A DNA stretch of 63,978 nucleotides, filler included, from Klebsormidium nitens (GCA_000708835.1; 7 parts of 7 records of this genome joined end to end with filler, not necessarily neighbours in it), one strand, 5' to 3'. Counted from the whole stretch's first letter, positions 1-63,978 are shown. Numbers and translations: made by a program. Notes: generated by a model not told the origin, from the letters alone.

Positions 1-253
1 CTCCTTCTCCGCCTTCTCCCCCTCCACTTCACCCGTTCTGGAGGCTTCGCCGCTCTCTCCTCCAGGCTTCGACTTCTCTGCGCCTCCCTGGAATTCCTCC
101 AACGCTCCCTCCACCACCTCGGCACGCTCACCGGACGATTTAGCCCCTACGCCAGGCCCCTGCTTCGCTTTCGTCTCCTTGCGTTTCTCCGTTTTAGCCC
201 CTTCTTCCGGCCCCCGCGCTGTTGTTTTCCCCTTGTCCTTTGCCTTCGACGTT

Positions 254-2160
254 TCAGCCCCTCCCTGGGGCCCCTGCGCAGCCCTTGTAGTGCGGCGCGC
301 TGCATCGCTCTTCCCTTTCTCTCGCGCCTCCCGTTCGACCTGCTTGGGGGGCTTCCACCGTTCTTTATTTGGGTTTGGGTCATAGACCTTGGTATCACGT
401 CGGTCCACGACGTGCTCTACAGCCTCTTGCAGTGGGAGTTTGTCGTCCTCATTTCGGATGCCTCGGATCCGTTTTGCTAGGTCCAAGTCTTTTTTCATCA
501 GAGTCTTCCGCTTTCCGTGTGCTTGGCAGAATACAGCGTCTCCGAACAGCCCCACGACGAAGTCCTGACTTGCCTCCAACAGGGCGTCCAACGCCGACGC
601 CTGCCACCTGCAAGATAGTCATCAAGACATCAGTGCAAAGCTCGAACATAGTCTAGTTTATCTCCCGCATGATGTCCGGAACCCCGCCAATGTACCCGCT
701 TTCGGAGAATAGCCGGTCCACGGCTGGAGTGTTGCAGAGTTTGTCACTCATGATATCCAAAATCTCAATGATGCGCCTACTTTCGGAGATGGCCCGGCCG
801 CAGTCTTGTCAGCGATTACTTTCGGAAAGCTGGCTGCTGGATCGGATCATGGGCCCAGAGCAAAGCAGACCGCATGCTCCCAGAACCTTGAACTTAATAG
901 AGAAAGCTCTTCAGTCCATAATAACGACCGCCCACATCATCAAAAAACTTACCTGAGGTCTTGTTGTTTCAAATACGTGCTGCACAGGCGCTTCACGATC
1001 CGAGCGAATGTGCTTTTTGGAATGAGGAAGTCCGTGCTCTTCTGGTACTTCCTGATTTCTCTGAGCGCTAAGGTGCCCGGCTTGTACCGGCGCGGCTTCT
1101 TCTCGGGCCGCGGGGGCGTGATCGCCACCGATGATTTCCGCTTGGCTCCAACCACCGCCTTTCCACTGCCTCCCTTTTCGAGCGTTTGCTTCCCCTCCCC
1201 AGCTGCCGGCTTCCCGATGGCGCCCGTCGGAGCCACTTTCTTCTCTTTTTGGGCACCCCCTGAGCCCTTCTGCCCCGTGGCCCCTGCTGCCTCCGGCTTG
1301 CCTGCAAGCAACGCCGCCCCAGCCACCGGCTTCTTGCCCCCCACCACGCCCCAGACGCTATTTGGCTTCCGACCTGTTGCTTTGCTTCGCCGCTTCTTTT
1401 GAGGCTGCTTGCCGGCCGTCACGAGTTCTCTCGAGGTCTTTCCGAAGCTTTCTAATGCTGCCTTGTGCCTCCTGAGCTGCTCCGCTGGGTCCATTTCCCG
1501 ACCAGGATCTCCCAACATCGACTGCAGCTCCCCCCCTTCTTCTTCCTCTTCAACCTCTTCGGGCGCTTCCTCCCCTCGTGCATGTTGCTTAAACATCATC
1601 TCGGCTTGCAGCTCCGATTCGGTGGGCGCATCGGGATCGCCTTCCCCCGCCGCATTCAAGTGTCCGCTTTTCTGAGGGTTGTCGTCGTCAGGTTCTGAGT
1701 CTCCGAAGGGTTTCTCAAATGGGGCATTCCACCTTACAAGCTCCTCAAGTTCCGCCATGTATTCTTCTGGGCTTATAACGCCCCGCTCCTTTCGGACTTC
1801 TTCCGGACTCGCCCCTTCCTCTGTCTGCATGGTCTCTCGCGGAGGAGATTGCTCCCCGTTGAGCTCTGCAAACTTTGCTTGATAATGAGCTTCCGCCTCC
1901 GCTTTTTTCTCGGGGGACCACTTGTTTTGCGTAGCAAGAGTTTCCACGTATGACAGATAATCCTCTAGTCCCCAATCGGCATGAAGGCCAAACTCGTCCA
2001 CCTCTAGTATGTCGATTGCAGGTTCGGACTCAATCGGCGGGACTTGCGCTCCCCCCGGGTTCTCCGAGTCACCAACAACTTCATCCTCCGGCGCGGCCAC
2101 CTTCTCCGCTTGGTGGCCCCGTTGCAATCTTTGTCGCATGCTGATGCGCGGCCTTTGCAA
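254..2160 (-). CDS. Histone H3-like (CenH3-like) protein A with ~350-aa acidic/basic N-terminal extension and C-terminal tail; 2 exons (2160..953, 607..254)
   Basis: Exon 1 ends [49 protein letters not shown] with donor AG|GTAAG at 952. After acceptor TTGCAG| at 608, exon 2 reads [49 protein letters not shown], completing the histone fold. The 3' end is uncertain: in-frame stop at 254-256, while another frame stays open to the window edge. Confidence 0.88.
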
Positions 2161-3390
2161 ATGAAGGAAGCGTTGGAAGCTTGCGGCTGATCGGAGGCGG
2201 CGCCCTTTAAGCGAGAGAGACCACGAAAAATGATGTTGTAAGGCAGACTTTTGACGAACTTGCGATGGATTGTTCGATGTTAGGGTTTGCTTAGGGTTTC
2301 GTGCATGCGAAGGCGAATGTCACGCTCCCGCTCTTTTACTTCATTTTCGACGATATAGCTCCTGCAGCCTATGTCGGTCGACTCAAGGCTCACAAAATCG
2401 AACCCGGTCGAAAGTCGACGATTAGCGGGTCCTACACCTCTGCTGCAGCCTGTCAAGCTATCGAAATCGAACGCAAATTACGAAACGCCTTGGATAGACT
2501 TTCAAACCCGGCCCATGCACGGCCAAATCTCTGGTTGCTTGCATGGTAGGGGTCAAAGTTGGAAGGCGCTCAAAACAGCCGCCACCATCCATTGGCGTTG
2601 CTTCCACTGCGCTTGATAATGAGAGCNNNNNNNNNNNNNNNNNNNNNNNNNNNNNNNNNNNNNNNNNNNNNNNNNNNNNNNNNNNNNNNNNNNNNNNNNN
2701 NNNNNNNNNNNNNNNNNNNNNNNNNNNNNNNNNNNNNNNNNNNNNNNNNNNNNNNNNNNNNNNNNNNNNNNNNNNNNNNNNNNNNNNNNNNNNNNNNNNN
2801 NNNNNNNNNNNNNNNNNNNNNNNNNNNNNNNNNNNNNNNNNNNNNNNNNNNNNNNNNNNNNNNNNNNNNNNNNNNNNNNNNNNNNNNNNNNNNNNNNNNN
2901 NNNNNNNNNNNNNNNNNNNNNNNNNNNNNNNNNNNNNNNNNNNNNNNNNNNNNNNNNNNNNNNNNNNNNNNNNNNNNNNNNNNNNNNNNNNNNNNNNNNN
3001 NNNNNNNNNNNNNNNNNNNNNNNNNNNNNNNNNNNNNNNNNNNNNNNNNNNNNNNNNNNNNNNNNNNNNNNNNNNNNNNNNNNNNNNNNNNNNNNNNNNN
3101 NNNNNNNNNNNNNNNNNNNNNNNNNNNNNNNNNNNNNNNNNNNNNNNNNNNNNNNNNNNNNNNNNNNNNNNNNNNNNNNNNNNNNNNNNNNNNNNNNNNN
3201 NNNNNNNNNNNNNNNNNNNNNNNNNNNNNNNNNNNNNNNNNNNNNNNNNNNNNNNNNNNNNNNNNNNNNNNNNNNNNNNNNNNNNNNNNNNNNNNNNNNN
3301 NNNNNNNNNNNNNNNNNNNNNNNNNNNNNNNNNNNNNNNNNNNNNNNNNNNNNNNNNNNNNNNNNNNNNNNNNNNNNNNNNNNNNNNNNN

Positions 3391-5319
3391 CTAGAAAGGC
3401 AGAGAAGCACGCCAAGGGGCAGGCGGCCGCACTAGCTGCATTCCAGGCAGCGAGCAAAGCTGCTCCCCCTCAAATGAAAAAGGCCTCTAACAGGAAGTCC
3501 TTTGCTAAGCTCGGGCCAACGGGAAGGCCGAAGCCTGGTGCCGCGGTGCTCAAGCTACCAGGGGGAAGCAGCAAGGATAAGGGGAAAGCTCCAGAGCAAG
3601 GTGGCCCCAAGAAGGCACCAGCACGGGACACACCCACCAAGAAGCCGCCAGCAGGTATGAGCTTCTGAACGCGTTGCAAATTGCCGGGCCTCTTTTTGTC
3701 AGCTCAATGCCCTTGACTTCTGCAGTTTAGCTTAGCGGGTGGTATCCCAAACAGGTTGCATGAGCGGATTGTGGTATATGGGCTGTAGAAGTTGAGCTCA
3801 AAAGTGACCGGTTCATGAGCGATCTAGGGTTAGGTGCGAGCCAATTGTCCCTCAACATGCTGCTTGGGCGCCCCTTGGTACACCAACTGCCAAGATGTGC
3901 TCAATGCTTTGTACCTTAGCAATTTCAGCTGGGAGTTTGTTCAAAACTTGGTGCATGCTCTCGTTTTAGAGTGGTGGGCGCTCACGCTGATTGCAATGCA
4001 ATTGGTTTATTGCAAAAACAGAGCTGGTGGTGAGTTTGTTCAAAAGTAGGTGCATGCTCGCTGTGCCAGGTTTGAGGCTCTTTTTGTCAGCTCATTGCAC
4101 TTGGTTTGAGCATTCTCAACGAGCGGGTTGTTTCCCAAACAGGGTGCATGAGCAGATAATGGTATATGGGCTGTAAAGGTTGAGCTCAATTTGATCAGTT
4201 GGTGAGCGTTCAAGGCATATTTTGGGAGCGGATTCTTCCTCAAAACGTGATGATTGGGCGTCTCTCGGTACACCAACTGCCAACTTGTGGTCCTTTCACT
4301 GGTTTCATAGCCGTTCAGCTAGATGTTTCTTCAAACCTAAATGTATGCTCTCATTTTAGTATGGTGGGCTCTTGTGTGGAACGTAATGCAATTGGTTTGT
4401 TGCAAGATATAAACACTTTGTCTCTTCAGCAGGCAACAAGCGCAAGGCGCCAGAAGGTCCAGCCCCCACCTCGAAGCGGGATCCGAAGAAGCCGCATCGG
4501 TACAGGCCGGGCACCCTAGCGCTCAGGGAGATCCGGAAGTACCAAAAGAGCACGGAACCTGTCGTCCCCAGGCTCTCGTTTGGTCGCCTCGTGCGGGAGC
4601 TGTGCGATACGGAGTGGAGGAAGCGGGGCGATCGGGATTACAACCTGAGGTTAGAATCTATTTTAAACTGTATACTTGAGTGCCTTGTTCGAATTACTAC
4701 GTCGGGCTGTCAAGTGGAGCTTCAAGCTGGTCGAAACGAGCATCTTTATCGAAGATTTGTGGTATCTAGTATCTGCCTGAGCTTAAACGAGCTGCCCAAG
4801 ATTGCCGTTGAGCTGGCAGATAAACAAAATTTGCTCGCGCTTGCACTTTGATGATGTGGGCGACAACCTTCTTTACGAAGGAAGCGGGAATTATCTAGCA
4901 TATCTAGCGCTGCAAAACGCATGCAGGCTTTATTGCACTGGCTGACAGAACCAACTCCCAGAGTCTCTCTGCTCTGACAACTGTCCTCTCTACTCGAACG
5001 GTCCATTTCCAATAGTGCGTAAGCTATTGGTATACTTGAAAATGATACGGGGTTGGAAAACTGTCCAATATCCAAGGATCCTAACCCTCAGACCCGATTC
5101 TTTTTCAGGTGGCAGTCGTCCGCTCTTGACGCGCTTTTGGAGGCGAGCCAAGACTTCATCGTGGGCCTCTTCGGGGACGCCATCTTCTGTGTTGCGCACG
5201 GCAAGCGCAAGACCCTTCAGGTGAAGGACTTGGACCTGGCGCGCAGGATCCGCGGGATCCGCGACGACAACGATAGACTGCCTCTGCAAAGGGAGGTGGA
5301 GCACGGGCGCTCCTACGAC
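3391..5319 (+). CDS. Histone H3-like (CenH3-like) protein B; exons <=3391..3654, 4433..4649, 5109..>=5319 (both ends in gaps)
   Basis: Spliced translation: ...KKPPAG|[72 protein letters not shown]|[57 protein letters not shown] introns at 3655..4432 and 4650..5108; the second is at the same codon position as in gene A. A Gly-rich tail may continue after the gap to about 6031. Confidence 0.88.
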
Positions 5320-6342
5320 NNNNNNNNNNNNNNNNNNNNNNNNNNNNNNNNNNNNNNNNNNNNNNNNNNNNNNNNNNNNNNNNNNNNNNNNNNNNNNNNN
5401 NNNNNNNNNNNNNNNNNNNNNNNNNNNNNNNNNNNNNNNNNNNNNNNNNNNNNNNNNNNNNNNNNNNNNNNNNNNNNNNNNNNNNNNNNNNNNNNNNNNN
5501 NNNNNNNNNNNNNNNNNNNNNNNNNNNNNNNNNNNNNNNNNNNNNNNNNNNNNNNNNNNNNNNNNNNNNNNNNNNNNNNNNNNNNNNNNNNNNNNNNNNN
5601 NNNNNNNNNNNNNNNNNNNNNNNNNNNNNNNNNNNNNNNNNNNNNNNNNNNNNNNNNNNNNNNNNNNNNNNNNNNNNNNNNNNNNNNNNNNNNNNNNNNN
5701 NNNNNNNNNNNNNNNNNNNNNNNNNNNNNNNNNNNNNNNNNNNNNNNNNNNNNNNNNNNNNNNNNNNNNNNNNNNNNNNNNNNNNNNNNNNNNNNNNNNN
5801 NNNNNNNNNNNNNNNNNNNNNNNNNNNNNNNNNNNNNNNNNNNNNNNNNNNNNNNNNNNNNNNNNNNNNNNNNNNNNNNNNNNNNNNNNNNNNNNNNNNN
5901 NNNNNNCGGAAGATGTGGATACGGGTGGCCGGGGCCTTGGTGGCGGGTCTCCGGAGAAAGGATCTGGTGGTGCTGGGGGAGTTAGTGGTGCGTCTGCCTG
6001 TCTGTTTCGATTAGGTTTGTTAGGGTTTTGATCTGCCGGTTTCGCAACGAACGATCGTGTCAGTTACATTTGTTTATGGTGTATTGCGTGGGCAAGCTTT
6101 CTTTGCCGCACATTTTGCAGTAGCGTCATAAAAGACCTAAGTAAGACAGGCTAATGCCTTAAAGACTTGAACAAGATTGATATAATTGACACATCGTAAC
6201 GGCATCCTTTCGTTGTATTCACGTGCTTTGTCTCGAACAAAAGTCCGTCTCGGAGTCGCGCTCCTGTGCCATATCCAAATGTAGCCATGAGTATTAATGC
6301 GAGCATCATATACATAAACGATTCTGTTTGGGAACTTTGTAG

Positions 6343-8510
6343 ATTCTGCGCCTCCTCCTGAGTTCTTCAATGTCAAGATCGACGTCTCCGCGACGCTAGC
6401 CGCTAATGCAGCGGCTTTGGACGGCAGCCCAGCATACTGCCAGCTGTACAGCACGTGGCGGCAGGCGTGGCAGGGAGAGCTGACCCCGGACGGCCGAGTG
6501 GCCATCGGCGTTATGGTCAACTTTTTGGAAGGCGAACGGCGGAAGGCCATCCGCTCAGGTACCCTACTACGTATGCTCATTGGAAGCAAGTGTTTGCAGC
6601 CTTGGAATTTGGAGTTCTCCCGTTGCAAGCATCATTCAACAGTCAAACTCTTCCAAGCTATTTTGAAGCATTTGGGTGATTGTAGTAGACTCCAGCACCT
6701 CGTTCTCCCGAATCGCAGCGTTTCCAATATGACAAAAAGATCGACGTTTCAGGAAATCTTGCGCGTACCTTAGCTAAAGCGGGGCATATCAAATTTGGAC
6801 TGTGTAGCTCGTTTCTTGGAAATGATGCGGGCGATTCATGACTCTGAAGTCTGCGTTTACATCCCTGCAGCAGCTGGCGGTGAGGACGCCGGGGACAGGT
6901 GGAGGCTTCGGCTGAGAAACATCCACGAGCTGTTCTCGAAGGGGACGGCGAAACGGGGGCAGGGGGTTTTAAACGAGGCGCCAGCGGATTCGAGATGGGG
7001 AGCGGGGCCGGAGGGGCGGACTGTGTCCCTTGAAGACGCAACTCTGTATGTCCTCACGGCCCGAATGGAACAAGAGGAGTGGGTCTCCCCACCCTTGCAC
7101 GTCATCGACTGGAGGTCGCAGAGGAAGCAGTGGTCCAAGGAGGGGCTCAGTGAAGCGGCGCAACAGGAGATGGAGGTGGAGACGGTGGCAGCCGTGCTAA
7201 GAAAGCTCCCGGTCTTTGTGTTAGAGGGGTTAGGGCCGTACTATTCGGCAACGCAGCTAAAGTACGCCACGGGCACCAACTCCCACGTTCTAACACTGTA
7301 CCGCTTCATCCGGGACGCGAAGCGGCTGGGCGGAAGGGACCGGGAGAAAGACGAGCCGGAGTTTGATGGGTTCGAGCTGAAGGGAGGCCTTCCATTGGCG
7401 GGAAGGCCGACGGGCGCGCTGCCGGACCCTAACCTGCTTCGGGCGATTGGGTACGACGGTGCCCTTCTAGATGGAGGAGCGGCAGGCGCGGCTTCGAGTT
7501 CGAGTGGGGCGATCACCGTGGCCGCAGCTGCTCCGCAGCTGATCGTCCAGCCTGGGGAGATGTTTGCGACCGGCAGAGCGCCCGACGAGCTCGCCAAGGT
7601 GGTCGTGCGGACGGCACTTTGGAAGGAGCTGCCGTTGGAAGAGACTATGCAGAGGGCGGTGTACCAGTGCGAGGCTGCCGGAGGCGCTCATCTGGAGCTC
7701 AGGAGAAGCTTCATCCGGATCTTGGCCGACACGCTGAATGGCGCCGACCCACTGGCGGCTGGGCGGAGGGACGAGGAAGGCGGGCGGAACGCAAGCGAGC
7801 TGGAGAAAGGAGAACTTCGTGGGGAAAGCGGGTCATTGGAGGAGGAGGAGGAGGAGGAGGCGGACAACGGGGAAGGGTTGGAAGACTACGAGTCCGAGGA
7901 TGACGCCGGGTCGGTGGATTTGGAAGCGGACGACGACGAGATGGTGCCGCGCTTCCTCAACGAAAAAGAGGGCCGGGACACGTACGGTCCCGCGCCAGTG
8001 CGGGGGCTGGGAGACATGGGGCGGGGCTTCTGGCAGGACTTCGAGGTTCCGGACGAGTTGGTCATGATCCAGACCAACTACGATCCGGAGCTGGCGGAAA
8101 AGTTCCTCGCCAGGAACAACCTTTGGAAGGCCTCCATGTTGTCCAGAATCTTGCCCGTCACCGTCCAGTTCAACACTCCTGCCGAGGAGGTGTTCTTCGC
8201 CGAGGCGGTCATCCGGACGGCCTTCCCGGGCATGCAGGAGCACGGTCGGTCGCTGCACATGCAGGCGCTGCAGGTCGCCAATGGTGCCCCAATAGAGGCG
8301 ACCGATCACGGCACGAGCGAGCAGCTGGCCCGGATTGCGTGGCGGCGGCGGGCGGAGGAGGAAACCGAGCCTGACGACGGCATGATGCTGACAGAGGCTG
8401 AACGGGAGTGGAAAAGGAAGCGTCTCGAGGACCAGGCCCTGCTGGGGGAGCGCGCGGAGTATGAGATTGCGGCGGCCGCGATCGATTACAAGCGGCAGAA
8501 GAGGACTTAG
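6343..8510 (+). CDS. Unknown multi-exon protein with acidic tract
   Basis: 571-aa open frame 6795..8510, GC-rich from about 6870 after a CTGCAG acceptor. Upstream exon about 6343..6557 (TTGTAG acceptor, CAG|GTACC donor). Poly-Glu/Asp segment. No family recognised. Confidence 0.6.
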
Positions 8511-9735
8511 AGTCGTTGTTTCCGTAGGGATTTTGATTGGTACGTAGTTAGGTTCGAGTGTGTTTAGGCTTGGCGCATGATGTCCAAAAGTCGCTTAGAG
8601 CATGGGCGTTTGGAAATGACGCGTTAGGCCGTAGATGACGTCCTGCAGAACACAATTCTGACTGTATGTGTGTTTTTTGCTTTTAGGGTTTTTGCAGACT
8701 TGTTTGATGTTTGTATAAGGATCGTACTAGACAAGTTTCGTGCCTTGGCAATGGACCGCCAGTGCTTTGAAGCCGATAACGTGTCCACGAATGCAATAAA
8801 AACAAGCTTCCCTTTTTGTTTGCACGCCGATGATCAGCGCGCTCTCCATCATCATGTTCCAAATATGTTTGGTATTTCGATCAAAGAGAACATCGACCTT
8901 CGTCATGGTTAGTAGCACATTTGTAAACTATACGCGTCGATCCCTGGTTATGTATGATGACAATTCATATAAAAAATTGATACATATAATAGGAGCATGT
9001 GAGGAACCGATCACATGATTTTATGACAGTCGTTTGTCCGTGGTTATGGTAATAATGTACATCCAAACATGTACCGTACGCACAAAGTAATACGCAGAGC
9101 TGATTGAGCATGCATATCGTAGACTAGCTAGGTGTTTTTAAATCACGAAGCATACTCAACTCCGAATTGCGGCGCATGCACATGCCACAACGTATACGTC
9201 TGATTGACTGCAATAATACGAAGTAATCCATCTTTCTAAATTTGAANNNNNNNNNNNNNNNNNNNNNNNNNNNNNNNNNNNNNNNNNNNNNNNNNNNNNN
9301 NNNNNNNNNNNNNNNNNNNNNNNNNNNNNNNNNNNNNNNNNNNNNNNNNNNNNNNNNNNNNNNNNNNNNNNNNNNNNNNNNNNNNNNNNNNNNNNNNNNN
9401 NNNNNNNNNNNNNNNNNNNNNNNNNNNNNNNNNNNNNNNNNNNNNNNNNNNNNNNNNNNNNNNNNNNNNNNNNNNNNNNNNNNNNNNNNNNNNNNNNNNN
9501 GTACATAGTCCCGGCTGTTGAACGAACAAAAAATCTCAGCGCGGATGGTTCCAACATCGGCGCTCTTTCCATAGTATTAATATTGACGGCATGCATGACC
9601 AACTCGTTGGATCACTATGCCACCATTCAATTGTAATTTTACGCCGCGAAGTTGCTGCTTATTATTTGGCCAGTAAAGCGCCGCTAAGTTCGAGCATGGT
9701 ACAATTTAATAGAGACATTGTTTGATTGTTCACCC

Positions 9736-12700
9736 TCATCTAAAGTAGAGGTTTCTGTACACTAGACGTTTGTTATGCGTGAACGTGTGCTTGGGAACCA
9801 TCATTTCTACCGACTTGATGCTACTGATGGAGAGAACCTGGCAATAAGGCGTGCCTTCTGGTCGCCCCGGCATCCGAGCCCACTCTAATTGCGGACACTT
9901 TGTAGCATCCAAGAAACCAACCTCGTTATACCATCGCACGAACACCAGCTCGTGCGGCACCTTGGTAGGTACCCTTCGCCTCAAAGCATTATCCCACACG
10001 GACTTCCGCTCGAACGCTCTGAAAAACATATGGGCCTTCCCGTACCACGTGTGGTTCACCGGGTCGTCTGGAGAGTCGGACGCGAAGGCCAAGTCGCTGA
10101 GGACCACGCTCCCGTGGAAGTCGGCGCTCGCTCTCGCCTGCTGAAGCCGGTCTCGGCCTCCAACATGCGGTACCACGTAGCACGAGTTGACCACCTCAAT
10201 CTGCAAACGGGAGCGGGTTTCAGGGCCACTATTCACAAACAATAGCGTAGCAGTCTGAACAGTGTGCCAAAGATAAAGCCGTCATCGAAGCATTACTAGC
10301 AACAAGGAAACCACGATATTGCATGTTGTTCCGAGTCCGATGCACGACTGCATTCTGCTCACACGATCAGCGAGTTTGTCGTCGAGGTAACCCATAAGGT
10401 CCAAACCGCGAAGCTGGGCCGGCGGCAATTGCGCCTCCCCGGCGAAGTACAGAGCGAGAGCTGTGGGGAGCTCCGACAGAAGGGGGATGCTGCGCATCCA
10501 CTGGAGGAGTAGGCGGCGTTGCTCCCAGCCTGCGCATGCGTACAAAGTTCAAAGGTCGTAAGTAAAAGATCGTGTAAGCGTGAAACGGCGTTGTGACATC
10601 GCGCACAATTTCCAAAAACAAGCGGCGCTGCGGCGATTTTGATATGATCCGGAGCAGCTGCTTTCCTGGCACAGGATATAAAAAGATCTGAACAGATAGC
10701 TTCTTTTGTAATCTGCGCGCGTGGCTTCTCAGTACGATCTCAAGCATGCAGCTTGAAGGTACTCCGGACTCTATTGCAGGTAGTAAGAGTCGAGCCAGAA
10801 CTCACCTCGAACGAGGAGGTCATTCGCTCGGTCAGGCGAAACCAACAGGTTTGGGATGAAGATTGTGAACAGCTCGGTCTTGTTCAACCGGTTCTCTCCA
10901 CCGGTCGAGTTGGCATCCAGCGCAGCAAGAGCAGCTGAGTCGTACACATCCCGCCTCTGCAACTCCGTCAGCTCCGCCCGCTGGGCCTCGACGGACTCTA
11001 TTGCGAGGGTGTTGTTCCAACTGCGGTTCCAAAACAAAGCGACACATTTTTGAGAAATGTATACAGTATGAAAGACGATGCTTTCAACCCTGCAAGCGCC
11101 GCTCAAAGCAATAGCTCATCAGTAGGCAGCCCGATANNNNNNNNNNNNNNNNNNNNNNNNNNNNNNNNNNNNNNNNNNNNNNNNNNNNNNNNNNNNNNNN
11201 NNNNNNNNNNNNNNNNNNNNNNNNNNNNNNNNNNNNNNNNNNNNNNNNNNNNNNNNNNNNNNNNNNNNNNNNNNNNNNNNNNNNNNNNNNNNNNNNNNNN
11301 NNNNNNNNNNNNNNNNNNNNNNNNNNNNNNNNNNNNNNNNNNNNNNNNNNNNNNNNNNNNNNNNNNNNNNNNNNNNNNNNNNNNNNNNNNNNNNNNNNNN
11401 NNNNNNNNNNNNNNNNNNNNNNNNNNNNNNNNNNNNNNNNNNNNNNNNNNNNNNNNNNNNNNNNNNNNNNNNNNNNNNNNNNNNNNNNNNNNNNNNNNNN
11501 NNNNNNNNNNNNNNNNNNNNNNNNNNNNNNNNNNNNNNNNNNNNNNNNNNNNNNNNNNNNNNNNNNNNCCCACTCGCAGAGGGCCACCGCCCACTCCGCA
11601 AGAACGTCCTTGCTGCGAATCTTACAGATTCCGACCACCATTAGAGGGAGAACCTGCAGGATCGCTTTCCACTCGTACGCCGGCGTGTTGCAGGGCTTGG
11701 TGAAGAAGTCCTTCTTGGAGGGGAGACGCAGGCCGCTTGGCCGGTATTTCAGGTACACCTGCACAAATGGAACCGCGCGGAATGAGGACAAGCAGTTTAC
11801 TTAGGAGAGGCAGGTTCGATAATGAAACGCAACATCTGTTTGCTTGGGAAACAGCATGTCGGGAGCGAATCGGACAATGCGTCAGAATGTGTACAATTTA
11901 AAACACACCTGATGCAACCGCACGTCCATGAAACTCATGAACGCGGGTTCCCCCATCGGCAAGGCCCTCCCGACCGCCCCAAGGATCCCGATGAAGTGGT
12001 GGCCGAGGATGCCACCAAAGATGGTATGAAGATCGTCAGGGGCCATCTTGCTGTAGACGTTGTTCCAGAAGCGGTCCGAGTAGTTCCACTCCCAAAACCA
12101 CGGCTGCATACAGATGCGAGGAGCTGTTCACAAGCTTTCCAAAACATCTCACAAAGGCGCCTTGTTGGAAATGATGTGACGGCCGTAGCTTATTCTAAGA
12201 CGGAGCAATAGGTTGACTCGCCTGATTTCCTAAACACCCACACATATCGATATTTTGGAAACGGTGCGTCGCTCACGTTGATCCTCACCTCCGAAAAGTG
12301 GATGCCATGCTCCTTGTTGAGCTCCAGGATCCTTGCATGGGGCGCCCTCTCGTCGCGCTTCCGCTGCATCTGTTGGACGACCCCCCACATGTCGTCCTCT
12401 AACCGCGCGTCGTACGCACCTTGGTTCGCCCGAGTCACCAAGTGCATCTCGGTTGTTGGGACCAGGCAGGAGTCGCAAGAGTTGGACCTTACCCCCGAGA
12501 TTGATGAAGCCTCGCCGAGATCTTTGGAGATCACATAGATGAAAGGAACAGCGTTGTGCTGTGCGCCGTTAGGGTCCGTCACCTGAAACCCCGTGTAGGA
12601 CGCTTCCCGAGTGGTTTCGAAGACAATGCTCATGGACCAGTTCATGAAGAACCGGCAGGTCTCCTTCAACCCCTCTGATCGGGGTTTGTAGCCAGGCCCG

Positions 12701-14321
12701 GGCCAGTCAGCGTCACCTCGAACGCTGGGGAGCAGAGCGACCAGTTGCATGCCGCTCTTCTGGTTGTACACCTCCCAAGAGAAGTTGCCCAACGATATGT
12801 ACATGGGGTAAGCCGACACCCGCCCGAGCCCGTCCAAGGTGGTCTTGTCTAGGTAGACGATGATTGGGACGATGATGTGTTTGCCAACAAATGCGGGATC
12901 GTTGTCCACCTGAAGAAGAGGAAAAGGCAGACTGCATCAGGGTGGATGAAAACACGCGAGGCAAAAGACTGCAATATCGATCTTAGATAAAAGAAGCACC
13001 GTCAATTGCGTCACCTTGCATACTAGTAACACGTCTCTCCAAGTCAACTTGCTATAACCATCTGCTCTCATTAGATTGCAAAGAGACAACTTCGATAGTT
13101 CCTTGCCTCGTCCTGAGCGTCGTTCCAAAACGTTCCGGTACTCGGATGATTGTACTCCCGGATGACGATAACCTTCCCGTCCGCTCCCCGCCTGATCTCT
13201 TTGATTTTCACCTGCGAAGCATCGAGGCCCGGCCATTCTCAATTTGCCACTAAAAGACGATGATGGCAAGTATCTCTCACCCGGAACTACCGTACTTGTT
13301 TGCCTCCCTCGTATGCGAAGTGTACTTAGCAGCCCTAATTCAAATCCTATCAGTGATCTCGCGAATCACGATCATAGGAGTTTGACGAAGGCCCACCTGA
13401 GGCTCGAGAACAAACCCCTTCTTGTTGTTCACGTCGGCGAACATCTTGCGGATGAGATCGAGGGCTGGCATGTAGGACAGTAGGATTGGTTCGGGGTCCT
13501 TGCCTGCCCTCTGCAAGTTGACAATCCTGGAGCCCTGCACGACAGACGCGAGCGTGAACAATTGATGTCACCCCCTATAGTGCGGGGAATGATGCCCCAA
13601 ACAAATGCTAGTAGCTTACCAGGTCCAATGCTCCGACTCCTTTACTTGCCGGTCGATTTCCCATTTCCAGCGCTTCAGGAAGGTCTTTGAAATGGTGCAC
13701 GTGCTCAGCTTTTCTTAGAAGCGGATTCAAATCACCTCACGGAGGGAGCAAGACTCCAGAACATGGACCGAGAAAGTTGCGACAGATGATTGAACTCACA
13801 TCACCAACGGCAGCTTTCATGATTGTCAGCTCCATATCTCGGTGAGACTTCCACTTTGCCAAGCACTCCTCCAAGCGGTAGCGGTCGTCCTTCATGAGCT
13901 TCAACCACTCGTTCCTTGCCCGGTTAGGCAGCTTGGTACCTCCCGCACCAGCTGAATTCATCCAGAGGACCGTCTCCATCGCAGAGTCAAAGGGTTGCCC
14001 TGAGCTCCCGACGCCCGTGCCGCCATTGTCTAGCTCGTCTTCCTCGTGAGCTGGCAGCTGCACCTCAACATCATCTTCAATGATAAGGTCAGCAGTTTCA
14101 TCGTAAAAGGGACCTTCTGGTGGTTGAACATAGTTGTCGTCAAACTCAAAAACGACAGGCTCGACTTGGCCCCCTGCTCTCTCGGCCTCTTTCATTGCTC
14201 TCACTACTCGGCATGTTACTGATTGTTCTTGGTGCCATTGCAGGGCAATCTGCGTAGCTAATTTGGTGTTGCAATATCCGCAGATGATTCCTTCCCCGTC
14301 TTTCCCAGCTGTAGATGCCAT
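9736..14321 (-). mobile_element. Plavaka-family (CMC-related) transposase gene, multi-exon, with N-terminal C2H2-like zinc finger
   Basis: N-terminal CGYC..ALQWHQEQSVTC. Core IVPIIVYLDKTTLDGLGRVSAYPMYISLGNFS...LVALLP, CDSCLVP, and APDDLHTIFGGILGHH. C-terminal DFHG/ELVFVRWY segment. These match the Plavaka transposase pattern. Exons join at canonical GT-AG sites (e.g. HFSE|PWFW); one exon region lies in a gap. Confidence 0.8.
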
Positions 14322-15552
14322 CACTAAGGAGAGGAGTAAACACAGAACCAACATCCTATGCTAGGAGCAGCTCCCTTCATACTCTCATCTATGGTAGGCA
14401 GCACTCTTATCGCAAAGATTCAAAAACCTTCATTCTGCACAGTCTTTCTGATCTGAAGCGCAACTGTCATCTAGAATGGACTCTATGATGCTGAGCGCCA
14501 ATTCGGGGAAGCTTGCACTACAAGTTCGATGGTTTCAACAGGATTGAATCATTCCGCAGGAGCTGGCACCTGATAACACTTTAACAATAGTAGAGTTTAC
14601 TCCCAAGCTGGAGAAAGAGGCCAATGGCAACCAGCTTCTCAGTGGCGCTCCAAGCTATCGTTGGAGGCGGACCTTCGCGCTACTCCCTTGAAGGTAGTGG
14701 GACAATGTGATTAGTCAGATATGTAGAAGGTAGCCTGTCACATGAGCCATCCTAGTTGCTTGGAGCGAGTTAGCCAGGTGTTACTCTGTGAGTACCTAGA
14801 TCGAGTTCCGCGCCCTTCTCATCGACGGTCTGAGATCGTAGACGTGAAATCGGACGGTGCATGAATCTGTGGAAAGAATTTTCGGGCGTCGACGAGGCTT
14901 GACCGTCCGATGTTGGGACAAAAAGCGATCGACGGTTCACGCTCAAGCCTCCGCCGAAATTCAAATTTCGGTCTGGAGCCGGTCANNNNNNNNNNNNNNN
15001 NNNNNNNNNNNNNNNNNNNNNNNNNNNNNNNNNNNNNNNNNNNNNNNNNNNNNNNNNNNNNNNNNNNNNNNNNNNNNNNNNNNNNNNNNNNNNNNNNNNN
15101 NNNNNNNNNNNNNNNNNNNNNNNNNNNNNNNNNNNNNNNNNNNNNNNNNNNNNNNNNNNNNNNNNNNNNNNNNNNNNNNNNNNNNNNNNNNNNNNNNNNN
15201 NNNNNNNNNNNNNNNNNNNNNNNNNNNNNNNNNNNNNNNNNNNNNNNNNNNNNNNNNNNNNNNNNNNNNNNNNNNNNNNNNNNNNNNNNNNNNNNNNNNN
15301 NNNNNNNNNNNNNNNNNNNNNNNNNNNNNNNNNNNNNNNNNNNNNNNNNNNNNNNNNNNNNNNNNNNNNNNNNNNNNNNNNNNNNNNNNNNNNNNNNNNN
15401 NNNNNNNNNNNNNNNNNNNNNNNNNNNNNNNNNNNNNNNNNNNNNNNNNNNNNNNNNNNNNNNNNNNNNNNNNNNNNNNNNNNNNNNNNNNNNNNNNNNN
15501 NNNNNNNNNNNNNNNNNNNNNNNNNNNNNNNNNNNNNNNNNNNNNNNNNNNN

Positions 15553-18193
15553 CGCCTCTCAACTGCGCAGCACAAGGTGTATAGCTCCCTAACATCCCAT
15601 CACCGCAAAAGCTGTAACATTCTGCCGCAACAACAAGGAGGCAAGTATGGTGAGAGGGGCTGCCAATACCAATGTTTTGAGGGCGGTGCCACCCAACCTA
15701 GGCGGGCCCCAATCAAACCGGATCTGGAAGGCGCAGCAGGCAGAAAAGGCCAAGGAGGCAAAAAGAAGGAGGGAGCAATTTGAGGAAGAGGCCGCAGCTG
15801 AGGCGGAGCGCCTGAAGGCAAAGAAGAGCAAGCAACCTGCCGGCAGCAAGAAGAAGGCCACTAGTAACGGGTCCAATGCACCAGGTTACAAAGCGAGGTC
15901 TCAGGCACTACCTCCTGAAGAAGTAGATGAAAACAATGCGGCCTATGGCTGGGGTGCTGCTGGGAACGAGGAGGAAATTCCCGAGTTGGAACCTGATGCA
16001 ATGCCTTTTGCTAATGATGAGGATAGGATACCTGAAAAGGAGGACGAGTCATCTGAGGATGATGGGGGAGAAGAAGGACAGGGCGGAGGAGAAGATGAAG
16101 GCAGCGAGGAAGAGGAAGAGCGGTTGCTTCGTATTCCGAGGCGTGCTCCCAGGTTGCCTCCATCCCAGATCCCCCAAACAGGTGGTCGTACATCCGAGGC
16201 AGCAAGCAACCGCATGGTGCTTGCTCTCCGTAAGTTGTGCCACTTACAGCTGATTTCCCAACACTGAGCTTGTTCTGCAAGAATTGGAAATGATGCATGG
16301 GAGCCTGTACTTGGGTGCTCTCCAAAAAAAACTTGTTGTCTGCTTGATTTTAAATTGTTGCTTGTACAGTTGGATATCTGAAATGGTGCGTTGACGGAAC
16401 AGTTGTGAGATTGGATTGGTTAAGAGCTCTAAGAAGCAGCATCTGGTCTCCAATCAATGTTGCTTGGACTTTAGGCTTTCAGTAATGCACAAGCTCTATT
16501 CTTTGTTTGTACATAACATGTTGCGGCAAAAGGTTTACATGTTCAATGCTTGCAGGGAAGGACAACTCAGAAGCTGGAGGTGCTGCCGGACGTGCCATTG
16601 TGATTGGCGGGGATGTCGACGAGCAGTATCTGTTGCAACCAGGCAGAGGAGAGGAAACGGTGAGCATGGGTAAAGGGGAACCTGCTATGAAATGCTAACC
16701 TCTCAAAGTCCGAGCTTGTTCTCAATAGACCACAAGGCTAGACGTTGTGCTCTATGCATCATCTTTGCTCTTTGCATCCGTTTGCCTACGGCTGTTTGCT
16801 TGCTATCAGTGGCCTCCGTTTGCTTATGGCTGACTGCCTGCTCTTGCCTCTCTGCAAATTTTTCTTCGCACCGCTTGCTTTTGACAATCTGGTTGCTCTT
16901 GGCTCTTGTCTCATACAAGGATTTGCGTGGATCATGAAAGCGGACTTACGTTTCTGCAGACCCCCGAGAGGGCGCTTGCCAAAGTGGCCCTGATCGGCTG
17001 GGCGGTGGGGTGCGACCCTTACCCCAAGCCAGAGGACCTGATGTACTACCGCGCCGTGATGGAGGGAATGGAGCGTTGTGAGGTGGACGGGGAGAAGAAC
17101 GATCCGAAGGAGTTCTTTGGGGCAGCCACGTACGCCTACCTGATGCACTGGCACACCAAGAGAATGTCCAGTGCCAGGGCGGAATACTCTGGCGTCAAGA
17201 ACATTCGGGGTGTCTTCAACGCCACCCATCACTTCACTCCAGACAGATGCAAGACAGACGAGGCGTTGGAGGAGCTGCTGGCCAAAGGGCGAGAGCTCCT
17301 CAAAGGTGAGCGATACGAAAGCTTCTGATCTATACAGATGTGCTGCTGTCCTACGCTCGATATCCAACTGCGCAGCTGCATCTGTTTAGTTGGAAATGCT
17401 GCGTTGAAGGTCCTTGTAGAACTTTGCCGCAAAGCGATAGCAACTTAGCGAATGACGTTCGTTTCTTGCAGACGGCGCGTGGCATACCGACGGCGACGGC
17501 AACCCGTTCTCCTCTGACGTGTTCGTCAATATCGCCAACGAGGTCTGGTCGAGCGACGGACAGTGCCTTGTGACCTGCAAGCAGCTGGCCTGGACCTGTC
17601 TCGTGGTAAGTCGTACATTTAAAGAAGCCTTGAAGTATCAGGAAAACTTGGATGTGAAAGTAAGCTCTAGTGCGACTGCCCAGAAAGATCCTCAACTTGA
17701 GCCGATGTAGCAGATCAGATGTTCGAGTGCTACCCTTCGTCTCTCTGAGCAAGTTAAATGTGTCGCGACTGGCAAGCTGTCCACCCGTAGTGGACGATTC
17801 CATCAAACATCTCGTATTGCCATGGACAGCACCTGACATTTGTTCCGTGCAATTTCTATGTAGGTTCAAACCCATCTGCAAAACAAGAAGCTGTCGCTGG
17901 ACCGCGACGTCAACGCACGGGCGATGGACAAGCAGGGGGCGGAAGTGATGGCGATCTTGAAGAAGGCGAAGGCTGACAAAAAGAAGATGGCCCTGAAGTT
18001 GAGGCCAGTGAACAAGGCGGTGGATCTCGCTGCCGCAACGATAGTGTACTTAAAGAGTGGCGGGGGTAAGAAGAAGAGCAAGAAGAAAAGGGCCGCTAAA
18101 GATCTTGAGAGGGATGTAGATGTCTGGGCCGACATGGAAAAGATGAACGAGGAAGAAGAAGAGCAGGCGCCTGCAATTGACGCACAACCTTAG
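15553..18193 (+). CDS. Unknown multi-exon protein transcribed divergently from the transposase (candidate second element ORF)
   Basis: GC-rich open segments at 15647..~16230 (K/E-rich), ~16556..16670, ~16960..17305 (ERALAKVALIGWAVGCDPYPKP...), ~17471..17605 and ~17877..18193 (basic/acidic tail), separated by AT-richer GT-AG-bounded segments. Confidence 0.6.
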
Positions 18194-18419
18194 GGTATAA
18201 TGATTTAGGGTTTGGTAAACCCTAAAACCAGTCTCAGCCAGTGGGTAAGAACATTGTTGAATTTGTGGATAAAGAATCACGTTCCACCTGTCCTGTCAAG
18301 CTTGATGCAATGTAGGCACAAGTCATATTCACATTTTATGGACACAAATGCTATGTTGCATACCATCCAGTCAACCGACGCATCATATCCAAATATGACC
18401 ATGTAACGGGTGCATTTTG

Positions 18420-18775
18420 GAAATGCCGCGGCATGGAGAACCGCCGGGCACGGTGCCGCCGATGCTGCCTGTCAGATGCCGTTTGGCACGCCGGCAATTG
18501 TATGCGATGTGCCGGGCATTGGCCGCGCTGGTACACGATGAATATGCCGTGGTGCCGACCGATGCGCCGCGCTACTACACGCTGATGATGTCACGGCGCC
18601 GGCATACAGCCGGACCGCCTGCCGTGCGCCTTCACGCCCGGACCCACGCAGGCACCACACCTATGCCGGAAGGGTGCTGAACCGCTTGCCGGACGCGTGC
18701 AAGCGGTGTCGCCGGAGGATTGCCGACAATCGCAAGCAGTGCGCCGCCCAGTATTTCCGGCCGCCGCACATCATG
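18420..18775. repeat. Tract dense in TGCCG/CGGCA pentamers (candidate subterminal repeats)
   Basis: At least 12 TGCCG/CGGCA occurrences in about 350 bp, and 5 more CGGCA at 23583..23650. Confidence 0.5.
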
Positions 18776-18875
18776 NNNNNNNNNNNNNNNNNNNNNNNNN
18801 NNNNNNNNNNNNNNNNNNNTTAATTAATTAANNNNNNNNNNNNNNNNNNNNNNNNNNNNNNNNNNNNNNNNNNNN

Positions 18876-19432
18876 GCAGCTACGGGCGTCAAAAGAAAGA
18901 CATGGCGAAGGAACTGCTGGAGGTACTGGGCTTTCCGCACCCCCTCGCCCACGAGCACGTCACCAGGACCCTTGCAGAATTGAGAGAGGAGCTGGCGGCC
19001 ACCAGCTACTTCCGAGATTACTCTGAGATCGTGAAGCTGTTCTCTGCACGCGCGCTCCCAAGCGAGGACGTCCTGGCGGAGCAAAAGTCGGCCACGATTG
19101 CCTTGAACCACGTTTTCTCGGAGCTTGGGTTGCAGCTCGAGGCCGTGCAGACTGGCCGATCGCCGCGGACCGCGGAGGGGCGGAGGGGACCCCGTGTTTA
19201 TGGGGGGTGGAAGCTGCAGCGGAAGCCAAAGACACGGACTCGGCCAGTCGATGGGCCGGTGGGGGTAGATCTCATGGCCCAGCTGTTGAAGTTGCGATTC
19301 AAGGATTCACGTGCTCTGAAGTCGCGAATCATTCCCGCAGCATTGAGAGAGTACGTTGACGGGGTTCCCTTTAGGTGGTTGGCGATGGTGACCCAGAATG
19401 AAGAGTGTCAGATTGTAGTTCGGGCTTCTTGA
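18876..19432 (+). CDS. C-terminal fragment of a virus-like protein, possibly an origin-binding (UL9-like) helicase tail
   Basis: Open from the gap to 19432 and GC-rich. The pattern LLEVLGF...KLF...LNHVFSELGLQL resembles the C-termini of NCLDV origin-binding proteins (weak, by eye). Confidence 0.3.
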
Positions 19433-19962
19433 TTCATGGAATGCTTCAAGGTAGGATTGAGTGCAGGTATTTGAATTCGCATTACAAAATGAGTTATTGA
19501 CAATCAGATGAGGGCTTCTCACTGCGCCATATTGTGACGATGAGGGTTTCCGGTCAGACTATGCTTTTATATTTGATTTGCAAAGCAAGTGGCTACTCAA
19601 GTTTGACCACACCTTGTTGATGATTATAAGGAACCCTCACGTATGCCAGGTAAAGCCGTATGCAAGGTGTGGTCCACCGAGAAAAGTGTAGATTAAGACT
19701 TTGGATTCATACCATTTACTTCGATTGTGGCCATTCGAAACATGTCAAAACATGGCCGTCGGAAATGATTGAATTTGAGCACGCCTTTCTATGACAATGA
19801 TACGCGGCATTCTGTGTGGACTTGCTTGTGTTACACAATGGTGTACTTTGAGTGCAATATCATGACACCCGATGCTTCGAACATCCGTCTTTTGAAACCT
19901 GCGGGTTGCGTCGTACATGCTTAAGAAAGAAGCTCAGGTGAACGAAGCAGACTATCCCTCTG

Positions 19963-20406
19963 ATGGAGAAGCTCCCAGGTGGACGTATGCTATTCCGAGT
20001 TGTCGAGGTCAGCTTCGACGGCCGTCAGGAACGCATTCGCAAGCTTCGACCCGGACAAGAGCTCGTGCTTCGCAAGCATTCGGGGAACGGGTATGACGTA
20101 TATGCTATTGGAATATTTGACCCGGCGGATTGCGAGAATCCTTTGGGGTTCATTGCGCGCGACATTAAGGATCATCGAGTGTTCGAGATGGTCCGCCAGA
20201 GGTCGGAAATGCCGGCACGGGTGCATCGCATCAATCAAGGCAGAGGCCGACATGGGTTGTGGGGATTTACGGTCGCGATTGCGGACTGCGCAATCTCCTC
20301 TGTTGAGGCCTTTAGTACAAGCAGCAGCATGCCTCATGTTGAACCTGTCTTTGATGACAAGATTTGTCAGATCGTGATCAGACGGCGATCTGAGATTGGC
20401 ACATGA
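19963..20406 (+). CDS. HIRAN-domain protein
   Basis: FRVVEVSFDGRQERIRKLRPGQELVLRKHSGNGYDVYAIGIF...LGFIARD matches the HIRAN pattern (xVxGxxY...L..G..L.L.REP.N.YD..AI.V...LGYIPR). Confidence 0.75.
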   Translation: MEKLPGGRMLFRVVEVSFDGRQERIRKLRPGQELVLRKHSGNGYDVYAIGIFDPADCENPLGFIARDIKDHRVFEMVRQRSEMPARVHRINQGRGRHGLWGFTVAIADCAISSVEAFSTSSSMPHVEPVFDDKICQIVIRRRSEIGT

Positions 20407-20542
20407 GAGGTTATATAATGAGCGACTCGAGCAGAGGTTCAAGCCTTCAGAGGCGTACAAGCCTGAGATGTTATATGACCATCCAATAAAAGCATTGGTA
20501 CTTTTCGATTTTCTTTGTGCACCGTAACCAATAGTCGAATCC

Positions 20543-21187
20543 ATGGATACTATTCTTGGGTACCGCCCGCGGTCGCGCTCTGCAATTTTTGAGATGGATC
20601 GTTCTGTGCTACAAAGCGCTCGGTGTGCTATTATAAGAAGCTTTCAAGAATTTGGATTGCTTGAAACGGTTNNNNNNNNNNNNNNNNNNNNNNNNNNNNN
20701 NNNNNNNNNNNNNNNNNNNNNNNNNNNNNNNNNNNNNNNNNNNNNNNNNNNNNNNNNNNNNNNNNNNNNNNNNNNNNNNNNNNNNNNNNNNNNNNNNNNN
20801 NNNNNNNNNNNNNNNNNNNNNNNNNNNNNNNNNNNNNNNNNNNNNNNNNNNNNNNNNNNNNNNNNNNNNNNNNNNNNNNNNNNNNNNNNNNNNNNNNNNN
20901 NNNNNNNNNNNNNNNNNNNNNNNNNNNNNNNNNNNNNNNNNNNNNNNNNNNNNNNNNNNNNNNNNNNNNNNNNNNNNNNNNNNNNNNNNNNNNNNNNNNN
21001 NNNNNNNNNNNNNNTGAGTGTAGGTTCATGTCTCCTTCGCAAAATATGCGTAAGCAACCTCTTCAAAGACGCTCCGAGCATTGCCGAGCGCGACGACCTC
21101 GCGCGGAGCATGTTGCACACAGCAGCTATGGCACAGCGGACATATGAGAAGAAATTTAACCCGGATGGAACTCGGATCAAGTTTTGA
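20543..21187 (+). CDS. Tyrosine recombinase/integrase, catalytic C-terminus (centre in gap; 5' part probably degenerate)
   Basis: After the gap the frame reads SVGSCLLRKICVSNLFKDAPSIAERDDLARSMLHTAAMAQRTYEKK. This fits box II (xxLR[H/K]) followed by LA..M.H and the catalytic Tyr, as in PLV/NCLDV-type tyrosine recombinases. Confidence 0.6.
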   Translation: MDTILGYRPRSRSAIFEMDRSVLQSARCAIIRSFQEFGLLETVXXXXXXXXXXXXXXXXXXXXXXXXXXXXXXXXXXXXXXXXXXXXXXXXXXXXXXXXXXXXXXXXXXXXXXXXXXXXXXXXXXXXXXXXXXXXXXXXXXXXXXXXXXXXXXXXXXXSVGSCLLRKICVSNLFKDAPSIAERDDLARSMLHTAAMAQRTYEKKFNPDGTRIKF

Positions 21188-21329
21188 ACGGTTTGTAATT
21201 TGCTTGCCAATTGGGAGCTGCCTTCGAGACACTTGGATGCCTGTGAATGCGTCTAGATGTAGCGAGGGCACTCCAATTCCATCTGCCGTGTCTGAAGACT
21301 CAATTCGATTATCCTCGTGCTGCCATGCA

Positions 21330-21574
21330 TTATACGGAATCTTCACTGAAAAGCCGGCATCAAGAAGGCGCTTTAGAGTCCTCCGTTGACACGTATGCCC
21401 ATTCTGGTAGCGCGCAAAGGCTTGGGCTAGAAGGATTGCATCCCTATGTCTGTGGTAGTATCTCTTCGTGTAAGTCTTTCGAGCATCCGGATGCTTTTCA
21501 TAGAATTGCTTGATAGTTTTGCATACTTTGCAAGTGCAACAATCGTTCAAAGCGCTTTCGTCATGCGACTCCAT
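21330..21574 (-). CDS. Small basic hypothetical protein, divergent from Prim-Pol
   Basis: MESHDESALNDCCTCKVCKTIKQFYEKHPDARKTYTKRYYHRHRDAILL... has a virus-like composition; its 5' end is duplicated with the Prim-Pol unit. The coding 3' end is uncertain. Confidence 0.3.
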
Positions 21575-21665
21575 GCTGAGTACTACTATCTAAGGTAAGA
21601 TAATTTGCCTGACCCAACACCGAACGCACATGCGTTTGAACGGCCTCATTTAAAATCTTGTCAGA

Positions 21666-22496
21666 ATGTACGAAGAAATGGCGGACGCACAAAGTAGCCT
21701 CTCTGGACCTCAGGCCGCTCAGGACCCCAGGCCCGCAGGGCCTCGAGCCGTTGCAGACGAGATTGAACGGCTCTCCCATTTTGGGCTATATGCAATCCCT
21801 GTGCGCATGTTTTGGAATAAAATGGAGGGTAAGAAAGATGCCAAATTTCCATACAAGTACGCAGATATCACAACCCCAGAGTTGTGGAAACATTCTATCA
21901 ACAAAGCAAAGCAAGAAAGGAAGGACGCCAACGGCATCGCAATTTTGACACGTCCCAGTAGGATCTTTGTGGTCGATATTGATGTGTCCAGCAAAGATGG
22001 AAGATCACCGGGGATCCAACTCTGGAACCGACTTGTCAAGGAACATGGGGAGCCTCAAACACTAAAGGCACAATCAGGATCCGGTGGCTATCATTTCTAC
22101 TGTAAGGCAGCTACACCCGGCCTCAAATGCACCCGTAACTTTGCAGGCATCAAGGTTGATAATATCGAATATGGTATTGACGGTTGAGCCGGTGGAGGAA
22201 TCGTTTTTGCTCAGCCTGCAAGCTACGTCAAGCCTCAAGGCAACCTTGCGACATACAAATGGCTCAATGGGCCTGCCAGCTTTCAGACATGTCAAGACAT
22301 GCCTTCGTGGCTCGTAAAGTTTCTCAACGATCACGTTCAACAAACTGCAACCGACGAGACCAAAAAGCACAATTCATGCAAGAGTGAATTGAATGCTACC
22401 CCATCTGTTGTTGACATGTCAACACCTCTTGAAGATGTGCAAGGCACGGAGGCCCTCCCTGGATTGGAGGGTGCGCTTCGAGAGATCAAGAGATTG
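21666..22496 (+). pseudogene. Bifunctional DNA primase/polymerase (Prim-Pol) N-terminal domain, copy 1 (premature stop)
   Basis: GIAILTRPSRIFVVDIDV...TLKAQSGSGGYHFY...GIDG*AGGGIVFAQPAS. TGA at 22185-22187 where copy 2 has CGA. Confidence 0.8.
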
Positions 22497-22675
22497 NNNN
22501 NNNNNNNNNNNNNNNNTTGCTTGATAGATTTGCATACTTTGCAAGTGCAACAATCGTTCAAAGCGCTTTCGTTATGCGACTCCATGCTGAGTACTACTAT
22601 CAAGGTAAGTAAATTTACCTGACCCAACACCAAACGCACATGCGTTCGAACGGCCTCATTTAAAATCTTGTCAGA

Positions 22676-23481
22676 ATGTACGAAGAAATGGCGGACGCCC
22701 AAAGTAGCCTCTCTGGACCTCAGGCCGCTCAGGACCCCAGGCCCGCAGGGCCCCGAGCCGTTGCAGACGAGATTGAACGGCTCTCCCATTTTGGGCTATA
22801 TGCAATCCCTGTGCGCATGTTTTGGAATAGAATGGAGGGCAAGAAAGATGCCAAATTTCCATACAAGTACGCAGATATCACAACCCCAGAGTTGTGGAAA
22901 CATTCTATCAACAAAGCAAAGCAAGAAAGGAAGGACGCCAACGGCATCGCAATTTTGACACGTCCCAGTAGGATCTTTGTGGTCGATATTGATGTGTCCA
23001 GCAAAGATGGAAGATCACCGGGGATCCAACTTTGGAACCGGCTTGTCGAGGAACATGGTGAGCCTCAAACACTAAAGGCACAATCAGGATCCGGTGGCTA
23101 TCATTTCTACTTTAAGGCAGCTACACCCGGCCTCAGATGCACCCGTAACTTTGCAGGCATCAAGGTTGATAATATCGAATATGGTATTGACGGTCGAGCC
23201 GGTGGAGGAATCGTTTTTGCTCAGCCTGCAAGCTACGTCAAGCCTCAGGGCAACCTTGCGACATACAAATGGCTCAATGGGCCTGCCAGCTTTCAGACAT
23301 GTCAAGACATGCCTTTGTGGCTCGTAAAGTTTCTCAACGATCACGTTCAACAAACTGCAACCGACGAGATCAAAAAGCACAATTCATGCAAGAGTGACTT
23401 GAATGCTACCCCATCTGTTGTTGACATGTCAACACCTCTTGAAAATGTGCAAGGCACGGAGGCCCTCCCTGGATTGGAGGG
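22676..23481 (+). CDS. Prim-Pol N-terminal domain, copy 2 (open into gap)
   Basis: Prim-Pol motifs VVDID, SGSGGYHFYF and IDGRAGGGIVFAQPAS...YKW. Part of a ~1010-bp near-identical tandem duplication. Confidence 0.85.
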
Positions 23482-23809
23482 NNNNNNNNNNNNNNNNNNN
23501 NNNNNNNNNNNNNNNNNNNNNNNNNTTAATTAATTAANNNNNNNNNNNNNNNNNNNNNNNNNNNNNNNNNNNNNNNNNNNNCAGGGGGTCGGCAGTTAAC
23601 GGCATGAGTGCGGCACTGGAGATGCCTGGTCGGCATGGGTGCGGCACCTGGTCGGTTCATAGGAAATTTTGCGATGTTCATACGCACGACTGGACAATAG
23701 CGCAATGGCATATGCACATGCACAAGGTACAGGATCTGCACACACATTGAAAACAGACTTTCGATCAACAGCTTCGTTAGGCAAAGGAAACGAGAAGGAA
23801 GCAACGCCT

Positions 23810-26800
23810 AGATGAGGTCTTTGCGGCCCCAATCAACTCGGCAACTCGTCGTAATTTTCCTTTAACACATAAACATGCCCAGCAGGCGCTCTCTGCACTT
23901 ATGAAGAGCCCCACCGATCCGTCCAAACTACTTACTGGGCAAGCTGCAAACGAGGCTTGGGGCAGTTCGGCCGCAGCAACACGCTCGAATACAATGCCCT
24001 CACAATCAACTGAAGATGGTGTTGCACCTTGGTTGAATCCTATGTTATAGAGATCTATTCAAGAATCATTCCGGCCAGTAGAAGAGCAACTCATGGCCCC
24101 AATTACAAAGGCAGAACTGCAAACATTTTTGAGAGGTACAGGAGTCTCCTCTCCAGGCACTAATCGGATTCAATACGACGTAAATATTACGCTTTATTCT
24201 CTTTCATTCGTCACTGATACACTTGAAACTCGCTCCAATGCTGCTACGGTTTTTGAATCAATTACTGAAAACGAAGCAAATACCTAAGACCATGACATCA
24301 TGTCTACTAACATGTATTCACAACGCAGGAGATCCTTTACAATATTCCAACTATCGAGGCATCAGTCTTTTAAGCTGTCTGTTTAATTGAATCGTCACGG
24401 GGTCGCTCAATGGCAGACTGTAAACAATGCTTCACACACACACGGGATTTGACACAAATTAGGGGGCTAATCGTAAAGGTGTACATAAAGCTCATAAAGC
24501 TGTACCGTTCTAATGAATATCGTCAGCGACGCTCGGATGCATGATAAACCACTACATATCGTATACGCTGACATCGAAGGAGCATTTCCTAGCGTCCCCT
24601 ACCAAGCATTCACTGATGCCTTGACCTCTCTTGGGCTTTCTGGCTCCTTCTTGGATCTCATCCGAGATACAAAGAGCGACTTCACAGTTGTGGCTTGCGG
24701 ATCTACGGGTTATTCCAAACCCCGTCCAAAATTAAATGGTGTACACGAGGGCAATTGCCTTAGTCCAACCCTCTTCTGTTTAGTTTTGAACATGTTCTTT
24801 ATCTGGGTCGCTTCAAACCCTTCTCTAGGTTACACTATGTCTAGCCATGACCAACCCACTGCAAACCCACAGAGCATACGCATTCCAGTTAACGGTTATG
24901 CATATGATATGGCCCTTATTGCCAATAGCCACGCAGATGCTCAATAATTGTTATCCATGCTTGAAAGATTCTTAGCATACTATGGAATGCAATTAAATTC
25001 TGCTAAATGCGCGTATCAATATCGCGTGTGCAATCCATTAATTAACACTAGAACCGTAAGTGCGCCATATATGGCGCACTTAGCTTTTCAATGGGTCGGA
25101 ATTTGGCCCCGGTCAATTTTCGAACTTTTTCCCACTTCGGGCGTCGTGGCCCGGTCACTCCAAGTGCCTTAGTGGCACCTGGTTTCGACGCGAAAAAAAT
25201 TTCGGCCGGCATTTCCACCATTTGACACGTGTCCGGAAAAGTCTAGTTAGGCGCAAATAGTATTTATGTGTATTGGTCTACCGGGTCACCGCGCACTTCC
25301 ACACACCCTATCGGCCCAAGTTCAAACCCCGGCAGTCACAGATTTCTCCATTTGGGATTATTTTGCTATTTATTTATACCATTTTCAGGCAAATAAATAC
25401 AACGAAAAATGCCGGAAAAAGGGTTAAATCCGGGTATACAGCCCCCTAAAAGGCCTTGAATTCGAGATTCAAAGGTTGTGTATTTTATTGGGATATTGAA
25501 AATGACCAGCAAAAGGGTCACCATGATCAAAACCGGAAAAACCCATCTAAAAGGCGAACTTATATATAGCTCTCTCTCAACCGCACAGTTTTGACATAAA
25601 GACCTCATAGATGTATGCTCGGATTCTGAGCTTTCAAAGATGTAGGGGCATATATATGCTTCTTAGGACCCCCTTAGGCAGCTATCAACGTTCCGTTTCG
25701 AAAAAGTTATTATAGACGTTAAAAACCACTCGAATATGCTAAGTGCGCCATATTATATATATATATATGGCGCACTTATTCTGCGGGCAAACTGGCTGCT
25801 CGACCATTTTCGTATATTGCGTGCTTCTGACGAACTTCCAAACATTCCTACGAGTTTATATGTTTGGACAACTAAAATATGACCAGTTTATGGCCCTCAT
25901 TATTTTAAAATATTTTTCCGACACATCGGCCCATATTTTGCAATTTATCTACGATGTTTTTAAGTGCGCCATATATGGCGCACTTAGTTACGGTTCTAGC
26001 TAGTGTTAAACCGTCCCGGCACTCCCACTTACAAGCCGTTGGGGGGCGCGCTTCCGATTCATCATGGCAAAACTCCCTACAAATATCTAAGTTACTTTGC
26101 ACGGTAAATACTCAACTAAGCTTCTCATACCAGCATGAAGCAATGGCTCGCAAATTGAAAGATGACGCACAAAGCTACTACAGTAACAACGCAATGAGTA
26201 TATGTACAGGAAACTATTACCAACGTCAACTCCGATCTAGTTTCAAAACTGAGATATGATCGAATGTATGTGAGCTCTTTTCCAAAAATATATCTTGAGC
26301 AATTTGAACGAACATTGATCGGTGTTGTCAAACGCCTGGCTCGCCTTTCTAGATCGACTGCCAATGACCCTCTTTACAATCAAGGTTTAATAAATGTTCA
26401 CAACCTTCACGAGATAGTTCGAGCAGAGTACTCACAATCCAGTCTGCAGGCTCCTGATACATCTTGCCGCGTCACATCTCAAAAAATCGCCTATGCTGCC
26501 ATCAAACACTCTTCTGAATTAAAAGGAGTGGCGCCTTTCAGTCCGCAAGGGCTGCAAATAGCGTGGTCGGACGCAAGATTTTCGCCACTTTTCCGTGGTG
26601 ACCAAACTTTTTATGTCGCTTGAAATTTCTTTTGACACCCCTCTAGATCTAAACAGCCGCATGATCAGCTGGTGACACTTGCACCTCTTGCATACGAAAC
26701 ATTGAACAAGCACCAGCATCCACTCTGGCTTTGTACACCATTGTTCATTCAACGGCTCCTTCGAAACCTTCGACTCAGCCAACATGCATACACTTTCTGA

Positions 26801-26999
26801 CGTCAATCCATTTTTTGAGCATCCAATTCAACGTTCTGAGTTCGAACCATGGATGCGACAACAAAGCAGAGCGATTAAAACATTCCCACAAATTCTTTCT
26901 AGCAATCTTCAAGTACTACATCCAATTCTCATTCTTCCAAATGTCAGCACGGCTCAACGTTGGCTTCCGAATATTCTACTCCGCATTTTCCTACAGCGT
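23810..26999 (+). pseudogene. Degenerate non-LTR (LINE) reverse transcriptase
   Basis: NYRGISLLSCL, DARMHDKPLHIVYADIEGAFPSVP, GVHEGNCLSPTLF, GYAYDMAL (YADD-like) and YKYL motifs, spread over frames broken by stops and an insertion. Confidence 0.8.
25046..26005. mobile_element. Non-autonomous piggyBac-like MITE (960 bp) inserted in the LINE RT
   Basis: TTAA target at both sides (25042-25045, 26006-26009). Imperfect TIRs CACTAGAACCGTAA.../...TTACGGTTCTAG(CTAG)TG. Removing the element rejoins the RT frame (CNPLI-KPSRHSH). Confidence 0.8.
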
Positions 27000-28103
27000 T
27001 GTCATGCGATATAGGCTCGGCATTCGATTGGACTCGGTAAGTTTGTAGCGTGACATGTGGATCGAAAGAAATGTTATATAATATGATGCATGGTGTTGGT
27101 TATATGGAATTCATAGTCACTCATTATAGGGTAGCTGGCATGTCCAGCTTGTGAAAAGCAAGGATGAAGTTGTAATGCAATTGAACAAGTGAAGATTGAA
27201 AGTGGCGTGCTAACATTCAAGGCAACCCTCGCAACATCCGCACCGGCTCACCTTGAGACTCACAACCAAATGGCAGTGGCTCGTAGGAAGTCCGTTGGAT
27301 GTCCAATGGATAAGCTCAAACACTAGCAAACGACAGAAACAGGTGCATGACACTTACTGATTGGATGATGTCGTCGCCAGAGGCGTGAGACATGATGATG
27401 GGAAACAAGAAGGTAACGCTTAGGGCTATAAGGACGGTTAAGTTACTGTCGTATTCTACTACCGTTGGTGTTGTTCTCCGTGTGATTCTCTGGTCGATGA
27501 TGTTACTATCGCTGCTGGTACTCTGGTACAATGTGTAGTCTTCCTGGTCCGCCGATACTGCTGGCTGGGTGAGTGTACGCGAGCACACTTGTAAGCTGGG
27601 TTGAACGCTCAAGGCGCTCGGATGCCGGTTGGACACGGGGTCCGATTACGATGGTTGATAATGACTTGAATGAAAGTCGAATTGGGAATGGTGATCCCAA
27701 TTGGCTTAAGTACTCGTAGGATCGCCAAGTGAGTTTGGATATCCAATAGCATTGACGGAGTTGGATGTCCGCATGCAGCGAGCACGCTGAGTTCCTAATA
27801 CGTAACCTGGTGACCGCCGGTATCATACCCGGTAACATAAATGGTTATGTACCCTGGGATCGTGGCAGAACGTACTCGGACTGAATCGTATAATCATTGG
27901 ATGCCGGCCGATGTAATTGGTCGTTGGACATCCAATACCGCGTGGTCGTCCAGATCCTATCCTAGTCGGATTCTACGCGGTTGTGGTTAAGTTATACTAA
28001 CTAAGCTTACGTTAAACTAACCAGTTACACTACGGTAGCGCCACGTGTTGCACGCTGATTGGCTAGCCGAGGCGATCTGGCACCGAGGGCATATGGCATG
28101 ACA
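27000..28103. repeat. LTR-like unit (TG...CA, 8-bp inverted termini), followed by a second ~130-bp copy of its left end (28106..28234)
   Basis: Starts TGTCATGC and ends GCATGACA. 27000..27127 is nearly identical to 28106..28234. No TSD found. Confidence 0.5.
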
Positions 28104-29154
28104 GCTGTCATGCGATTTAGGCTCGGCATTCGATTAGACTCGGTAAGTTTGTAGCGTGACATGTAAATCGAAAGAATGTTATATAATATGATGCATGGTG
28201 TTGGTTATATATTGGAATTCATAGTCACTCATTATTCTTCCCTAAGCCACTGAGTCGTTCCGACGAAGGGCAAGGCTTGGGCTGGGGGCAGTGGTATTAT
28301 AAACCCATTAATGCAACTTGTTGACTGTTTTATTTTTTTTTTCCCCCAACTAGTAAAGTGGCATGTTACTACCTTTGTATTAACAATGACTTTGCAGTAC
28401 CCCTGTTGCCACCATACAAGTATGGCATCAGCTCTGACCTGAGATCGCGGAGCGGGGGCGAAAGGTAATGCAAAACATTGTTACTTTATTGCAATCCTAA
28501 CAGTTCTAAATATTGCCGTACTTGTCTACGAATTGGCGTGTGCATTCCGCGCTGTTGTCATTCTCTCCAGCACTGACCTGCTTCTCGATGAATTCAAGGA
28601 TGGTGTTCCTTGCTGGCGTGCCAGTGCGTCGTGTGACGACAATGTTTTGCGGATAGTGCTCCGCACATTCCCTGAGAGTCTGCATTAAGTCTGCGCGTGG
28701 CCATTTGAAAATCATAAAGTGCCGAATTGTGATTGGAGTACGAATCACGTCGTTGATTCGTTCCAGTTCGGTTAGTTCTCTGTGCATTCGGTCTATCAAG
28801 GTGAACCACTGATAGTTCCTGTGCACAAGAGTTCGGCCTGGGCACGCCACTGATCAACTCGCCATTCGAGTTGAGCCTTTTTGTTGGGCCAAAATCCATA
28901 CTCCCATTCAAATGAGGCTAATTTCCTATTGTAATCATATGATACATCCTCTTTACATACTATACTGGTTGTATGGGGGTATTGTCTATTGGTTGAATTT
29001 CATTAAAAGAAGTAGGAGTGGGGGGTGGCCCCCATCCTGACGGGCCTGCTTCCGCTTGATTTGTTGCACTGCTTGCTTCTGATCTGGACGCCATGGTCCC
29101 TGCACATAGTTAATTAAAATATGATTTAGAAAGTGCTCCCCCCTTGCTGGGAGC

Positions 29155-29337
29155 TTATAAAGCGCATCGTGGGCAAAACCAGTCTCCCTTTCGAATTCTT
29201 AATATTGGTGGGTCTAGACAGTCCATGTGATATCCTTCACTGCAATAGTCGCAGATAAGCATCTTGGCTGGTCTGTTTGTTTTCTTGCATATTTGACAGG
29301 CCCAGTCTTCGTCATAGCCTGAGAGCGTGGTATCCAT
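29155..29337 (-). pseudogene. PHD finger at the integrase C-terminus
   Basis: CQICKKTNRPAKMLICDYCSEGYHMDCLDPPILRIRKGDWFCPRC is a C4HC3 PHD finger. Confidence 0.9.
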
Positions 29338-29412
29338 TGTGAGATCAATGGTTGGATTATGACAAGGGGCACAATTCTCGACATGATCTTTGATTGTTTT
29401 CCCGTCTCTTCC

Positions 29413-30923
29413 CTAATGTCGGAGCCCGCCTCCGGGTAAGAGTTCTGCAATCCGTAAGATAATTCGTCCTACGTTGACGTCGAGAGTGTCAACTTTTCTG
29501 CGGCGTAGATAGACTAGATCGCCTACCTCAAAACGCTTGACCTTCCTTGGGGCTCCACTTCCCGGTGCGCGTCTTGGCATACCACAATGTGTCTTTGTGT
29601 TGTGCGGCCTGAAGGTTGCTGAAAGCAATTGGTATTGCTTTGCGAAACTCTTCCGCGCGGTGGGCGATGGCTTCTGCCTAGGTTTTGGGATTGTCTAGGT
29701 CAACGGTGGTGTTGACCAGATCTCGGAGGGTTGCTCCTACCCCTGGGTGCCTTCCAAACATTAAGAAGTACGGTGAGTAGGCTCCTAGTGCGAATTGCTT
29801 GGACATTCGGTAGCCCATGGCAATCCAGGGCACCCAGGTATCCCAGGTGTCAACCGCGTTGGTCAACACGTACTTACGCACGGCTTGCTTTGTTGTTTGA
29901 ACTTGCAGTGCGTTCAGCAAGGCCGTCCGCTTGGGGATGATCTCGTGAAGTTTCGCGATGATCGATGAGCAGCTCCTTGCAGAGTGTATCGAACTCTCCT
30001 TGGAAGACCTGTCCTTGGTCTGTGAGCACTTCAGCTGGAGCCCCAAAATGGGTGCACACTTGAAGGAAAGCTTTAGCTGTTTCATCAGAGGTGTTGTCCC
30101 TGAGGGGAACTAACTCTATCCATTTCGAGAAGTGTTCTATCATTACCATGATGTACACAAACCCAGTTTTAGAGGGAGGAAGTGGTCCTGCAAGGTCGCA
30201 GCTCCATTGGTACCCCAAGCCCATGATTGGTAGCGGCTTGAGTACTGAGTCCTTGACGTTAAAGCTGGCTTTAACTTCATCGCATACGTGGCAACTTGCT
30301 ACTAGTTGAGCAACTTGCTCGTGCATGCCTGCCCACCAGAAAGTGGGTTCCAACAGGGAGTATGTTCGTTACGGTTTCACTCCAAAATGGCCTAATTGTC
30401 GATGGATGCTGTTCACTGATTCGGCCCGTGCTTCTGGTGGGGGTACTCGCTTAGGAGTCCCGTCGTTAGTTACCTTAATCAGGGTGTGGTTCTCGAACCG
30501 GTAACTTTGTGCCTTGCGCCATATCATGTCCCTCTCCTTAGGGCTTGCATGCTGAGGATGTACGCAGTTCTCTTGCAAATAGTGTATGGTGTTATCATCA
30601 GACCAGATATCTGTCATTGGTGTCAGTTCCGGGTCGTCACCTGGAAGATCTCCATCTTTATCTGTCCCGTGGAAATGATTCAGAGCTTCTGAATCGTTGA
30701 TTACGTCTGTGCCCGTGACGCTGGCGGTTGACTTAACTGCCAAATCTAATTCTGGGTGGGAGCTATCCGACTCAGAACTGATTTGAAAAGGAGGTTGTGT
30801 GTAAGATTCGCCAGATGAAATCGCAACTTCCTGCGGGACATGAAGACCTGGGGCGACTGAGGGTCTTGTGCTTCGTGCATACGGTTCAACGATTGGCATG
30901 TTGATTTGTTGAGATGTCAGCAC
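29413..30923 (-). pseudogene. Gypsy integrase (zinc-binding region and rve core), frameshifted
   Basis: IHRQLGHFGVK, FWWAGMHEQV..LVASCHVCDEVK, WSCDLAGPLP, EVLTDQG, HPQADGLAER, YSPYFLMFGRHP. Confidence 0.9.
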
Positions 30924-30974
30924 CTACCGTATTGGTACCTAGGTTGAAGCGCATGCCCGGTGCTTCATAACGTG

Positions 30975-32130
30975 TCATGTAGTCGGCCGGTCCCCCGTCG
31001 ACGATCTCTGCACGGAAGGGAAGGCAACTTGGCTAGTTGATTCCGGGTTCAGGTCTCTGCTCTTTGAGCCTGCATGCATATGTCCGGCTGCATGATGGAA
31101 AGGATATACTTCTCTCTGGAGTGGTCGTCCCTGGCTGCTTTCAGTCGACTTAGCAGTCCATTGTTGACTAACAGTTCTGGCTAACAAGGTAGCCATGGTG
31201 NNNNNNNNNNNNNNNNNNNNNNNNNNNNNNNNAGTGTGTAATTCGAACTCACGAGTGAAATCGGGCCTGCGCAGGATAGGTGCTTCCGTTAAGTGTTTCT
31301 TCAGGGTGTCGAAGGCTGTTTGACACTCATCTGTCCAGTCGTATGATACTCCTTCCTGCAGCAAGTGGTTTAGCAGACTTGCTATCTTGCTGTAACTTTT
31401 TACAAACTTCCGGTAGTAGCCGGCAGTTCCTACGAAGGCTCTGAGTGCACTTACATCGGGTGGAGGCGGAATTCTCAAGATTGCCTCTACCTTCTTTTCT
31501 TGCACTGCTGTTCCTTGGGGGACAATCAGATGGCCCAAGTATCCCACGTCTGGCTTGGCGGCGCGCATCTTTTTGGGATGACATTTGACTCCCCTGTCTC
31601 TTAGCCATTGGAACACTTGTTTCAGATGTGACAAGTGTTCATCAAACGTTCTGCTAAAAGCAATTAGGTCATCAATGTAGCATCGACAGAAAGCTCGTTC
31701 TGCGCGTAGGGTTTGATCCATAACCTTCTGGAAGAAGGCTGGTGCATTCTTTAGTCCGAATGGCATGACTAGCCATTCGTATAACCCATCTGCGCCCCAG
31801 AAGGCGGTCTTGCACCGATCTTTTTTCTACAATCCGTATCTGGTTGTAACCCTGTCGAAAATCCAAAGTAGTAAATACTTTTGCGTCGCCTATTACGTCG
31901 AATATCTCTTCTGGTGTTGGAATTTGGTAGTGGTCAGGGATACTGACCCGATTGAGGCCGCGGTGGTCTCCGCAAGCCCTCCTCTGTGTCCAATCTCCAT
32001 TCTCGTCCTTCTTGGATGGCATGGTAATGGGGGAGGCCCATTGTGACGTGGATGGTCTGATGAGGTCATTCACGTCGTTCTGCCACTTGTTGCGCCAGAT
32101 CCTCTTTTTCCGACTGCGCTAGACGGTATT
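30975..32130 (-). pseudogene. Gypsy reverse transcriptase and truncated RNase H
   Basis: IRPSTSQWASPI, DHRGLNRVSIPDHYQIP, MPFGLKNAPAFFQ, CYIDDLIAFS, LRAFVGTAGYYRKFV, APILRRPDFTREFELHT. Confidence 0.92.
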
Positions 32131-32975
32131 GATGTTTGAACACTGGAGTTTCGTCTTTAACTGGTATTTCAAATTCCACTCCAGGTATGGTGGTCATCTC
32201 TTTCATGTTGAATGCAAAGATGTCCTTGAAGATGTCCAGGAGTTCTGTCAGTTGGCATTGTTGCTGTTCTGTCAATGATGCTCCTAGGGGCCAGCTCCAT
32301 TCTTCTTCTGCTGCTTTTGCAGGCTTAACAGTTAAACTCTGGTGTCCTGCAGGCTTTGTGTCTGGTCTTGAGGGAAGTGTAGTATGCTTGGGTGAGCCTG
32401 CATAACTAACAGGTTGGTTAAGTAGACTTGGTTTGTGAGGAGGGGTTTCTGACTTGGCCAGAGGTTCATTCTGAAGTGAATCATGCTTGTGATTCACGTG
32501 CTCATTGGGTGAGCTTTCATTGCCCTTTCCTGCGCGCCTCAGTTGAAGTCTGGCTTCTTGTCTGCTGAGTGGGTGGTTAGGGTTTTGCTGCTCTGAAAGT
32601 GGTGGGCTCAGAGTGTTTTGCCTGTCATCTATGGTGCTTGTTGACAGAGCGATTTTTAATCGGTCATTGCCAGGCAAACTCATTTTTATCTTCCTCCCCC
32701 CTTGCATACCATCCTGGGCGTTCGCTATGCACTCGGGTACGGAAATCGGGGTGAGACATGATTGAGCGATCGTTAAGAACTGCTAATTTGTATAGTTCGA
32801 ATGGTGAAATGAGCCGGGAAGTTGGAATGCGGCTGAGCTTAGCTAAGTGAGTCACATTAGCTGCGCGTATGTTGGCTAACTGTGACTCTGCGCGCCGTCA
32901 ATTAAGGAAAAAGGCGTGCTGAAAGACCATGATAGCGCTCATAATGAACTTTATCTGGAACATGTCCATGGTGCC

Positions 32976-33910
32976 TCATAGCATTTTCATGCGATCCGCT
33001 TCCGAAGCTGCTTCGTGTTTAGTGGTTCCCACCATGAAACCCATGGCGGCTTCCCTTTCATTAGCATTCGGTTCCTCAAGTTGACATGTCTCTGTGTTGA
33101 TGAGGAGGCTATGCCCATTGTTGCGGTAGGCATGGGAACCTCGTACAGTAAGGAATGTGGAGAATGCGCGAAGTGGCTTGCCGATCTCATTCACGACATA
33201 ATTTCCTGGCACCGACTCGTGTGCTGCGAGTTGTGCCTCATGTTGTGGCTCAATGATGTCGCTTAGTGACTGTGTGGGCACACAGTTTTCAAATGTATGT
33301 GTGACCATGTGCCCTAATAGCGCAGCTGGTATGCCACTGGTCCAGAATCGTCTGTGACGGTGTGCATACGAGCCGACTGCTACTGCATCGAAAGCCACGC
33401 CGTGGCCTAGGATGCCCTTTACTATGTGGTTAAATTCATGCGCAACTTGTGAGTCGCGGTGGTCTGTGGCGTCGACATTTTCAAACAGCCATACACATGG
33501 TCCATGTTGGTTATAGATCCAATGTATTATCTCTACGCATGTATAGAAGAGACTTGTCCGTGTATCGCAAAGCCCAAGGGGCTTTGTGGCTGCGGATGAG
33601 AATCCCTGACATGGAAATCCGGCAATCAAAATATCTGGCGGTTCCAAGCCAGCAATATGCTGCGCGGTAATGTCCGCTCTATCATTTGGTAGTTGATTGT
33701 GACAAATGGCAACAGCATCCATTGTTATATGATGTGGGAACAATTGGCTGAGTCTGGCCAATCGTTGTTTGGCTACTTGCCGACATGTTTCGTCAATTTC
33801 ACAGGCATACATTCTGCGAATCTTTACACCTGCGCGGACGAGCGCTTCAGTTGTCGCGCACAGTCCGGGACAGAGTTCAATGACCACTATGCCTAGGCTG
33901 TTCACAGCTG
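32976..33910 (-). pseudogene. C5 cytosine DNA methyltransferase domain inside Gypsy pol
   Basis: IVVIELCPG (motif I-like), YACEID (II), DILIAGFPCQGFS (IV, catalytic PC), WLFENVD (VI), HRHRRFWT (VIII), EREAAMGF (IX). TGA at 32976-32978 falls just before a motif X-like GTMDMF segment. Confidence 0.88.
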
Positions 33911-34251
33911 TTTGTTCATGGATGTCCACGAAATTTGGATCCAATGGGGATCCATGTCTAGATGCTAACAGAATCGTCAGCTCTGGCGCCTCTGTGAGGC
34001 TGCGTATGCTACGCTGAAAGCTAGCAATGACGCTCTGGGTGTCTACCTGATCCTGAAATTCTAACTGGAGCCGGACGGCTCGCTCGTCATGCGCCGTTTG
34101 AGGCGCCGGGACAGGTCCTGTACACAAATGCCGAAAAGCTGATGGCGGTCTGGGGGCCCGTGGGTCCGTCACACGTCCTGCATAGGACAACGTTACTTTA
34201 TTTATGCGCGAGCTGGTTGCAGAGCTGAGTCCTGAGTTGATGAGATCAACA

Positions 34252-34720
34252 TTAAAAATAGCTGGTAGCTCTGCGGATGGAGAATTCTCTTCCCACCACC
34301 CTGTAATAATACGTGAGAGTTTGAGTGTATGGATTTGGCGTGAGTCCAATCCGCCCAATGAGGCTCATGCCAATTAAAGTTTCGCGTGTCTGCGACGGAA
34401 CTATGGTTAGCTTGACCTGCACCGTTGTGGCCGCAGACGTGCCCGAGTTGATTGAGATCTCAACCGTGCCAGTCCCAGGTCCTGTCCACTGGTGCTGTCG
34501 TGACCGCATCTGCAGTAATCAAACTAATTGCTTTGCGTTGGCGCATTTCTGCGTTAATGCCTAACTTTTTGGCTGTCCAATTGAAAATGATCACACTTTC
34601 GCAGCCGGTGTCGATTGTCAACCACTTCAGAGCCACGCCGTTAATAAAAAAGGCTGGGTTGGGTCCCGAGTTGTCAATTCTGGGTGCCAGTGCGTGGTGA
34701 AATCCGGACACTCGGTCTGC
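34252..34720 (-). pseudogene. Retropepsin-like aspartic protease, frameshifted
   Basis: LKWLTIDTGCESVII (DTG motif), then TLIGMSLIGRIG in the next frame. Confidence 0.75.
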
Positions 34721-35442
34721 ATGATTGGTGAGTGTAAATTTGTCCATGTGGAAAGAACTATCTGGACGCAGAGCATACTGTAGTGATTTGGCATGTGTGT
34801 GGGCCAAATTGGCCTGTTCTACAGGCAAACCACAGAAGGCCAACGGGGGAGCGTAAATCATGTGCCGGATGGCTGTGGGCTGTTTAATTTCGCACCAAGT
34901 ATAGTGACGATAGACACCTAACGCAGTGGCATGTAGAAATTGCGACGCCAGACACAGGCTCATAAACAGGGCCACAGTCTGCCAGGCACTTTGGAACTCC
35001 AGAGTGAGTTCTGCTTCTGGCTTTGGCTTAAGAAAATTGTAAACTAAACGTTCTGATTCAAGAAGCCAACGGGACTGAACCAAAGTGTTTAACCATTGTC
35101 CCAGCATTTTTAGAAATTCACAAGGAAGGCTGTGCGCTGAAGTCCAATGGAATTCCAGCGCTACTCCTTTTGTTAGTTCCAGCAGTTGGTTGACAGCATT
35201 GACTTGAGCGCTGGTGAACCCAACAAAAAACGTGGGCTCTGACAGAATGGGTTCTTCTAAGTTGACCTGTGCCGCACAGGCCCGTTCGGGTGGTATTTTG
35301 ACTTGATGGGCTGTGCGCAATTTTGTCGATTTTTCAATGTAGACATCCTGCGCAGCCACTCTTTCCTGATCAACAACACTTACCAGGTCGTACGGGTTGG
35401 CGGGCTTGCTGCCGGTGGGCCTGAACTTGAGGCTCGCTGCTG

Positions 35443-37484
35443 TCACTGCCGTTGCCGTCGCTGGCGGACTTCTCTGGGGCCGCGGGCGCCGGCGGCAGGC
35501 GGGCGACAGGGCCCTCGTCGGGGTCCATGGCGGCCAGCTCGGTAGTCTTCGCAGGTCCAGGTCGCCGCAGCTTCTTCAGGGTCTGGCGGACGTCCTGTCC
35601 GCCCTTCTCTGGCTGCTTGCGCAGCCGGGTCAGGTCCTGGCGGAGTCCGGACAGAATGTCCGCTCTTCGACTTCTTGCGGGGGAGGGATCCCCTTGCGTC
35701 CTCGGTGGTGAGGCGCTGGTGGCGGCGCGCGTTCTTGCGCTTCCGGCGCTCGTTCATCGCCTCCGCGGCGGTGACCGGCGGAGGGGACTGCTTCTGGGGC
35801 GCGTGCGGCGGCTGAGCCTGGTCCCGCTTGCGCTCCCTGCGCAATGGTGTAGGCGCAGGCTGCGGAAAAGCCTCGCAAAGTGGCGAGGGAACCGCGGGTG
35901 CCGGCTGCCAGGGCCCTCTCAGGGTGTCAGGTCCTGGGTCGGGGCGGTTCTTCTTCTTCCTCTTGGGCAGCTCCGTGGTGGCTGCCGTGTCTTGCGGCCG
36001 CATGCGGGTGTCAGGTCCCGGCCGGCGCGGCGGAAGGATGGCCCGAGGCTCTGCGGGATCAGCCTGGTTAGGGGGCTGATTCGCAAGGGCCTGGGAAGCA
36101 GGCTGCACGGAAGTGGTGCGGGCCTGTGCCGGCGGCGTCGTGGTGACCACTGGCTGGTCCTGGTTCTGCGCAGGGGCTGGTGTGGCCGGGGTCTGCGTAA
36201 CGAGGACGGGCTGCGCGCCTGGTGCAGGGGCGTGCAGGTCGGGGGTCTGGTTGTCCTGTAGCTGCACAGAGGCCTCGTGGGCCAGAGCCTGTGCAGCCGG
36301 GGAAAGGGATGCCTGCGCAGGGGCCGTGTCTGCGGCCAGGTTCTGCGCGGGGTTAGGAAGGACGGGAGAGGTTGAGCGCTGCCGGGGGCCGGTGGGCGAG
36401 TCGTTGAGGCCCGCAGTCTGGTCCTCGGCGGCGTCATCTGCGGGGTCCGCGCCCGCGCCTGACAGGTCTGGGGAGGCGTTGTCCGGGGCGGTGTTGTCCT
36501 GGGTGTTCGCCTCCTGCCCCTCACCGTCAGAGGCTGCGGTTTCTTGGGCCGCGGCCTGGGGGTTAATGGCAGCCGTCGCGTTCTGCACAACGGCGGGCTG
36601 CGACTGGGTGGTGTCGTCGGCGGCCTTGGCGATGGCCTTGTACGCCTTGTAGAAGTCGGCGAGCTCCTTGACGTTGATGGACGAGTCAGAGTCGTCCGCT
36701 GCGGCGCCAATGATCTCCTCCAGCACATTGAGCTGCGTGCGGCGCTTGGGCTTCTTGGGGGCGGGGCCGCGTCGTCCTTGTGCCGCTTGGCGTAGTCCGC
36801 CTGGGCCTGGTCCACCTCCTCAATCCAGGCAAGGCACCGATCCATCTGCTGCTTGTTCTGCATGCGCCAGTGGTGGCGGTCCAAGGCCACGATGACCTTG
36901 TCCACCTTGGCCATGCTCTTCAGCTTGTTCTTGCCGGCCGGGACGCGGCGGTTTGCGAGGCAGACGTAGGACCCGATGATGTGACCCTTCTTGTATTGCT
37001 CCGCTCTCCGCCAGAACTTGGGCTTGAGGGCAGGGTCGTGGATGTAGTGGGTGCGGCTCCAGGGGTCGAGGGAGTCCAGGGCCGTGCCCAGCCTGCGGTC
37101 TGCAGGGTCATAGGGCCGGCGCGTCAGGCACTCCTTGCGGAAAGCTTCGTACTGGGGGGAGGTCAGGGAAAGGCTCATGGGCGGGAGATCCTCATGTTCT
37201 GCAGACGTGGACGAGTCACATGAGTTTCCGGAGCCGGTTGACTCTGAGTCCGTTGACGTTGTGAACTCGCTGGACCCCAATCCTACCGACTCCTCTGGGC
37301 TGCTCTCCCGTGACGATGGAGAATAGAGCTCTCCAGACCTCGCTACTGCTCTCTGTTTCAGTGGGCTCTTATGAGGTTTCTTCCGAGTCCCCGCTGGAAG
37401 TTGAAACAGATCCCTTCGTGCCAGTGCTAGCTGCAATTTCCCCTTGGCTAACGTTCTCCAAAACCTCCGGCTCAGGGACATCAA
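35443..37484 (-). CDS. GC-rich gag-position ORF with Pro/Ala/Gln-rich linker, split by one frameshift near 36765
   Basis: Two overlapping long ORFs (35919..37484 and 35443..36726) join by adding one C in a C-run (…KDDAAPP/PKKPKRRTQLNVLEEII…). No recognisable capsid motif. Confidence 0.45.
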
Positions 37485-40400
37485 TGATTTGCGAGTCTGC
37501 CGTCAGAGCTAATGCAATTGGGACACCCGTTTGTGATGGTGAGCCCATGGCATTTTCCGAGTTTACGACAGGCTCCTGCTGGCTGATGCTAGCATTTGCC
37601 TGCGCATTGCCAATTTGAGAGTTTGGTGCCTGCCCACCTTCAGCTTCCGCGTCTCCTGCATCCTGCAGAACTTCCTTGGTCAGGCCACCGCGCGTCTCCC
37701 TCTGAGGGCGCAAGTCTCGCGCCACCCTGGCTTGGTGCCCGCTGCCTGCTGCAATTGCCATGGTGCGGGGGCGGCCGTTGCGGGGAGATGACTTTGTGGG
37801 CAAGGCTGTGCTTCAACTCTGCTGGGGGGTCCAACAGAAGTGGCTGATGGGTCAGCCAGCTGCACCAAGTTTGAAGGGCTGGGTAGAATGCCCCTTCCCT
37901 GAATGCCCGTGGAAGCATATCCAGTGAGGCCTAGCTGACTAGGCTTGGTGGACTCCATGTGATGCAGAATTTTTTCAGAGCCAATGATTGGTTGTTGGTC
38001 GACTGTAAAGTCGACGTTTTCTAGGCTTAATGCTGGATTGTCAGATGTCTCAACGCTTGAAGTGAGTTGACATGTGACATTAGGGCTGTTCGTACATGGG
38101 TCAAGCTCAGTCAGGCTGGCACGGGCTGCCCTTTCCGACTGGATGGGTAGGGAGTCTGGTTCTCTTGGACATCCAGTGACTGCAGCTGAAGTGACCGCCA
38201 CTAGTGCGGGGTCTTCGGCGCAGTCCGTTGATCCAGAGTCAGAACTTTCTGACTCAGACCCTGAGCCAATGGCAGTGTGAGGTGACGAACTTGACCCCGT
38301 AGGTCTAGGAGTCATAGCTGCCAGTCTGGCCACTTGAGTGGCCTGGTCCTCAGGTGATAGGGTATGAAACCCAAAATCATAACCGTGTGGGTCAGCCTTT
38401 AACACAGTTTGGAAATTTGGATGTGGATTCTTGTAACTGTTTGGATTTGGATCCGCAGGTGGTGTCCTCGAACGTCCAATCCATTGTAAATCAGCTGGAT
38501 CCTTCCAGTATTCGTAATTTCTGTGATGAGTACATGATTATGATGATGGGGGGGAGTTTATCCAACTCCTCCGATTCTTTTGTCATTTTAATACTTCGTG
38601 CACGTTGTTCATCCTCCTCTTTGTTACGTCGAGCGTCAGTTCTGCGCTGGTCTTTTGGTACATGATATGGCAACTGTTGCTCTTCTTCTTTTGCGATTTC
38701 TAAGGATCCGAGTCGAAAAGTGTTAGATTTCTCAGTATAATCAACGGTATTTGTGTTTCCCTCCCCCCTCGCATTGGAACGAAATTTCTCGATTTCTTCA
38801 TGCGGTCGCATCTTGTTTTTTTATTTCACGTACGCGCGCTTCCTTCACATGTCAGGTCATATGGCATCGTTGTTGTGAGGAATCGCAAATGTAACTTTAC
38901 TGGAATTGCCAGACTTGTGAAGTTGAAGGAGTTTTTAATGTTGAAGTGGAAAATAGATAGCGACCAAGGTGCCGGTTGCGCAATGTGATTAAGGCGTGGT
39001 TTCAAAACATACATACAGCCACAGACCGAACTCCGCATTTTCGCCGGCCGCCAGGCTGGCCCCCAACGGAATTTTGCCATTTTTTTCAAGCCAGCCGCCA
39101 GTCAGCCCCCCCTTCCATTGCAAGCGGAAAATTTAAAAAAAAAACAGGCGTATATGGCTGATATGACCCCTTTTTGTACTATAATCAGCAACATATTGCT
39201 TGACAATTGCATAAGTCCACAACTCGGATATACAACCTGCTGGAATATGCCAGCATAAAAGTAAGCTTTGCAGTCCGAAAATCTGTATTTTACGGCCGCT
39301 AGTTTTCCTTCTGGCTGGCCGCCTGCCGCCAACACCCCGACCCATCACTTTCCCGGGCCATCCCGCCGGCCGCCGGGGCCACCCTTACACCCTCCTAGAT
39401 TTGAGATTGCGGAGTTCGGTCTATGTCTGCTTATCTGTTTTGAGACCACGCCTAAGGCTATATGTTGTAAGACTTGTAGCCCGAACACACGGGCAATAGT
39501 AGTAGTAGCAATTAGCAAGGAGAAGTGTTGTTAATTGGCTAACTTGCGAACGGTTGTGTTGCGCCCAAAGCGAGGCGGAGTTGAGCTCAAAAGGCGTTGA
39601 GTTTCCGAATTGTTGTGGCTGCGGAATCGCAGCGGAATTGCGGCGGATTTGCGGCGGATTTGCGGCGGAATTTGGACTTATCGAATTTGGACCGTCGATG
39701 GGAGTTTCGATGGCTAGATTAGAGTTGGAGTCGAGGAGTACGATTTCAATCTTCGATATTAATGATTGACGGCCGGGATTTGGCGCGCCGAAATGAACCA
39801 AATTAGCCCACAACGAACTCCGAATTTGCAACCTATAAAACTCGGGCGAAAGTTAGCGTGCGACCCAACTTTCTGTATGTTGCTGTAACCTTGCTAGAAG
39901 CTTGATAGGCCTTCTTTCACCTTCCTACTAGTGGTAAGACTTAGAGCTAGAAAGCGCCAACCAAGACTTGTGCCAAGGACGAAGGGCAGTGAATTCAAGT
40001 CTCTGAGAACCGCCAAGGACGAAGGGCGATGTTGAGAACTAGAAGAGCCCGAACTTACGAGGAGACGCCGGCAGTATCACCAACGACGGGAGCAACATAA
40101 AGTATTTAGCAGGGTGTATTGCTTGTGTTGTGAATCGCTTGGTTTGCCAAGTGAACTTGTTTGAGGCGCATCGATTCGCCTATTACCCAAGCTTGTTTTG
40201 TCTCTCTCAATTCGTTCCATCCTCTCATCTCATCTAGTTTGCTATAGTGCCATAACAGAAGTTCCGCATGGTGCCTGGGGTGTTGCACATGTGTTGGTAT
40301 GTCGTATATGCGATTGACCGTGATTGCTATAAATGCTATGCTTCCACTTGTGATGACGAGACGCTAACAACCCGCGTTCTCCCCCTACATACAGAAAGTT

Positions 40401-40579
40401 GGAGCTTTCAAGGCGTGAAAGCTTGCAACAAGTGGAGCATCACGAGAGTTTGGGGCGCAAGGTACACTACTACACAAGGAGTCTGTAAAGGTGAGAAAAG
40501 TAGTGCAGTGCATGGTTAAGCTGTGGTTAGCCAACTAACCAGCAGTCTGACCAGTGGTTAGGCAGTGGTCGGGGCAACT

Positions 40580-40650
40580 GCTTAGCGGTCGGGGCATCTG
40601 CTTAAGTGACCGTAGGGTCACGGGTTCAAATCCTCTTGGGCTCATTTTTT
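40580..40650 (+). other. tRNA-derived/Pol III-like motif (B-box plus T6 terminator)
   Basis: GGTTCAAATCC at 40623-40633, preceded by an A-box-like TAGCGGTCGG and followed by TTTTTT at 40645-40650. No convincing full cloverleaf. Confidence 0.4.
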
Positions 40651-41598
40651 GCCCATAGCTGGATTAGGTGCTTTTTGAGGCAGTGGCAACTTTTTGCAAC
40701 ATTTGGACTTCGATTGAGGTCACAAGGGTGAATTGATCGTGGAGTTGTGTTGCTAGGGTGCAATTTGAAGACGCTTGGTATAATCGGCTTAGTACTTTAA
40801 GGTCTCGTTGTATTCCTAAACCGACCAATTTGAAAGGTTGTGGTTCCACTGCCGCCTGCATGCTTTTCGACCTGGGGCGTCCAAACTGTGATGGAGTTCT
40901 GATTGAATTTTGAAGTTTGATTTTAAATTGAGCTGACGGAGAGGTGCAGCTGGTTGAAATTTGAAGTTGAACGGTTGTTGAAGTGATTTGGGGCTGACGG
41001 AGAGTCGCAGCCGATTTGAATTGGAGCTAACGGGGAGGCGTAGCCAATTAGAAGAAAGTTGAGTTGACGGGGAGGCGCAACTCAGAGTTGCTGACGCACG
41101 TATAGGGGCGCAGCTTAATCGTGTGTTCAAGTTTTGTCACGAGTTCAAAAGGAGTTTGAAACGGGCCAACTTCTTGGTCGTGATCATATGTGACGTTTGG
41201 GCTATGGTTAAGTCTAACCGCTCAAACCCACAGATCTAAACGACGCTCACCTATTCAATGGGTACGCGACGCGTGTCAATCTAAGTCCACTGTCTATTAG
41301 CGACACGTTTCACAGTATTAATTAGTCGAAGTAATGTTCGATAATACTCATTATTGGATATGTCGACTAATGTTAGTATGTAGAGCTACGAGATAAGTAT
41401 GTCTTTTGCGTGACCAGGATTGCTTGGCATGACGCAGGACGCTCTACTTTGCAGTCAGAAGTATGCTTGCCTTGCTGGAAGGACGTCTGGGAAGTGANNN
41501 NNNNNNNNNNNNNNNNNNNNNNNNNNNNNNNNNNNNNNNNNTTAATTAATTAANNNNNNNNNNNNNNNNNNNNNNNNNNNNNNNNNNNNNNNNNNNNT

Positions 41599-41937
41599 TT
41601 ATCCGATGGGAATGGGGCTGGAGAGGTTATTGGAGGAGAGAACGAGTCTGGTGAGTTTAGTGAGGCTGCCCAGCCCAGGGGGGATGGGGCCGGAGAGATT
41701 GTTGGAGGAGAGGTCGAGGGAGGTGAGGTTGATAAGGCTGCCAAGCTCTGGGGGAATTTGACCCGACAACCTGCGTTTTTGGATCGTGATCCTCGTCTGG
41801 TTCCAGAGTGGGCCCTGAACCAGATCGTCGATCTCCTCTATGGTCGCGGACCATACTCCTCCTAGGAGCCCCCATCCACAGAGGATCCCCAATATTGACG
41901 TATAAAAGTGCAGGGTTCCAACCAATTTGGGGGCCAT
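41599..41937 (-). CDS. Plant-type extracellular LRR (receptor-like protein/kinase) fragment, runs into gap
   Basis: LSGQIPPELGSLINLTSLDLSSNNLSGPIPPGLGSLTKLTRLVLSSNNLSSPIP contains 24-aa plant-specific LRRs. Confidence 0.85.
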   Translation of the reverse strand: MAPKLVGTLHFYTSILGILCGWGLLGGVWSATIEEIDDLVQGPLWNQTRITIQKRRLSGQIPPELGSLINLTSLDLSSNNLSGPIPPGLGSLTKLTRLVLSSNNLSSPIPIG

Positions 41938-43289
41938 GATGACACCTAAAAGTGCAAGAAGGCGAAAGAAATAAGCCCCGACTCAAACAACGGGCTCCCT
42001 CTACCATGCAGTTCCATTTGTCACAGGTTCGATCCCAAGTCTGCACTGCACCACCCATGCACATGAAGACCTTACTGAACTCGTCAGGAGCATGCTGCCA
42101 TACTCCGCCCCAAACCCTGTGGTACAATCATTATCATGTGACATTGCAACACTACCAAGAATCGTCAAGGGATGAAGCGGTGTCTAAGGTATGAGCACAT
42201 GACCCGTAAACGAAGACCGGGATTGGAATGAAAACGTAATTGGGGCACTTACTTGTGGACACAAACCAGAGAGGCCAACGCACATCTCCTTGCACTTAGC
42301 TCCTCCAGGCAGCGGAGAGCAGCGGTTCACCAGATTTGTTCACCCTCAAGTTTTCAAGGCTAGTCTTCTGCTGAGCACTCTCCGGAGCGCCGTGAATGTG
42401 GTGTGGTTCTGATTCAATGAAGCAGATGCCTCTCCGCTGTGAGAGGAGGCAAACTTTGAGGAGAGAAGGGGATCGTCCGCTTTAAAACCTTACCCTATGT
42501 GCACACCTATCCTCTTCAGCTACGGACCCTCGCTGGTTCGTTTATTGTTTGCTTTTCGACATGTGTGGGCACCCTACGGCACTAGTAGACTGCGGGTGTA
42601 AAGGCAATCTGGTCCAAAGTGCCAAGCATGTTGTCACCGAATATGTCCGTACATCATGACGTCATCGTGAGGGGTAAATGTTGACATTGACATGGCACTG
42701 GCATCGACGTCGACGGCCTACCCAATCACAGGGTACAGGGCGGGCAAGTTAGTTACACGCGGGCATTCGGACATCCGGACATTCGGGATCATATTGATGT
42801 TATTGTTATTATTATCACTTGCTTGGAGACGATGTTCAAAGGAGCCTGATCCCAACGGCAGAAAAGAGACAAGCAAGACCGAGCGAGTTCGGTGTTGTGG
42901 CTCATGGCATGTATTCAGGGTCCAAAGGTCAAGGTCTTCGCTATCGCTCGCACTTTTCGCGGCCGCCTGGAGTTCAATGTGATTATCGCATTTAAATAAT
43001 GAACTCACATCTGATGCGAGGCACTGTTTGTTCGAGAGCGCGCGCATGCGAGGTAACATCTGCCAGGTCCACGAATGCGCATGACCCATGCTTGAAACTG
43101 GCCACGTGGCAGGGGCCTGATCTCACCAAACCCAACTGAGGAGTTGCCTGACGTGGGGGGTTCTAATGCAGTGCGCGCTTCTCTGCAGGTATCTCATGAC
43201 GACCTTGCTGCCCCCCTGTCAAAGCAGGGACGAGGCGTCAAGCGCAAGCTGAACGACTCCCCCGAACCGGGGACCAGAAATTTTCTATA

Positions 43290-44105
43290 ATCCGGAAAAA
43301 ACGTCTGTATTTTTGCACATTCGAGTTCCGTCATCATCCTGCATGCGTTGTCATCGTAAAGCACCAGGGCTTCAGCCCCCCTGCTTTTCATGTACCCTGC
43401 TCGTAGTGTGAGGGCGGGTCTGTCGTGATCGACCATCTTCACATGCGCTGGCCTATTTTTCTGACGCTCGATGTAATATCGTGTCTTCTCGGATGTCATC
43501 CAGTAGAATGAATCGACTATCTCCTCGCGTGGTTGCAATATGTTTCTCATTGTCTCTCTGGACGGACTCTCTGATGGGAAGTGGAATCGAACGTGCGGTC
43601 TGTGTGCAACAACGATGAGGCGCTTGCGATATTGAGTGACTTCGAAATCATGTGCATTCACGACCTTGCTCGTAACGACATAGCCAGAGGAATTGAGGGC
43701 ACCGACGAGACCGTCGTAGTGGGCACCACTGTCTTTCGAGTTGAAACCATTTACATTCTCGATGACCACCATTTGAGCACTGCACCAATCAGCAATTCTG
43801 AGGAGCACCTGGTACAGTTGGTCTTTCGCATCACCCGTCCGCCTAGGACCGATCAGTGAGAAGCTAGTACACGGTGGAGACCCTACCACGATATCCACAT
43901 GCCTGCCATTCAACGCATCCTGAAAATCTCGCTTCAACAAGTGGCACACATCTCTGCAGATGGCGCTCGTTTCACCATGGTTTGCACGGTAAGTTTCCAA
44001 AGCAGCTGCATCGAGATCGATTCCTAAGACGTGCGTCGGTCCTGCTCTCGTAAGCCCTTCGGTCCAACCGCCTGCGCCACAGAATACGTCTACAAAGCTG
44101 ACCAT
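43290..44105 (-). pseudogene. Stand-alone C5 DNA methyltransferase (Dcm/HaeIII-like, viral/bacterial type), 3'-truncated
   Basis: VDVFCGAGG (I), GIDLD (II), DIVVGSPPCTSFS (IV), VIENVNGF (VI), QYRKRLIVV (VIII), RMMTELECAKIQTFFPDY (IX). The expected QIGNAVP (X) is absent. No introns. Confidence 0.88.
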
Positions 44106-44224
44106 AGTTGAAGAACCACAGACATTGTTTTTATATGCGTCGGCCACGCGGTCGGACACGGGTGCACGCATCGCACAGATGGCCCACAGAGAGATTCAAA
44201 GAGCATGGCGAGCATACACGAGAC

Positions 44225-45050
44225 ACGACACATTCTGTCCAGACTGCCACGTCAGCATCTCAGAGCTTCTCTTGAGGAATCACTTGAGGTAGAAACTCCT
44301 AGCGAAGTCCCTAGTGGAAGACCCATACGACACAATAAATAATGCGTCTTGTAGGTGCTGCTTGGAGGATCTGACCCTAGCGGATTCCCTAGTCAGAATC
44401 GCCCCAAGACACAAGACAGTAAGACGCATTTTTGGGAAACTTTCCTGAGATTTTCGAGATTGTGGCGGATCTAGATCGTCCATCCGACCTCAGGGACTTT
44501 CCAAAATAATGCGTCTTACTGTCTTACTCTCCTAACTAAGAGATCCACTAGGGAAATCAGCCTCGAGGATCCTCCGTAAGACACATTTTAAAATGCTTCT
44601 TATTAGGGAATCCACTAAGGATACCGATCCCGCGAGTGACCGGCCAAGACACATTCTCTCCGGACTGCATCAAAGCTTCTCGTGAGGGATCGCTTGAGGT
44701 CTCCTAGCGAATTCCCTAGTGGAAGACCCATAAGACACAATAAATAATGCGTCTTGTAGGTGCTGCTCGGAGGATCTGACCCTAGCGGATTCCCAGGTCA
44801 GAATCGCCACAAGACACAAGACAGTAAGACGCATTTTTGGGGAAACTTTCATGAGATTATCGAGATCGTGGCAGATCTAGATCGTCCATCCGATCTCAGG
44901 GACTTTCCAAAATAATGCGTCTTAACTGAGAGATCCACTAGGAAAAACAGACCTGAAAATCCTCCGTAAGACACATTTTTTAATGCGTCTTATGACAGAT
45001 TCCACTAGGGATACCGATTCCCTAGCCCTGTGTGCAGACTGCCACGTCAT
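44225..45050. repeat. Two ~410-bp tandem units built of oppositely oriented short motifs
   Basis: Unit 1 about 44225..44645 and unit 2 about 44646..45050. Repeated AATGCGTCTT/AAGACGCATT and CCCTAGTGGA/TCCACTAGGG in both orientations. Confidence 0.85.
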
Positions 45051-45144
45051 CACTCCGTCGCGTCACCTCCGGGCACTTGGAGTCAGCTTTTCCCGTTTTT
45101 TGTGCCCGGTTGGGAGTCTGATTCGTAGTCCGAGTCTCTATCGG

Positions 45145-45744
45145 TCAACGTCTCCTTGTTTTGTGTGAGCCTTTGTGACCCGCCCAGTACCCGCCGCCAT
45201 ACCCCACGAGGATCTCTTGCCCGCCGTAGATCGGCCTGGTGGCCCGGAGCATCATGGTGCCGGTGACGTTATTCATCGCGTACTTCGCATTCGTCTTCTT
45301 GTTGGTGCCGCGTGGGGCGTTGGCGATGGACCCGATGCCCCTCTTACATGCCGCATCTACGATGTGATTCTGCGTGAGCTCTAGCGCATAAGGAGCAGTG
45401 ATGTGCAGACCGTATCGCTGATCGATCTGTGCGGTCGCTAGATGTTCTCCTCCGTAGACGACCAACGGGTCGCCGGTTCGAAAAACCCTCGCATGCCCTC
45501 CCCCGGGCGCCCATGCGAACAAGCCCTTGCCGTGTACGCCGTCCTTGATCGTCACGTGAGATACGGACCTTGAATGTTGCCAACAGTACGGCAAGCCTAT
45601 ACACACCACTCGCTTGCATCGCGCACCGGACGCAGAATGCGCCGTGCACTGCTCGCACGTCAGGTCGCATCGGAAATTGGCCTCGGGGCCCTGAAAATCG
45701 AAAACGTACGGCATCGTCGTACTTAGCGTGTGGAAAAGAGGCAT
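45145..45744 (-). CDS. SET-domain lysine methyltransferase with N-terminal Cys/His zinc motif (viral type)
   Basis: HGKGLFA, IGSIANAPRG...NAKY, LRATRPIYGGQEILVGYGGGYW. N-terminal CEQCTAHSASGARCKRVVCIGLPYCWQH. Intronless. Confidence 0.85.
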   Translation of the reverse strand: MPLFHTLSTTMPYVFDFQGPEANFRCDLTCEQCTAHSASGARCKRVVCIGLPYCWQHSRSVSHVTIKDGVHGKGLFAWAPGGGHARVFRTGDPLVVYGGEHLATAQIDQRYGLHITAPYALELTQNHIVDAACKRGIGSIANAPRGTNKKTNAKYAMNNVTGTMMLRATRPIYGGQEILVGYGGGYWAGHKGSHKTRRR

Positions 45745-45756
45745 CGGAGCTCGGAA

Positions 45757-46035
45757 TCAGGAAGTTCCGAAAGCGATATCGCCGAGTGCGAGTTGGACCG
45801 AATCGTCCTCACAGAGCACGCGGGGAGACCGGATGAGTACCGGTTCTGCTCTGGTTTTGCAAAAGTCGCAGATGGTGCGCCCGAACAGCTGCTTCTGCGT
45901 GGGCCGTCCGCAGAGCACGCAGTTCGCCGTGCGAACGTTTTGGAGCACGGAGGTGACTCCGTTCAAGGTGGAGAGTATGATGTCCGTCGATGACTTCCAA
46001 TGCAGAGAGAATGCTGGGAGTACGAGCGATTTCAT
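45757..46035 (-). CDS. Small CxxC...CxxC zinc-finger protein
   Basis: CVLCGRPTQKQLFGRTICDFC, tightly packed upstream of the SET gene. Confidence 0.5.
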   Translation of the reverse strand: MKSLVLPAFSLHWKSSTDIILSTLNGVTSVLQNVRTANCVLCGRPTQKQLFGRTICDFCKTRAEPVLIRSPRVLCEDDSVQLALGDIAFGTS

Positions 46036-46176
46036 CTCATTCCAGACCGTGGTTTGATTCCCATCGCAGAAAAATATGCGGCTCCGACACGTTCGGGCGG
46101 TGCGTCATCGAAACGAGGGCCGCGGTCAGCCAGTCCCCCGGAAATAATGTTCGCTATAGCTATCAAGAATATATAG

Positions 46177-46692
46177 ATGCCTCACCGGAAGAGTCGCGCT
46201 CATGGACCGAAACACGAGCACCACCATGCGACCAAAGAAGACCGTACGGTGGAGAGGGAGCAGCACGAAAGCGACTCGGAGGGGCGAGACCAGGCGGCGG
46301 ACGGCCAGATCGATAGGCAGGCGCAGCCCGCGACGTACACCGCCATGACGGTGGACGCCAAGGCCCTGGAGGACGCGCCACCCGCCGGTGGGGTTATCGG
46401 AGCGCGGTATGACAAACAAGACGGTATAACGAAAGCCGTGGGGATCACTTTACCTCCGGGTTCATGTCCGGACCAGATTCCCGGCGTGCCGAACGTGCCT
46501 ATCGTTGCCATGGTTGTAGGGGCGGCCCCACCCGCGATCCCGGGCGAGAACTCACCACTTCCCGACCAACAGCCGGGCGTTCCGAACGTCCCCGCTATTA
46601 TTGCGACTGACAACACGCCCACCGCTTCACGAAATCCGGGCAGCACTGCCACGAATCCTGACGCAATACACCTCACGCAGCTGCCACGTTGA
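46177..46692 (+). CDS. Hypothetical Pro-rich protein with internal repeat
   Basis: PDQIPGVPNVP / PDQQPGVPNVP duplication. The C-terminus is shared with the 49104..49178 segment. Confidence 0.5.
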   Translation: MPHRKSRAHGPKHEHHHATKEDRTVEREQHESDSEGRDQAADGQIDRQAQPATYTAMTVDAKALEDAPPAGGVIGARYDKQDGITKAVGITLPPGSCPDQIPGVPNVPIVAMVVGAAPPAIPGENSPLPDQQPGVPNVPAIIATDNTPTASRNPGSTATNPDAIHLTQLPR

Positions 46693-47128
46693 TCCGTTCC
46701 CCTTTCCGTAAGAAAGCCGCAAATGTAGCCACTTCAGGAATGTGTCTTGTAATAGATATAGGATTTTACGGGTTTCAGGGTTTTTTTTCAGGCTAATAAG
46801 AGGGCATGGTTGTGTTGTTTTATCCTGAGGGATCCGTCTGCCACGTCAGCAACTCTACTCTTGCGCCCGGATACAAACACGTTTGCACCGGCTTAAGGAA
46901 GCGTTGTGGCCCGCAAACGTTACACTGACCTCTTACCAGCCTATAAAAGTAGGATCCCACAACACTGTCCCTGCGTGGGCGCTGTCCGACAACGTCGACA
47001 CACCTCAGCAAGCGTCCGACATCCCCAAACGCATCATAATCAAGTGTTCCCAACGGACATATGACAGACATAAGGAAACGCGGACATCGAGGCTTGGGAT
47101 TATTTTGATAGGATTTGAAAAGGTAGTT

Positions 47129-48499
47129 ATGAGACGCAAGAATTGTGCTTGCAAAAAGGCGCAAGCTACATTCGGGCATGAGAACGAGAAGCCCACCCGC
47201 TGCGCCTCTTGTAGGACCGAAGGCATGATTGACGTGAAACATAGAAGGTGCCTCTGCGGGAAGGCACGGCCTACATTCGGGCACGAGAACGAGAAGGCCA
47301 CCCGCTGCGCCTCATGCCAGACCAAAGGCATGATCGACATGAGAAGTAACAGGTGCCTCTGCGGGAAGGCACGGCCGACATTTGGGCTCGAGAACGAGAA
47401 GGCCACCCGCTGTGCCTCCTGCCGGACCGAATGCATGGTCAACGTGAGAAGTACAAGGTGCCTCTGCAAGAAGGCGCAACCTACGTACGGGCTAGAGAAC
47501 GAGAAGCCCACCCGCTGCGCCTCCTGCCGGACCGAAGGCATGATGAACGTGACAAGTAAAAGGTGCCTCTGCAAGAAGGCGCAACCTACGTACGGGCTCA
47601 AGGGCGAGAAGCCCACCCGCTGCACCTCCTGCCGGACCGAAGACATGATGAACGTGATAAGTAAAAGGTGCCTCTGCAAGAAGGCGCAAGCGTCATTTGG
47701 GCTCGAGGGCGAGAAACCCACCTGTTGCGCCTCCTGCCGGACCGAAGGCATGATCGACGTGAGAAGTAGAAGGTGCCTCTGTAAGCGAACGCAGCCCGTT
47801 TTCGGGCTCGAGGGCAAGAATCCCACCCGCTGCGCCGCTTGTAAGACAGAAGGCATGATCGACGTTATATATAAAAGGTGCCTGACAAACGGGTGCGATA
47901 CCAGAGTAGGGAAGCGTTACAAGGGATATTGCTTGAGGTGCTTTGTGTTCACGTTTCCGGGCGAGAAGGTGTCTCGTAACTACCGAGTGAAGGAGCAGCA
48001 CTTTACCGATTATATCAAAGCGTCGGGCGTCCTTCCAGAGGCTGCGGATATCACCTTTGACAAGAGGCTCCAGGGGGGGTGTTCGGGAAGGAAGCCGGAT
48101 ATCTTCGTTGACTTGTACACCCATACGGTACATTGTGAAAACGACGAGGACCAGCACCGCAACTACACGTGCGAGAACAAGCGGATGATGGAGCTCTTTG
48201 AGGATGCCGGAAGTCGCCCCCAAGTGCAGCTCCGGTTCAACCCGGACGGCTACACGTCTGTGGACGGGCAAAAGCACCCGGGTTGTTTCAGGTACAACAA
48301 GCTCGGGGTGCCGGTGATCCAGGACCAGGCGATGTGGGAGGAACGCATGAATGCATACCTGGAACGCTTACAGTACCATCTCACGCATGTGCCAAGCCGT
48401 GAGGTCACCGTGGAGCACATGTTCTACGATGGGTTCGAATGGAAGAGTACGGTAGAAAGCGACCGAGTATGTCAGAAGCGGAAGCGAGCTGATCGTTGA
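47129..48499 (+). CDS. EsV-1-7-like Cys-rich repeat protein with C-terminal Vsr/PD-(D/E)xK-like endonuclease
   Basis: Seven 35-aa (105-bp) repeats CLCxKAxPTFGxExEKxTRCASCRTEGMIDVxxxR at about 47144..47878, then RKPDIFVDL...HCENDEDQH...QLRFNPDGY, an architecture typical of NCLDV genes. Confidence 0.82.
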   Translation: MRRKNCACKKAQATFGHENEKPTRCASCRTEGMIDVKHRRCLCGKARPTFGHENEKATRCASCQTKGMIDMRSNRCLCGKARPTFGLENEKATRCASCRTECMVNVRSTRCLCKKAQPTYGLENEKPTRCASCRTEGMMNVTSKRCLCKKAQPTYGLKGEKPTRCTSCRTEDMMNVISKRCLCKKAQASFGLEGEKPTCCASCRTEGMIDVRSRRCLCKRTQPVFGLEGKNPTRCAACKTEGMIDVIYKRCLTNGCDTRVGKRYKGYCLRCFVFTFPGEKVSRNYRVKEQHFTDYIKASGVLPEAADITFDKRLQGGCSGRKPDIFVDLYTHTVHCENDEDQHRNYTCENKRMMELFEDAGSRPQVQLRFNPDGYTSVDGQKHPGCFRYNKLGVPVIQDQAMWEERMNAYLERLQYHLTHVPSREVTVEHMFYDGFEWKSTVESDRVCQKRKRADR

Positions 48500-49333
48500 A
48501 TAGTAGATCGTAGGTCATAAGAATGAAATAATTTTTGACAGTAAGCGGAACAACAAGTATGCTAGCACTTCCGTGGATCCGAATGCTGCGCGCCTGATAC
48601 AATTGCCATAATCATCAATCTGCCTTCGTGTATGTGCCATGTAGGCCCTGATGTTTGTTGAATGCAGACGAGTCCCGAGCTTCAGCGGAGGTGCCTCACG
48701 TTGGGGCACGTCCGTCGACGATAAACCAAAAAACTAGAATAATGGTCACCCAGACTCGCTACGGCTCCGAAGGAGCTGTGGATCATCAAAAGGGAGTCGC
48801 CGGATTCCAGCGACCTTCCCGCTTCAGTCTCCGCATGAGTGGCGGGTGGCGTGTCGTCAAACAGTAGCCGCGCGGCGCTACTAGGTCGCCCGAGATCTGG
48901 ACGATCCCGTCCGACACCGCCACGATATGTTGCATGGCCGCCGTGGCCGTCTGCATCGTCAGAGTCGGCGGCTGGACGGCGCTCGAAGCGACGGCCCGCA
49001 GATTGTCGACGACCTGCCTCGCAACGTGGTAGAATCCCGTCTTTGTCTCAAAAGCTCCACCGTCGACCCGGTATCTTGCTGCTCCGTCGTGCCGTATCCG
49101 GCGGCCACCGCTTCACAGAACGCGGGCAGCACCGCCGTCAATCCGGATGCCGTACACCTCACACAGCTGCCGCGTTGAGCGGCCACGACGAGTCGGAGAC
49201 GCCGATTTTGAAGAAAACATGCAGTAAGAAGCTCGAGCTTCGACCGAGATGCCCGCTCTTGGGCACGTCGGTCAAACGTCGGGGATCTATTCTAGGTGTT
49301 TTAGGTACGGGAGCACGAACCGCCAGGGGCCGA

Positions 49334-49561
49334 TCATCTGAAGAGGGGCGCTGGGTTCCACAGGCCTTCGCGCTTCAGCCTCTTCATCTGCTTGACCCCC
49401 TGATCGTGCTTCAACTTGCTGATGATCTGCCCGTCGTGCTTGCGCACCATCAGATCCTTTCTGGTCAGACCGGACCGGGTTTTCGCCTTCTCGCCGTTCC
49501 ATACCTTTCGCTTGTCGTTGGCCGCGAAATTCCTCCCAGGGTGCTTCGGTTCCTTTCCCAT
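49334..49561 (-). CDS. DVNP-like (dinoflagellate/viral nucleoprotein) small basic protein
   Basis: DKRKVWNGEKAKTRSGLTRKDLMVRKHDGQIISKLKH matches the DVNP pattern (RxxVWxGxxxKTxGGLxKxDLxxNKxGxIVSKKK). Confidence 0.8.
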   Translation of the reverse strand: MGKEPKHPGRNFAANDKRKVWNGEKAKTRSGLTRKDLMVRKHDGQIISKLKHDQGVKQMKRLKREGLWNPAPLFR

Positions 49562-49620
49562 CGGAGCGGAGAGTATGATCGATGTTGTATGCTAGAGAAA
49601 ATAAAGTCGAGAGCTCGATT

Positions 49621-51451
49621 TCATTTCCGAGATCTCGCGGCGATGTCTCGCAGGGTCCGAAGACCCCCCTCCGGTAGCTTTCGTAGATCGTCTTCCGTCA
49701 GGAGGAAGTCGACTTCCGTTCGGCCGCGCTCCTCTCTCAGCGCCTTCAGTGCATTAGATATGAGTCCCTCTTTGCTCACGAAGAGCACCTTGCGGTCCTT
49801 CCAGTCCGGAGGAGGGACGTTGTTGCTGGGACAGACCAGGAACACCGGGAGCCCTCGCAGCTCGTCTTTGAGGGTGTCGGGGCCGAAGACGGTGACGTGA
49901 GAACCCCCTTGGTCCCGCACGTAGCGCCCGACCGCGGCGTTCAGGTCCCCTCGAGTTCGGTAGACGGCCCCTTGGCGGGCTTTCGTCCTCATGTGCTTGT
50001 CCAGGTGCTTTTTAGCCAGTTGTGCTTCGGCGCCTCCCTTGACGGCCTGGAGGACCTTGCGGAGCAGCTCTTCTCTCCCTTCTCTCTCTCGCCGGCTCAG
50101 CGCCTCGACGCGTTGCAGTGCGGAGGCCAGAGCCCCCTGTTGAGCCGCCGACTCCGCATGTCTCCGTTCGAAAGCCTCTTTTTCTGCCTGCGTCTTCGCC
50201 AGCGTTTCGGTGAGAGTATCGTGGGTTTTCTTCAGGTCCTCGATCTCTGTCTCGCGATTATGAAGCTCCAGTCTCAGGGATTCGATGACCCCTGGATCAT
50301 GCTGAGAACCGGCGTCCTCCTCGCATGCCTTCAGCCGTGCTCGGAGTTCGTTTTGCGACGCTTCGGCCATCTTTCGTTCTGAGGTCGAGTCTCGGAGGAG
50401 GGTTTCTATCTCTTTTTCTCTCTGCGACAGCACGAGTCTCTCTCTTGCCGTCCCGTCCTGTGCGTTACGAAGATCCGAACGCATGCTCTCGAGGTTTCTT
50501 TGGGCGGATGCCTTTACCGTTTCTCGATCTCGGCGGCATCTTTCGAGTTCGGCGGTGAGGTCTGGAATCCGCTCTTTCGAATCGTCTTCGCGACACGCCC
50601 GCACTTCCCTCTCGAGTGCGTCGATCCTACTCTCTGAAGCCCGTAGGTAGTTCGTCTGTTTTTTTAGTAGAGTCTCTTTTTCCGCTAATGATGCTTCTCG
50701 TCTTTTCGAATCATCTTCGGCGACCTCGATTCTTACTCGCAACTCCTCTCTTTCCTTCTGACAGTCGGGCAGGGTCTTTCTTTCTCGCAGGAGCTGCGCC
50801 ACGAGGGTTTCGACCGGCTTCGGCGGGATTCTAGGGATGCGTAGTGCATCGTGCACCTTCTCACTCAGACCAATCGCGTCGGCACGGATGGCTCGAGAGA
50901 CTCGACTGAGTTCTACGATTTTCGGTTCCGGTCGGGCAGAGTCGGGCTGCGTCTCGTGTGCGAACAACGTCGATGAAGCGCTTTCGATGTTTCTTGCGGT
51001 GAGGTCGATCGTTGCGAGGATTCTCTGCAACGCTTCGGCCCCCGATCTCCCTCTCACGGTGGTCGTCACCACGCGTGCGGGCGTCGATGTCGCGTTTGCG
51101 TAGTGAATCATGGCGTCGAGCACGGCTTTCTCGTCTTTGTGATCGGCCAGCAGCTCGCTCACATCTGCCACCTTGTTTTTTTGGGCTCGGTGCAGGAGCT
51201 CGGCGACGAGGGTCTGAGCGTGCGTCGCGTCCCGGTCTTCCCCGCACACCAGTCTCACCAGTTCGGGACAGCTCTTTGTGTCGCCCAATCCGGAGACGCC
51301 ATCCGGAAGTTCGAGCACGAGTTGGAAGACCCCGCCCGTTTGCCCGGGTGGGAGACGTCTCCGGCACGCATTCTTGGCTCGGTCGGCTGCGGAGATCAGA
51401 AGGTCGATGTGCGTCCGGTCGACGAGCTTCTCGTCCTTCCAGCCTTCGGGA
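49621..51451 (-). CDS. Long coiled-coil hypothetical protein (5' end in gap)
   Basis: Frame open from the gap at 51451 to 49621, with a heptad-like E/K/R/L-rich middle. No family recognised. Confidence 0.65.
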
Positions 51452-51551
51452 NNNNNNNNNNNNNNNNNNNNNNNNNNNNNNNNNNNNNNNNNNNNTTAAT
51501 TAATTAANNNNNNNNNNNNNNNNNNNNNNNNNNNNNNNNNNNNNNNNNNNN

Positions 51552-52801
51552 GAGCGGAAGATCCCTCATTCACGCTAAGCCCGGTGCTTCTCGTCCCTCC
51601 GTCATTACCGACCGTCGTGTCAGCACTCTAGTGCTTTCGACCTGCATCGCGTTTGTACAACGCTCAGGCACGACTTGTTTTCCCTTCCGTCGACCCCGTG
51701 CCCCTGCATGATGAGGTCGCGTACGGTTACAGGTCTGAAAGGTGTGCGGGTCGCGGTATGCGAGGAGGCGAGCAACTCCGACACTCTGAACGAGGCTGCC
51801 CTCAAGAAGCTGGTGGGGACGGAGGTCATCACGAGCAGAGAACTGTACAAGGCATTCGTCACGTTCGAGACGACCCAGCTGGTGAGTTGGCCTGAAGGGT
51901 TTGGGGTTTGGGGAGTGCCACGTGTCACTGTCTGATTGGTGGGACAGATGGGACGGCTGGGACAAACAAGAGACCCTGGGGATGCCGGCCAGATTCTCGA
52001 AGGGATCCCCTAACACCTCAGGCGGCAGGAGTGGTATCGCATAGAGTTCGAAATCTGTACTGTGCCGTGATTATTGAAAGTGCTCCCCACGCTGACCACC
52101 CCGTCGCCGACTCTGATCGAAAAAACATGTACTAGGCTGTGCCAGCCGTCTCGGAAACGAAAAGAACTATCTGTGCCTACAAACGCACTCGCCTACCCCT
52201 GCAGCACATACTGTGCACGAACGAACTTCCCGCACCCGAGAGCAGCTGGACGATCGCCCTGCAGCGACGGATCACGATGGCCTACTTCATGAAGAGGTAC
52301 TTCGCCTCGATCGAGGATGGCTACGACCCAGACAACCCACTGCACGGCAGGGCTGATCCCACGCTGATGACGAAGTTGTCCGACCCCGTCAACCAAGCGG
52401 CGTGCTTGGTCTTCCTGGTTCAAGGGGCTGTCAGCTACTTCCGAGACGGCCAAAAGCTGCTGGAGATGCCATCCAGGAGCCGCGATATCATGAACAGCTA
52501 CCAGCTCTCGACGGACCCATTCTTAGCCTTCCTCGACAACAGCTGTGTTGTCGGAGACTTCTTCGTGGGATCCAGGGAGCTCCTGGACGAGTACAACAAC
52601 GGAAACAGGAAGGTCGATGGCAAAGAGGTCGGACGCCTCGTGAAGATTGATGCCAGCCAGTTGAAGCGAATGATGCAGCTGAGGGGGTTTGAGGAGCCCA
52701 ACAAGGCGCGGTGCCTCGGATTTCCGGAGTTCGGCTCGACCAGAGGTTACAAAGGTCTCAGGCTTAAGACGGACGGCGAATTAGAAGACGATGCAGAGTA
52801 G
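51552..52801 (+). CDS. D5-like superfamily-3 primase-helicase C-terminal part, spliced (exons 51733..51881, 52205..52801)
   Basis: LKGVRVAVCEE (Walker B region), LNEAALKKLVGTEVITSRELY, then across intron 51882..52204 TFETTQL|HILCTNELP...ALQRRI (sensor-1/Arg-finger region). A further upstream intron ending TTACAG at 51732 is likely. Confidence 0.82.
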
Positions 52802-53146
52802 TCAGTTGAATGTTGCGGGCCGCGTATAGGTCTGCAATAGGCATGCAGTAGTATTCCACAGATGCGCCTTATCTGCTGATACGACGAGTTCTTTGTGTAG
52901 AAGAAGAATTGCATGGAACAGCTAGGCATGTTTGGCATCTGTGGAAGTGCCGGGCAACCAAGAACGTCAAACCAACGTCACACGAGACCATGATTGTACG
53001 TTCGCATCCTTGTAGTATGTCCGCTTGTGGTCCACGTCCGAATATCGAGCAAGCAAGTATAGAATTACAGATTGATTGCTTGTTAGTATGTACAGTAGTC
53101 AGACGTTCTAGCCACGCTCAAGCGGTACCCCCTCACATGGATACAC

Positions 53147-54607
53147 CTACTTCTTGGCCCGCCTCAGATCTCTTGCACGCTGTATGTACGGTTTCTCCTG
53201 GTTGAGGAAGGCCACCTTGTCTTGTATGGTGGCTATAGCCGACCGCTTACTGGGTAACGCCCCCTTGTTGCCGGTTCGCTTCCTTTTTGCACTCTCCATA
53301 TCTTCGGGTCTTGCTCCCTTCCACCACTCCGCACGGTCGACTTGAGGCTGCGCTGTCCGCGGGGCGGTCTGGTTGATAGCTTGTGCCCCTAAAACCTCCT
53401 TGGAAATCTTTTTCATGGTCTCCGATTCCCAAGGAGCTGAGATTGGACACGGAGGGGCAGACTCGTGGTGGCCGAAAAAGATCGACGTCCATGTGGTCCC
53501 CTTTTTCGCTTCCGTGGCCGCCCATGACCAGTACGTATCTTCCGATGCGCCAGCCGGTAGAGGGTTTACGCTCGAAGGATTGTCTTCTTTGGTGAAGGTG
53601 ATCGGGCTTTTAGGCTCGGTGTGGAGCCTCGGGCCTCTCTCCGCGTCGTCAAGGTTCCGCGACGGTTCCGAAGGAGACAGTGCTGCTCTGAAGCACTCTT
53701 CCTCCGGTGGAGGTTCCGGTGCCCGCTCGACGGGCGTGCTTACAGGCCGCCATGAGCACTTGCCGGGTTGCCAGACAAAGCCCCATCTCTTGAACTGAGT
53801 CTTCTCGACCCCAGTAGGATCAGACGCCACGCACGTCGCCGCGTATCGTGCCACCAGTTCGTCCGTACTCGAGGCGCTGATGGCACTGAGGTACGTCTCG
53901 AAGAACCGACGGGAGTCCACCTTGGCACCTAGGAACGCCCTGCGGCCGAGACGGCGTCGCAGCGAGAAGAGGCCTTGTGCGGTGTCGAAGACCACGGTGC
54001 GATTCGATGCGAACGGGAAGCTCAGGCCCCTGACCTCGATGGAGAAGATGGCGAACTCTGACGTGGCAGGAGCTGGAGGCCTGTTGGTCAGATCGCCCGC
54101 GACTCGCTCCACCACCGGTATGTGCCGGCCGTCGCACGCCTCGTCTCGGCACTCCTCGCTCTTGCACGACCGAGGTGTTCTGCAGTCGACTACCCAGATC
54201 ATGTCGTCGTGCACGGTCTCTCTCTTGAGCATCTCGGTCGACGAGATGGCGCTGTGCTGGACCTCGACGACCGTGCCGTTCGAACAACGGATGTCCGCGA
54301 TGCATCGGACGGCCCGTCCTGCGATGGTCGCCTCCACGGGTACTTCGACGTGCTGCGGTAGGCAGATCTCCTGCCATGCGGCGTGCCAAGACGTCATGGG
54401 CTCGGTGGACGTGGCGTAGGCGGTGCATGCCACCTGATGAGCGTAGTGGTGGACCTTGAGAGCACCTCTTTTGGCGATCAAGCCCCCGGAACAGGCAGCG
54501 CAGGTGATGTTCCCCTTCATTTCGCGAACGTAGTCGGAGATGTGGATCTTCCGAGGAGGAGACCCTTCCGGACTCGGAGGGTGCCAGGCACCGAAGAGGA
54601 GAGACAT
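53147..54607 (-). CDS. CoiA-like nuclease with N-terminal zinc ribbon and low-complexity tail
   Basis: CAACSGGLIAKRGALKVHHYAH, EPMTSWHAAWQ, IADIRCSNGTVVEVQHSAIS...MIWVVD. Confidence 0.8.
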   Translation of the reverse strand: MSLLFGAWHPPSPEGSPPRKIHISDYVREMKGNITCAACSGGLIAKRGALKVHHYAHQVACTAYATSTEPMTSWHAAWQEICLPQHVEVPVEATIAGRAVRCIADIRCSNGTVVEVQHSAISSTEMLKRETVHDDMIWVVDCRTPRSCKSEECRDEACDGRHIPVVERVAGDLTNRPPAPATSEFAIFSIEVRGLSFPFASNRTVVFDTAQGLFSLRRRLGRRAFLGAKVDSRRFFETYLSAISASSTDELVARYAATCVASDPTGVEKTQFKRWGFVWQPGKCSWRPVSTPVERAPEPPPEEECFRAALSPSEPSRNLDDAERGPRLHTEPKSPITFTKEDNPSSVNPLPAGASEDTYWSWAATEAKKGTTWTSIFFGHHESAPPCPISAPWESETMKKISKEVLGAQAINQTAPRTAQPQVDRAEWWKGARPEDMESAKRKRTGNKGALPSKRSAIATIQDKVAFLNQEKPYIQRARDLRRAKK

Positions 54608-55104
54608 GGTGAATTGGGGATGATGGTGTGGCCTGCGCTTCCTTAAGCCTCGCGCTCACATAATAGTGATCGATGCATGTGCTTAGGTGCGAAGGTTTTT
54701 GAATACAATCAGATGGACGAACACATCGACCGTGTCGATGCATGTGACACACCATGACATGTACAATTGCAGCCGCGCTCTCCCTTCCAATGAGAATCTT
54801 GAATGTTCTTACGGATCCCGCTTTAAGAGATTACAAGACTTCACTTCCGTATTGGGTTTCTAAGTCAATCAAATGCTGTGGTTTTCAACGATATAGGAAA
54901 TTGAGGTTCGACAAGTCTCCACTCTTAAGATGTACTTCCGTCACAACCTTGAAGAACGTTAGGGTGTCTTGCTTACGGCAATGGCGACAGCTATAACGAC
55001 AAGAACAGTGGCAACGATGACGGAAATGGTAGATACATGAAGGCAAATAACAAACTTCGGCCGGCACCGGGTGCCCAGGGCTTCTCCCGAGCGTGCAGCG
55101 TTCG

Positions 55105-56945
55105 CTAACACCGCAGCGGGGTTTTCGTGTGACTCTCCCGCAATCTCGGCATGTCCAGATGTTTCGGCCAGAGCGCCCTCTCCAAGGGGCGCAGGTCTAG
55201 GGTGGGGGGATTCTCCTCCGTTTCCGTTTCTTCTTGACGCAGTCCCCCCTCTCCTCCGCCCGACTCGACGGCCTCGCCGGACAGATCGTCAGCGCGCCAA
55301 GCTTCGCTTTGGAACCACTTCAATGCAGCTGGCCAAGTCCAGCCGACTGGTTTCCAACCCCTGAGTTGGTCTTCCAGATCCTCCGTCGTGGAGACTTCCT
55401 CGCACATTGTCCTTGCCTTCAGCCTATCCTGTTTAACGCCATTTTGGCCGACCCAGAGCATCCAAGCTGACGTGAGTTTTGAGGGTGCGTTGAAACTCAA
55501 CGAAGATTCGAATAATCGCAACGCCTCGACCCAGTTCGGTGCACCTCCTAGACCCTCCATCAAGTACTCCGCCAAATTGGCCTTAATGCCGGGGTCCCCT
55601 TGCTCAGCAGCCGTTCGCATCCACTTGACCGCTATCGCCCCGTCCTTCTCGACCCCCCTGCCGTCAGCATAGCATTCGCCCAATTTGTATTGCGCCCACG
55701 CGTTGCCTTGCTCGGCGGCCTTCGCGTACAGCTCCGCGGCGCGCGCCTCGTCCCTCTCCACGCCTGTGCCGGTTTGGTAGCACATGCCCAGGTAGCGCTG
55801 CGCCGTCGCGTTGCCCTGCTCGGCGGCCTTCGCGAACAGCTCGGCGGCGCGCGCCTCGTCCTTCTCCACGCCCTTGCCGAACCAATAGCACAGGCCGAGG
55901 TAGCACTGCCCCCTCGCGTCACCCTCATCGGCGGCCTTCNNNNNNNNNNNNNNNNNNNNNNNNNNNNNNNNNNNNNNNNNNNNNNNNNNNNNNNNNNNNN
56001 NNNNNNNNNNNNNNNNNNNNNNNNNNNNNNNNNNNNNNNNNNNNNNNNNNNNNNNNNNNNNNNNNNNNNNNNNNNNNNNNNNNNNNNNNNNNNNNNNNNN
56101 NNNNNNNNNNNNNNNNNNNNNNNNNNNNNNNNNNNNNNNNNNNNNNNNNNNNNNNNNNNNNNNNNNNNNNNNNNNNNNNNNNNNNNNNNNNNNNNNNNNN
56201 NNNNNNNNNNNNNNNNNNNNNNNNNNNNNNNNNNNNNNNNNNNNNNNNNNNNNNNNNNNNNNNNNNNNNNNNNNNNNNNNNNNNNNNNNNNNNNNNNNNN
56301 NNNNNNNNNNNNNNNNNNNNNNNNNNNNNNNNNNNNNNNNNNNNNNNNNNNNNNNNNNNNNNNNNNNNNNNNNNNNNNNNNNNNNNNNNNNNNNNNNNNN
56401 NNNNNNNNNNNNNNNNNNNNNNNNNNNNNCCTTCTCCACGCCCGTGCCGTTCTCGTAGCACACGCCCAGGTTGCACTCCCCCCTCGCGTGGCCCTGGTCG
56501 GCGGCCTTCGTGTACAGCTCGGCGGCGTGCGCCTCGTCCTTCTCCACGCCCCTGCCCTTTTCGTAGCAGTAGCCCAGGTTGCACTGCCCCCTTCGTCGCC
56601 TTTTGCTGCGGCCCACCAATGTTGACTCGCTCCCTGGAGCGCCCCACACCCGCTCAGATCCAGGCTCGTCAGCCCCGCGAGCCGCCCAACCGACTCCGGC
56701 AGGCTCCACAGCGCTGCGCACTCGCCCAGGTCGAGGCTCGTGGGCCCCGTCAGCCGCCCGACCGACTCCGGCAGGCTCTGCAGCGCTCCGCACCTGCTCA
56801 GGTCCAGGCTTGTGAGCCCCGTCAGCCGCCCGAGCGACCACGGCAGGCCCTGCAGCGCCTCGCACCCGCTCAGGCCCAGGCTCGCCAGCCCGGTCAGCGC
56901 CCCGACCAACTCCGGCAGGCTTGCTAGCGCTCCGCATGCACCGCA
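55105..56945 (-). CDS. LRR plus SEL1-repeat protein (one frameshift near 56588; middle in gap)
   Basis: 24-aa LRRs LPESVGRLTGLTSLDLSGCGALQS, then SEL1 repeats (GQCNLGYCYEKGRGVEKDEAHAAELYTKAADQG). The frames join by one base in a G/C run. Confidence 0.75.
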
Positions 56946-57671
56946 TTCCGCCGTACATCGACGCGGAATGGAAAGTGATGCACAGTTCACATGGCAGCGA
57001 ATGCCATTCAAGCGGCACTCACCAAACGATCAGGGGGAACAAAAGTTTCTCCAATATACATACATCTTATAAATCTCGGAAGCAAAATTTCCCTGTAAAA
57101 TATTGAGAGGTGCCACGGTTCCCGGATGGCATGAGCGGTACGATTCCGGGCGGTATGGAACAAGGTGCAGAAAACAGCACTGGCCGAAACGTCGAAGGTA
57201 ATCGTCAGGCTTGACTAGATGGTACTGCTATCAAATTCACAATACATTATCATAATAACAATCCGATGACGATGCCATCTAAACCTCAACATGCAATTTG
57301 TGATCAGTTCAGGTTCAAACCAAACTTGAAGGCATGAATAGGAGTCACATAGACAGCGACAACAGGTTGCACATTATTCTACTCAAGCCACACGACCTTG
57401 TACTTGCCAATTGGACAGCTAGTACATCACTCGTAAGCTATTGCAACATTTGACAGCATTTGACGACAGAGACTCATGTACTCTAGATGTAGGTGAAGAG
57501 AAATAATTGCCAACAAGATGCATACTCAAGGCAACGAGTGATCGCGAATCAAGCTAATCAATGGCTCAATAGGTCTAGCATGTCAAGACAACATGTAATA
57601 CAGCACTGCGCTCGCAGGCCTCGATCTAGGGCGGCTATCAGTACCTCTGCCAGAACCTTCCCAACCAAGTT

Positions 57672-57908
57672 TTACGTTCGGACCCATGTCGGCCGCGCCC
57701 TGGAGGCGGCCGCCAGCGCCTTCGCCCCTGCGTCCCCGATCGAATTGCTCCCGAGGTCCAGCGTCCGCAGCGCCGGGAGGGAGCCGCGCTCCAGGGCGGC
57801 CGACAGCGCCTTGGCCCCCGCATTCCCGATCGAGTTGCACCCGAGGTCCAGCCTCTGCAGCGTCGGGAAGGGGCCGCGCTCCAGGGCGGCCGCCAGCGCC
57901 TTCGCCCC
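57672..57908 (-). CDS. RNI-like 28-aa LRR gene fragment (3' end)
   Basis: Manual translation gives GAKALAAALERGPFPTLQRLDLGCNSIGNAGAKALSAALERGSLPALRTLDLGSNSIGDAGAKALAAA. Confidence 0.75.
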   Translation of the reverse strand, partial: GAKALAAALERGPFPTLQRLDLGCNSIGNAGAKALSAALERGSLPALRTLDLGSNSIGDAGAKALAAASRARPTWVRT

Positions 57909-58009
57909 NNNNNNNNNNNNNNNNNNNNNNNNNNNNNNNNNNNNNNNNNNNNTTAATTAATTAANNNNNNNNNNNNNNNNNNNNNNNNNNNNNNNNNNNN
58001 NNNNNNNNC

Positions 58010-59310
58010 AAGGGTTCCAGTTCCGCAGTATTGGCCTTCTAACTGTTGTGGGCTGTTTTGTTGGCTTATTTGTAAATAGAATCTCGGCGAGGTGGGGTCG
58101 CTGCGAGCAAGGGCGAGGCGCGTTTACGGAGACTTCACAGCATTGGTTTTGTGCAAGTCGACGAGAAAAGGGAGGGGGGGTGGGGTGAAGCCCACATATA
58201 GAGGAACGAGAGAACGGGACTAAACACAGAAAAATGAAGAAATAAGCAATTAGATGTGCCAGATGTAAGGTGACGTCAGTGTGACGTTAGAATGTGGAAT
58301 GTATCGGAGGTGTAAGACCGGGCAAACAGATGTGCTTTCGAGGAAGAGAGCGAATCCCGATCATCACGACCAGAACAGAAACCATGAATGAAATCAGACC
58401 TAAGAGCAAACTAATTTTGTCCGAAGGACAAGGTTTGCAGTCATCATAAGCAGAGCGTCTGAAACGTATCAGAGGTGTCCGTAATCGAATCAGAATGTCG
58501 AGCAAACAGATACATAACAATAAGCCGACAAGGGTTCCAGTTCCGCAGTTTTGGCCTTCTAACTGTTGTGGGCTGTTTTGTTGGCTTATTTGTAAATAGA
58601 ATCTCGGCGAGGTGGGGTCGCTGCGAGCAAGGACGAGGCGCGTTTACGGAGACTTCACAGCATTGGTTTTGTACAAGTCGACGAGAAAAGGGAGGGGGGG
58701 TGGGGTGAAGCCCACATATAGAGGAACGAGAGAACGGGACTAAACACAGAAAAATGAAGAAATAAGCAATTAGATGTGCCAGATGTAAGGTGACGTCAGT
58801 GTGACATTAGAATGTGGAATGTATCGGAGGTGTCAAACCGGGCAAACAGATGTGCTTTCGAGGAAGAGAGCGAATCCCGATCATCACGACCAGAACAGAA
58901 ACCATGAATGAAATCAGACCTAAGAGCAAACTATTTTTGTCCGAAGGACAAGGTTTGCAGTCATCATAAGCAGAGCCTCGTCTGAAACGTATCAGAGGTG
59001 TCGTAGAGATGTGTGGATTTGCACTCGCCCGGCAAGGGAGACAGCTACAACACGCATAACCAGTTAAACGCCGACATATTCGGAAGGTATGGCCAGAACG
59101 GACGGATCAGAGTGAGTCATTAGACCTGGGCTCGGCCCAGTAGGACGACATCAAGTCCGTAAGTAGTTCTGGCTGTTGTGGGCTGTTTTTTTGGCTTATT
59201 TGTAAAAATTCTCGGCGAGCAAGGGCGAGGCGCGTCTACGGAGACTTCACAGCATTGGTCTTCTACAATTCGACGAGAAAGGGGAGGGGGGGTGGGGCGA
59301 AGTCCACGTA
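58010..59310. repeat. 520-bp tandem repeat, about 2 near-identical units plus a diverged partial third
   Basis: AGGGTTCCAGTTCCGCAG at 58011 and 58531. Partial copy from CTGTTGTGGGCTG at about 59172. Confidence 0.9.
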
Positions 59311-60148
59311 TAGAAAGGAAAGAAACAATCTCGCAGGATGCCTTAGAACGGTCTTATAAGGAACGAGAAGCTTTCGAACTACGCACTGCGTGAATCACGA
59401 TTTCAGATAATCATATTCGGAAGGGCCGGCAAAGTATTGCAGCAAGGCTGAGAATCGGCAGATGGTGCTTGGACGAGAAGGAAGGGGCGGAAGCGAAGCT
59501 CGATTCTATAATGGGCCGACAGAAATCCGCAGGATATTTCACAATGGCTTCATTTTGTTCTACGATTTCAAGGTCGAGCATGTGGGTAGGTCTCATCAGC
59601 TGCGCGGTCGATCGAGCAGCCATATGATGAGAATAACTCACCAGCAGCGCCGCCCGCAAGTGGTTCTTTCAGCAGACGCACCGCCACGCGCATCACCAGC
59701 ACTTTGCACGGCGGAGGAAGGTCAAGCCACGGACGCCTTTGTTTCGTACAGTCTTGCAGGGAAAGAGGAAGATTTCAACGAAGTTTGGGCTCTTTGAACA
59801 AGAGACTGAGTGCCGCCATTACGAACAGGAAGCTCGTTGGGGTCGGCTTGCATGAGGTGGGCTGTTCGACGTGACCGCATTTTGTACTTCTTGATTGACG
59901 TGCATGCATGCAAGCGTACGATGCTGACAGTACGGTGTCTTCGAAGAGGCCGACATCAAAGTTCACGTGGGCATCGGGCGCACGGCTTTAGATGATCTCC
60001 GTTGCGGCGCGCGACAAGCTCGTACGGACCCGTTGCATGCGTCCAGCGNNNNNNNNNNNNNNNNNNNNNNNNNNNNNNNNNNNNNNNNNNNNTTAATTAA
60101 TTAANNNNNNNNNNNNNNNNNNNNNNNNNNNNNNNNNNNNNNNNNNNN

Positions 60149-60904
60149 GGTCCAAGGGATACCGGTTTGAGAACGACGTGCTGTATAAACGCACAGCCGC
60201 GGGCACCGACAAGGTCGTGCCGCGCCCTGAGCACCGCGTGAACCTGATTCGCCGCGTGCATCAGGATGTAGGCCACTACGGCGTCAAGAAGACGTATTCG
60301 CTCCTGGAGCCCACTTACTGGTGGACCGGGATGTACGGCCAGGTCAAGTACGAGGTCGCCGCGTGCACCGCTTGCGACCGGGCCAAGGCCACGTTCGAAG
60401 TGAAAGACCCCGAGCTCAAACCTCTGCCCATCATGGGTATGTTCTATAGATGGGGCGTTGACCTTTGCAAGATGCCCGTTCCTTCTCAGGACGGCAATCG
60501 GTACGTAGTGGTGATGATCGAGCACTTCACAAAGTGGGTCGAGCTCGTTCCCATCCCCGAGAAGACGCCTGAGCACACTGCTGCGGCGTTGAAGCGCGTG
60601 CTGACCATGTTCGGCGCGCCCGCTGAGGTCCTGACTGACCAAGGCGACGAGTTCCTGGGCGAGTTCGATGAGCTCCTGACACGCCTGATGATCGACCACC
60701 GCCGAACTTCGCGCGGCCATCCGCAGGCGGACGGTCTGGCTGAGCGCATGGTTCAGACCATCAAGAAAGCGTTGCAGAAGTATTGCTTGGTGTACAACAA
60801 GCACCACTGGGACCAGTTTCTCCCCTGGATTGCCATGGGGTACCGCATGAGTCGCCAGGCCTCCCTGGGCGGCTTCTCTCCCTACTACCTGTTGTTCGGC
60901 CGAC
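60149..60904 (+). mobile_element. Gypsy integrase core, partial copy
   Basis: VHQDVGHYGVKK, CTACDRAK, WGVDLCKM, VLTDQG, HPQADGLAER, FSPYYLLFGR. Confidence 0.92.
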
Positions 60905-60924
60905 NNNNNNNNNNNNNNNNNNNN

Positions 60925-62352
60925 CAGCCCCGGCACAACGGCCAAAGAGCGAGATCGAATTTGGCACCGGTCCAAAGGATACCGGTTCGAGAACGACGTG
61001 CTGTATAAGCGCACAGCCGCGGGCACCAACAAGGTCGTGCCGCGCTCTGAGCACCGCGTGAACCTGATTCGCCGCGTGCATCAGGATGTAGGCCACTACG
61101 GCGTCAAGCCTAACGTATTCGCTCCTGGAGCCCACGTACTGGTGGGCCGGGATGTACGGCCAGGTCATGTACGAGGTCGCCGCTTGTACAGCCTGCGACC
61201 GGGCCAAGGCCACGTTCGAAGTGAAAGACCCCGAGCTCAAACCTCTGCCCATCATGGGTATGTTCTACCGATGGGGCGTTGACCTCTGCAAGATGCCCGT
61301 TCCTTCTCAGGACGGCAATCGGTATGAAGTTGTGGTGATGATCGAACACTTCACGAAGTGGGTCGAGCTCGTTCCTATCCCCGAAAAGACGCCTGAGCAC
61401 AGCGGCTGCGGCGTTGAAGCGCGTGCTGACCATGTTTGGCGCGCCCGCTGAGGTCCTGACTGACCAAGGCGACGAGTTCCTGGGCGAGTTCGATGAGCTC
61501 CTGACACGCCTGATGATCGACCACCGCCGGACTTCGCGGGGCCACCCGCAGGCGGACGGTCTGGCTGAGCGCATGGTTCAGACCATCAAAAAAGCGCTGC
61601 AGAAATATTGTCTGGTGTACAACAAGCACCACTGGGACCAGTTCCTCCCCTGGATTGCCATGGGGTACCGCATGAGTCGCCAGGCCTTCCTGGGCGGCTT
61701 CTCTCCCTACTATCTGCTGTTCGGCCGACACCCAATTGTCGGGTCGAAAGTCCGAGACATAATCCAGAACGTCGTCAACCTCGACGACCCGGCTGTCTGG
61801 GCACGCGTCATGAGCGACCGCGCCAAGCTGTTCGAGAAAGACATTCCAGCTGCGTTCGACAATCTTCTGATCGCGCAACACCGCGATACACTGCGCTATG
61901 CGCACACGCGATTGGGTCACTTCCAGCCCAAGCTTCACCGCTTCGAGGTTGGTGACCTGGTTTACCTACGACGGCAGAAGGCCGACTCCCTGGACTCCAA
62001 CGTCGGACGGTTAATCCTGAAGGTGAAGGCAGTCCTGGACTCCGGTCCGTTGGTTTTGGAGGGTCGAGACAAGAAGACCATAAAAGAGCACGTCGAGAAC
62101 TGCGCTCCGTGCCACAACCCGAACATCGATCTGTGGCAGAATCCCAGACTGGCTCAAGGGGATTTGGATCAGGCTTGCCAGGTTTGCCACAAGGTTTCGG
62201 GCGGACTGAACATGTTGCTCTGCGACAAGTGTGACGACGGCTGGCACATGAAGTGCCTGGACCCACCGCTGTATCGCAAGCCAAAAGGGGATTGGATCTG
62301 TCCACGCTGCGATGTGCAGACGGTATTTGGGGCCACCCTGTACCCGATGTGA
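60925..62352 (+). mobile_element. Gypsy integrase-PHD C-terminal region, second copy (frameshifts in 5' half)
   Basis: About 95% repeat of 60149..60904, continuing RFEVGDLVYLRR...HVENCAPCH and the PHD CQVCHK...LLCDKCDDGWHMKCLDPPL...WICPRC. Confidence 0.92.
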
Positions 62353-62390
62353 GTCTAACCTGATTTCGGTCGGGGACGACCTCACCGGTT

Positions 62391-62410
62391 AGGGGGGGAG
62401 TGAGATAAGA
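62391..62410 (+). promoter_or_regulatory. Polypurine tract and probable 3' LTR start
   Basis: AGGGGGGGAG at 62391-62400 is immediately followed by TG at 62401, about 40 bp after the pol stop. LTR end not determined. Confidence 0.6.
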
Positions 62411-63978
62411 TTTTGCTATTACACGTAGCTTATTGCATAGCCATCATGCTTTTTCGCTTCGACTGCATTTGTTGAGCGCCGCACTCGACACGATTCAGCC
62501 TCGACTCATTACGGCACGACAGCTGTCAGGCAACCGATTGTTGGTGCTGCATAGCCTCGAGCATACGTGAGCGCCACGTCAGCGCTGTGCATATCAGGCA
62601 TGAGCGCCCAGTTAGCGCTCTGCATATTGAGCATATTTGTCACCATAAAAGTTTCTAGCGTCATGGGCCACTTGGGCCATTTGGCCAGACTTCATATAGG
62701 CATCAGCAGTGTTACTAGACTCACTAGATTTTTCCATCGTTTTAGAGCGTGATTACGATGTTAGACTTAGCGTCATGGGCCATCATCGGACGGCCCAGGT
62801 TCACGGGACCGCTACGGTGCAAATTGGTGGCGGGCTCCGGCGCGGAAATTTGTCCCGGGCGCCGTACCAATTGAAATACGCCGTGCGGGCCCTCTGCCCG
62901 ACTTCCGGGTGCGGCCAAAAGTGCCCTCGGCGGCAAATTGGCCCGACATGCGGAGCTTTTTGCCCGAGTTTAGCCAAGTTTAGCCTTGGTTCAAAATGCC
63001 CCGAATGTCATAGACCGACTAATACAGAAAGTAACGCTTCAGTCTGCTCATGGTATAATACTTACCAATTTGCTGCCGTACACTGGTCTCGGTTGTAGCA
63101 GATTTACACTAATAAGTACTCGCTGGTCCATGCAAGCTGTTGACCGGGAGGACTTGCTTATACTCCGGGCAATACATCACACTGAGCCTCAAGCTACGGT
63201 GTTAGAGTGACGGCCGGGAAGAATTCCGGTCACCCCGGTTGCTTTTGTGTCCAATGTAGGTACACCACATGTACTTCTATTGTACTCTACAAGATGCTAT
63301 TGCGGTAGAGTTCGGGTTATACCGGTACAAGCCGAGCCGGTACCCTACCTAGTACCGACGCTATACTGGTAAATACCTCCTAGGAACCTCTCCCCCTTGA
63401 AGTTTATTGCCGTGCGTGCCGCGGTGTCAGTTGTACGGACAGCCGTACGAGCGGTGTTCACCGCGGGTGTCGCTGGGTATCAACAGGCAATGTGAAAGTT
63501 CCCCTTTGCTCCTACAAAATATGGTGGACAAAAAATGGCTCCTTTTGCTCTTCCTTGTCATCAAAGTGAGCATGGAAGTCTATTAAAAAGTTAATCCCCA
63601 GCTACAACACAACTATAGCCTTAGTGTAGACACTACCCCCAACCAAGCCCCCAAGTGTCGCTTGTGTATCTTGTATTTTGAAGCTCCTACAATGCCATTT
63701 TCAAGTCCCAATTTTAGGGCCAAATTCCTACAAAATTGGATAATATGGGGGCAATGTGCAATTTTTTGGGGGCAATATCGTACGAGCACCGTTGGAGGTA
63801 CCCGCAGAACGCCGAAAATCCGGTACTCGAAATTTGGTCGTACCGTCGCCATTATGCGGGCCCCGACCACCGGAAATTTTAGGTACCGCGGAAATTGCCA
63901 CGGACCGATTTTGCACCGTAACGGGGTCCCGTGTTTCATGTCAGCGTAGATATTTCGTTTACCTTAGATATGATATTG

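Follow-up and report, generated by a model that had tools for sequence, protein, structure and literature searches.

Chromatin readers and writers are known as transposon cargo, and defunct histone gene copies occasionally travel with transposons as well. Histone H3-like genes captured by hAT elements have been described in the Dothideomycetes Pyrenophora tritici-repentis and Pseudocercospora fijiensis (PMC3538342, PMC6710886). Giant Plavaka elements of red algae contain accessory genes (PAG1–3, SET/methylase and ParB-2OG oxygenase; 10.1101/2025.02.11.637652), basidiomycete Plavaka elements with TET/JBP are credited to Iyer et al. 2014 in a citation within PMC12730594, and Plavaka has also been reported from streptophyte algae (PMC13519894). 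Here we analysed a locus of Klebsormidium nitens, a cultivable model streptophyte alga, in which divergent H3-fold genes accompany a Plavaka transposase. Over the piece described here, the window (the whole stretch of DNA analysed, 63,978 nucleotides, filler included) corresponds to positions 2827–21601 of the K. nitens scaffold DF237958.1; it contains five assembly gaps, and the element probably extends beyond the end of the scaffold. The piece is probably most of a giant, presumably autonomous Plavaka (KDZ/CMC-superfamily) DNA transposon, and comparison of the sequences makes it probable that the H3-like genes are cargo of this lineage. A preliminary description held such a system to be undescribed, which is partly right, precedents being found in PMC6710886 and 10.1101/2025.02.11.637652.

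The two H3-like genes are arranged head to head, with gene 1 (A-type) at 1–2139 on the minus strand and gene 2 (B-type) starting at 2619 on the plus strand and reaching at least 5319. The proposed H3-fold pair was borne out by a Pfam profile search, in which the Histone family (PF00125) matched the ORF pieces of both genes, at 949–2160(−) with 2.3e-11 and 44.5 bits and at 5053–5319(+) with 8.7e-14 and 52.3 bits, against a curated cut-off of 26.4. Two genes had been counted in the preliminary description; the scaffold has three, as a further H3-like gene (C-type) adjoins the piece on its left, outside the window. Genes 1 and 2 are separated by a putative common, divergent promoter region (2140–2618), which contains two telo-boxes (AAACCCTAA) at 2280–2299. 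Telo-boxes occupy the same place in the homologous copies L003, L004, L005 and L011, and L002 has one copy in the matching intergenic stretch.

The spliced model of gene 1, complement(953..2139) joined to complement(1..607), encodes at least 598 residues. Exon 1 (953–2139, −), which is 100% identical to P0001, an NCBI ‘histone H3’ of K. nitens, encodes a non-histone N-terminal tail of ~350 residues followed by αN, α1 and the stretch up to loop 1. The intron (608–952, −) is bounded by GT..AG on the minus strand and lies in phase 2 within the codon for R83, and the last exon (1–607, −) encodes α2 and α3 and then a C-terminal extension of more than 150 residues. The reading frame stays open past position 254 without a stop codon and leaves the piece at its left edge; an intact homologue in L011 has 640 residues. 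Gene 2 begins with an ATG at 2619 and has exons at 2619–3654, 4430–4649 and 5109–5319, all on the plus strand. Its first exon encodes the N-terminal tail and contains an assembly gap (2627–3390), into which a DNA contig runs on in frame and across which the paralogue L005 has one continuous ORF. The second exon encodes the end of the tail, αN, α1 and loop 1, and the third encodes α2–α3 and the start of a C-terminal extension before entering a second gap (5320–5906) that, judging from P0076 and L005, covers the extension and the stop codon; genes of this type have ~110 residues beyond the fold. The first intron (3655–4429, GT..AG) carries an internal duplication of ~390 nt (3690–4015 and 4078–4405), and the second (4650–5108, GT..AG) shares its R|W position with the intron of gene 1, as had been described; in both genes the R83 codon is split behind its second base.

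All three predicted junctions (3655–4429, 4650–5108 and 608–952) were found exactly, with GT..AG borders, in contigs of two RNA-like runs, X1 and X2. The joints 3648->4427 (cut +6) and 4647->5107 (cut +2) of gene 2 occurred in both runs, one X2 contig bridging the former with zero mismatches. The joint 605->951 (cut +2) of gene 1 was found in X1, in a contig ~92% like the window and hence from a paralogue. Some spliced RNA-like contigs match the window copy without any difference, and a DNA-like run is continuous across the introns. The residues reported in the preliminary description were likewise recovered, with alanine (gene 1) or glycine (gene 2) at position 68, tryptophan at position 84 in both, and a loop 1 longer than that of H3 by two and seven residues, respectively. 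In an AF2 model, αN, α1, α2 and α3 span residues 22–35, 44–55, 62–93 and 100–110, and the best solved-structure matches (Foldseek, phmmer) are nucleosomal H3 chains. These results show that the H3-like genes retain a complete H3 histone fold and are transcribed and spliced. Their N-terminal tails cannot be aligned with that of H3, and both window genes have a long C-terminal extension in which a WKPPxQ[IV]ERE-type motif is conserved; the A, B and C types, P0079 and P0080 all keep this motif after the fold. The dN/dS of the fold was 0.33 among A-type copies and 0.14 between A and B, indicating that it is under purifying selection.

The H3-like genes are not single-copy. Six more K. nitens paralogues annotated as ‘histone H3’ are located on other small scaffolds, and the cluster recurs on at least five K. 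nitens scaffolds as a unit with the order C, A, B, ORF571 and a nucleotide identity of 77–93%, so that the check on copy number suggested at the outset was answered in favour of multiple copies. Most of them are broken, those outside the window scaffold having stop codons, frameshifts or deletions; the copy in the window has open reading frames throughout its readable parts. ORF571 (6333–8510, +) comprises a conserved upstream coding block at ~6333–6575 and a main ORF of 571 residues at 6795–8510. It had no match in the Pfam scan, and its homologues show 37–89% identity with a dN/dS of 0.18. The H3-like genes have been amplified together with this accessory gene. The decay of most copies, together with a copy in the metagenome contig L013 that has two in-frame stops, would be expected if an H3 gene had been captured by chance and carried without function for the element, a passive transduplication for which the fungal hAT elements set a precedent (PMC6710886, PMC3538342). 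We regard this as unlikely because selection has acted on the fold (dN/dS 0.14 between A and B, 0.33 among A-type copies), the genes persist as three paralogues that have diverged yet keep an additional conserved motif, and the intact copy is transcribed and correctly spliced, with introns and its own promoter, unlike the intronless fungal retrocopies.

The features of the fold raise the question of whether these are centromeric histones. The replacement of Q68, F84W, the longer loop 1 and the unalignable N-terminal tail are all CenH3-type diagnostics, and the A-type protein is 60% identical to Tarenaya HTR12 and 56% identical to canonical H3. In an unrooted tree without a Klebsormidium CENH3, built on 99 columns, the H3-like family and two plant CenH3 proteins shared one branch with 87/84 support; on so short an alignment, the phylogeny called for in the preliminary description leaves either canonical H3 or plant CenH3 as the source. 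CenH3 ends a few residues after α3, whereas more than 150 residues follow the fold in gene 1, and CenH3 is a single or low-copy host gene, whereas three genes are present per unit on at least five scaffolds. Loss of Q68, F84W and a long loop 1 fit a fast-evolving, non-canonical H3 and by themselves are not proof of centromeric function. The data support the view that the H3-fold genes are not the ordinary single-copy host CENH3 locus. A related explanation is that a host H3-variant or CENH3 family has been duplicated and merely lies beside a Plavaka insertion in a transposon-rich region. It would account for the CenH3-type diagnostics, the 87/84 branch and the higher identity to HTR12, for the intact and expressed state of the window copies where read, and for the lack of a nearby transposase at most K. 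nitens copies, and a separate K. nitens CENH3 was not found in this analysis. It accords poorly with the many copies, mostly pseudogenes, and with the C-terminal extension of >150 residues, unlike CenH3, and its weight is further reduced by the gene order described below; we judge it fairly unlikely.

The transposase gene (9736–14354, −) has at least nine exon-like blocks, which are conserved with the diverged contigs L006, L007 and L012. The Plavaka domain (PF18759) was detected by Pfam profile search at 12190–12909(−) with 7.9e-19, and the NCBI model has 786 residues. The domain and the conserved blocks agree with the earlier reading of a spliced Plavaka (KDZ/CMC-type) transposase; its intactness can be checked only in part, a gap (11137–11568) lying inside the gene. 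Divergent from it is a right-hand multi-exon gene (15647–18193, +), delineated from ORFs and from tblastx blocks whose order is kept in L006 and L007, which had no match in the Pfam scan and is directly followed by a palindromic pair of telo-boxes (18205–18225). The same scan detected no TET/JBP, SET or ParB domain in the window.

Linkage of the H3-like genes to this transposase was assessed from diverged contigs. ORF571, the transposase and the right-hand gene follow one another in L006 and L007, both from metagenomes, and ORF571 and the transposase are collinear in four further contigs in all (L006, L007, L009 and L012), with 37% identity in L009. Two contigs of a JGI metagenome, L012 and L013, match the window in the order and orientation of the H3-like exons, the upstream block of ORF571, ORF571 and the transposase, with 40–60% amino-acid identity and with the H3-like gene upstream of ORF571; in L013, this order can be followed up to a retroelement that has inserted into the transposase. 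The sequences of L006, L007 and L009 break off a short way upstream of ORF571 and are silent on linkage to H3. These findings argue against a host gene family beside a chance insertion, as a diverged element from a different organism keeps the position and orientation of the H3-like gene relative to ORF571 and the transposase, and four further contigs link the transposase to ORF571, the gene that was amplified along with the cluster.

Other observations pull the opposite way. Four of the five K. nitens copies show no transposase in the available flanks; none was seen there in L002–L005 and L010, and in L005 and L010 homology ends at window position 9216, short of the transposase, with the next 9.3 kb free of a transposase. 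No inverted repeats of at least 40 nt were detected in the window, with its five gaps and a scaffold end probably inside the element; the right end shares zero 12–13-mers with the left parts, and no TIRs or TSDs were found, so that collinearity is the one ground for placing the H3 genes within the element. The H3-like gene of L013 is a pseudogene that groups with canonical H3, apart from the K. nitens clade, which makes an independent capture possible; a single clade is still compatible with the AU test (p = 0.21). The proposal that the H3 genes are element-borne therefore stands in part, with multiple copies, collinearity with ORF571 and Plavaka and the H3-like genes of L012 and L013 on one side, and the lack of detected TIRs or TSDs and the four of five K. 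nitens copies that show no transposase in the available flanks on the other.

In principle, collinearity across species may reflect host synteny around a domesticated transposase. A Plavaka-derived gene and its neighbours would then be inherited vertically in Klebsormidium-like algae as an immobile block, consistent with the single gene order of several contigs, the unseen TIRs and the single known transposase copy of K. nitens. Mobility is nevertheless indicated by a pair of copies from one metagenome that are 92.7% identical but have different retroelements inserted, by the transposase family, whose 51 clusters include several of up to 21 members, and by decayed copies of the H3-like cluster on different K. 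nitens scaffolds, and we consider an immobile block very improbable. Some giant viruses encode histones (10.1101/2021.11.30.470311), but derivation from an endogenised giant-virus or virophage-like element can hardly be reconciled with RNA-confirmed spliceosomal introns, a Pfam scan without a viral hallmark gene and the lack of relatives of ORF571 or the transposase in IMG/VR.

Taken as cargo of a giant Plavaka lineage, the H3-like genes would belong to an element in which the right-hand gene lies on one side of the transposase and ORF571 and the C-, A- and B-type genes lie on the other, the A and B genes sharing the telo-box promoter. Their products may pair with H4 and enter nucleosome-like particles. 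As they have no recognisable canonical H3 tail and bear long charged extensions, chromatin containing them, at the element or at sites it marks, might not be writable by host silencing based on the H3 tail; alternatively, the proteins could act as an anchor that holds the machinery of transposition at specific chromatin. Such an anti-silencing or targeting role is a tentative proposal, drawn from sequence features, and a centromere-mimic role with targeting of centromeres is pure conjecture. The fullest form of the model, in which a DNA transposon supplies nucleosome components of its own, depositing three specialised H3 variants on itself or on chosen, possibly centromeric, chromatin with ORF571 perhaps as a chaperone, and so evades silencing or directs integration, seems to us doubtful, if conceivable. 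If true, a lineage with expressed and constrained H3 variants kept across deeply diverged element copies would stand apart from the known cases of chromatin cargo, since the nucleosome itself would be the level at which a mobile element acts on chromatin. CenH3-like features in multi-copy, transposon-linked H3 genes bear on the evolution of such variants, and annotation of CENH3 should not rest on a lost Q68, W84, a long loop 1 and new tails alone.

Compared with CenH3/CENP-A/HTR12, the genes described here share the H3 fold, a replaced Q68, W84, a longer loop 1, a non-H3 N-terminal tail and a weak affinity in the tree (87/84), but they are multi-copy with pseudogenes, linked to a transposon and extended at the C terminus by >150 residues. 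Like the fungal hAT elements, this is probably a case of a DNA transposon that carries and amplifies histone H3 in many, mostly inactive copies, although the superfamily is hAT there and Plavaka/CMC here. The fungal genes are intronless retrocopies, very close to host H3 and mostly destroyed by RIP (PMC6710886), whereas those of K. nitens have kept one or two RNA-confirmed introns and their own promoter, have diverged strongly into three paralogues (56–60% identity to H3) and combine long tails and a conserved extra motif with purifying selection and expression. With the giant Plavaka elements, the locus has in common a length of 15–20 kb, a Plavaka transposase, several conserved accessory genes of chromatin-related potential and mostly degenerate copies; it differs in that the host is a streptophyte alga and the cargo consists of histone-fold proteins and two genes without known domains.

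The 403-aa ORF at 949–2160 on the minus strand matches P0001, an NCBI entry titled 'histone H3 [Klebsormidium nitens]', with 100% identity; the record for this protein assigns the piece (1–18775 here) to 2827–21601 on scaffold DF237958.1 of assembly GCA_000708835.1. A Pfam scan detected core-histone domains in pieces of gene 1 and gene 2 and a Plavaka transposase domain at 12190–12909 (minus strand), the remaining large ORFs of this piece giving no Pfam match. Spliced models of both histone genes were built from the sequence. Gene 1 (A-type; minus strand, complement(953..2139) joined to complement(1..607)) encodes at least 598 aa and is still open at the left edge of the piece; in its protein, a non-histone tail of ~350 aa leads into a complete H3 fold, which is followed by a C-terminal extension of more than 150 aa. 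Gene 2 (B-type; plus strand) starts with an ATG at 2619 in an exon extending to 3654, followed by an exon at 4430–4649 and another that runs from 5109 into a gap at 5320. Position 68 is Ala in gene 1 and Gly in gene 2, position 84 is Trp in both, loop 1 exceeds that of H3 by 2 residues in gene 1 and 7 in gene 2, and in both the R83 codon is split by an intron behind its second base; the spliced models thus bear out the preliminary description on the Q68 replacement, W84, the loop 1 lengths and the common intron position.

NCBI annotates four genes on the scaffold as fetched (L001): P0008, a 303-aa partial H3-like protein; P0001; P0018, an 806-aa 'histone H3'; and a 786-aa Plavaka protein. P0008 represents a third, C-type gene (DF237958.1 1–1383, equivalent to L001 13583–14965) that lies left of the piece, tail-to-tail with gene 1, and has a loop 1 that is longer still. 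The P0001 model looks wrong at its end (window 1–30), where the last ~20 residues result from splicing into antisense sequence of this adjacent C-type gene. Intron 1 of gene 2 contains a tandem duplication of ~390 nt (3690–4405, 76–82% identity). Atlas searches gave no usable match for the first 240 aa of gene 1 or for a 140-aa right-hand ORF.

The gene 2 joints at 3655–4429 and 4650–5108, with GT..AG ends, are present in contigs of the RNA-like runs X1 and X2, and one bridging RNA-like contig has zero mismatches to the window. The gene 1 joint at 608–952 was found in X1 in a contig only ~92% like the window, indicating that this transcript came from a paralogue, and further joints with differing letters at the end of loop 1 indicate that paralogues are also transcribed. 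The DNA-like run X6 is continuous across all three introns. This RNA evidence consists of contigs, the depth of which is unusable for ranking expression.

Several assembly gaps fall within the genes. In the first coding exon of gene 2, which contains the gap at 2627–3390, an X6 DNA contig stays in frame past 2626, and the paralogous locus L005 has a single uninterrupted ORF over the equivalent stretch. The gap at 5320–5906 conceals the gene 2 extension and stop; the stop in L005 lies ~110 aa past the fold, and the near-identical ORF P0076 likely supplies the missing residues. Judged against L005, the true gap lengths are probably ~370 nt and ~300 nt, respectively, rather than the 764 and 587 N written. 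The L005 stop, together with ORF571 homologues standing alone on ~2-kb contigs (52–89% identity), makes doubtful the NCBI models P0018 and P0021 (the latter in L005), in which a gene 2-type histone is fused to ORF571 (window 5300–6870). The gaps at 9247–9500 and 14986–15552 are intergenic. The transposase gene (9736..14354, minus strand) had been described as apparently intact; its Plavaka domain is present, but its integrity is only partly readable, with a gap at 11137–11568 inside the gene.

Six more relatives of gene 1, all K. nitens 'histone H3' proteins, are located on other small scaffolds. DNA comparison of four loci (L002–L005, with L010 an extension of L005) revealed a common unit of C-type (+), A-type (−), B-type (+) and ORF571 (+) at 77–93% identity, the C-type gene following the A-type in L002, L004 and L005. 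On the window scaffold the reading frames of ORF571 and all three H3-like genes are uninterrupted in the readable sequence, whereas the copies elsewhere are damaged: L002 has stops or frameshifts in all three H3-like genes, L010 a frameshifted B-type gene and a stop in the C-type, L004 lacks the second A exon, and the ORF571 copy of L005 is frameshifted. The A-type gene P0002 (L003 6513–8354) carries an internal ~700-nt duplication, in which the end of the tail and the αN–α1 exon occur a second time. No transposase was found in the fetched flanks of L002–L005 and L010. Homology to L005/L010 stops at window 9216, adjoining a gap, and the 9.3 kb beyond the end of L010 homology contained nothing related, no transposase and no informative ORFs. 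A gag/protease-like retroelement ORF with zinc knuckles occupies the left part of L002 (458–4927) and a copia element lies at 1016–3589 of L004; these breakpoints are retroelement insertions and therefore uninformative on the Plavaka ends.

ORF571 (6333..8510, plus strand) gave no Pfam match, a blank Atlas search and an unusable AF2 model (pLDDT 41), and its dN/dS of 0.18 denotes strong constraint. A coding block at 6333–6575, upstream of the 571-aa ORF, is kept at 38–52% aa identity in four diverged metagenome contigs (L006, L007, L012 and L013), its L013 counterpart starting with ATG, and probably belongs to the ORF571 gene as a 5′ exon. A metagenome scan with an ORF571 profile returned one locus only.

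The metagenome contigs L006 (59 kb) and L007 (14.6 kb), found via the transposase, are collinear with the window at ~50–75% aa identity over ORF571 (6333–8525), the transposase (9722–14348) and the right-hand gene (14884–18186). In a third contig, L009, an ORF571 homologue of 37% identity precedes the transposase, which lies on the other strand as it does in the window. All three contigs break off a short way upstream of ORF571 and so carry no information on the H3 genes. Searched exhaustively, the last exon of gene 1 led to a wider family sharing its post-fold motif (P0075/P0225, P0076, P0079 and P0080) and to the JGI protein P0097, of which P0229 is a cluster mate. The contigs encoding P0097 (L013) and P0229 (L012) contain H3-like exons, the ORF571 upstream block, ORF571 and a Plavaka transposase in the order and orientation of the window. 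They are 92.7% identical over 8 kb with retroelement interruptions at different places, and look like two copies of a mobile element. The transposase family is abundant, comprising 51 clusters in public data, some of up to 21 members. Ty3-type elements with a PHD finger lie in or beside unit copies in L006 (1–3072) and L013 (12549–14912). IMG/VR scans with ORF571 and the transposase were negative for a viral origin.

Judged from these arrangements, ORF571 is firmly linked with the transposase; the H3-like gene is linked with ORF571 in two K. nitens copies and a second organism. The simplest reading is that this Plavaka lineage has long carried H3-like genes as cargo, which grew to three paralogues in Klebsormidium. 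The preliminary proposal of element-borne H3 variants is therefore the best-supported reading and a reasonably probable one: the collinearity favours it, but a search of the piece found no terminal inverted repeats, and on the left the scaffold very probably stops within the element. In L013, two TAG codons lie in frame within the H3-like gene, which also has a frame problem. This gene is nearer to canonical H3 (69% identity) and grouped with it in the tree, outside the K. nitens clade, although a joint clade with the K. nitens family was not rejected (AU p = 0.21). Its N-terminus was likened by eye to the H3 K9 region, but BLAST backed the αN region only. Since no terminal repeats were found and the L013 gene is broken and nearer canonical H3, it is possible that an H3-like gene was captured independently at the same place, or that the collinearity reflects host synteny around a domesticated transposase.

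The H3-like genes might be passive, dead cargo, but four observations together argue against this. First, between the window and L011, which holds an intact 640-aa gene 1 homologue, the A-type fold has a dN/dS of 0.33 and the tails have 0.64 and 0.82; between A and B folds the value is 0.14, with dS saturated. Second, the extra motif is conserved, and third, transcripts of the intact copy are correctly spliced. Fourth, promoter telo-boxes are retained. The piece contains six exact telo-boxes (AAACCCTAA) against 0.07 expected by chance: two in the divergent promoter of gene 1 and gene 2 (2280–2299), one upstream (6020–6028) and one downstream (8683–8691) of ORF571, and a palindromic pair (18205–18225) after the right-hand gene (15647..18193, plus strand). 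The promoter pair recurs in L003, L004 and L011, with a single copy at the same place in L005 and one in the corresponding intergenic stretch of L002; L013 has one ~520 nt upstream of its H3-like gene. The H3-like proteins probably pair with H4 and join nucleosome-like particles without the canonical H3 tail. Such particles could protect the element against tail-based silencing or, alternatively, could mark chromatin for the transposition machinery.

Gene 1 and gene 2 carry the classical sequence diagnostics of CenH3. The K. nitens H3-like family forms one clade (support 94/90) and, in an unrooted tree of 99 columns, shares a branch with two plant CenH3 (87/84). The A-type shares 60% identity with Tarenaya HTR12 and 56% with canonical H3, the B-type 57% and 60%, and with so few columns and the host's own CENH3 absent from the comparison, tree and identities are not decisive. 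Klebsormidium is not among the species covered in a kinetochore-survey supplement (PMC5579357). Solved-structure searches ranked nucleosomal H3 first, and an AF2 model of the fold region comprises αN, α1, α2 and α3 and an additional, confidently predicted helix where the conserved motif lies. In contrast to CenH3, the family has a long C-terminal extension with this conserved motif, many copies and pseudogenes, and a link to a transposon, all of which count against membership. The suggested role as a centromeric-histone mimic is an unsupported conjecture.

A literature search found no paper linking Plavaka to histone-fold cargo. Plavaka transposases have lately been reported from streptophyte algae (PMC13519894), and a red-algal genome is dominated by giant Plavaka elements of 17–19 kb with three accessory genes (10.1101/2025.02.11.637652). 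In Dothideomycete hAT transposons, histone H3 was captured as an intronless retrocopy and amplified, most copies being RIP-inactivated (PMC6710886, PMC3538342). With H3 captured by hAT elements and accessory genes of giant Plavaka elements already known, the arrangement in K. nitens does not constitute a new category.
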